From the NCBI GenBank assembly GCA_050946395.1, contig JBMNUR010000003.1, positions 1 through 37,776 of the forward strand: a stretch of DNA of 37,776 bases. Direction: 5' to 3'. Of the stretch, positions 1-37,776 are shown piece after piece. The notes under the pieces were generated by a model. The model saw nothing but the letters and a program-made list of their open reading frames with translations. It ran no database searches and had not been told where the DNA came from. Position 1 is the first letter of the stretch; the number at the start of each line of letters is the position of its first letter. Source of the DNA: Peptococcales bacterium (lineage in GTDB: Bacteria > Bacillota > Peptococcia > Peptococcales > BICA1-8). The position numbers were made by a program, and so were the translations under genes.

Positions 1-2
1 AA

Positions 3-143
3 ATTACAGAATTGGATGCAGAGATTATCCGAGAGTTCATTGACAAAATTATAGTATTCAAGGCTGAAAAGGTAGATGGCCGCAGAACCCAGCGGATTCA
101 AATTTTCTATAACTGCATTGGCGCTATTGATTTGCCAAACTAA
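3..143 (+). CDS. C-terminal end (5'-truncated by window) of a large serine recombinase with DUF4368-type tail (TnpX-like)
   Basis: Manual translation of frame 3: [46 protein letters not shown], the typical DUF4368 C-terminus. Not in the ORF track. Confidence 0.8.
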
Positions 144-153
144 ACGAATAAAC

Positions 154-189
154 GGCATAGCCGAATTTCAACGACTATGCCAAATTTTT
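154..189 (+). terminator. Hairpin after the recombinase gene
   Basis: GGCATAGCCG-N8-CGACTATGCC imperfect stem followed by AAATTTTT. Confidence 0.5.
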
Positions 190-266
190 CAGGAATTATA
201 AATCCCTATCTGACCGCTCCTAATATGAGCTGCTTTTTTATTCTTTTGTCCTTTTGGCACTCACCT

Positions 267-1499
267 CTAGGGCACCAATGTCTCCCTCATACGCATACTT
301 GCACTTACTCCAGCTAAAAATGGTAGGATGGCTACTAACCCTATAGCCCATGTTGCCCCTAAGTAATCTGCCAACAATCCGGCCATTAATGCCCCGAAGG
401 CATAACCACAATCCCTCCAAAAACGGTATACACCCATAGAAGATGCCCGCCAGTTAGGTGCCGAGACATCACTGATTGCCGCCTGCAAAGTGGGATAAAC
501 CATTGCCGTACCCAATCCTAAAGAGATAGCTCCCATAAGCCATAAAAAATAGCTGTTGACCGCTAGAAAGAACCAAAGCGCAAAAGCTTGGGTAAACATA
601 CCACCTGCTATTAATTTTTTTCTGCCAATTTTATCACTGATTATGCCTGTGAATAATTGAAAGAACCCCCAGGCTGCAGGGTAGACGGCTACTACTGTGC
701 CCATTTGGTGAACATCCAGACCCCCACTTGCAAGATATAGTGGGAAGAGTCCCCAGACCATACCATCTTTTAGATTTGTTGCCAGGCCTGAGAAACAAAT
801 GCTGGAAAGATTTCTGTCTTTCCAGGTAGTAAGGCAGAAGATTTCTTGGGAGGATAAATACTTTTGTGGTTGATCTTGTGTCTGAGATTTTAAATGTCCG
901 CCTGTATCCTGAACGGTTAAAGAAAGCAAAACTCCGATAATGGCAATACCGATCCCCAGATAAAAGGGGTGGGGCCTCATATAGTAGGAAGAAGCAATAT
1001 ATCCCGACACAGCAGCCATAATCGCGACTCCGGAATATCCAGCAAACTCATTTAACCCCACAGCCGTTCCTCTTTGATTATTATTTGAAATATCCATTTT
1101 CATATTTACTGTCATAGACCAGGCTAACCCTTGGTTAACACCTAATAATACATTGGCACAGACAATGACCCACCAAGCCTTTGCAATAATAATCAAGACA
1201 GGTACAAATAAACCAGCTAACCAGCCCACTAAAAGGACTTTTTTGCGACTTTGCCACTTATCAGCGATTTCACCTGCAAAATAATTCACTACTGCCTTGG
1301 AGAAACCAAAACTGACAATAAAAGAAAGAACTGCACTGGTAGAAGCCAATTGAAATTGGCCCTCGCCTAATAGAGGCAGGATAGTTCTTTCAATTCCTAC
1401 CATTGAACCAACAAAGATATTAATAATTAACAGTAAAATGAATTGACCCAAGTTTTCTCTAATTCCGATTGTCTTTTTAGACAACTCCTCTATCTCCAT
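267..1499 (-). CDS. MFS transporter
   Basis: 410 aa, about 12 hydrophobic segments, MFS motif A-like GEIADKWQSRK and GIISDKIGRK. Confidence 0.9.
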   Translation of the reverse strand: MEIEELSKKTIGIRENLGQFILLLIINIFVGSMVGIERTILPLLGEGQFQLASTSAVLSFIVSFGFSKAVVNYFAGEIADKWQSRKKVLLVGWLAGLFVPVLIIIAKAWWVIVCANVLLGVNQGLAWSMTVNMKMDISNNNQRGTAVGLNEFAGYSGVAIMAAVSGYIASSYYMRPHPFYLGIGIAIIGVLLSLTVQDTGGHLKSQTQDQPQKYLSSQEIFCLTTWKDRNLSSICFSGLATNLKDGMVWGLFPLYLASGGLDVHQMGTVVAVYPAAWGFFQLFTGIISDKIGRKKLIAGGMFTQAFALWFFLAVNSYFLWLMGAISLGLGTAMVYPTLQAAISDVSAPNWRASSMGVYRFWRDCGYAFGALMAGLLADYLGATWAIGLVAILPFLAGVSASMRMRETLVP

Positions 1500-1699
1500 T
1501 TCCTATAATTTTTCTCTTTTATTATTCAACTGATGATAGATTGAGGACATTACTAAATCTGGAATTATGCCCTAAAAGAGTATGCCCCCTGTAAAATTAA
1601 CAACAGAATTTTTTATATCAATTTAAATATTCAACAATTAGTTATATTTTCCTTTTTGGCGAAACAATTTGCCGTTCCATTTTTTTATATCAATAAAAC

Positions 1700-1736
1700 A
1701 AAAAATACCTTGCCGGATACCGTAAGGTATTTTTTT
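1700..1736. terminator. Bidirectional intrinsic terminator downstream of the Wadjet operon
   Basis: AAAAAATACCTTGC...GTAAGGTATTTTTTT. Confidence 0.75.
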
Positions 1737-1760
1737 CACATCTTCTCTACATAGCGAATA

Positions 1761-1820
1761 TCCTATTATGCACCACCAGAGCATCCCCATGGTACAGTTC
1801 ATGAAACAAAAGAAGATGCC
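1761..1820 (+). pseudogene. Relic of the 3' end of a cupin-domain gene
   Basis: Translates SYYAPPEHPHGTVHETKEDA, matching the conserved YAPPxHPHGTVHxTKxDA tail of Bacillota cupins. In-frame TAG upstream at 1752-1754. Confidence 0.6.
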
Positions 1821-1821
1821 T

Positions 1822-3093
1822 TCAAAGCTTATTTAATAAATCATCGACAAGTTTATCAGAAATAAGCAAGGCTTCCTGCTCTAACCGTATCTTATTTTCC
1901 AATAGATAGGTAATTACCGGGTAGAACTCTTGATATGCGTCCTTAAACAATAGCTCCTTCAACTGAAAATTGTAACCTTTATTGGTTTCTTCACAATACT
2001 CCCGAAATTCCTGAACTGTATTAACATCCATAAACAAAGGTTGCAGGGAGGGTATGATTTCTTTTAATACCTGAAAAATCCTAAAACCCCCCATATCAAT
2101 ATCACCCCAGTGATAAAAAGATAACTTAATCTGTTCCTCTAAAGTATAGGAATAAATCCTTGCCAGGAGCTCCCTTTTTCGAGGTCCGGGGAAACCTCCA
2201 ATGTATATTAACAATATTTTCGCCGGAAGTTGCCGGCTGGCCAAATAATGAAAATTGGACTTGTTTTCAATGGTTAAAATTACGCTAGCCTCAATTTTAC
2301 TAATTTCCATCTGCCTAGCGAAACCGATGTCGATAATACCGCCAAAAGGGAAGACTCCATAATCCAGAGTCTGCCCTTGATAGGAAAAAACTATATTACC
2401 CTTGACCAGTAACTCTTCGGTAGTCTTTTCAATGCCCAATTCAGCCATAATATCATCGTCATCCAATTCCTGTTCACAATAGGCAAACTCTCTGGCTATT
2501 GCAGCTAACCGTTTTCTTAATCTTTTCTGAAAGACTTTACTATTTCCTAAATATTTTTTACTAAAAACCCGCTCAAGGATAGGCTGACCTGCCAGTTCAT
2601 CCAATCCTAACAAAGCTTGCAATAATAGTTCCCTTTCCTCTTCCTCCGGAGGCAAAAAGATAGGAATACCTTTATTTTTTTCACTCTCCCTTAGGGCGCT
2701 GTTTAAAAAAGCCTTTATCCAAGGTAAAGAGATTTTATCCTGTAATTCCTTTAACCTTTTTTGAAAACCTTCCACTGTATCTTTTTTGGGGATTCTATGG
2801 GCCAATAAATAAGCCTCTTCTACCTTGTCAAGATTTAAGGCTACGTTATCCAGAAGATTTCCCTTTTCAAAGGGCAGCCAGTTAATAGTAATAATGTCCT
2901 GTTGGACCAGTTCCTGGACCGCCTGGTGTATAGCCACTTTAATATGAGGCTGGTCAGTATCCCAGTAAAGTGGCATATTTTTGGCTTTAAAGGACAGCTT
3001 GACTTTCCGGTTGATAACTGCTTCATCTTGATAATGTCGACTGGCTTCATATTTATCAAGCAGAGCATTTAGAATTTGTACCCCAAAATCCAT
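1822..3093 (-). CDS. jetD: Wadjet nuclease JetD (DUF3322/DUF2220, Toprim)
   Basis: TIENKSNF, WGDIDMGG (DxD) and C-terminal RLEQE motifs. Probable start is MDFGVQ at 3093, 1 nt after the jetC stop, rather than 3150. Confidence 0.9.
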   Translation of the reverse strand: MDFGVQILNALLDKYEASRHYQDEAVINRKVKLSFKAKNMPLYWDTDQPHIKVAIHQAVQELVQQDIITINWLPFEKGNLLDNVALNLDKVEEAYLLAHRIPKKDTVEGFQKRLKELQDKISLPWIKAFLNSALRESEKNKGIPIFLPPEEEERELLLQALLGLDELAGQPILERVFSKKYLGNSKVFQKRLRKRLAAIAREFAYCEQELDDDDIMAELGIEKTTEELLVKGNIVFSYQGQTLDYGVFPFGGIIDIGFARQMEISKIEASVILTIENKSNFHYLASRQLPAKILLIYIGGFPGPRKRELLARIYSYTLEEQIKLSFYHWGDIDMGGFRIFQVLKEIIPSLQPLFMDVNTVQEFREYCEETNKGYNFQLKELLFKDAYQEFYPVITYLLENKIRLEQEALLISDKLVDDLLNKL

Positions 3094-3094
3094 T

Positions 3095-6000
3095 TCAAGC
3101 CCCCATTTCCGCCAATTCCCTGGAATCGAAAGCCCTGACAATAGTTTCATTTTTGATTCTGGTCACGCATAAATTACGGTCAACCAAAGGAGCAATATCC
3201 CCTATTTTTTCAGTAGGGGCTGAAAGAATAACTTGTAGCCCTAGCTTTCTAATCAAGTTGATACTTTCTTTTATGCGCTGATGATCCATTTTACTATAAG
3301 CTTCATCAAAGACAATGATCCGTGCAGTGTTATTAGCCTTCTGCTTTATCCGGTAAAGTTGGGCAAAGGAGGCCAGGACCGAGATATAAAAGGGGGTCTG
3401 GGTCTCTCCCCCGGACTTTTTGGAAATAACCCTGGAAAGCCGAGATTCCCGTCCTTCGTCGTCAGTAACAATCAAATCAAAATCCAGATAGGTCTTGTAG
3501 TCAGTGAATTTCTCCAGATTTTTGTTAAGGGCCTCCCGTTTATCTGCCGTTAATAAACCTTCACCGGTTTCGATTATCTGTCTGAACAGTTCTTCGACCA
3601 CATCCCGATACTTTTGTTGAAAGGCGTCGGAAAACAGAGTCAAACCCTCCATCAAAAGTTCATCACAAATCATATCATAATATTTTTTATACTCCTGGTT
3701 AGGACTTACTTTAAAACGATACTTATCTCTTCCCCAGGATACATCCTTTAAGGCTTTGTTCAAATCCTCTATCTGTTCACGGGCAGCATCAATATTGCTT
3801 TTCAGCTTGCTGATAAAATCCTCTTTAAACTGCACTTGAGCCTTTTCGCGGGCATCTCGAATCTTGGCTTCATAATCAACGATAAAGGTATCTTCCAGTT
3901 TCTTTTTCTCTCCGGAGTAGGCCTCGTTGGCCTGAGCTTGGATGTCGAAAGCTCCTCCGAAATCCTGATTATATCTAATACGTTCACCAACCAAATCGGA
4001 CCACTTATTTTCCATCCGAGTCTGGGTGCTTTTTACCGCATGGCCAAAGGAGCTAAAGATCTGCCGGGAGTCCTTCCGTTTTGCCACTTCCTGTTGAAAA
4101 CGGGGTTCCCCTATTTCTTTTACCCACTCATGGGGGTATCTTTCTTTGAGAAAAGCTTGCTTTTCCTCAATCTTTATTTTTATTTCCGGAATAATCTTTT
4201 CTTTACTTTCTCTGGCCTTTTCCATCCCACCTATGTTTTTCTCCATCTGCCGGATTTGGCTATTTACCAGTTTTATTTCATTCTCTACATCGGCCAGTGC
4301 TTTTTCAATCCTATCCAGATAAGAAAAGTCCAGGCTGCCCAATTCATCAGTCAACCTTTTCCACTCTTTTTCCAGCTGAGGGAGGGTTAAAATCAGGTCC
4401 CGCAAATTGAGCATGTTTTGGATATTTTCATCATTGAGAATATTGGCGGACCTAAGTTCTTTGAGTTTTGCCAGAAGATTTTCTTGAGTATTAAGCTTAG
4501 CTTGATAGTGTTTTAGCTCTTTTTCCTTCATTTCGAGCTGTCTTAGCACTGCGCTGCGGCCGATATAGGGTATCTCATAGCGACCGGGATGGAGCTGCCG
4601 GGCCACAAAGTTTTGATAGAGCATGCCGGAAGGAGTAATAGCTGTTCTATATTCCCTTAGCTTTTCAACCTTTTCGCACTTAATTACTTTTCCTAAAATA
4701 AAATCGGCATAAGCCCGGGCTAAAGGATTGGCCGCTTCCACTTCTTCAGCCAGACTGTTGACCTGTAGCACAGGCTTTTTAGCCAGAATTTTTTCCACAT
4801 CGACCAGTCCAATATCATATATTTTTCTGGTAAATTTAAATTCATCATAAATCTTCAAAGCATCTACAAAAAATTGAGGCTCTATGAGGAGATAGAATTT
4901 TTGGGTATGGAGGTAGCCTTCAATGGCATTTCTCCAGCGTTCATCTTTAATTTCCAAGCAATCAGCAAATATTTGCGGCTCTATCTTTTTCCCAACCTTA
5001 ATAGAAAGTTCTTCCGATATTAACTTTTGTAACTCAAGGACACCGTCGGGAAAAGATTTAATCCCTTTTCTTAACCCTTCAATTTGCTCTTCCAGAAGTT
5101 TAATCTTTTCCACAAGGTCATCATATTCATTTTTCATCTGTACATACTGTTCAGCTAAAAAACCGGCAGCCTTTTGCAGTTGATCCTTCGTCTGACTTAA
5201 TTTTTCTAAAGATAAACCGTTTAAGTCATTTTCTTTAATAGAAGCCAAAATGGCTAAGGCCTGTTCTAAGGCAGGAGTATCGGAATAGTTGTTTACAAGC
5301 CACTGATTGATTTCCCGCCACTGGAAGTAATAACCCGAAGCCATGCCTATTAGCCGCTTTTGTCCTGCCTGTACTTGATTCTTTTTATCCTCCAACTGAT
5401 TGATTTTCTCATTTAGCTGTTGTCGCCTTTGATAAACATCGGAATTAATCTTTTCATTTACTAGCTGTTCCTTTTTCTGATCCAAGAGAGTAATTTCTTC
5501 TTCTTTGGCCTTTATCTGTTTTTCTGTTTCAGCCAGGTCTATTTCTAACTTCTGAATTTCTGCCTCTAAAGCTAGAATTTCCTCTTGCAGCACTTCTTCC
5601 TGAGCCCGGTCTGTTAAATAGCTTTGCATCTCATAGCGTTGTTTTTCTTCATGGAATATTTGATATTTCTTTTCTATTTCATCCAATACCGTCAACCGTT
5701 TTTTAACCATTTCCAATTCCTGTTCCCACTGTTTATAATAACGGATTGTCTCCTGCATATCAGTAATATCAATGGTACTATCCACATCACAAACAAAGTC
5801 ACTGATAAAACCTTTGATGTCCATAATGGGGGAAAAGGGCACGGCCTTCTTAAACAGCCGAAAGAATTTCTGGTTAACTTGACCTAATTTGGCCAATAAC
5901 AACTCTTTGTACCGGCCATTGGTATCAAAAAACTCGTATTTACTTTTGGCGAAGTTATTAAGCAGAAAGGCTTTTAAGCCTTGTCGGTTAAGTTCTGTAC

Positions 6001-6427
6001 CATTTAAGATAAAATGATTTTCCGGCAAAGGTCCGTTTAAATAAAAAAACTGATGCTCATGGCTCCCATCGCTGTAGCTATCAAAGACAATCCCTACGCA
6101 AAATGGATCATCTGTTACCTGATCGTTAAATTCCAGCACAATATATGATGAAAAATCGTCCTGTCGGAGATAGATGGTATTTGTTTGTTCATCCTCAGCT
6201 ATTTCACCCCGCAAATACCCTTTTAAAGAACGCTGGGATTTATCATTGGCAGCTTTGTTAAAAAAGTAGCCACCGGTATCCCCCAAAAGAACCAGTTGGA
6301 TGGCGTCAATAATTGTTGATTTACCGGCACCGTTTTTACCGGTCAGAAAGTTAATTTGTGAGAAATCAATTAGTTGATATTTTATATAGTGCCAGTTAAT
6401 CAAGAGCATCCGGTTCAATTGCTTCAT
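3095..6427 (-). CDS. jetC: Wadjet SMC-like ATPase JetC
   Basis: LINWH, Walker A GKNGAGKST, long coiled coils, signature KKSGGETQ, Walker B IVFDEAYSKMD. Start is 6427 (GAAGGTGA RBS) or 6436. Confidence 0.93.
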   Translation of the reverse strand: MKQLNRMLLINWHYIKYQLIDFSQINFLTGKNGAGKSTIIDAIQLVLLGDTGGYFFNKAANDKSQRSLKGYLRGEIAEDEQTNTIYLRQDDFSSYIVLEFNDQVTDDPFCVGIVFDSYSDGSHEHQFFYLNGPLPENHFILNGTELNRQGLKAFLLNNFAKSKYEFFDTNGRYKELLLAKLGQVNQKFFRLFKKAVPFSPIMDIKGFISDFVCDVDSTIDITDMQETIRYYKQWEQELEMVKKRLTVLDEIEKKYQIFHEEKQRYEMQSYLTDRAQEEVLQEEILALEAEIQKLEIDLAETEKQIKAKEEEITLLDQKKEQLVNEKINSDVYQRRQQLNEKINQLEDKKNQVQAGQKRLIGMASGYYFQWREINQWLVNNYSDTPALEQALAILASIKENDLNGLSLEKLSQTKDQLQKAAGFLAEQYVQMKNEYDDLVEKIKLLEEQIEGLRKGIKSFPDGVLELQKLISEELSIKVGKKIEPQIFADCLEIKDERWRNAIEGYLHTQKFYLLIEPQFFVDALKIYDEFKFTRKIYDIGLVDVEKILAKKPVLQVNSLAEEVEAANPLARAYADFILGKVIKCEKVEKLREYRTAITPSGMLYQNFVARQLHPGRYEIPYIGRSAVLRQLEMKEKELKHYQAKLNTQENLLAKLKELRSANILNDENIQNMLNLRDLILTLPQLEKEWKRLTDELGSLDFSYLDRIEKALADVENEIKLVNSQIRQMEKNIGGMEKARESKEKIIPEIKIKIEEKQAFLKERYPHEWVKEIGEPRFQQEVAKRKDSRQIFSSFGHAVKSTQTRMENKWSDLVGERIRYNQDFGGAFDIQAQANEAYSGEKKKLEDTFIVDYEAKIRDAREKAQVQFKEDFISKLKSNIDAAREQIEDLNKALKDVSWGRDKYRFKVSPNQEYKKYYDMICDELLMEGLTLFSDAFQQKYRDVVEELFRQIIETGEGLLTADKREALNKNLEKFTDYKTYLDFDLIVTDDEGRESRLSRVISKKSGGETQTPFYISVLASFAQLYRIKQKANNTARIIVFDEAYSKMDHQRIKESINLIRKLGLQVILSAPTEKIGDIAPLVDRNLCVTRIKNETIVRAFDSRELAEMGA

Positions 6428-7034
6428 CTTCATCACCTTCTTCCATCAAATGATCATAAATATAGGAAATCTTTTCATTGGTAACCAAAAGTAGAATGGC
6501 GGGGTAGATGATAACCCTGGTTTCCGGGCTAGTCCAGTCCCCCTCGATGCGGTCAATAATTTGAAATCTTTTAAGTGTATTTAGTCCTTCCCGTAGGGCA
6601 GTATCTGCCGGTTTTTTCTCCACCAGCCCTAGATTAAACATTTTTTCAACCAATTCACCCACTGTTGTAAAACCATGTTTGGCTAAGGTTAATTTTTCCC
6701 GTTGTTCTTCATAAATTAGTCTGAGGGTATATAAAAAATAGGTAGTATGCTTGTCCAACCTGTAACGGTTTGTCCCGAAACGATTATAAGCGGCCAAGAC
6801 TCCTAAATAGCCATCGGCTTGAATATGCCAACCGGCTTTTTGCAAATAGTCATTGAGTAGGTTGAAGTGTCTTTCTATAAAGCGGTAATCTTTATTAATG
6901 ACCAGGTTTTTGGTTTTCTGATCGTACTGATCTCTAATCACAAAAGTTTTAGACAATAATATGTTGACAATCCTTGGGAATTCTTCTTTATCTTTATCAC
7001 TAAGACGCTCCCAATCTTCGTTCCACATGTTCAT
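6396..7034 (-). CDS. jetB: Wadjet KITE subunit JetB (DUF4194)
   Basis: 212 aa, LRLIYEE and IIYPAI motifs, overlaps jetA and jetC. Confidence 0.87.
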   Translation of the reverse strand: MNMWNEDWERLSDKDKEEFPRIVNILLSKTFVIRDQYDQKTKNLVINKDYRFIERHFNLLNDYLQKAGWHIQADGYLGVLAAYNRFGTNRYRLDKHTTYFLYTLRLIYEEQREKLTLAKHGFTTVGELVEKMFNLGLVEKKPADTALREGLNTLKRFQIIDRIEGDWTSPETRVIIYPAILLLVTNEKISYIYDHLMEEGDEDEAIEPDALD

Positions 7035-8433
7035 TCCTCGCTTTTTCCTTTTTTATCAGCATCTCGGGTATCCGATATCCATTTACTTTTAAATAATCTT
7101 CAGCAAATTCTATCATATATGGTACATCCTCATCAGCCTTGACAACAGCTAAAATCAACTTAATAAAATCTTCATCCTCCGAGAGGTGTAAATCCCGGGA
7201 GCGGAGTATACCCTGCTTTTCCAGTTGACTCATGATATACTCCACTATTTTGCGGTGAGAGAAGACGTTTTTCAATCTATCCTTGAAAGCTGCTAGTTCT
7301 TGCTCCATCTCCTGTGAGCTGATCTGACTGGTCAAATCCCGCTTTACAGGCTGGTGTTCCCGTTTTCTCTGAGGCTGAACATATAAAGAATATTCATCAA
7401 CATAATGCTGTTGAAACAGCGGCAATTCTTCCGCTATCAAAGACAGTAATTGTTCTCCTTCTTTTGTGTCTTTTTCTTTACCTAGCTTTTTCAATATTTC
7501 AATCAATTTTCCCTTACTGTCCTGACCGGTGTTTAGAAAATACTGCATCCTTTCCAAAGAGGCCCTGGCATAGGCACTATTCTTTTTATCAATGGCCGAG
7601 AGCATTCTATCAATCTCTTGATAGGTATCCTGAATGCTACCCAGCATCAAAATTACTTCTTGCCTGCAAGTTTCCATATCAGCAGCCGCTCCCCTTTTGT
7701 GGGCGGTCTCAGCCATTTTTTCAATAATTGATGGAGTCAAAAGCCATTCCTTAACAATTTTTATAATCCGGGCTTTAAATCTGGGTACACTGTCAAAGGT
7801 TTTTAAGGGATGGTAGATCTTATCCGATATCTTGGCCCGGAAAATATCAAAGTGTTCTTCCAAGATCTCTTTGACCTCAAATTGGTCCTGCAACCTTTGA
7901 TGATAAAAACGAAGATTGGCCAGTAATTCCCGTAAAGAATTCTGCAGATTTTCCGTTAACTGATAAGCCTGGCGCAATCCGTCATACATATATTCATCTT
8001 TCTCCTCATCGGCAGTTTTAAGTATGGAGTAAGTCGAATAGACAAAACCGTTATATTCAATAGACTTGCCATGCAACAGGTCATAAATCAGGCTTAATAG
8101 TTTGCTGGCATAAACGGGTAAAATAAACTGCTCGGTAAAGCTTTTGGCATCCTGTTCCCTTTCCAACCAGCCAGTTTCCAAAAACTTGCGGATAATAAAA
8201 TGAGCCCGGGAAGAGAGATTATCATCAAGGCTCAATGGCCCATCCTCCCCTTCCAATTCTAGAATTTGGCTTTCCAGATTGGCGATTAGGCTAGCTACCA
8301 AGTCTTCTTTGGTTACTACGGGAGAATTGCGGTAAACATTCCACAGGACCAATAAAGCTTCAGCATATATTTTTTTATTAGGTGAAGTAAACACCGTATA
8401 GAAATTTTCCGGAAAAATATCATAGAATTTCAT
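7000..8433 (-). CDS. jetA: Wadjet kleisin JetA (DUF5716-like)
   Basis: 477 aa helical protein, N-terminal PENFYTVFTSPNKKIY, ETGWLERE, HPLKTFDS; first gene of the operon. Confidence 0.85.
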   Translation of the reverse strand: MKFYDIFPENFYTVFTSPNKKIYAEALLVLWNVYRNSPVVTKEDLVASLIANLESQILELEGEDGPLSLDDNLSSRAHFIIRKFLETGWLEREQDAKSFTEQFILPVYASKLLSLIYDLLHGKSIEYNGFVYSTYSILKTADEEKDEYMYDGLRQAYQLTENLQNSLRELLANLRFYHQRLQDQFEVKEILEEHFDIFRAKISDKIYHPLKTFDSVPRFKARIIKIVKEWLLTPSIIEKMAETAHKRGAAADMETCRQEVILMLGSIQDTYQEIDRMLSAIDKKNSAYARASLERMQYFLNTGQDSKGKLIEILKKLGKEKDTKEGEQLLSLIAEELPLFQQHYVDEYSLYVQPQRKREHQPVKRDLTSQISSQEMEQELAAFKDRLKNVFSHRKIVEYIMSQLEKQGILRSRDLHLSEDEDFIKLILAVVKADEDVPYMIEFAEDYLKVNGYRIPEMLIKKEKARNEHVERRLGAS

Positions 8434-8543
8434 TATTTATTCCCTTTCTCTATGCTCAAGACGACATACTCAATTGCTTCTTCTAAATTCTCCATTAATT
8501 ATACTCTTTTTCAAACATATTACTATTTTTGACAAAAAAATAT

Positions 8544-8578
8544 AAAAACCTGCATAGACTCGTTAAAGTAATGCAGGT
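8544..8578 (-). terminator. Intrinsic terminator after the lipoprotein gene
   Basis: ACCTGCAT...ATGCAGGT with an A-tract on the left. Confidence 0.55.
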
Positions 8579-8603
8579 AATACTTACTATGGGATAATAA
8601 GGT

Positions 8604-10436
8604 TTAATTTGTAATACATACCCCGTTTTCGCTGGGGTTTAGATAATATGAGAATACTATCAGCCCATCAGCTAAAACCCCTAAAATCTGAATCGGAGCA
8701 GCTTTTACTGCTACTTTATTGGTTTCTACCTCTAGGGAATTTAAATCAAGGCGATTCAAATAATACATGCTTTGCGCATTATCACTTGTGTCATATTTTG
8801 TTGTGATAAAGGCTGCATAGTTTTGCCCGATATAACAATATTCCGGTAAGCGAATATATCCTGTATCACCAACCTCTTCGATAAATATCTCTTTTACTGT
8901 ACCTTTCTTGAAATCTAAATAGAGTGTTTTGTTTTCACCAATTTGTTTTTCTTCATTATTAATATAAGCATTTACTTCTAAGAGCCCGGTATCATAACGA
9001 ATAAAACCGGTAGAAGAAGCTTCCGCGCTTATCCCATAAGACTTTGAGCTGCCATCTTCCAAGTCACATAGGGTATACCCCATAGTAGATTCATAGCCAG
9101 TCATGGTAGTGATGACCTTCCGGTCATTATCGACGAATCTGGGGTTTGAATGAAAGGAACTATTAATCAACTCACTACCTTCTATGGGAACTGTTGATGA
9201 GAGCAGTACTTCACTATTTTCGGCAATGTTAAAAAGTTTAACTCCTATCTCATCGGCATATGCAATTCTATTAAGATCTTTGGATATATCATAACCACCA
9301 AAGTAAATATCCGGCATACCAAAATTATCGTATTTGGGTTCCCGTTCAATTGTTTTCTTGATTGTTTCCGGCAGGAGCATCTCCTGGGACTGTTTAAGAC
9401 TTTTATCAAAGAGAATTATTTTATCCTTTAAACGGACCACTATTTTATCTCCTGACATATTAATATCCGAAAATGCCAAGTTAGTATCCAGGTCAAGCTT
9501 TTTTTCCACCTGCATTGTATCCAAGTTAACCAATAGTAAAGCAGCATCCTTCTTTTTACCATAGGACAATTTGGCCATAATCAACCGGTTATTATCCTCT
9601 CCCAGCATGGAAAGTTCTTCATAATAACCATCAAAACCTTCAATTTTGGCAAAGTGTTGATAATCACCGGTAATGCTAACCAGATGATTATTTATGTATT
9701 CCCAGCGACCATCTTTAAAATATAGGCTGCTGTCTGGGCGCTCTTTCAAGGTAAAGGTCTTAGTTAATTCTACACGGCGGGTCTGATAAGTATCATAGCT
9801 TACCATTACAGCCGTGATGGAGCCATCCTTATTTCGCGTTACTTTATCTAAGTGGATGCCCCAAGAATTGTTATCAGTATAAGAGGGGCGCTTCTGCTCG
9901 GAACCTAAATTGAACAAAAAGGCCTGTTTTTCGGAATCATAGTAATTATCCTCTATCTTTGTGACATCAAGGCTGTCCAGATTAAAATAACGGTTGGCAT
10001 ACTTAAGAACAAGGTCTAGAGGAAATAGCCGTAAAGAACTATCTTTACGGGCTAACTCTAGACTATCCTTGCCGTGTTCCGCAACATATTTAAACCAACT
10101 GAACTCTGCCACATTGAGTGGGTTAATTTCCTCAGGGGAGTTGAACTCTCGGGTGTTTCCTATTGTGGTAATGGAATCATAAAAATACTCCTGCCAAAGC
10201 TTCTCCAGCTCTACAGGGTCAGTTATATCACCATACTCACGCTCTACTACCTCTGGATTGGTATTATCAACAGAATCTAAGGTTTCCTCTTGTTTTGTGG
10301 TTTCCCGTTCCTCTTCATGTTTAAGGCTTTCTGGATTTTGTACCTGTAGGGGAACATTTGATTGTTTATTACATCCTACAACAACTATAAACAGTAACAT
10401 AGCCAATACAAGCACTATATTCTTCTTAATCTTCAT
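8604..10436 (-). CDS. Large lipoprotein of unknown function; C-terminal half beta-propeller-like
   Basis: Signal peptide MKIKKNIVLVLAMLLFIVVVG-C (lipobox), acidic linker, repeated beta-strand patterns. Start re-placed at 10436. Confidence 0.7.
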   Translation of the reverse strand: MKIKKNIVLVLAMLLFIVVVGCNKQSNVPLQVQNPESLKHEEERETTKQEETLDSVDNTNPEVVEREYGDITDPVELEKLWQEYFYDSITTIGNTREFNSPEEINPLNVAEFSWFKYVAEHGKDSLELARKDSSLRLFPLDLVLKYANRYFNLDSLDVTKIEDNYYDSEKQAFLFNLGSEQKRPSYTDNNSWGIHLDKVTRNKDGSITAVMVSYDTYQTRRVELTKTFTLKERPDSSLYFKDGRWEYINNHLVSITGDYQHFAKIEGFDGYYEELSMLGEDNNRLIMAKLSYGKKKDAALLLVNLDTMQVEKKLDLDTNLAFSDINMSGDKIVVRLKDKIILFDKSLKQSQEMLLPETIKKTIEREPKYDNFGMPDIYFGGYDISKDLNRIAYADEIGVKLFNIAENSEVLLSSTVPIEGSELINSSFHSNPRFVDNDRKVITTMTGYESTMGYTLCDLEDGSSKSYGISAEASSTGFIRYDTGLLEVNAYINNEEKQIGENKTLYLDFKKGTVKEIFIEEVGDTGYIRLPEYCYIGQNYAAFITTKYDTSDNAQSMYYLNRLDLNSLEVETNKVAVKAAPIQILGVLADGLIVFSYYLNPSENGVCITN

Positions 10437-10606
10437 AATACAACACCTGCTTAACAATAGAATTTATCACTAGGGCTAACTTTTACTTCATCAACTTTTA
10501 TTCTATAAAATTTTCGATTACCCTCTAATACTTAACCGGGAAGGTTTATTAACAGTAACAACATTTCTAATATTTCACGAATAGATTAAGCTGATTTCTA
10601 AATATA

Positions 10607-10717
10607 TTATTTGATTAATACCTTGACCGTCATCGGAAAATGGTCGGAAAAATTGAGGCAATCAACATGATATTCTACAACCTTTATGGATGAGGAGATG
10701 AAAATATAATCTATTCG
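10607..10717 (-). pseudogene. Relic 3' end of an endonuclease/exonuclease/phosphatase (EEP) family gene
   Basis: Translates RIDYIFISSSIKVVEYHVDCLNFSDHFPMTVKVLIK*, containing the EEP hallmark RIDYIF and SDHxP motifs. In-frame TAA directly upstream. Confidence 0.75.
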
Positions 10718-10790
10718 TTAATTTTAAATAATAACTATCTGTAATTATAAATCCTCCAATTTTTAAATGCTTAATCACTTTATTTGCTCA

Positions 10791-10805
10791 AGGTCTATAT
10801 GACCT
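10791..10805. promoter_or_regulatory. Palindromic candidate operator upstream of the DUF2157 operon
   Basis: AGGTC-TATAT-GACCT, about 45 nt before the start codon. Confidence 0.4.
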
Positions 10806-10848
10806 AGGCCCTTTTCTGATAAAATAGATACAAGAAAAAAATAAAGGG

Positions 10849-11937
10849 GTGAATAACCTGGGAAAAAGACAAATAAAGAAAGACCAGTTTAACTTTCTTA
10901 AACGAGAGTTAGAGCATTTCTCTACTAATCAAGTTATCAGCAAGGAAACCCTCGATTCAATGTTGTTAGAATATGAGGTTAAGAGCAGCAGCCTAAACTT
11001 TATAAGAATCATCCTCACATTGGGTGCAGTGTTATTAGGCTTGGGAATACTAAGCTTTATTGCCTCGAATTGGCAGGAGCTAAGCAAATTATCTAAGTTT
11101 ATTCTGCTGCTTTGTATCTACTTAGCAACAAACTTAAGTGGTTATAAGCTTTCGGAAAGTTACCCCAAAACAGGTATAAGTCTAATTTACCTTGGAGTAT
11201 TGACTTATGGTGCGGCAATTTTTTTAATAGGACAAATTTTTAATTTTAGCGGCCATTTTAGCTTGGCATTTCTCCTATGGGGGATTGGCATTCTGCCGTT
11301 AGGTGTACTATTAAAAGATAAGTTGATTTTTATTTTTACCCACTTTTTACTGCTTGTATATATTAATGGTAATCTGCCAATCGATGGGCTTCCACTTATC
11401 ATGCTGGTCCTAAGCCCAGGGCTATATTACCTTAATAAAATCATGGATAACTTCAGATTAGGTACTTTTTGTAATAACTTAGTTATGTTAAACACCATCG
11501 GTTACTTTGCCTATTATCTTGATATAGAAAGCCTAGCTATTAAAGTAATGTTTTTAATCGTCGGAATAGTAATGTTTTTAAAACCCGTCGGAATAAATCA
11601 AGAAATTACAAAATTGCAAGGAAACATTGTCATTGGTGTATCTGGTATTCTTCTTACCTTCAGAGATACTTGGGATGTCATTCATTTTGATTATAGAATA
11701 TTAGCTAGCCTTATCTTTACTTTAATTTTTTTAATATTTTTATTTACCACTGTAAAAAAAGGCAGTTTAATCTCTCTGGTTTTTATCTGTATTACTATTT
11801 TCAGGTTTTATTTTGATACCTTATATAATTTTATGCCAAAATCTATTTTCTTTATACTTGGAGGAATCTTGCTATTAGGTTTCGGGTACTATTTTGAAAA
11901 GTTAAGGAAAAAGGGGGTTACTATCGGTGAAAAATAA
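10849..11937 (+). CDS. DUF2157 membrane protein
   Basis: LGAVLLGLGILSFIASNW and YGAAIFLIGQIFN motifs; paired with a GDYXXLXY gene. Confidence 0.85.
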   Translation: MNNLGKRQIKKDQFNFLKRELEHFSTNQVISKETLDSMLLEYEVKSSSLNFIRIILTLGAVLLGLGILSFIASNWQELSKLSKFILLLCIYLATNLSGYKLSESYPKTGISLIYLGVLTYGAAIFLIGQIFNFSGHFSLAFLLWGIGILPLGVLLKDKLIFIFTHFLLLVYINGNLPIDGLPLIMLVLSPGLYYLNKIMDNFRLGTFCNNLVMLNTIGYFAYYLDIESLAIKVMFLIVGIVMFLKPVGINQEITKLQGNIVIGVSGILLTFRDTWDVIHFDYRILASLIFTLIFLIFLFTTVKKGSLISLVFICITIFRFYFDTLYNFMPKSIFFILGGILLLGFGYYFEKLRKKGVTIGEK

Positions 11938-12484
11938 AAATGGTTTTTTGATAGCTATGGTAATCCCGGTTTTTATCCTTCTTGGGATGGCTGTACAGCC
12001 TTTATTAACCCTATTTTGGGGGCAAGAAATATTATTAGAGACCCGACCTTTTGACCCCCGGGATATTTTTCGAGGTGACTATGTTAACCTTTCCTATCAG
12101 ATAGAGGAGGTACCTATCGAAAAGTTCCCTGCCAAATTATTAAGTTTGTCAGAAAACACCAACGAAAAAACCGACTATAGAAAAGTTCAAAAAGTATATG
12201 GGGTCTTAAAAGAGACAAATGGATATATGGTTATAGATTATATTACTTTGGAAAAACCTAAGGATAAGATCTTTATAAAAGGAAATTTGCCTGTGTACAA
12301 TGCTTTTCTCTATCGAGACAAAAACTCAAACTACCCCGTATTCGTAAACTTTGGCTTAGATAAATACTTTGTTCCTGAAAACACAGGGACCGAATTGGAA
12401 GATGCCTCACGCCAAGGGAAAATTGCTGCCCGAGTCAAAGTGTACAATGGCTATGCTTTATTAGTTGGATTATCAATTCAATAG
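11927..12484 (+). CDS. GDYXXLXY domain protein
   Basis: PFDPRDIFRGDYVNLSY and YFVPE motifs, N-terminal TM segment. Confidence 0.9.
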   Translation: MKNKNGFLIAMVIPVFILLGMAVQPLLTLFWGQEILLETRPFDPRDIFRGDYVNLSYQIEEVPIEKFPAKLLSLSENTNEKTDYRKVQKVYGVLKETNGYMVIDYITLEKPKDKIFIKGNLPVYNAFLYRDKNSNYPVFVNFGLDKYFVPENTGTELEDASRQGKIAARVKVYNGYALLVGLSIQ

Positions 12485-12492
12485 CAGAAACA

Positions 12493-12519
12493 TGCCCCCT
12501 TTCGATAATAAAGGGGGCA
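12493..12519. terminator. Hairpin between convergent genes
   Basis: TGCCCCCTTT-N7-AAAGGGGGCA. Confidence 0.7.
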
Positions 12520-12525
12520 ATTTCG

Positions 12526-13599
12526 TCACTCATATGCCCACTCTGATGATGTACAATCTATACAGATCTCTTTAAATGCTTTCTGTATAACCTGCTTATG
12601 TAAATCAGAAAACCAAATCTCCCTCAGTGTTTGAGTATTAAAGTCTCCAAACACATAGCCAAAATTATAATCGCTACAGCATAAGAAAGCTTGACCCACG
12701 CTATTCACATGAAGCCAGCCAAAAACTCTTCCTCCTACCTCAAAACCATTATGACAGCCGATAACAACTTTTTTATCCTTTTTAAGATGAATATCTATTG
12801 CTCTCTTGTTGGACATTATCCCTGCCCTATCCAGCAGGCCGGCTCTGTCTATAAGACTGGGAACAGTATAAATATTTACTCCGGGAAAATGACTTTTAGC
12901 CAGATTCTCCTGGGTCTTCAGTTCTCCATATTGGGGATCCAGATCAATATCCTGGGGAAATTTTTGACCCCTTTCAAGCCAACCTCCATTTTCAATAAAA
13001 CTATTTTTGTTAACACCATTTATTTGTATCGAAAATTGCCGGGAAGCTACCATGTCTGGCAGCCTTTGTACAGCATATTTAATATTATCTATTAATTTGC
13101 TAAAAATTTTATTATTCATTCCAGTTCTTTTAGTCCATGTTTCTTCATCAAAGGCAGGGATATTTAAACAAATACCTGTAACTACATCTTCATATTGGGT
13201 TATGATGTCGGTTTTTTCACGTGTTAACGGTACACCATTGGACAATATTATTGTCTTGATATTAAATTCTCGCAGTAAATCAAGCATATCCTTAAAGTAT
13301 TTATACAGCAGTATCTCATTATAATGGCCTGTATAGATAAAATTAAAGTTTTCACTGACTATACCGTTATCTTGGTTTTTTTCTTCAACCAAATCAGAAA
13401 TTATTTTTCGCAATAAATCAATCGGCATATGCTTTACAGCATACCTAGGATTAGGTATATAAGCTACAGGACAGTACCAACATTTTGAATTGCAGTAACT
13501 GAATGGATCAATTTGAGCCATAGTTATTTTGTGATGTTGAAGTTTTTTTGAAATATTATCAGTTGTTTCGTTATCTAAATTACTATTTCCAAAATCCAC
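12526..13599 (-). CDS. Radical SAM protein with SPASM/twitch-type C-terminus
   Basis: CNSKCWYC (CxxxCxxC), ILSNG, C-terminal GC...LCCSDY...GD...LREIW...CIDC. Confidence 0.88.
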   Translation of the reverse strand: MDFGNSNLDNETTDNISKKLQHHKITMAQIDPFSYCNSKCWYCPVAYIPNPRYAVKHMPIDLLRKIISDLVEEKNQDNGIVSENFNFIYTGHYNEILLYKYFKDMLDLLREFNIKTIILSNGVPLTREKTDIITQYEDVVTGICLNIPAFDEETWTKRTGMNNKIFSKLIDNIKYAVQRLPDMVASRQFSIQINGVNKNSFIENGGWLERGQKFPQDIDLDPQYGELKTQENLAKSHFPGVNIYTVPSLIDRAGLLDRAGIMSNKRAIDIHLKKDKKVVIGCHNGFEVGGRVFGWLHVNSVGQAFLCCSDYNFGYVFGDFNTQTLREIWFSDLHKQVIQKAFKEICIDCTSSEWAYE

Positions 13600-13722
13600 A
13601 ATAACACCTCACTGTTCATGTGAAACCCTAACTGTTAACTCACTATCATTATATATTTGACCGACAGACAAAGTGACAATTGAGTTTATGGAAAAGAGAT
13701 GTAGTTGAAAAATTATGATTGT

Positions 13723-13762
13723 AAAAAAAATCCCCCTCAATAATTCTTTGAAGAGGATTTTT
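13723..13762 (-). terminator. Intrinsic terminator after the DASS transporter
   Basis: A8-TCCCCCTCAA...TTGAAGAGGATTTTT. Confidence 0.6.
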
Positions 13763-13816
13763 ATATAACTTTCACAGTAAGGTACACACTTTATTACGCT
13801 TTTATACTTAGAACTC

Positions 13817-15289
13817 TTAGAACATAACCGAACCTAATAATAGAGTAACACAAGCGATTGTTACATAAGCAACAACCACGAAAATTAATGATAACTTTGC
13901 AATTTCATTAGACTTAATCCATTCGTTTCCGTGTAATAATGCTGCGCTGGAGCTGGCAGCCGGAGTTAAAAATGCACAATGGACAAGTATAGTAACAATG
14001 ATAACTGAAATTTCCGGGGGTAAACCCATAGAAACAGATAATGCATAACATACAGGCATAAGGGCCACACCAACAGCACCGTTATTAATGAAGTTTGTTA
14101 TTACAACGGCTATAGCCCCCATTACTAGGATAAAGAAGACCGCCGATTTCCCAGCAAATATTGGGTCTAGTGTACTAATAATCATTTTAACAATCCCTGT
14201 CGACTCATTTGTCATTGCACCTGCAAGGGGCTGAACAACTGCAAGTAATAAGATAATACCCCAGGCAACACCAGTGTCTACCATTTTCTTGAAATTAAGT
14301 AGTGGTTTGCCATCTATTTTTAAAAAGCACATAATTGCTACAATTAAAACGCATACTCCTGTACTACCTATTTTATTTAAAAAGACTGTAAAAAATAATC
14401 CCTTTGGTAAAAAGGTTGGTAAAACTAAGAGAATGACTAAGAGGGCTAAAAAGAACATTATGATTTTCTGTATTTTATTTAATACTAATTCGTCTTTAAT
14501 ATTTAAAGCTTCCAAGTCAATTTTTTTAAGTTTCTCCACATCAGGTTTTAGAATATATTTGCATACAATAATGAACGCTAATGATAAAAATATACATGTA
14601 AGAACTGAAATCAACATATAATTGCCATAATTGATACCCTGCCCCGACATAGTTTCATAGGCACCTAGTACAGTTAAAGGAACTTGCTTAAAAGGTATCA
14701 TTGACATACCAATTTGGGCAGCAAACAATATTCCAAAAATCATTATAGTTGGATAATCGTCACCTTTTTTATAACCAACCACATCACAAATACCATATAA
14801 TATACTCCAGCCAATAATTGCCGCAGGTGAAGCACTGGTTAAACCACCCAAAATGAATATTGAAATAAGAAAGGCGAAAGTAAACATCCAAGGTTTACCT
14901 AATACAAATTTTCTGGAAATAAACCATAAAGAAATATATTTTGATAATCCATAATAGCTTATGGTAGCACAAAAAACAAATATAAAAAACATCATTTGAA
15001 CTACAGGGTCACCAAAGCTAGCATTAAACATAGCCTTAGCATTCATATAACCACTTAGTGGAAGGGCAAGTAAACAGATTAAACTGGGCCAAATTAAGCC
15101 AATAAATATCCATCCGTATAATGCCCCTAGGAATATTCCCAAAATTTTCATTCCCATTTCTGTTACCGTGCTAAAGGTAGGTAAATAACCAAATCCGAAG
15201 GTAATAATTAGAAAAATAAGTGTATGCAAATAATATACTGTTTCTTTCTTCGATTGAGGTTTAATGTTTTGTTGAGTTGAAATGGCCAT
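13817..15289 (-). CDS. SLC13/DASS family anion (dicarboxylate/sulfate-type) transporter
   Basis: 490 aa polytopic membrane protein, TNFINN and FLTPAAS hairpin-like motifs. Confidence 0.8.
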   Translation of the reverse strand: MAISTQQNIKPQSKKETVYYLHTLIFLIITFGFGYLPTFSTVTEMGMKILGIFLGALYGWIFIGLIWPSLICLLALPLSGYMNAKAMFNASFGDPVVQMMFFIFVFCATISYYGLSKYISLWFISRKFVLGKPWMFTFAFLISIFILGGLTSASPAAIIGWSILYGICDVVGYKKGDDYPTIMIFGILFAAQIGMSMIPFKQVPLTVLGAYETMSGQGINYGNYMLISVLTCIFLSLAFIIVCKYILKPDVEKLKKIDLEALNIKDELVLNKIQKIIMFFLALLVILLVLPTFLPKGLFFTVFLNKIGSTGVCVLIVAIMCFLKIDGKPLLNFKKMVDTGVAWGIILLLAVVQPLAGAMTNESTGIVKMIISTLDPIFAGKSAVFFILVMGAIAVVITNFINNGAVGVALMPVCYALSVSMGLPPEISVIIVTILVHCAFLTPAASSSAALLHGNEWIKSNEIAKLSLIFVVVAYVTIACVTLLLGSVMF

Positions 15290-15336
15290 AAATTAATCCT
15301 CCTTAAATATAGTTTATTATTTTGGAAACCAATCCA

Positions 15337-17067
15337 CTAATTCTTATAAAAGGTAAAATTATCTGAATAGTATTTTTCAATTTTATATTTATATTTATCT
15401 ACCGGGACGGGTTTTTGGCTGAATGAAATATTACCATCTTCATTCATTTTAGCTATAATCCAGCATAGGAATTTTTTATCATCGCGTCCTGGATAATCTA
15501 CCCTATAATGGCCTGCTCTCGATTCTTTACGTTCTAACGAAGCTTTAAGATATAATTCAGTAATAAACGCAATAGTCTTTACTTCTATTAATTTAAGTAA
15601 GTAATGAGGATCTTTAGCAGACATTCTAGGCAATAAATCTGTTTTTACTTTTTCTAAACCAGCCAGAGCCTTGGTTAATGCTTCCTCATTTTTAATTATT
15701 GCAACCTCAGGATTAAATACCAACTCTTGGATAATCCTTAGAACCTCTTTTGGAGTAAGCCCATTTCCGTTTATTAAAGCAAATAAATCCTTTTTATGTG
15801 CCTCAACTTCATTAAAATCAATTTCCGGTGTAAAACTGTCAGAGGAATTAATGTATCTAACAACTTCCTCACCGGCAAGGTAACCTCCCACAGCCGTTGT
15901 ACTAAGTGCAAAACCTCCCATATATACACCTGGGTCAATATATCGAGCATTGCCTGCTGCAAATAGCCCTTCAATTGAAGTTCTGCCATGTAAATCAGCA
16001 ACTATGCCACCAAAGCTAACTGTCAGTTGGGGATTCCACTCTGTATTATCTTTAAATAAATCTATTCCAAGATCTACAAGCTTTTTGTAGTTCATAAGCT
16101 GCCATCCGGTTTGAGGCTTAAGGAGTTGCATGTCTTCAGGATTAACACGACTAACATCCAAAATAAACGGTCCTCTTCCTGCTTTTTCTTCCAGAGCCAT
16201 AGCAATAGTCGTAAAATGCGGATCAGTATTGGCACCTAAAACCGGTGAATATTTATCCATTAAGGGCTCCCCTACACCGTTAATAAACCGTGCACCAAGG
16301 GGAAAAAGTGCAGTTTGTCCTTCAAAACCAAACAATTTTGGTACATTCCAAACTCTTCCAAATTCAAAATTACAAAGTTCTGCTCCCGCCCTGAATGCTA
16401 AGTCTGCGCCTTCACCCGCAGTTGTATTCTTACCATATGATGTTTTCCAACCTGTCAGTCCTGTGGCCAGTATTACTGCTTTGGCTTTAATTATGTAAAA
16501 ATCGCCATTAATTGTATCAAATCCGACCGCACCAATTACTTTACCCTCTTTTTTTAATAAATCGGTAATGAGTGTTCTCCCTATCCGTTTAACCCCTCTG
16601 CTGTGTACTTCTTTAACAAGGTTTTGAACCATTTCTGCACCGCCCCTGCCTTTATATTTAGCAGGATAGAGTTTTATATGATTCAAACCTCTTTGGGGTA
16701 TACCTTTTAGAGTACCGTCAGGCTTCCTTAAAAATTGGCACCCTAATCTTTCATAATCTTGAAGACGATCATAGGATTTTTTTAATAATCCTTCTACTAA
16801 TTCTTGATCACAAAGGCCATCGTAATAATAAACTAAATCTTTAACCCAATCTTCAACATTTTCATCGGGAAGAACTGCCTCAAAATCTCCCCCTGAAATA
16901 GACATCAAGCCACCCCAATCAACAGGGCCTTTATCAACGATTAATACTTCAAGGTTTTCATCCAGTTCTTTTGCTCTGTTTGCAGCCCATAAACCAGCTG
17001 AACCACCACCAATAATTAAAATATCTATATTATCCAATAGAATATCTTTATTTTTATCGGCTTTCAT
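15337..17067 (-). CDS. FAD-binding flavoprotein, SdhA/FrdA/AprA superfamily (paralog 1)
   Basis: IIGGGSAG, ILATG, GLFAAG, ERKESRAGHYRVDYP; no RSHT or FHPT motifs. Confidence 0.85.
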   Translation of the reverse strand: MKADKNKDILLDNIDILIIGGGSAGLWAANRAKELDENLEVLIVDKGPVDWGGLMSISGGDFEAVLPDENVEDWVKDLVYYYDGLCDQELVEGLLKKSYDRLQDYERLGCQFLRKPDGTLKGIPQRGLNHIKLYPAKYKGRGGAEMVQNLVKEVHSRGVKRIGRTLITDLLKKEGKVIGAVGFDTINGDFYIIKAKAVILATGLTGWKTSYGKNTTAGEGADLAFRAGAELCNFEFGRVWNVPKLFGFEGQTALFPLGARFINGVGEPLMDKYSPVLGANTDPHFTTIAMALEEKAGRGPFILDVSRVNPEDMQLLKPQTGWQLMNYKKLVDLGIDLFKDNTEWNPQLTVSFGGIVADLHGRTSIEGLFAAGNARYIDPGVYMGGFALSTTAVGGYLAGEEVVRYINSSDSFTPEIDFNEVEAHKKDLFALINGNGLTPKEVLRIIQELVFNPEVAIIKNEEALTKALAGLEKVKTDLLPRMSAKDPHYLLKLIEVKTIAFITELYLKASLERKESRAGHYRVDYPGRDDKKFLCWIIAKMNEDGNISFSQKPVPVDKYKYKIEKYYSDNFTFYKN

Positions 17068-17091
17068 TTGATCACTCCCAATACAGAATTT

Positions 17092-17301
17092 TCAGTATAC
17101 CCAAGGTAAAATTTCTTTAAAAGGATGAACATAAACAGCTCCATGTGGACACACTAATTCGCACAAATAACAGGTCATACAATCATCCGGATAAGCGATA
17201 TATGCTTTCTTTTCATCATTCATTCTGATTGCATCTAACGGACAGCGCTTCGCACAAACTCCACATCCTTGACATTTTTCCGTATCTATGTACTTAATCA
17301 T
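17092..17301 (-). CDS. 2x[4Fe-4S] ferredoxin, AprB/AsfB-like
   Basis: CQGCGVCAKRCP and CMTCYLCELVCP. Confidence 0.9.
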   Translation of the reverse strand: MIKYIDTEKCQGCGVCAKRCPLDAIRMNDEKKAYIAYPDDCMTCYLCELVCPHGAVYVHPFKEILPWVY

Positions 17302-17418
17302 TTCTTATTCCACCTCCGTTTTACTCTAACTCTTTTCAAGTTAATGTTCTCCCTTTCACATATGGAATTATAAATATATTCCTTTTTATAATTAATAACC
17401 GGCGAAAAAAGATGAGTA

Positions 17419-17445
17419 AATAATGGGCGTAAAACACCCATTATT
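17419..17445 (-). terminator. Hairpin between the two flavoprotein modules
   Basis: AATAATGGGCGT-AAA-ACACCCATTATT. Confidence 0.5.
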
Positions 17446-17489
17446 TTAATAAAAATACACTCTACTTTGAGAATAATTTAGTAATAAAA

Positions 17490-19166
17490 TTATTTCATTC
17501 TATCTCTAAATTCCAGTTTAAACCCATCCTTTGTTTTCTGTATTGTCTGGAATTTATTATTTAAAAGTGGATTAGTATATGTGAAATCAACTCTCCTGTG
17601 GTGTCCCCGTGATTCTTTACGGTTTTCGGCGGTTAAAGCCACAGCTTCAGCTAAGTCAATTAAATCCAAAACTTCTAGAGTTCTCATTAATTCATGAGAG
17701 TCCTCGCATTTAATTTCTAAAATTGAAAATTGTCTTAAATCATTAAGGTACTTAATTCCTGCTTTTAATAAAGTTTCTGACCTAACTTTTAAGCCAACGT
17801 AGTCATTCATGATCTGTTGTAAAGTAGAATTACTTTCTAACCAATGAGCTCCATTTTCTCTTTCCAGGAATAATTTATAAAAGCTAATTTTTTCATTAAT
17901 TAGAGGGTGATTGCTTACATCATAGTCATCTACTTGTTTGACATATTCACTGGAATCTTCCCCTACAACGTCACCCCATACTGATGCGTTGGTAATGTTT
18001 CCTCTGACGTTACCACAACAAATACCTGCAGCATAAAGGCCTTTTACTGATGTCATACCGTTTAAACCAATATCAATACCTTTTTGAGATAACGAATAGT
18101 CATAGGTCCCAAATTCGACCATAGTTTTGCGCAAATCAATGCCCCGTTTTTCACAATAATCCGTAATTGAGTCAATGCCTTCACTTTCAAAGGCTTTTTC
18201 TTGGTACTTTAGATCATCTTCGCTAAGTTCTGTACAGTTCATATATGTTGGACCAGTTCCATTAGCAAGTTTTTCTCCAAAAATACCTGGCCATATATCC
18301 ATCATGGCATCGCCTGTTTCTCTATTTGGCTTTGTTAAAAAGGGGCTAATGGATTTACCGGTAATGTCTGATAAAACGCCAATCCAAGTTGCTTTACCGG
18401 AACGAGCAAAACCTTTTATCCCGGCATGAATATAAGGTACATCGATATTAACGAGTTTGGCTCCAGCTCTAAAGGCAATAGCTGCTCCGCCCGCTGCTGC
18501 AGGACAACTATGCGTATTGAAAATGTAAGCAGGATTGACATGAGGATACATTCTCATGGCCTGTGCCGTAGCTACCAATACTGCTTTAGCTTGAAAAATA
18601 ATTACTTCCGGTATATCTTCACTTAAACTAAAACCAATAGCACCGACAGCTCGACCTTCCTCATTTACTAAAACTTCATTAATAAATACCTTATTCATAA
18701 TTTTTGCACCATTTTTTTGGGCCTGCTGTGTCAATACTTTCTTTTGGTTATGTCCATCATATTTTAAATGATAGCGTTGACGGCCTGGCATGGCATGACC
18801 TTCAAATTTCCAATCACCGGTTGGCCTCATATTAATGCCATAAGATTCCCATTTTTGAACAATACTATAGGATCTTCTCATCATTTTCCGTAACATAGCT
18901 GGATCCTGCCAGGGTCCGCCTTCCATCGTTTCATTAATCTCACTGATTACTAAACTAAAATCATCACCGTGGCATTCAGGAATATAACACATGAAGTGGT
19001 CGTTTCCGTTGGCACCACTTCCGGAACGTCGAGTATCTGCTTTTTCAGCTACGATGACGTCCACACCTTTTTCGCCTGCAGTAATTGCTGCCTGTAATCC
19101 AGCAATACCACCACCGATAATTAGTAATTCAGTTTTTACTATTTCCTTCCTTACTTTTAAATCCAT
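17490..19166 (-). CDS. FAD-binding flavoprotein, AprA/AsfA-like (paralog 2)
   Basis: IIGGGIAG, EKADTRRSGSGANG (compare AprA EKAxxxRSGA), GLYAAG, NRKESRGHHRRVDF. Confidence 0.85.
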   Translation of the reverse strand: MDLKVRKEIVKTELLIIGGGIAGLQAAITAGEKGVDVIVAEKADTRRSGSGANGNDHFMCYIPECHGDDFSLVISEINETMEGGPWQDPAMLRKMMRRSYSIVQKWESYGINMRPTGDWKFEGHAMPGRQRYHLKYDGHNQKKVLTQQAQKNGAKIMNKVFINEVLVNEEGRAVGAIGFSLSEDIPEVIIFQAKAVLVATAQAMRMYPHVNPAYIFNTHSCPAAAGGAAIAFRAGAKLVNIDVPYIHAGIKGFARSGKATWIGVLSDITGKSISPFLTKPNRETGDAMMDIWPGIFGEKLANGTGPTYMNCTELSEDDLKYQEKAFESEGIDSITDYCEKRGIDLRKTMVEFGTYDYSLSQKGIDIGLNGMTSVKGLYAAGICCGNVRGNITNASVWGDVVGEDSSEYVKQVDDYDVSNHPLINEKISFYKLFLERENGAHWLESNSTLQQIMNDYVGLKVRSETLLKAGIKYLNDLRQFSILEIKCEDSHELMRTLEVLDLIDLAEAVALTAENRKESRGHHRRVDFTYTNPLLNNKFQTIQKTKDGFKLEFRDRMK

Positions 19167-19414
19167 TATTGCTCACCCCCTTTAGTAGCTTTTACATCCA
19201 TAGTTAACATCATATGTGATAACGGATACCTCATAGTGATGGCATCGGCAGGACATTCTTTGATACAAGCTCTGCAATGCCAACATTCATATGGATACTT
19301 AACGACAACTTCCCTTTTTTGCTCCTTCTTATCAACACGAATAACATCAAGAGGACAAATTTGTGCACATACCTCACACTTAATACATTTAGTTCTGTCT
19401 ATTACCGGTGGCAC
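19166..19414 (-). CDS. 2x[4Fe-4S] ferredoxin, AprB-like
   Basis: CIKCEVCAQICP and YPYECWHCRACIKECP. Probable GTG start at 19414 after AGGAGAGGTGA; stop overlaps the flavoprotein start. Confidence 0.9.
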   Translation of the reverse strand: MPPVIDRTKCIKCEVCAQICPLDVIRVDKKEQKREVVVKYPYECWHCRACIKECPADAITMRYPLSHMMLTMDVKATKGGEQ

Positions 19415-19655
19415 GATCCTCACCTCTCCTCCCGTTCTATTTAATAAAAGTTAATGGCCATAACTTTTTTCACCTTCAGTATATATTTCATTTATACTTA
19501 GGTAAAATAACATTTATAGATATGATTATTACCATTAATTATAGTTGTGTAATGGGTTCTCCTTATAAGTAATATAATTAATTCTAATCTGAATTTACGC
19601 AATTGAAGTATGCTACTTATTATTCTAAATTCAAATAAAGAAATTAAAATGCTGT

Positions 19656-21215
19656 TTAACTCAAAATATTTTTCAGTTCCCCCCATTTTTCTTTAAAAAT
19701 CCCAGTTGGCATAGTTTTTAACTGCTTGGAAATTTTCGGCTTGAAATTCATAAGCCCCAGTACATCTTTTTCCAAGTCAATACCCGGAGCAATTTCAATA
19801 AGAGTCATTCCACCATCTTCTAAAGTAAATACTGCTCTTTCGGTAACATATACTACCGGTTGTTTAATTTGTTGAGCATATTTTCCACTAAAAGTAATTT
19901 GCTCTACTTGGTCCAGAAATTTTCTTTGCTTACCTTCATTTAAAATAACTAACTTACCGTCTTCTACCATAGTAGCCAATCCTTCGGCGGTAAAGGTACC
20001 ACAATAGACAACTTTTTTTGATCCTTGAGTAATATTTATAAAACCACCGCAGCCCATGGCCCTGCCACTGAACTTACTGACGTTGACATTACCATTTTTA
20101 TCTGTTTGGGCCAGCCCCAAGAAAGCAACATCAATTCCGCCGCCATCATAAAAATCAAACTGTGAGTGATGCTCAATCATTGCCTCGGCATTATAAGCAT
20201 GACCAAAATGGGGCAGACTGGCGGGGACACCGCCTATTCCCCCGGCTTCAGTTGTCAAAATCAACTTCTCACTGATTTTTTCCTCAGCAGCTATCGCAGC
20301 AACATCAGTAGGAATACCTACTCCAAGATTGACTACAGCACCTGGGACTAATTCCATTGCAGCGCGCCGGGCAATTATTTTTCTTTCGTTTAACGGAAGT
20401 TCCGGGATAGTCTCTAAAGGTATCTTGACATCGCCGGCAAAAGCCGGGTTGAAATACACTCCCTCTGTTTGCCAGTGATTGACCGGATCAGTTGCAACCA
20501 CAAGATAATCAATAAGAATGCCCGGAACTTTAACCTTCTTAGGGTGCAAAGTATTGGCTTTTACTATTTGTTCTACTTGCGCAATAACAATACCACCGCT
20601 ACTTTTAGCAGCTTGGGCCAAAGGCAATGCTTCCGTCAGCATCCCTTCTTTATCCATAGTTAGGTTTCCGTTTTCATCGGCGTAGGTTCCCCTGATAATG
20701 ACTACATCTACAGGGAGAGTTTTATAAAATAACCATTCCTCCCCCTCAAAATCTACTACCTTAACAATATCCTCTGTGGTAACTGAGTTCATTTTGCCGC
20801 CCTCTAGGCGAGGATCAACATATGTGCCAAGGCCTACTTTGGTAATAAGACCCGGCCTTTTGGCAGCAGTTTCCCGCCACAACTGAACAATAACCCCTTG
20901 TGGTAAATTGTAAGCCTCTACTTTATTTTCCGTGACCAGTTTTGCCATATTGGCTGAAGAACCTACATGCCCACCTATCCAGCGTTTAATCAATCCCTCA
21001 TACCCAATGGTTGTTGTTCCCCGGTCTTTCCAATCACCAATGGCTGAACTGTGAACCAAAGTGAGATTCTTGGGACTACCCTTTTCTAGAAATCGCTTTT
21101 TTAGGGCCTTAGCAATTTCCTCAGGCCATCCGGCAAGTCCTATGGCACTTGCCCCAATCGTTACACCGTCTTTTATTAACATAACAGCCTGTTCGGCAGT
21201 TAAGACCTTAGACAT
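19656..21215 (-). CDS. Family I acyl-CoA:carboxylate CoA transferase (Pct/YdiF/CarA-like, fused)
   Basis: YNLPQG, VNLGVGIP, catalytic TTEAGGIGG, GNVNVS, GCGGFINI. Confidence 0.92.
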   Translation of the reverse strand: MSKVLTAEQAVMLIKDGVTIGASAIGLAGWPEEIAKALKKRFLEKGSPKNLTLVHSSAIGDWKDRGTTTIGYEGLIKRWIGGHVGSSANMAKLVTENKVEAYNLPQGVIVQLWRETAAKRPGLITKVGLGTYVDPRLEGGKMNSVTTEDIVKVVDFEGEEWLFYKTLPVDVVIIRGTYADENGNLTMDKEGMLTEALPLAQAAKSSGGIVIAQVEQIVKANTLHPKKVKVPGILIDYLVVATDPVNHWQTEGVYFNPAFAGDVKIPLETIPELPLNERKIIARRAAMELVPGAVVNLGVGIPTDVAAIAAEEKISEKLILTTEAGGIGGVPASLPHFGHAYNAEAMIEHHSQFDFYDGGGIDVAFLGLAQTDKNGNVNVSKFSGRAMGCGGFINITQGSKKVVYCGTFTAEGLATMVEDGKLVILNEGKQRKFLDQVEQITFSGKYAQQIKQPVVYVTERAVFTLEDGGMTLIEIAPGIDLEKDVLGLMNFKPKISKQLKTMPTGIFKEKWGELKNILS

Positions 21216-21241
21216 TTAATCACTCCCTTGTTTTCGATAGA

Positions 21242-22441
21242 TTATTCAATATTTTTTATTTCCTTAAACTTCTCAATCATCAAAGGCAGTATTTCTAAAG
21301 CATCACCAACAATACCATAGTCGGCTATGCTAAAGATGGGTGCATTAGCATCTTTATTTACAGCAATAATCACATCTGAAGACGACATGCCGGCCACATG
21401 CTGAATAGCACCGGAGATTCCAAATGCAAAGTAAATCTTAGGGGCAACACTTTTCCCTGTTTGTCCAATCTGATGTTCCGGCGATATCCAGCCCGCATCC
21501 ACTGTTGCCCGAGAAGCACCGACAACACCACCTAAAACATCGGCCAATTCCCTAAGTAAGGCGAAGTTTTCAGGTTTACCTATCCCTCTGCCCCCGGAAA
21601 TTATTATTTCGGCATCTTCTAGTTTAATATTTTCCTTAGTTATCTTAATAACCTCAACAAGCTTGGTCCGAATATCCTTCGGCTTTACTTCCAAGTCAAG
21701 TCTAATAATTTTGCCTTTTTTTGTTGCATCAGGAGTCGGCTTTTTAAATACTGCAGGCCTAACTGTACCCATTTGGGGTCTATGTTCCGGACAAAGGATA
21801 GTAGCCATTATATTACCGCCAAAGGCAGGACGGGTCCAGGCCACCAGCCCCGTTTCATCATCAATTCCTAAATCGGTGCAGTCAGCAGTCAGCCCTGTTT
21901 TTACACGACAAGCTACCCTGGGCCCGAGATCTCGGCCGTTTCTGGTAGCACCAAGAAGTATTACTGAAGGCTTATATGTATTTATTAAATTTACTAAAGA
22001 ATTACAATAACCATCTGTATTGTAGTATTTGAGCAGAGGATCTTCGACCAAATATATAGAATCAGCTCCATGAGCAATAGCTTCTTGAGCAAGTCCAAAG
22101 ACGTTATCGCCGATAATTATACCAATCAATTGTTGCCCTAAAGCATTGGCTAGTTTACGGCCCTGACCTAATAATTCCAATCCAACGTTTTCTAATTTTC
22201 CTTCATTTACTTCTAAGTAAACCCAGATATCTTTGAATTGACTTTTATCAACATCTGTCGTAGAGCATTCATCCTCACGAAAAATAGCTTTAACAGCACA
22301 TACATCAACACAAGCACCGCATGAGGTACAAGAATCCGTAATAACCGCTTTACCAGCCTCCATAGTGATTGCCCCAAAAGGACAAGTATTAATGCAGACA
22401 CCACATCCTATACATTTATCTTCAAATATTTTTATTGCCAT
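21242..22441 (-). CDS. etfA: Electron transfer flavoprotein alpha with N-terminal 2x[4Fe-4S] domain (CarE-like)
   Basis: CIGCGVCINTCP and CTSCGACVDVC, then GLTADCT, RPAFGGN, QIGQTGK, GISGAIQH. Confidence 0.93.
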   Translation of the reverse strand: MAIKIFEDKCIGCGVCINTCPFGAITMEAGKAVITDSCTSCGACVDVCAVKAIFREDECSTTDVDKSQFKDIWVYLEVNEGKLENVGLELLGQGRKLANALGQQLIGIIIGDNVFGLAQEAIAHGADSIYLVEDPLLKYYNTDGYCNSLVNLINTYKPSVILLGATRNGRDLGPRVACRVKTGLTADCTDLGIDDETGLVAWTRPAFGGNIMATILCPEHRPQMGTVRPAVFKKPTPDATKKGKIIRLDLEVKPKDIRTKLVEVIKITKENIKLEDAEIIISGGRGIGKPENFALLRELADVLGGVVGASRATVDAGWISPEHQIGQTGKSVAPKIYFAFGISGAIQHVAGMSSSDVIIAVNKDANAPIFSIADYGIVGDALEILPLMIEKFKEIKNIE

Positions 22442-22456
22442 TAAACTACCCCTCCG

Positions 22457-23242
22457 TTAAATAATTTTGTCTTCCGATAGCATTTGAAAAAGCTCAGCTA
22501 CACCTTCTTGGCTGGTAGGCTTTTGAATCTTTAAACACTGCTTGCGCTGCGGTGGTGAAAAAATTCTTCGTACTTGAGTTGGTGAGCCTTTCAAACCTAT
22601 TTTTTCCTGATCAATACCAATATCTTTTAACCCTAAGACTTTAATTTCTTTTCGCAAAGATTGAATTATGCCCCTACAATTGGGTAAACGTGGTTCATTG
22701 ATAGACTTTACAACTGTAATCAATAGTGGTAATTGGGCTTCAAGCACTTCATAGAAGTGATCTTGTTCCCTGTGAAACCGCAGAATATTCCCATCTCTAT
22801 TGATATTTGCCACATAAGTAATCTGAGCAATACCCAGATGCTCCGCAATTTCCGGTCCGACCTGGGCAGTGTCTCCATCGATAGCTTGCATACCGCAGAT
22901 AATAAGATCATAGCTACCAAGTTTACGAATACTTTGAGCCAAAGTATAGCTAGTAGCCAGAGTATCAGCACCGCCAAAAGCTCGATCACTAACTAAAAAG
23001 GCTTCATCAGCTCCTATGGCCAAGCATTCTTGAAGAGCCTCCTTAGCTTGAGGCGGGCCCATTGTGATTACAGTTACGGTACCACCATATTTATCCCTCA
23101 ATTGGAGTGCAGCTTCCAAGGCATTTTTATCAAAAGGGTTAATAATACTTGGTACGCCTTGACGTATGAGAGTATTTGTTTTTGGGTCGATTTTTACCTC
23201 GGCTGTATCGGGTACTTGTTTAACACAAACAATAATCTTCAT
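22457..23242 (-). CDS. etfB: Electron transfer flavoprotein beta
   Basis: VCVKQVPD, NPFD, DRAFGGADTLAT, QAIDGDTAQVG. Start MKIIV at 23242 after AGGAGG. Confidence 0.93.
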   Translation of the reverse strand: MKIIVCVKQVPDTAEVKIDPKTNTLIRQGVPSIINPFDKNALEAALQLRDKYGGTVTVITMGPPQAKEALQECLAIGADEAFLVSDRAFGGADTLATSYTLAQSIRKLGSYDLIICGMQAIDGDTAQVGPEIAEHLGIAQITYVANINRDGNILRFHREQDHFYEVLEAQLPLLITVVKSINEPRLPNCRGIIQSLRKEIKVLGLKDIGIDQEKIGLKGSPTQVRRIFSPPQRKQCLKIQKPTSQEGVAELFQMLSEDKII

Positions 23243-23286
23243 GTATTTACCTCCTAGCATTGTTAATAGTAATCAACTCAATCCTT

Positions 23287-24417
23287 TTAACGTAAAAGTT
23301 GGTTAGAGATGACAATCCTTTGTATTTGATTAGTTCCTTCAAAAATCTGATGAACCTTGGCATCACGCATTAATTTTTCAACAGGATATTCACGACTGTA
23401 ACCATACCCCCCTAAAATCTGCACAGCATCGGTAGTTACACTCATTGCAACATCCGTACAATAAAGCTTAGCCATAGCTGCTTCCCTAGTAAAGCGCTTA
23501 CCTTTTTGTTTTAAATATGCTGCTTGATAACACAATAGCCTTGCTGCTTCAATTTTGGTTGCCATATCGGCCAGCATAAAAGAAATACCTTGATAACTTG
23601 CAATGGGCTTTCCAAACTGAACCCGTTCCTTTGCATATTTAACAGAATGCTCAAGGGCAGCTTGAGCAATACCTAAGGCTTGAGCAGCACAGCCAATACG
23701 TCCGACATCTAAGGTTTCCATGCAAATTTTAAAACCCTCTCCTTCTCTTGCCAATAAATTTTCCTTAGGAACCCTCACATCTTGTAAGATTAACTCTGTA
23801 GTTACAGCAGACCTTAAGCCCATCTTCTTTTCTTTTTTGCCTAAGCTAAACCTAGGTGTACCCTTCTCAACTATGAAACAGCTAATGCCCTTAGTTCCTT
23901 TACTTTGATCCGTTACTGCCATAACCAAATAAATATCAGCATCATTACTGATAAAACACTTCGTCCCATTTAGCACATAATGATCTCCATCAAGGATAGC
24001 CTTACTTTGTAAAGCGGCTGGGTCACTGCCCGCACCGGGTTCAGTAAGAGCAAAACCACAAATTGCCGTGCCCTCAAGCACCGGTCTGAGATATTTTTGT
24101 TTTTGTTCTTCAGTACCATGCAGAAAAATAGGCAATCCACCTAAACCACCGCCGCCAATAGGAATACACATGGTAACATCAACCCTAGCTATTTCTTCAA
24201 TAGCAAGAATATAGCTTAAATAGTCACCACCTGAGCCGCCGTATTCTTCAGGATAGGGTATCCCCTGAAAGCCAAACTTAGCAATTGTATCAAATAATGA
24301 ACGGTCAAATCTTTCTTCCTCATCTCTTTCTACAACGCTAGGAGCAATGTATTTCTCAGAAACCTCCCGAGCCAGTTTCTTAATCATTTTGTTTTCTTCT
24401 GTCAATTCGAAATGCAT
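23287..24417 (-). CDS. Acyl-CoA dehydrogenase (Bcd/CarC-like)
   Basis: FALTEPGAGSD, GTKCFIS, KMGLR, QILGGYG, catalytic IFEGTNQIQR. Confidence 0.93.
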   Translation of the reverse strand: MHFELTEENKMIKKLAREVSEKYIAPSVVERDEEERFDRSLFDTIAKFGFQGIPYPEEYGGSGGDYLSYILAIEEIARVDVTMCIPIGGGGLGGLPIFLHGTEEQKQKYLRPVLEGTAICGFALTEPGAGSDPAALQSKAILDGDHYVLNGTKCFISNDADIYLVMAVTDQSKGTKGISCFIVEKGTPRFSLGKKEKKMGLRSAVTTELILQDVRVPKENLLAREGEGFKICMETLDVGRIGCAAQALGIAQAALEHSVKYAKERVQFGKPIASYQGISFMLADMATKIEAARLLCYQAAYLKQKGKRFTREAAMAKLYCTDVAMSVTTDAVQILGGYGYSREYPVEKLMRDAKVHQIFEGTNQIQRIVISNQLLR

Positions 24418-24547
24418 GAATTATCCCCTTTCTTTCATTTTATTAAGGCATTCTTATGAGCCTTTGCAAGCTGTACGGTTAAAACCTCTGATTTTATCAT
24501 AGATTAACTTTATTATTTATGTAAAATATCAATTATTGTATTCTATT

Positions 24548-24562
24548 ATAAGCATTAGTCAT
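24548..24562. promoter_or_regulatory. Candidate LysR box upstream of the acyl-CoA dehydrogenase operon
   Basis: ATAA-GCATTAG-TCAT contains T-N11-A; adjacent to the LysR gene. AT-rich context lowers specificity. Confidence 0.35.
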
Positions 24563-24617
24563 ACTTATATAATTATAGCTATAAGCAAACTTCCTTTTTA
24601 ATCTTAAAAAACGTTAG

Positions 24618-24656
24618 AAAAAAAAGATAATGAGTAGCAATCTACCCATTATCTTT
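24618..24656 (-). terminator. Intrinsic terminator of the LysR gene
   Basis: A-tract + AAGATAATGAGTAG...CTACCCATTATCTT. Confidence 0.7.
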
Positions 24657-24691
24657 ATTGATAATTCATTAACATATATTTTTAGAATTAT

Positions 24692-25615
24692 CTAATTACT
24701 CTCTTTATAACGATTACAATATAGCAATAACTCATCTACTATTCTTTGTTCGGATATTGAAAGTTTTTGCTTTTTATGTACCCAACCAAATCGGGAATTC
24801 CAGTTATAATCGGATATTAAGACCACTTCGAGCTTGTCACTAAACGTTTTATTACTTTCAAAGGCCGTGAACTTTGGAACTATCGCTATAGCATTTGATC
24901 GGGTTAGAAAATTTCTTAAGGTCCCTATATCATTAATGTTATAAATTTGCTGATGATAGTCGCAATATCCAAATTGTTTTAGAAAATTTAGCATGAGAAA
25001 ATTAATTGAACTATTACTTGTAACTACAGGATAACGAATAATTTCATTCATTGGAGCTTGGCTTTTAGCTGCTAAAGGATGATTATAGCCTAAGATTATA
25101 CACATTTCATCATCAAACAATTCCTGAAAATAAGCATTATTTCTTCTAATTTCTGTCATTAGGCTGCTTTCAGTTGCAGAATTTAAGGTAATCATCCCAA
25201 TATCTACTTCATTTAAGGCAATATTTTTAATAATACTAAAAATCTCATCCCGCATAATATCTACAATTAGTTCCGGGAATTTGTTTCGTAAATCAACCAG
25301 GCTTTCGAATATAATGACGCTACAATGGTGAGAGCCGCTCCCAATTCTAACTCTTCCTATTAACTTTTCATCTATAATATTAATTTCATTTATTGCCTCC
25401 ATGATAATTACCGCTTTTTCTAAAACCAATTTGCCTTTTTCAGTAAATTCGATTCCCTTTTTTTCTCGTATTAAAATATCGTATCCCAGTTCTTCTTCTA
25501 ACTCTTTGATCGCTCTACTGATAGCAGGTTGTGAAATTAGTATTTTTTCCGCAGCCTTTGAAAAAGAACCATATGAATTCAAAGCTACTAAAAATTCAAA
25601 TTGATTTAAACGCAT
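24692..25615 (-). CDS. LysR family transcriptional regulator
   Basis: GSFSKAAEKILISQPAISRAIKELEEELG HTH. Start MRLNQ after GGAGG. Confidence 0.93.
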   Translation of the reverse strand: MRLNQFEFLVALNSYGSFSKAAEKILISQPAISRAIKELEEELGYDILIREKKGIEFTEKGKLVLEKAVIIMEAINEINIIDEKLIGRVRIGSGSHHCSVIIFESLVDLRNKFPELIVDIMRDEIFSIIKNIALNEVDIGMITLNSATESSLMTEIRRNNAYFQELFDDEMCIILGYNHPLAAKSQAPMNEIIRYPVVTSNSSINFLMLNFLKQFGYCDYHQQIYNINDIGTLRNFLTRSNAIAIVPKFTAFESNKTFSDKLEVVLISDYNWNSRFGWVHKKQKLSISEQRIVDELLLYCNRYKESN

Positions 25616-25793
25616 AGAATACCCTCCATACACAAATACAATATTTTATCAAATAAATAACTCAATTTCTTCTCTATAGCAAGTTTGTGCATAAAATGAT
25701 ATTGCTGTTATAATTCTTCTACATTTTGTTCAAATTTCCCTTCATTAATATAAACAATTTTTCTGTGTGCTTCAGTGCTCCCACACCCTATTA

Positions 25794-26378
25794 TCATTTA
25801 TCGAAAATTATCGACTTAATAACAGCAAAATACTCTCTAATATATGACTGCACAATTATCGTTGGAGGGATTTTAGCCGGTAGTCCATAAGGATTCATGC
25901 CCAGTCTCTTTGCCAAAAATTTTGCTCTAAATACATGATATTTATTAGTAACTATTAGCACATTTAGATTTTCCTCATCATAAATTTCTCTTAGTTTGTT
26001 TAAACTATACAGTAAATTTTCAAAAGTAGAGGTGGCTTTATCTTCTATAATAATCCTATCTTCTTCAATTCCGTTATTCACCAAATACTTTGCCATTGCT
26101 TGTGCTTCAGGTATATTTTCATCTATCCCTTGTCCACCAGTCACAACAACTTTCACATCTTCATTTTCAATTAAATAATCCTTAGCTACCTTTAGCCTTT
26201 CTAGAAGTGCAGGTGAAGGTATTTCACCATAAAGCCTAGCCCCTAAAATTATTACATAGTCAACTTTATTAGTTGATTTTTTGCTGCCCTCAATAAGAAT
26301 TAGCCCTTCAATGATAATAAAAGATGCCACTCCTAGTATTATTAAAAATACCAGTATTCTAGGTATCATTTTCTTCAT
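25794..26378 (-). CDS. YdcF/ElyC/SanA (DUF218) family protein
   Basis: IILGA, TGGQG, EAQAM, STFEN, VTNKYHVFRA, REY. Confidence 0.9.
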   Translation of the reverse strand: MKKMIPRILVFLIILGVASFIIIEGLILIEGSKKSTNKVDYVIILGARLYGEIPSPALLERLKVAKDYLIENEDVKVVVTGGQGIDENIPEAQAMAKYLVNNGIEEDRIIIEDKATSTFENLLYSLNKLREIYDEENLNVLIVTNKYHVFRAKFLAKRLGMNPYGLPAKIPPTIIVQSYIREYFAVIKSIIFDK

Positions 26379-27225
26379 TTGCTTCACCTTCCCCAGTAAT
26401 TAACTGGGGCTCACTTCCCACAATTTTGTACTTATATTCTTCTACAACAGTTCCGTCTTCTTTTTTCTTCTGAAAAAATATTAGGTCAAAACCATCACTG
26501 GTTTTACCTTGTGAAGTTTCATAAATATATCTGATGCCATTTTCAACCTTTTCCCTGGTCCCCAGCCAATAGGGACAATCATTAAGGAAAGGATCGTACT
26601 TGGTATATTCTGCAAACAGTTTGTTTTTAGCCTCTACATTTATATCAACCATCTGCTTTTTCACATGTGCCGCCCTTACTTCTGCGGTTCTCCCAATGCT
26701 TCTCAAATATTCTTCAGCCTGTGTCTCCTGCTGTCTGGTAAGAGCTGCATAATCATCATGGGCGGAAAATACTCTATTATGCAAACTACTGGGAAACATT
26801 TTCTTTATTGAATCTGTATAACCCGAGCCATCCATTGGCTCTTGATATTCCAACAAAGAAAATTGGCCATTTTCATCTTGAGAAAATGTTATTACGGTGG
26901 GAATAGCCCCACTTCCACTTATTTTTGTAAAAATACCATTTTCAAACCCAAATGCACCATAGCTTGCTATGGTATAAACCTTGACAGTTCCGTCCTTCTC
27001 CTTCGTATCAAGAATAATATGACCTTCTGTTGCAGTTTCCCCTGAAGCATAGAAGGTACTCTGGTCTTTAATAGCCATACTAACAGCATCATCTATATTT
27101 GCAAAGCTTTGCTTTTGAGTATCTTTATGAGGAGAAGCAGGCAGTTTATCATTATTTTGATGGGAACAAAAAGTTACATTCAAAATTATTAATAACATTA
27201 AACCCAAGATATATAACCTTTTCAC
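26359..27225 (-). CDS. Exported/lipoprotein hypothetical protein
   Basis: Signal peptide with Cys19, AGGAGAGG RBS, overlaps the YdcF gene. Confidence 0.7.
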   Translation of the reverse strand: MKRLYILGLMLLIILNVTFCSHQNNDKLPASPHKDTQKQSFANIDDAVSMAIKDQSTFYASGETATEGHIILDTKEKDGTVKVYTIASYGAFGFENGIFTKISGSGAIPTVITFSQDENGQFSLLEYQEPMDGSGYTDSIKKMFPSSLHNRVFSAHDDYAALTRQQETQAEEYLRSIGRTAEVRAAHVKKQMVDINVEAKNKLFAEYTKYDPFLNDCPYWLGTREKVENGIRYIYETSQGKTSDGFDLIFFQKKKEDGTVVEEYKYKIVGSEPQLITGEGEANEENDT

Positions 27226-27344
27226 TAAGCCTCTCCTCTCTTTATATCTTCCACTGTTCCTTTCAATTACATTTTTCTGTTTCCTTAAATATTTATCTTA
27301 AACTAAAGTGCCGATTTTCCTTTCATGTAACACATCATTTTATA

Positions 27345-27372
27345 TAGACGGGAAAACCATTATTTGGTTCCT
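27345..27372 (-). promoter_or_regulatory. ECF-sigma-type promoter
   Basis: Minus strand AGGAAC-N16-CGTCTA (AAC...CGT consensus), about 120 nt upstream of the 27225 start. Confidence 0.6.
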
Positions 27373-27617
27373 CGTAGGCTTTAAAATATATTTATTATCC
27401 AGTATATACATGAAATACAGTTTCTTAACTAAAATACAAATTAAGGGCGGATAGCACATCAGATGTGTCCTCATCCCTATTTAACAAACTTACTTCCTTC
27501 TTCAGCAAATATGTATAGCAAAAATTTTGCCCAGGAGCCAGCTAAATAAATATCTGCGTCAGAACATACAATTTATATTAATATTATTCTAATCTGCTTA
27601 ACACAAAACCTTTATAA

Positions 27618-27631
27618 GAATATGTTGTTAT
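27618..27631 (+). repeat. Target site duplication, left copy
   Basis: GAATATGTTGTTAT, identical to 29024-29037. Confidence 0.85.
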
Positions 27632-29023
27632 TATAAATTGCAAGTTTAAATGCCCACCATATTTTGTAAAAATCCCTGTATCTGTAAAATTGTTTAATTA
27701 GAGCTACTATTTCTATAGGATGTCAAGGGCGGGCGGTTTTTGCCCGTTTATTTACCCTTGACATCCTGCTATATATATCCTGTTGTTTAAGGTCTGTGCT
27801 AACAGACCTTCTGCCTTCCGGCGAGGACTGGGGTTTGGGGACAGAGTTCCCAAGGTTTTTGTTAGGCAGCTAAAGCAACCATATCGTTTGCTGACTTATA
27901 GCCAAATATTCGTCGAGGATAATTATTCATCCAGTACTCAATTCTTTTTATTTCTGATTCGCTTATCGTATCTATATCTACCCCTTTAGGTATAAATCTT
28001 CTAATTAATTTATTGGAATTTTCGTTTGTTCCTCTTTCCCATGAACTATATGGATGAGCATAATATAGCTTAATTCTTTTTTCCCCGGGTTTTGTCACAG
28101 ATCGTTCTAGAGATGGAAACCCTAGAAATTCACTTCCATTATCTACTGTAATAGATTTGAATTTAATTTCAAAATTGTCCTCGTTTTGTTCAATGATATC
28201 TAAGACATTAAGGACCGATTCTTGTGTCTTGTTAGGTATTTTAAATATCATTTCCTGTCTTGTTTGTCTCTCACTTAATACTAGCAGTACAGCACCTTTG
28301 CCAGCTCTTTTACCTACGACGCAATCCATTTCCCAATGACCATACTCTCCCCGCTCATCTATGTTTTTGGGCCGTTCCTCTATACTAGTTCCTTTAAGGT
28401 TTTTATGGGCTATTTTGACTTTCCTATATGTCCCCTTTTTCTTGTTTTTCTTTACTGGCAAATCTTTGTTGGTAATATTAGCGAAAATGCCTTTATCAAT
28501 GTAGTTGTACAATGTCTTAGTGCAAATAGTACTTTCAAACTTTATTCCTTTGGCTTTAATTTCCCCAATTACTGCATCGGGTGAATATTTATCCTGAATT
28601 ATTTTCTTTTCTATGTATTTGGCTAATCTATGATCATGGCCTATTTTTAATGTGGGCCCTTTGTTTTCATTATTCCTATTATATCTATCTTGCGCTACAT
28701 CAGCACAATACTCTTCTCTATACGTTAAATTGCTATTTAAAAACTTAACTTTTCCCCTAGAGATTTCTCTTTCTATGGTTCTTCTATCCCGACCTAGTTT
28801 CTTAGCTATCGCTGCAGGATGAACTTTTTCTTTAAGTAGTATTTCTATTTGATAGCGTTCTTTTTCTGTTAAGTGTTTTCCTTTCCTCTTTTCAATGATA
28901 CAATTAGTATGACTCATATGCTAAATCCCTCCTGATGTTGGTTTCGTCGCTTAACATTATACAGGGATTTTAGCTTTGGGTCTTTATTTTTATTTTCTTG
29001 GGCATTTAATTTTACAACTTACC
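27632..29023 (-). mobile_element. IS30-family insertion sequence (1392 bp)
   Basis: 25-bp terminal IRs at 27632-27656 and 28999-29023 (19/25 match), flanked by direct repeat GAATATGTTGTTAT. Confidence 0.9.
27862..28917 (-). CDS. IS30 family transposase
   Basis: HTH (HLTEKER...TIEREI), DDE motifs WEMDCV, TVDNGSEF, WERGTNEN, then NNYPR. Confidence 0.95.
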   Translation of the reverse strand: MSHTNCIIEKRKGKHLTEKERYQIEILLKEKVHPAAIAKKLGRDRRTIEREISRGKVKFLNSNLTYREEYCADVAQDRYNRNNENKGPTLKIGHDHRLAKYIEKKIIQDKYSPDAVIGEIKAKGIKFESTICTKTLYNYIDKGIFANITNKDLPVKKNKKKGTYRKVKIAHKNLKGTSIEERPKNIDERGEYGHWEMDCVVGKRAGKGAVLLVLSERQTRQEMIFKIPNKTQESVLNVLDIIEQNEDNFEIKFKSITVDNGSEFLGFPSLERSVTKPGEKRIKLYYAHPYSSWERGTNENSNKLIRRFIPKGVDIDTISESEIKRIEYWMNNYPRRIFGYKSANDMVALAA

Positions 29024-29037
29024 GAATATGTTGTTAT
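29024..29037 (+). repeat. Target site duplication, right copy
   Basis: GAATATGTTGTTAT, identical to 27618-27631. Confidence 0.85.
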
Positions 29038-29254
29038 CTGTCGAGAAAATAAAAACATCTACCGTAAAAATGGCAGATGCATAAATTTATTGAATTTGTG
29101 AATAATCCATTCCAAAACAACTTAGCAAGCAAAGAAATTTCCTTATTATAAAGTAAAACAAAAAAACTCCGTCAGTTGAAATATCTAATAGATCCTTTAT
29201 TAAGAGCAATCGATAAAAACACCTACTCATCCCTCTTATAGAAGTTGCCAATGC

Positions 29255-30142
29255 TTAATAATAATTTGAGTTGACAATGTATCTTTCTCGACCCTTGAAC
29301 ACCTCACGAAGATGCCAGTTTACAAAATTTTCACGAGGTAAGTAATCTGGTCTTATGGGCATATTTATTTTCTTACCGTGATACCGTAGCAACCATTCTT
29401 CAAATCCGTTTGTCCCGTGGGCTTCTTCTGACACAAGCACCTCTCTATTTTGGCTTAGTGAAAAAACCCCTCTGTCAAAAAGTTTATGATGCATTGAACA
29501 AAGTGCTATCCCATTCTCTTCTATGTCTGGTCCCCCTGCTTGATGCCATTTAATATGAGCTGCTTCAACAGCAACTAAGGTATTACCTAATCTTACATCA
29601 AACCCACAAACAGCACATTTATATTCGTAAGCATTGAGTATTTTTTCTCTAAAATAAGGGTCTCTGCGTTTATTACCTAAAGGGTTAAAATCCAATCCAA
29701 CAGCACTTAGAATATCTTCATGCATACTCTCCGGGAAATGTAGGTGCAGAAGGGTCTCAGCAATCTCCTGAACGAGATTACTACTTTTAACTAATAAAGA
29801 ATATGCCTCTTCATTAAATCCACCAATCACTTGATTATTTATTAACCAGTTGTCATTAGCCTTATCCATATCTTCTATCGTTTTATTAAGTTGCCAAATG
29901 CCATCGTTAACTAAACGGACAAAAGGATGCTCGGGATGATAAGACTTTCTCTTGGGGCCAAATTCTATCAACAAACTCTTTAGATTTTCTCTAATATCTT
30001 TATAGGACAAATATCGGACATTATTATTTTGAATTTGGCCGAGGGCATATAGAAGTAACAAAGGTTTATGAGGTGCTCTTTGATCTCCTTTTTTCCAGAT
30101 ACTTAGATTTTTTATTTTTTCTTTTAATTTAATAGAATTCAT
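29255..30142 (-). CDS. SBD-HNH restriction endonuclease, probably phosphorothioate-dependent (type IV)
   Basis: N-terminal RAPHKPLLLL...HPFVRLVNDGIW sulfur-binding-domain pattern; C-terminal CAVCG, EAAHIKW, NGIALCSMHHKLFDRG. Confidence 0.8.
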   Translation of the reverse strand: MNSIKLKEKIKNLSIWKKGDQRAPHKPLLLLYALGQIQNNNVRYLSYKDIRENLKSLLIEFGPKRKSYHPEHPFVRLVNDGIWQLNKTIEDMDKANDNWLINNQVIGGFNEEAYSLLVKSSNLVQEIAETLLHLHFPESMHEDILSAVGLDFNPLGNKRRDPYFREKILNAYEYKCAVCGFDVRLGNTLVAVEAAHIKWHQAGGPDIEENGIALCSMHHKLFDRGVFSLSQNREVLVSEEAHGTNGFEEWLLRYHGKKINMPIRPDYLPRENFVNWHLREVFKGRERYIVNSNYY

Positions 30143-30448
30143 AATGTCACCTTAAATTCTTAATTATTGTAAATTACACAAAATATTTTTGATAAAAATA
30201 CTTGATATCCTCCTTTAACAATTATATTTTTTCATTACTACTGGGTGACAAATCAATCTTTTTAAGAACATAGTTAACTTCCATGAAGTTTAAAAGATAA
30301 GGAGCAGATTTCCAATATTACATACACTCTTTTATCCTATGTATTATGTATTTAGATATCTTGTCTATGCTTAAGGCTTTTTCTTTGGGGGATATTTTTT
30401 GTTACTCAATTTTCCAATAATATTACACTTATTTCGTTAAAGCGCGCA

Positions 30449-30619
30449 TTATTTGTGGTATAATACCCCCCCCTTATTCTTGCCCGCATTAAATCCTATA
30501 GCCTTTTTGCAACAGTTGCCACAGGTAAATTGAATAACTCTAATCTCCATTTGTAAGGGGTTGATTTCATCTAATTCATGGGTAATTTTAGCTTTATAAA
30601 TATAAAGTTTATCTGACAT
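30449..30619 (-). CDS. Small hypothetical protein (56 aa), possibly frameshifted at a G8 tract
   Basis: AAAGGAGG RBS then MSDKLYIYKAKITHELDEINPLQMEIRVIQFTCGNCCKKAIGFNAGKNKGGVLYHK*; not in the ORF track. Confidence 0.45.
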   Translation of the reverse strand: MSDKLYIYKAKITHELDEINPLQMEIRVIQFTCGNCCKKAIGFNAGKNKGGVLYHK

Positions 30620-30701
30620 TTTAATCCTCCTTTAATTTATTATCAACAAACCACAACACTTTATTGTATTTTATGAAATGTTTTCAAAATCAGCTCTATT
30701 T

Positions 30702-30731
30702 AAAAAAATGACACCCATGTTTTGGTGTCAT
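30702..30731 (-). terminator. Terminator of rnpB
   Basis: A-tract + ATGACACC...GGTGTCAT. Confidence 0.75.
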
Positions 30732-30740
30732 TGATAAAAA

Positions 30741-31101
30741 GCAGTCGACTAAACCATAAGCCGGGTTCTGTCGTAGGATGACCATCTATCTGGGATATCA
30801 GTTACCTGACACCTCATGCGACCTACCCGGGAACGGAGCGGGCTACTCCATATGTCCCCCTATCAGGTCTTGCTCCAGGTGGGGTTTACCTAGCTAGCTA
30901 GTCGCCTAGCTACTGGTGCGCTCTTACCGCACCGTTGCATCCTTACCTGCCGCCGGAAGCGGCGGGCGGTTTCTTTCTGTGGCACTTTCCTTGAGGTTGC
31001 CCTCACTGGCCGTTAGCCAGCACCCTGCCCTATGGAGCCCGGACTTTCCTCAGACACAGCCTTGCGGCTTGTGCCCGCGATCATCTAGTCTACTCAACTG
31101 C
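30741..31101 (-). ncRNA. rnpB: RNase P RNA (type A-like)
   Basis: Minus strand GAGGAAAGTCCGGGCTC, AGTGCCACAGAAA, GGTAAACCCC, ACAGAACCCGGCTTA; the ends pair as P1. Confidence 0.97.
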
Positions 31102-31197
31102 TATATTTAATTTTCGAGCGGAATATCAGTATAACACTTTCAGATATATTATACAACTGGCAACTACTGGATATTTATTAAGGCAATTAGCAAAATG

Positions 31198-31226
31198 GAG
31201 ATCGCAACGCTACGTGGGCGATGACA
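31198..31226 (-). repeat. Degenerate TGTC-type REP-like palindrome
   Basis: Minus strand TGTCATCGCCCACGTAGCGTTGCGATCTC, related to 36558-36585. Confidence 0.45.
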
Positions 31227-31252
31227 TGTAATGCTAAATCATCTCGTTCTTT

Positions 31253-31978
31253 TTACGATACATCGGTCTCATCCCAATAAATCAATATCCTGCCGCACTG
31301 TTCACAAGTATATATAGTATTACTTTCTTTGATATTTTTCAAGTACATGATAGGAATTTCTACTCTGCAGCCGGAACATAAACCTTTTTCCACCCGTGCT
31401 ATTCCTGTATTTTTAAAAGCTTGCTGAATCCTGTGATATTTATTTAATAAACTTTCTCCTAATAGACCTTTTAGCTCATCCTGCCTTTTTTCTGCGGTTG
31501 CCTTAGCATCAGTCATTTCTGCTTTATTTTTTTGATATACTTTGACGCCTTTTACATATGCCTTTTTCAATTCTGTTAACTGGCCTGTCAGCTGATTTAA
31601 TAACTGGACTTTATCTTCTAGCATATCCATATTAGCCAAAATCTGATCTTCCAACTGAGAAATCCTCACTTTAACCTGGTCTAGTTTCACCTTCATACTT
31701 TCCAGTTCCTTGGGACTATTTGTACTACCATCATAAAGTTTTCTTTCCTGGTCTGCTTTTTGGGCTACTAAGCCGGCTAATTCTTGTTCCAGCTTTTTAG
31801 CTTTTTTCTCCAGATTGCTAATATCTCCTTCTTCTCTAGCAATAGCAGCCTCATTTTCTGCTATTTTAACTTGCTTTTCCTTAAGGCTTGCGACTAATTC
31901 TTTTTGTTTAGCTTGTTTGGAAATTTTCTCAAGACTCTGATCTACCTCTTGTAATTTCCATAATGCTTTCAATTGCAT
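31253..31978 (-). CDS. Coiled-coil protein with C4 zinc ribbon (DUF164/CT398-like)
   Basis: CSGC...CEQCGRIL after a long coiled coil; usual nif3-rnpB synteny. Confidence 0.88.
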   Translation of the reverse strand: MQLKALWKLQEVDQSLEKISKQAKQKELVASLKEKQVKIAENEAAIAREEGDISNLEKKAKKLEQELAGLVAQKADQERKLYDGSTNSPKELESMKVKLDQVKVRISQLEDQILANMDMLEDKVQLLNQLTGQLTELKKAYVKGVKVYQKNKAEMTDAKATAEKRQDELKGLLGESLLNKYHRIQQAFKNTGIARVEKGLCSGCRVEIPIMYLKNIKESNTIYTCEQCGRILIYWDETDVS

Positions 31979-32096
31979 AATAGAGACCTCCCCTGGATTT
32001 TAATTTACAATTTGCAAATTTACAATGGACAATTATTTTAAAATCTTTTAATAGATATACAAAAAGGATAGGTCACTTAAAAAAAGTGTCCTATCC

Positions 32097-33209
32097 TCAT
32101 AAAAACTTAATTGGATCAGAATTGATTTGTGATTCTAATATTTCTACATCCTTACCGGCCAGGTTTTGACGCAGAAATTTTGCTGCCACGTGGACCACAG
32201 GATGTTCCGTAGCAAAATGACCGGCATCAATTAAAGCTAAACCCATACTTTCTGCATCCTGGGCTTCATGATATTTTATATCACCGGTGATAAAGACCTG
32301 TGCACCTTTTTGCAAGGCTGTTTTGAGTAAGCTAGCACCACTGCCTCCACAGACTGCTACTTTTTTAACTGGAGTATTTAAATCTCCGACATAACGAATC
32401 CCTTTTATATTTAACACTGTTTTTACTTTTTCAATTAATTGTTCCAAGGTTGATTCTGCTCTTAGATCTCCTATCCGACCCAATCCGGAATGGGCACCTT
32501 TATTGGCAAGAGGATACAAATCATAGGCTACCTCTTCATAAGGGTGTACTTCAATCATAGCCTGCAATACACTTTGCACTTTTTCTTCCGACACAATTGT
32601 TTCAATGCGGTATTCTTCCACTTTTTCCAATTGCCCCAATTCACCGATAAACGGATTTGTGCCTTCTAAAGGACGAAAAGTACCTGTCCCCGAAAGTTGA
32701 AATGTGCAATCCGAATAATCACCAATATGACCTGCGCCTTGTTGAGCCATAGCACTTCTTACCTGTTCCTCATAACCCTTAGGTACAAAGACAACTAATT
32801 TTACATACTCTTCCTGCCAAGAGGGAGAAAGGACCCGGATATTTGTCAATTCAAGCTTGGAAGCTAAAACATCATTGACACCACCTAAAGCCGAATCCAG
32901 ATTGGTGTGGGCACAGTAGAGGTTAATATTGGCCTCAATAATCCTTTTGATAAGCTTACCCTGGGGCTTATCCCAGCGGATACTTTCCAGTGGGTTAAAC
33001 ATAGGCGTGTGATGGACAATAATTAAATCCACTTTATTTTCTACCGCTTCTTCGATAACAGGCAAAGTGATATCAAGGGTAACCATAACCTTTTGAACCA
33101 TAGAGTCGGGGTCACCTATCTGTAATCCAATTTTATCCCAATTTTCGGCATGTTTGGGGTGGGCTAACCCTTCCAAAACGTTAATTATATCTCTACATCG
33201 AAGCGACAT
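32097..33209 (-). CDS. Nif3-like dinuclear metal protein (YqfO/YbgI)
   Basis: WDKIGLQIG, VHH, AHTNLD, HPYEEVAYD, GDIKYH, DAGHFATE. Start re-placed at 33209. Confidence 0.92.
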   Translation of the reverse strand: MSLRCRDIINVLEGLAHPKHAENWDKIGLQIGDPDSMVQKVMVTLDITLPVIEEAVENKVDLIIVHHTPMFNPLESIRWDKPQGKLIKRIIEANINLYCAHTNLDSALGGVNDVLASKLELTNIRVLSPSWQEEYVKLVVFVPKGYEEQVRSAMAQQGAGHIGDYSDCTFQLSGTGTFRPLEGTNPFIGELGQLEKVEEYRIETIVSEEKVQSVLQAMIEVHPYEEVAYDLYPLANKGAHSGLGRIGDLRAESTLEQLIEKVKTVLNIKGIRYVGDLNTPVKKVAVCGGSGASLLKTALQKGAQVFITGDIKYHEAQDAESMGLALIDAGHFATEHPVVHVAAKFLRQNLAGKDVEILESQINSDPIKFL

Positions 33210-33892
33210 TTTATCACCTGCCCTACCTTTTTCCACTTTTCTTTAATAGCCATAGACTTTTCTTTTGCATTTTGACTAATACTATTTTCTAATTCTTTTA
33301 AGATCTCCCAATCTCCTGCTTTTTGTCTTTTTAAATAATCAACTAAATGCAAATGATATTTTTCCACTAATCGGGGTCCCAAGAATAGGTAAATATCGTC
33401 TTCTATCTGCATTTTACCAGGCTCTAAGACTATTATCTCATAGAAGCGTTCATCTTCATAGATGATTTCTTCGTCAACAATTTTCCAGTTGTTATGTAAA
33501 GCCCACCCCCGCACAAACTCTGCAGCAATGTTCGGTTGTAAAATCAGGCGCTGTAGTTGGGACACAACTTCGGGACGCTGTGTTAAAATTTTTTTTATTG
33601 TTGCCCCGCCCATACCGGCTATAACAATAGTCTGAACTTCGCCAGGAGCTAGAGGCGCTAAACCATCACCTAAACGAACTGAAATTTTATCAGCTAAACG
33701 TAAGGAGCGCACTTGCTTTTTGGCAATTTCCAGCGGGCCAGTACTAACATCTACTGCAATTGCCGATGGTACAATCTTTTCGTGAACTAAATAACTCGGC
33801 AACAGGGCATGGTCGGTACCAATATCAGCTACTACAGTACCCATAGGCACAAAATCTGCAATTTGCTTTAACCTTTTTGATAATTTAATCAT
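33185..33892 (-). CDS. trmK: tRNA (adenine22-N1)-methyltransferase
   Basis: LSKRL, ADIGTDHALLP, GDGL, IAGMGG, LILQP. Start MIKLS at 33892. Confidence 0.92.
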   Translation of the reverse strand: MIKLSKRLKQIADFVPMGTVVADIGTDHALLPSYLVHEKIVPSAIAVDVSTGPLEIAKKQVRSLRLADKISVRLGDGLAPLAPGEVQTIVIAGMGGATIKKILTQRPEVVSQLQRLILQPNIAAEFVRGWALHNNWKIVDEEIIYEDERFYEIIVLEPGKMQIEDDIYLFLGPRLVEKYHLHLVDYLKRQKAGDWEILKELENSISQNAKEKSMAIKEKWKKVGQVIKCRFDVEI

Positions 33893-34063
33893 TATTTCAC
33901 CCCAAAAGTCTATCTGCATTTTATCATAATATAGGAAAAACACTAACACAATATTATTAATTTAATATAAATTGCATTGGTGAACGCTAGTATTATTATT
34001 CCCTCAACATGGCAGAATGATTTCATCTTCCAGCAGACAAACTAATCTAAAGGGGGTGTTTAT

Positions 34064-34285
34064 TTGAACAGTTTGTGGTGGAATAGAAGGGAAAAGTCGT
34101 CTATGGAACCAATTGGTTGGATGCTATTAGGAGGATTTATTGCCCTGGCCTTAGCACCAAATATCAAGAGGGTTGTCCAACAGAGCGAAATGACAAATGA
34201 AAGTATGAGGAAGGTGCCAAAGTTAAAGAATATAATTAGAGTAAGAAAGAGAAATATGGCAGTAGGTTCAAACAAAACCACTTGA
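34064..34285 (+). CDS. Small hypothetical membrane protein
   Basis: AAGGGGGTG RBS before TTG, one TM segment, followed by hairpin GACCGG...CCGGTC-T6. Confidence 0.5.
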   Translation: MNSLWWNRREKSSMEPIGWMLLGGFIALALAPNIKRVVQQSEMTNESMRKVPKLKNIIRVRKRNMAVGSNKTT

Positions 34286-34348
34286 CCGGACAACCGGTCT
34301 TTTTTGGCCTTAAGGAAAGTATAAATAAAACCGAGAATTATCTCGGTT

Positions 34349-34597
34349 TTATAAGCCACTCATCAATTTAATTTTCATTAAAGAAATACCCTGCATGAGG
34401 TTATCACCCGATTCCTTGCTTTTTATTTTAAAATACTGGTACAAATCACCTAAAAAGTTCTCCAGGATTTTAGCGGTTTCTTCTTTATTTTGTGGGGAAC
34501 CTTTTCTTATTTCAACCACATCATCAATAATACCTTTGATCTCACCCATTACTTCATCTAACCTGTTTTCCAGTTTCTTTACATCAGACAACTCCAT
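34349..34597 (-). CDS. Small hypothetical protein
   Basis: AAAAGGAGG just upstream of MELSDVKK; downstream hairpin AAAACCGAGA...TCTCGGTTTT. Confidence 0.6.
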   Translation of the reverse strand: MELSDVKKLENRLDEVMGEIKGIIDDVVEIRKGSPQNKEETAKILENFLGDLYQYFKIKSKESGDNLMQGISLMKIKLMSGL

Positions 34598-34739
34598 TCC
34601 TCCTTTTATGGCAAGCCTCATTAAGAATAATGATTTTAGATAAAATAAGTAAAAATAAAGCCTTCATTAATATTGTATTAGGCTAATTTAGAAAAAGACA
34701 CAAAAAAACCTGCCAAAAGGGTGATTTTTTTTATCTAGT

Positions 34740-35615
34740 TTACAATTCTTCTAAAATTTTCTCTAATTCATCTTTATTGAAAGTGTATATATCATTACAA
34801 AAATGACAGATTATTTCACTTTTGCCTTCTTTATTAAGAATATCTGTTAGTTCCTCTTTTCCCAAACTTATTAAGATACCTTTAGCTCTTTCTATGCTAC
34901 ATTTACATTTAAAATTTACTGGTTTTTCTTCTAGATAATCAACATCTATACCCTTTAAATACATTTCGATTATTTCTTTAGGGCCTTTTCCTTCCTTAAT
35001 TAGGGTACTAATTGGTAGCAAGTTTTCAGTATTTGCTTCAATTTTTTCTAACACTTCTTCCGGAGTGTTTGGTAAAGCTTGAATGATTATTCCACCACTG
35101 GCTTCAACAAAGCAATCCGGTTTAACAAGAACACCCAAAGAAACTAAAGAAGGAATTTGCTCCGACTGAGCCAAATAACTGGCAATATCTTCTCCTATTT
35201 CCCCTGATACAAGAGGAATGCTTCCTGTGTAAGGTTCTTTGAGACCAATGTCTTTAGTTATATAAAGTGTTCCTTGCCCCACTGCCCCGCCTACATCTAG
35301 TTTTCCTTTGCTTTTTAAGGGAAGTTGAATTTCGGGATTCTGTACATATCCTCTAACTTCGCCTCTAATATTAGCATCCGCGATTATCCCACCTAATGGA
35401 CCATCACCAAAAACCCTTACTGTAATAGTATCTCCTTCTCCTTTTAAGCCCCATGTTAATAAAAGAGCTGAATTCATCACTCTTCCTAAAGCCGCTGTGG
35501 CAACTGGGGAAGTTAGATGCCTTATACTCGCTTCATTTGTTAATTTGGTAGTTACGGCAGCAGATACCCTAATAGTATTATTTAGTGCTGTAGCTCTTAC
35601 TAAACTATCCCACAT
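34740..35615 (-). CDS. hslO: Hsp33 redox-regulated chaperone
   Basis: ATAALGR, GDGPLGG, KLDVGGAVG, SEQIPS, CKC...CHFC zinc site. Confidence 0.95.
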   Translation of the reverse strand: MWDSLVRATALNNTIRVSAAVTTKLTNEASIRHLTSPVATAALGRVMNSALLLTWGLKGEGDTITVRVFGDGPLGGIIADANIRGEVRGYVQNPEIQLPLKSKGKLDVGGAVGQGTLYITKDIGLKEPYTGSIPLVSGEIGEDIASYLAQSEQIPSLVSLGVLVKPDCFVEASGGIIIQALPNTPEEVLEKIEANTENLLPISTLIKEGKGPKEIIEMYLKGIDVDYLEEKPVNFKCKCSIERAKGILISLGKEELTDILNKEGKSEIICHFCNDIYTFNKDELEKILEEL

Positions 35616-35858
35616 AAAATAAAACCTCCATAATTAGCTATTATATTCTTACGCCATATATTAGGTTTTGAAACAATTATTAGTTTAATACAAGAGAAGG
35701 AGTCTAACAAGCTATTTTTTGGGTATGACGATAGTCTAAACTAAGAATTAATTGACAATAGTACGCCACAGTATAAAATAAGACCTGCGCCGCAGGTCCA
35801 AAAAAATTTTTGACTATCGACTATTAGCCATCGACTATCTTTTAAATTAACCCAAATT

Positions 35859-36428
35859 TCACTTTTCGACATAAACCTCTTTTGTCCGGGCCGGTTCTGG
35901 TTCTAAAAAAGGTTTTACCTTTTTATAGAGCATAAACGTAAGCAAACCTGTTAAACTGCCTTTAAAGAGATTAAAGGGGATAATTGCTGCTGTCATAAGC
36001 GGGAGGATCCCATTTCTCGGTATACCCCATAAAGGTAAAAGCCAAAAGTAATTGGAAATGGCCATAACAGTAGTTGTAGCCACTACCCCTGTAGCAATAG
36101 CTAAAATTGCTCTTTTACGGGTTTTATTAAAAACATAAATAGTTCCTGCCACAAAAGCAAAAGTTGCTCCAGCAATGAAATTGGCCGTTATACCAATAAT
36201 CCCTGAAGGGGCGTTACCTATTAAAAGAGAAAGCAAGTTTTTCCCTAAATCTACTGCTACACCAGCCCAAGGGCCAATAGCAAAAGCGGCAATAAGTGCC
36301 GGTAGTTCGGCAGCATCATAACGTAAATATTCCGGGAAAAACGGAAGTGGGAAGGATAAATACTGTAAAATAACGCCAAATGCGGCAAGCAAACCTATTC
36401 TTGCTAAAATTTTAGTTTTCATTAACAT
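35859..36428 (-). CDS. ribU: ECF transporter S component, riboflavin (RibU)
   Basis: PFFPEYLRYDAAELP and IIPFNLFKG motifs; upstream FMN riboswitch. Confidence 0.88.
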   Translation of the reverse strand: MLMKTKILARIGLLAAFGVILQYLSFPLPFFPEYLRYDAAELPALIAAFAIGPWAGVAVDLGKNLLSLLIGNAPSGIIGITANFIAGATFAFVAGTIYVFNKTRKRAILAIATGVVATTTVMAISNYFWLLPLWGIPRNGILPLMTAAIIPFNLFKGSLTGLLTFMLYKKVKPFLEPEPARTKEVYVEK

Positions 36429-36530
36429 CTCGCTCCTTTATTTAGAAAATCTTGCGGTTTTTCGATTCTACATTAGCTACAGGAACTATAATACTTACAG
36501 TTTTTTCATATCAACTGAAGAATACATAAA

Positions 36531-36683
36531 TCGTTCCTACAGATTGGCAATATCTTAAGATCCTTCGCTATCGCTCAGGCTGACAAGCGTCCACATAGGT
36601 ATTATGCGGACGCACACAATGCGCACTCCTACAAATACTGTGAATCTGGGCGTAGCGGAACGACACAAAGGGCGTTCCCTACA
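36531..36683 (-). repeat. Cluster of REP-like palindromes (GTAG- and TGTC-type)
   Basis: Minus strand TGTAGGGAACGCCCTTTGTGTCGTTCCG, TGTAGGAGTGCGCATTGTGTGCGTCCG, TGTCAGCCTGAGCGATAGCGAAGGATCT and partial TGTAGGAACGA. Confidence 0.6.
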
Positions 36684-36686
36684 AAG

Positions 36687-36720
36687 AAAAAATCCCGAAG
36701 CAAAATAGCTTCGAGGCGTT
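36687..36720 (-). terminator. Riboswitch expression-platform terminator
   Basis: Minus strand CCTCGAAGC-TATTTT-GCTTCGGGA followed by a T-tract. Confidence 0.75.
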
Positions 36721-36767
36721 CTCACAAACTAACTACTATTCATATATAAAACACGAATAGCAATCAC

Positions 36768-36882
36768 TCCCTTTCTCTCATCCAGACTTTAACTGTCGGC
36801 TCCGGAATTACACCAGATCTGCCTGAAGGCTCGCGGGCTTTACCGCCGGTAAGGAATTACACCTAACCCCGAAAGAGTAAAT
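36768..36882 (-). promoter_or_regulatory. FMN riboswitch (RFN element)
   Basis: Minus strand CTTTCGGGGTTAGGTGTAATTCCTTACCGGCGGT...AGCCCGCGAG...CAGATCTGGTGTAATTCCGGAGCCGACAGT..AGTCTGGATGAGAGAAAG. Confidence 0.95.
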
Positions 36883-36936
36883 ATTTTCTTTTCTACTTTA
36901 TCTTATCATGGTAACTTATATTGTCAATACTTTTAT

Positions 36937-37584
36937 TTAAATTGCTTTTAGTGAGTTGATTGCTTTTTCCCGGTTTTCGCTGCCAAAAACATAAGAGCCC
37001 GCCACTAAGACATTAGCTCCTGCATTTACTACTAGCAAGGCAGTTTCGGCATTAATGCCACCATCTACCTGAATATAAGTATTTAAATCCCTTTCAACTA
37101 TCATTTCCTTTAATGCTTTAATTTTGGGTAAAACCTGAGGGATAAATTTTTGCCCGCCAAAACCAGGATTAACACTCATAATCAATACTAGATCTAAGTT
37201 TTCTAGAACATATTCTAAACTCGCCAGAGGTGTAGCGGGATTAAGAGAAACCCCCACTTTTAGACCATAACTTTTTATATGCTCGATAGAACGGTGTAAA
37301 TGCTTGGCGGTTTCTACATGAATAGTAATCAAATCACAGCCTGCTTTTTTTAAATCTTCCACATATGCATCAGGATTTTCAATCATTAGATGAGCATCAA
37401 AAAAAAGTTTACTATGAGGTCGTAAAGATTTGATTAGACCCGGCCCAAAAGTAATATTAGGTACAAAATGACCATCCATAATATCTAGATGAAGCCAATC
37501 AGCTCCACCCTCTTCAATACTTTTAATTTCATTTTTTAGGTTACTAAAATCTGCAGATAACAATGATGGTGCGATTAATACCAC
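36937..37584 (-). CDS. rpe: Ribulose-phosphate 3-epimerase
   Basis: IAPSLLSADF, HLDIMDGHFVPN, MSVNPGFGGQ, VDGGI. Confidence 0.97.
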   Translation of the reverse strand: MVLIAPSLLSADFSNLKNEIKSIEEGGADWLHLDIMDGHFVPNITFGPGLIKSLRPHSKLFFDAHLMIENPDAYVEDLKKAGCDLITIHVETAKHLHRSIEHIKSYGLKVGVSLNPATPLASLEYVLENLDLVLIMSVNPGFGGQKFIPQVLPKIKALKEMIVERDLNTYIQVDGGINAETALLVVNAGANVLVAGSYVFGSENREKAINSLKAI

Positions 37585-37776
37585 TTAAAAGCTCCTTTCC
37601 TGTTTAATAACTTCTTCTAGAAAAGCTAAATAATTATTGTATCGATTTTCATAGATTTCACCATTTAATACTGCATCCCGAACACCACATTGTGGCTCGT
37701 TATTGTGAAGACAGGTAGAAAATTTACACTTTCCTCTAAACTCATCAAAATCCGGAAATAAAAAGGATAACTCTTC
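37585..37776 (-). CDS. rsgA: Ribosome small subunit GTPase RsgA, C-terminal part (truncated by window)
   Basis: Manual translation ...FPDF...CKFSTCLHNNEPQCGVR...RYNNY...*; zinc finger motif and rsgA-rpe synteny. Confidence 0.9.
   Translation of the reverse strand, partial: EELSFLFPDFDEFRGKCKFSTCLHNNEPQCGVRDAVLNGEIYENRYNNYLAFLEEVIKQERSF

Follow-up and report, generated by a model that had tools for sequence, protein, structure and literature searches.

Closest described systems

Several described systems come to mind when one looks at the genes treated here. In fixABCX and in E. coli ydiQRST, genes for an Etf, a ferredoxin and a flavoprotein are found together. The layout of asfRABC resembles a different combination, that of LysR regulator, ferredoxin, flavoprotein and transporter. 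In the excerpted text of PMC5861303, FixCX-FixBA is listed among the Etf-based bifurcating complexes; in that of PMC9694294, AsfA belongs to a multicomponent monooxygenase system that works aerobically. A first-pass annotation of the stretch of DNA analysed here (37,776 nucleotides from a Peptococcales genome, henceforth the window) had likened one gene block to CarCDE, to APS reductase and to AsfAB at the same time, and it knew of no described pathway of such composition. Our literature searches found none either.

Layout of the block

The block comprises ten co-directional genes between 13817 and 25633 (Table 1). ORF calls, Pfam and NCBIfam place all of them where they had been annotated, apart from a detail: the longest lysR ORF starts with GTG at 25633, and the start given before, 25615, lies six codons inside. 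The ORFs of fd1 and flav1 share base 19166. Pfam matches nothing in a 62-aa ORF at 19498-19686; the stretch in which it lies is not conserved in the orthologous block, so this ORF is probably not a gene. As annotated, no Sdh anchor, Sat or Qmo was detected among the scanned window ORFs of at least 100 aa. Two of these ORFs, at 8604-10457 and at 26359-27225 (288 aa), were without a match in Pfam. The flanks of the block encode an IS30-like transposase and a Wadjet system.

Table 1. Genes, hairpins and motif copies of the block, in window coordinates
Feature	Position	Strand	Basis
LysR-family regulator, 313 aa	24692..25633	-	HTH_1 63.8 bits, LysR_substrate 47.9 bits
Acyl-CoA dehydrogenase/reductase (acd), Bcd-like, 376 aa	23287..24417	-	Pfam ACAD N, M and C domains
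EtfB, bifurcating type, 267 aa	22457..23260	-	best solved match CarD
EtfA with N-terminal 2x[4Fe-4S] ferredoxin domain, 399 aa	21242..22441	-	Fer4 + ETF + ETF_alpha
Family I CoA transferase (coaT), fused alpha/beta, YdiF type, 519 aa	19656..21215	-	PF01144, two stretches
Fd1, 2x[4Fe-4S] ferredoxin, 85 aa	19166..19423	-	Fer4 in two stretches; two Cys motifs
Flav1, SdhA/AprA-superfamily flavoprotein, 558 aa	17490..19166	-	FAD_binding_2 + Succ_DH_flav_C
Fd2, 2x[4Fe-4S] ferredoxin, 69 aa	17092..17301	-	Fer4 in two stretches
Flav2, second SdhA/AprA-superfamily flavoprotein, 576 aa	15337..17067	-	FAD_binding_2 + Succ_DH_flav_C
DASS/CitMHS-type anion permease, 490 aa	13817..15289	-	CitMHS 66.7 bits
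Intrinsic terminator closing the block	13726..13762	-	-18.3 kcal/mol, z -4.25, then U8
Hairpin + U8 directly 3' of lysR	24623..24656	-	-17.7 kcal/mol, z -6.5
Hairpin after flav1	17418..17446	-	-15.6 kcal/mol, z -7.0; weaker U tail
16-nt motif ATAATTGATATTTTAC	24521..24536	-	119 nt upstream of acd ATG; overlaps -35-like TTTACA
16-nt motif ATAAATGTTATTTTAC	19502..19517	-	94 nt upstream of fd1 start; overlaps -35-like TTTACC

The CoA module

The parallel to the CarCDE proteins of caffeate respiration, drawn at first pass, holds for the Etf and is weaker for the dehydrogenase. The latter finds its best solved matches in Bcd 4l1f (466 bits) and 5ol2_C (458 bits), whereas CarC reaches 391 bits; butyryl-CoA dehydrogenases are thus closer than CarC. 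Its 489 bits against the AcrC model of NCBIfam stay under the cut-off of 640. The C-terminal FEGT, the Glu of which would be catalytic, is present. EtfB matches CarD (6fah_B) with 277 bits, other bifurcating Etfs with 231-249 bits and non-bifurcating ETFs with 86-98 bits. EtfA aligns with CarE (6fah_A) over residues 1-395, ferredoxin domain included (474 bits); LctC of the confurcating Ldh-EtfAB (7qh2_A) scores 283 bits and human ETF 157 bits. Eight Cys form two CxxCxxCxxxC motifs within residues 10-47. For either subunit the scores with bifurcating Etfs are thus two to three times those with non-bifurcating ones, and CarD/CarE are the closest solved relatives.

The CoA transferase matches E. 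coli YdiF (2ahu) with 472 bits; with the FadX model it scores 492 bits, under the NCBIfam cut-off of 750. A 60% identical homologue in another family (locus L112, genome G020) lies beside a DASS permease, a 3-hydroxyacyl-CoA dehydrogenase and a PrpD-family protein, neighbours that point to a carboxylate as its substrate.

The ferredoxin-flavoprotein pairs and the permease

The pairing of a small ferredoxin with an SdhA-superfamily flavoprotein, read at first pass as the architecture of AprBA and AsfAB, is indeed there. Among solved structures, both flavoproteins come closest to the AprA-like PAPS reductase 8a8o_A (alpha subunit; E 1.3e-35 for Flav1). The likeness to AprA itself is poor: with 72.9 and 85.7 bits, Flav1 and Flav2 stay far from the NCBIfam cut-off of 641.75, and in the alignment Asn74 of AprA, a residue with a functional role, corresponds to Met in Flav1 and Glu in Flav2. 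Both also remain far under the Sdh/Frd family cut-offs and lack key residues of AprA and of Sdh/Frd. Four canonical Sdh/Frd substrate residues are replaced by W, F, T and Y in Flav2, so that all are lost; Flav1 keeps one of the four, as judged by a pairwise alignment only. With the dicarboxylate-holding His/Arg lost in both, a fumarate-like substrate is not indicated.

The two flavoproteins are 24% identical. Flav1 is below the cut-off of every NCBIfam model and, judging by its sequence, belongs to an uncharacterised family, of which D56, H57, C60, H66, H124 and K258 are invariant in 74 sequences. In neither flavoprotein is there room for a signal peptide ahead of the N-terminal GxGxxG. Fd1 is presumed to be the electron-entry subunit of Flav1. 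The permease scores 88.7 bits with the DASS model TIGR00785, under the cut-off of 198.6; its match with VcINDY is full-length yet weak (35 bits).

Distribution

Just one other genome, G040, which belongs to another genus, has the whole block. The similarity of the DNA (73-80% of nucleotides) extends from 13817 to 25635 and ends exactly at the block edges; the flanks are unrelated. Two genera thus share the block whole and in the same gene order. The spacer 19546-19656 is not conserved. The LysR proteins of the two blocks are 72% identical, and the window's LysR is 30-44% identical to those of other cassettes; none of the NCBIfam equivalogs reaches its cut-off with LysR.

Elsewhere the conserved unit is LysR, a transporter and a ferredoxin-flavoprotein pair, often with a second pair. 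We compared 80 related loci, 79 of them with a Flav1-type gene; many of their contigs are short, and neighbour counts are therefore lower bounds. Of the 79, at least 76 have a ferredoxin gene no more than 500 bp from the Flav1 homologue, at least 41 a LysR gene within 5 kb of it, at least 34 a DASS homologue within 3 kb and at least 16 a Flav2-type gene within 5 kb. Gut Peptococcaceae have up to 12 or more cassettes per genome, without the CoA module. Other cassettes use a second DASS subfamily, MFS, NMT1-type ABC (L002, L009, L063), TAXI-TRAP or sugar-type ABC transporters instead. Inducible enzymes specific for different substrates would be expected to show such a pattern. Some homologues reside in sugar-type loci (L031, L039). 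The gut genomes also carry cassettes of like layout with LysR, DASS and an OYE-type, enoate-reductase-like protein. The ferredoxin-flavoprotein cassette is common and multi-copy in gut relatives and has no characterised member.

The CoA module is distributed differently. Of the 88 genomes of the class, 25 have homologues of the CoA transferase, but none of the 38 genomes of family f3 does; 20 of the 88 have the Flav1 family, and 18 of these 20 belong to f3. The distributions are almost disjoint, which implies that most cassettes work without a dedicated Bcd-Etf. That the modules belong together, as the first-pass annotation had it, finds support in the intact unit of G040 and in a common motif (see below). 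The counts come close to refuting it: the modules co-occur in one of the 80 related loci and in two of the 88 class genomes, the window's own (G000) and G040. The order in locus L001 is LysR-Fd-Flav-DASS; in the present block the CoA module stands between the regulator and its ancestral targets.

Transcription and a shared motif

The terminator annotated at the end of the block is real. None of 200 shuffles folds as well, and the consensus scan does not list it. The hairpin behind lysR, probably also an intrinsic terminator, is equally unmatched by 200 shuffles and is listed by the scan; its 5' arm, ATAATGGGT, is conserved at the identical place in the G040 alignment. The hairpin after flav1 has the same arm, is conserved in G040 and is predicted to be a weak terminator or a processing site. 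A relaxed hairpin pattern, scanned over 130 loci (1.74 Mb), matched at 10 places; matches with the GGGT arm were confined to the two junctions of L020/L130, and the pattern was absent from every other ferredoxin-flavoprotein cassette locus (L001-L080). A 232-bp spacer and these two strong internal hairpins split the block, which is probably transcribed as three or four units, not as one.

Two of the presumptive units share a 16-nt motif. In the genome of 3.36 Mb, ATAAWTGWTATTTTAC has only two exact copies, one upstream of acd, the other upstream of fd1, where the consensus scan shows promoter-like sites (24525-24496 and 19506-19478, respectively). The former copy is identical in G040, the latter conserved. 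The spacers lysR|acd and coaT|fd1 align with a score of 42, which was reached by one of 500 shuffles (mean 24.4, sd 3.6). Motifs of this class are found 56-89 nt upstream of ferredoxin genes in 9 of 101 cases versus 4 of 3000 random windows, and upstream of none of 100 Flav1, 95 Flav2, 41 DASS and 50 LysR genes. The common motif predicts co-regulation of the CoA and the ferredoxin-flavoprotein modules. Overlapping a -35-like hexamer, however, it may be a mere promoter type rather than an operator, and most of the 101 ferredoxin genes lack it.

The host genome

The host has DsrA (547 bits; cut-off 392.85), and in its genome (94.6% complete) Sat was not found and no AprA above cut-off, which is the profile of a sulfite reducer. 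Of the 20 Flav1-family carriers in the class, 18 have DsrA, but so do 34 of the 38 f3 genomes, cassette or not; NIR_SIR proteins are seen in 9 of 10 other carriers and in 11 of 14 control genomes. Being frequent in non-carriers as well, these proteins do not discriminate for or against a sulfonate as substrate. A canonical membrane FrdCAB is encoded with a fumarase elsewhere, on contig C52.

What the block may do

Our tentative proposal, to which we give a little less than an even chance, is a substrate-inducible cytoplasmic system that imports and reductively converts an organic di-anion, most likely a carboxylate. LysR would sense the compound and the DASS-type permease import it. The free acid would then be acted on by two different flavoenzymes, Fd1-Flav1 and Fd2-Flav2, each with non-covalent FAD and with a 2x[4Fe-4S] ferredoxin subunit of its own to deliver low-potential electrons. 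Behind the regulator, this lineage would have gained an inserted second module, a YdiF-type CoA transferase with a CarCDE-like electron-bifurcating acyl-CoA reductase (Bcd-like protein, EtfB and ferredoxin-fused EtfA). This module would turn the product, or a co-substrate, into a CoA ester and reduce an enoyl-CoA with NADH; the ferredoxin reduced by Bcd-Etf could feed both flavoenzymes. The order of these steps, the ferredoxin loop, the substrate class and, by thermodynamic reasoning, the reductive direction are what we infer. The low-potential ferredoxins as electron-entry partners argue for reductases, as do the missing room for a signal peptide, the FrdCAB encoded elsewhere and the OYE-type cassettes of like layout. 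Against the proposal stand the nearly disjoint distributions of the modules, the free-standing CoA set of L129 (see below), the internal hairpins and spacer, the lost His/Arg residues and the homologues in sugar-type loci.

The modules might also be two unrelated systems side by side: an ordinary short-chain acyl-CoA module, its YdiF-type transferase and bifurcating Bcd-Etf serving as in butyrate or propionate metabolism, would have landed in a LysR/ferredoxin-flavoprotein/DASS cassette, and the pathways would be separate. The rarity of their co-occurrence suggests so, as do the butyryl-CoA dehydrogenases among the top matches, the internal hairpins, the unconserved spacer and the mobile surroundings. 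Moreover, the set ACAD-EtfB-EtfA-CoAT is free-standing and unchanged in order at L129, with comparable sets at L118 and L127. Yet the block is intact in two genera amidst unrelated flanks, its CoA module separates the regulator from the ancestral targets and bears the cassette-type motif, of which the genome has no third exact copy. We consider this separation unlikely, though it has to be taken seriously. Very unlikely is an oxidative pathway for a saturated dicarboxylate, with the flavoproteins and the acyl-CoA dehydrogenase removing hydrogen from the acid and its CoA ester and the Etf confurcating as in lactate dehydrogenase-Etf. In principle, SdhA-family and ACAD enzymes can run either way, a ferredoxin-fused EtfA is also found in Ldh-EtfAB, and in L111 a related CoA transferase adjoins an Etf and a GlcD-like oxidase. 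But C-C dehydrogenation yields electrons near 0 mV, and by established thermodynamics it is highly unfavourable to pass them on to a 2x[4Fe-4S] ferredoxin; nor does Pfam reveal a hydratase, 3-hydroxyacyl-CoA dehydrogenase or thiolase in the block to continue beta-oxidation.

The first-pass annotation had named a sulfonated carboxylate as a possible substrate, which our data neither support nor exclude, since the context found does not discriminate. According to this idea, the AprA-like flavoenzymes would free sulfite, possibly by cleaving the C-S bond reductively via a sulfite adduct at flavin N5; this sulfite would then be respired with DsrAB. The PAPS reductase likeness, the sulfite-reducer profile with DsrA in most carriers and the asfRABC-like layout fit; NMT1-type importers, present in some cassettes, also carry sulfonates, and the named relatives of Flav2 include Mailhella, Desulfovibrionaceae and Moorella sulfitireducens. 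The Met or Glu at the Asn74 position and the wide failure of the AprA models do not fit, DsrA and NIR_SIR are frequent without the cassette, and OYE enoate-reductase-like, PrpD-like and Amidohydro_2 neighbours suggest carboxylate chemistry. As AsfA has an oxygenase system for a partner, and this in aerobes, according to the excerpt of PMC9694294, it is no model for anaerobic desulfonation, and a search of titles and opening lines of abstracts yielded no flavin-dependent reductive desulfonation. We regard the sulfonate as distinctly improbable. Finally, the pairs could resemble FixCX/EtfCX and link the Etf to another acceptor without converting a substrate. The gene order Etf, ferredoxin, flavoprotein is like that of fixABCX and ydiQRST, and FixCX-FixBA counts as an Etf-based bifurcating complex (excerpt of PMC5861303). 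This possibility is close to refuted: the domains of Flav1 and Flav2 are not the FixC-type fold, no Etf is within reach in 79 of the 80 related loci, and every cassette comes with a transporter and a regulator of its own.

Gene content and layout of the block

All parts of the block, a run of ten minus-strand genes, belong to known superfamilies, and the logic of regulator, importer, reductase and bifurcating Etf is familiar. What stands out is an unstudied, widespread and multi-copy family of ferredoxin-linked flavoenzymes, together with its lineage-specific coupling to a CarCDE-like complex. The block combines two ferredoxin-flavoprotein (Fd-Flav) pairs, Fd1/Flav1 and Fd2/Flav2, with a LysR regulator and a permease, an ensemble here called a cassette, and with a CoA module consisting of acd (acyl-CoA dehydrogenase), etfB, etfA and coaT (CoA transferase). 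The first-pass annotation had described this gene content and the closing terminator correctly, as judged from Pfam and NCBIfam identities and from a strong hairpin followed by a U-run at the 3' end; Sat and Qmo, which it had reported as absent, are indeed not among the window genes. The curated cut-off of NCBIfam equivalogs is reached by none of the block proteins.

Features of the block and of its surroundings in the window
Feature	Coordinates	Strand	Assignment or remark
Ten-gene block	13817-25633	minus	ORFs, Pfam and NCBIfam
LysR, acyl-CoA dehydrogenase, EtfB, EtfA, CoA transferase, Fd1, Flav1, Fd2, Flav2, permease	block, in this order	minus	Pfam and NCBIfam
EtfA	block	minus	N-terminal two-cluster ferredoxin domain
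CoA transferase	block	minus	family I, fused
Fd1 and Flav1	common base 19166	minus	2x[4Fe-4S] ferredoxin; 558-aa FAD_binding_2 + Succ_DH_flav_C protein
Fd2 and Flav2	block	minus	ferredoxin; 576-aa flavoprotein with the same domain make-up as Flav1
Permease	block	minus	CitMHS/DASS-type
JetD_C	1822-3150	minus	Wadjet
SMC-like ATPase, 1113 aa	3095-6436	minus	Wadjet
DUF4194/JetB	6396-7034	minus	Wadjet
JetA	7000-8433	minus	Wadjet
Radical SAM-SPASM protein, 357 aa	12526-13599	minus	directly downstream of the block terminator; outside the region common to G040
IS30-like transposase (HTH_38 + rve)	27862-28917		upstream of the block
HNH endonuclease	29255-30142		upstream of the block

The block is probably a cluster of several transcription units and not a single operon, since it contains two more strong hairpins, one after lysR and one after flav1, and spacers of 274 bp (lysR/acd), 232 bp (coaT/fd1) and 188 bp (flav1/fd2). 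A 62-aa ORF at 19498-19686 was rejected as a gene. An Rfam scan of 13000-26500 with E up to 1 yielded 0 matches and, in consequence, no clue to a riboswitch.

The permease scores 88.7 against the DASS model TIGR00785 (cut-off 198.6) and 66.7 against Pfam CitMHS (cut-off 31.9). Its residues 44-487 align weakly, with 35 bits, to VcINDY. It probably belongs to the wider ion-transporter superfamily.

The flanks of the block are made up of a Wadjet system, the radical SAM-SPASM gene, a DUF218 gene and the IS30-like transposase. The Wadjet defence system (1822-8433, minus strand) is complete. Together with the transposase and the HNH endonuclease it marks a variable region.

The CoA/Etf module

EtfA aligns over residues 1-395 with CarE of the caffeyl-CoA reductase of Acetobacterium woodii (6fah_A) at 474 bits. 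Four other bifurcating or confurcating Etfs score 283-372 bits, the mitochondrial and Paracoccus ETFs 153-157 bits. EtfB finds its best match in CarD (277 bits); the bifurcating group ranges from 231 to 277 bits against 86-98 bits for non-bifurcating ETFs. By score, both subunits side with the bifurcating group. The N-terminus of EtfA contains eight Cys in two CxxCxxCxxxC motifs at residues 10-47 and is matched by Fer4 in two stretches. The CarE-type N-terminal ferredoxin domain, a feature described in the available part of PMC5861303, is thus present, and the alignment with 6fah_A begins at residue 1.

The dehydrogenase is nearest to the butyryl-CoA dehydrogenases of bifurcating complexes (4l1f, 466 bits; 5ol2_C, 458 bits), scores 391 bits against CarC and retains the C-terminal FEGT. 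The CoA transferase is of the YdiF type (2ahu, 472 bits, residues 4-507). PF01144 matches it in two stretches, both CoA_trans halves lying in one chain, and at the place of the family's catalytic Glu it carries TTEAGG, which we take to be the catalytic-Glu site of family I enzymes. It stays below the FadX equivalog cut-off (492 versus 750), and the equivalogs of the clostridial acryloyl-CoA reductase AcrABC are not reached either (AcrC 489.4 of 640, AcrB 257.1 of 475, AcrA 400.8 of 600). From the matches of Etf, dehydrogenase and transferase, the CoA module is best described as a putative bifurcating enoyl-CoA reductase, similar to Bcd and Car, that is combined with a CoA transferase of the short-chain type.

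The parallel to the Car proteins of Acetobacterium caffeate respiration, drawn at first sight of the sequence, therefore holds for the Etf, which resembles CarE over its full length, ferredoxin domain included, and CarD; it is weaker for the dehydrogenase, which is nearer to Bcd than to CarC, and the transferase is of the YdiF type. The CoA transferase gene adjoins the reductase genes, as it presumably does in the car operon. We know of no car operon with AprA-like flavoproteins or a DASS permease.

YdiF being the best solved match of the transferase, the ydiF-ydiO-ydiQRST and cai/fix clusters of E. coli also invite comparison. The ydi cluster, as we understand it, comprises a CoA transferase, an acyl-CoA dehydrogenase, EtfBA, a flavoprotein and a ferredoxin-like protein. 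There, however, the Etf is served by a flavoprotein and a ferredoxin of the FixC/FixX type, whereas those of the block are of the SdhA/AprA type and are mostly found without Etf. A FixCX-like role of the Fd-Flav pairs was rejected on these grounds.

The flavoproteins and their ferredoxins

Flav1 and Flav2 are 24% identical. Their best solved match is the same, the AprA-like PAPS reductase 8a8o_A (E 1.3e-35 for Flav1, 2.5e-34 for Flav2), followed by SdhA, AprA, FrdA and NadB. A small ferredoxin next to a flavoprotein of the SdhA superfamily, the architecture recognised in the first-pass annotation, is present in both pairs. It is shared with AprAB and the PAPS reductase of Methanothermococcus thermolithotrophicus (8a8o, 1jnr), where the gene of a small 2x[4Fe-4S] ferredoxin likewise adjoins that of a fumarate-reductase-superfamily flavoprotein. 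With FrdA/SdhA, L-aspartate oxidase and TfrA the flavoproteins have in common two Pfam domains and a C-terminal R-x-E-S-R-G-x-H-x-R-x-D motif. Nevertheless, Flav1 and Flav2 were rejected both as true APS reductases and as fumarate reductases, because curated scores, key residues and partner proteins all disagree.

As to APS reductase, the AprA model TIGR02061 gives 72.9 bits for Flav1 and 85.7 for Flav2 (cut-off 641.75), and NF005331 gives 167.2 and 149.1 (cut-off 557). Asn74 of AprA (A. fulgidus numbering) is an active-site residue beside the flavin and is expected to hold sulfite; in pairwise sequence alignments it falls on Met59 in Flav1 (1jnr_A) and on a Glu in Flav2 (8a8o_A). Fd1 and Fd2 score 43.2 and 42.7 against the aprB model TIGR02060 (cut-off 135.65). 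With 85 and 69 aa, they retain the two-cluster ferredoxin core, lack the long C-terminal extension of AprB and are shorter than the solved beta subunits (150 and 166 aa in AprB, 104 aa in PAPS reductase). Unlike AprAB, moreover, each Fd-Flav cassette has its own transporter and regulator, and the Sat model TIGR00339 has 0 matches in the window's genome, which is 94.6% complete.

The comparison with the Sdh/Frd family ends similarly. Its best model, NF006131, yields 223.2 bits for Flav1 and 229.8 for Flav2 (cut-off 587), TIGR01812 140.9 and 182.9 (cut-off 567.3). Sdh and Frd use a His-Arg-His-Arg set for substrate binding and catalysis and a further His for covalent attachment of FAD. In Flav2 the four places of the former (6lum_A) are taken by W, F, T and Y. 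Flav1 retains the first His (H247, which is not invariant in its family), has Asp356 instead of the second, and no Arg is aligned. The covalent-FAD His is absent, its position being Gly in Flav1 (RSGSG). The partners are exclusively two-cluster ferredoxins of 69-85 aa; a three-cluster SdhB/FrdB and a membrane anchor do not stand beside the genes. A canonical set of cytochrome b, FrdA and FrdB, together with fumarase, is found elsewhere in the same genome, on contig C52 (identities read from sequence features).

What is conserved instead is distinctive. Across 74 Flav1-type sequences (41-100% identical), D56, H57, C60, H66, H124, K258, R205 and R233 are invariant, as is a C-terminal R-x-E-x-R...R-x-D motif, and 15 Flav2-type sequences have an invariant set of their own. 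Flav1 and Flav2 accordingly look like two conserved enzyme families with their own active sites.

A further relative in design is the AsfRAB(C) system of arylsulfonate desulfurization, which in Pseudomonas putida S-313 and for rhizosphere asfA presumably likewise consists of a LysR-type regulator, a flavoprotein, a ferredoxin and an uptake component. Plasmid-encoded homologues in Proteobacteria (Variovorax, Cupriavidus and Burkholderia among them) share 24-28% identity with Flav1 and so stand no nearer to it than Flav2 does with its 24%; a Cupriavidus plasmid combines GntR, flavoprotein, ferredoxin and ABC transporter. According to the available text of PMC9694294, ssu and asf are parts of a multicomponent monooxygenase complex in aerobes. 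AsfA belongs to an aerobic, oxygenase-based system; the host of the block carries DsrA and appears to be an anaerobe.

Among 8000 scored candidates each, 2757 proteins are related to Flav1 at E <= 0.001 and 644 to Flav2 at E <= 1e-30. The named relatives among the matches listed bear generic names only, as do the automatic names for Flav1 in the ESM Atlas, and none of the best matches of either protein is a characterised one. In the literature searched, no paper described the gene combination of the block or a characterised protein from one of the two flavoprotein families, in line with the earlier impression that no described pathway has this combination.

The cassette in other genomes

A pattern scan with one genome per species found 95 Flav1 relatives, of which 80 loci were kept and searched by tblastn with the ten window proteins. 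Short contigs are common, so the counts are lower bounds; they were taken from tblastn because antisense ORFs had displaced some Flav and Fd genes in clustering (clusters 5 and 7 were dropped). A Flav1-type gene was recovered in 79 of the 80 loci. In at least 76 of these 79 a ferredoxin gene lies within 500 bp of it, in at least 34 a DASS homologue within 3 kb, in at least 41 a LysR gene within 5 kb, and in at least 24 both DASS homologue and LysR are present. A Flav2-type gene occurs within 5 kb in at least 16.

Cassettes without the DASS permease make use of other importers: a second DASS subfamily or MFS, NMT1-type ABC systems in MAGs of Megasphaera, Lachnospiraceae and Desulfobacteraceae, TAXI-TRAP with an Amidohydro_2 protein in several Deltaproteobacteria, and a sugar-type ABC system with a histidine kinase/AraC pair in two Lachnospiraceae MAGs. 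Since alternative importers stand beside Fd-Flav and a regulator, the recurrent unit is regulator, importer and Fd-Flav, which is the signature of substrate-specific inducible enzymes.

Two of these variants deserve a closer description. At five loci of Deltaproteobacteria and relatives (L063, L064, L074, L077, L078), Flav1 homologues of 41-46% identity are accompanied by the Amidohydro_2 protein and a TAXI-type TRAP with an NMT1_3 binding protein and a fused DctM, a combination that hints at decarboxylase or lactonase chemistry on ring carboxylates. In the two Lachnospiraceae MAGs (L031 and L039, about 800-11700), Flav1 homologues of 59% and 58% identity stand with a ferredoxin at the end of a sugar-type locus comprising a large protein with a weak GH2_N match, the histidine kinase with its AraC response regulator, and a CUT1-type ABC binding protein with two permeases. 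The substrates of the Flav1 family may, for this reason, not all be simple acids.

Within the window's class, 20 of 88 species genomes contain the Flav1 family, and 18 of the 20 belong to one family, f3; the loci from MAGs of gut Peptococcaceae match members of this family. Six f3 genomes (G064-G066, G072, G078, G081) show 6 to 12 Flav1-family matches each (E <= 1e-100, among 16 scored candidates per genome) and hold an arsenal of Fd-Flav cassettes; the window's own genome has a single Flav1. Gut genomes with cassettes also carry cassettes of the same design with LysR, DASS and an OYE-type reductase. Similar arsenals have been surveyed in gut Eggerthellaceae, Erysipelotrichaceae and Burkholderiaceae: many paralogous extracytosolic flavin or molybdopterin reductases, each beside a regulator, which suggested one enzyme per electron acceptor (10.1101/2022.12.26.521950, as far as its available text goes). 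The likeness lies in the many paralogous flavoproteins per genome, here up to 12 Flav1-family matches among 16 scored in gut Peptococcaceae. The difference is that the survey counted reductases with signal peptides, whereas the Fd-Flav family has no room for one, works with a ferredoxin subunit and depends on an importer. The string 'Peptococc' is absent from the available text of the survey. In Desulfitobacterium, the accessible part of PMC9888536 lists 30 'SQOR-family' flavoproteins, none with an assigned function beyond a putative fumarate reductase.

The block as a unit

The joining of cassette and CoA module is rare. A homologue of the acyl-CoA dehydrogenase, Etf or CoA transferase was found in one of the 80 loci only, L020 from a Peptococcaceae MAG. 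CoA transferase homologues occur in 25 of the 88 class genomes, none of them in f3, and meet the Flav1 family only in the window's genome and in G040, a genome of another genus of the same family. That the modules belong together, as the first-pass annotation had supposed, is supported by G040, which carries all ten genes in the same order with 72-87% protein identity, but hardly beyond it, the modules being otherwise disjoint in the class. The gene order of L020 is that of the G040 contig. DNA similarity to G040 (73-80%) spans 13817-25635 and ends there, while the flanks share nothing; hence the block was kept or moved whole.

The closest cassette devoid of the CoA module, L001 (Flav1 83% identical), has the order LysR-Fd-Flav-DASS; by comparison, acd-etfBA-coaT of the window sits between the regulator and its ancestral targets. 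The lysR/acd and coaT/fd1 spacers share about 65 nt (local score 42 versus a shuffle mean of 24.4, sd 3.6; reached by 1 of 500 shuffles). The core of this stretch, ATAAWTGWTATTTTAC, overlaps the -35-like hexamers of predicted promoter-like sites, is kept at both places in G040 and has exactly two exact copies in the 3.36-Mb genome, namely these two. With up to 2 mismatches it precedes the Fd genes of related loci by 56-89 nt in 9 of 101 cases, is present in 4 of 3000 random 200-nt windows, and is not found upstream of Flav1 (0/100), Flav2 (0/95), DASS (0/41) or LysR genes (0/50). The upstream region of fd2 does not resemble that of fd1 (score 21, shuffle mean 21.7). The CoA module thus seems to be equipped with a copy of the promoter/operator that belongs to the cassette, from which co-induction of module and cassette is predicted. 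The motif, present in a minority of cassettes, may however represent just a type of promoter.

A second repeated element concerns the hairpins. Paralogous ones at 17418-17446 and 24623-24656, with counterparts at about 7255 and 14569 in L130, the locus of the G040 block, have an invariant 5' arm, ATAATGGGT, and 3' arms that partly stay paired through G-U. Both genomes have them at the lysR/acd and flav1/fd2 junctions, and other cassettes lack them. The two regions resemble each other to a modest degree (score 31 versus a shuffle mean of 22.6, reached by 15 of 500 shuffles). As a mere 9-mer ATAATGGGT is unremarkable, with 60 copies in the genome versus about 41 expected and 2 in the window, a number reached in 21 of 100 shuffles; what is specific is the hairpin that it forms at the two junctions. 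Duplication of a terminator may have given rise to these hairpins, or they may represent a common control element at the RNA level. A third hairpin-like site, on contig C218, lies among IS transposase genes and was discarded as unrelated.

Possible function and substrate

Flav1 and Flav2 would take up low-potential electrons and reduce, or reductively cleave, the imported anion. This reading as reductases is based on the small ferredoxin subunits, the cytoplasmic location and the importer; the frequent pairing of Flav1 with Flav2 suggests two steps on one compound. The Bcd/Car-like complex would reduce an enoyl-CoA with NADH and thereby make reduced ferredoxin. It could both complete the conversion at the CoA-ester stage and feed the flavoenzymes, possibly via the ferredoxin domain of EtfA.

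Carboxylate chemistry is favoured by the family of the permease, by the LysR + DASS + OYE-type reductase cassettes and by the surroundings of the CoA transferase in G020, a genome of another family, where a homologue (60%) has a DASS permease, a 3-hydroxyacyl-CoA dehydrogenase and a PrpD-family protein as neighbours. The loss of the dicarboxylate-binding residues of Sdh/Frd argues against fumarate itself.

The first idea about the substrate was a sulfonated carboxylate. On this reading the flavoenzymes would cleave its C-S bond and DsrAB would take over the sulfite. The presence of DsrA above the cut-off in the window's genome, where AprA above the cut-off and Sat were not found, fits a sulfite reducer, and several relatives of Flav2, among the matches listed, come from sulfidogens. 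DsrA, however, is nearly universal in the order, cassette or not, and is found in 34 of 38 f3 genomes; in the class it occurs in 18 of 20 carriers of the Flav1 family versus 27 of 68 non-carriers. Outside the class NIR_SIR is present in 9 of 10 carriers, yet also in 11 of 14 control genomes. The distribution of DsrA and NIR_SIR therefore speaks neither for nor against a sulfonate. The residue by which AprA is expected to hold sulfite is not kept in either flavoprotein, and AsfA is part of the oxygenase system of aerobes (PMC9694294, available text). We regard a sulfonate as an unlikely alternative.

A wider proposal concerns Fd-Flav as a whole. The pairs would make up a large family, so far unrecognised, of ferredoxin-driven reductases in the cytoplasm, every one of them provided with an importer and a regulator, and sulfite-reducing gut Peptococcaceae would have a dozen or more per genome. 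In the block it would be wired to the CarCDE-like complex, whose ferredoxin domain would pass low-potential electrons directly to the Fd subunits; in its boldest form the proposal includes reductive C-S cleavage of a sulfonate that feeds DsrAB. We regard this as an unlikely, if attractive, scenario. If the direct wiring were true, the block would be a self-contained machine, in which NADH alone drives reductions that NADH could not achieve by itself.

Relevance

The relatives of Flav1 and Flav2 that can be detected in public data number from hundreds into the thousands, and both families are plentiful in gut Firmicutes with DsrAB. These Firmicutes, according to the available text of 10.1101/2025.10.20.683523, have been overlooked as a producer of hydrogen sulfide and appear to use sulfite, not sulfate. 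Once the substrates of the flavoenzymes are found, it would become clear which compounds these bacteria respire or detoxify, both in the gut and in bioreactors. The block offers the best handle on them: it provides a regulator, an importer, two enzymes that probably work one after the other, and a linked CoA module that narrows the chemistry. Should its bifurcating Etf feed the flavoenzymes, this would be a new use of electron bifurcation.

Further related loci

A second, different link of a YdiF-type transferase to SdhA-like flavoproteins is seen in L124, a locus of G036 from the same family as the window's genome. Two CoA transferase paralogues (45% and 55% identical) each adjoin an SdhA-like flavoprotein (568 and 573 aa), a ferredoxin gene being absent. 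The cluster further contains TRAP DctPQM, MaoC, two acyl-CoA dehydrogenases, a hexapeptide protein, an enoyl-CoA hydratase, EtfBA and an ornithine cyclodeaminase-family protein.

In L070, from a Rhodospirillales MAG, a ferredoxin and a Flav1 homologue (43% identical) at 9559-14381 precede the genes of an SCP2-domain protein and of two peptidase U32 proteins, a layout that resembles UbiT/UbiU/UbiV, which we take to act in oxygen-independent ubiquinone synthesis.

The window's own genome contains another AprA-like flavoprotein of 562 aa, with a GMDALN motif, on contig C76 (10,949 bp). As read from the sequence, the next protein (545 aa) has Cys motifs and a motif for dinucleotide binding; behind it come TRAP DctQ/DctM/DctP-like genes, a 484-aa PrpD-like protein and a kinase/response-regulator pair. 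A second AprA-like gene is interrupted by the end of the contig.
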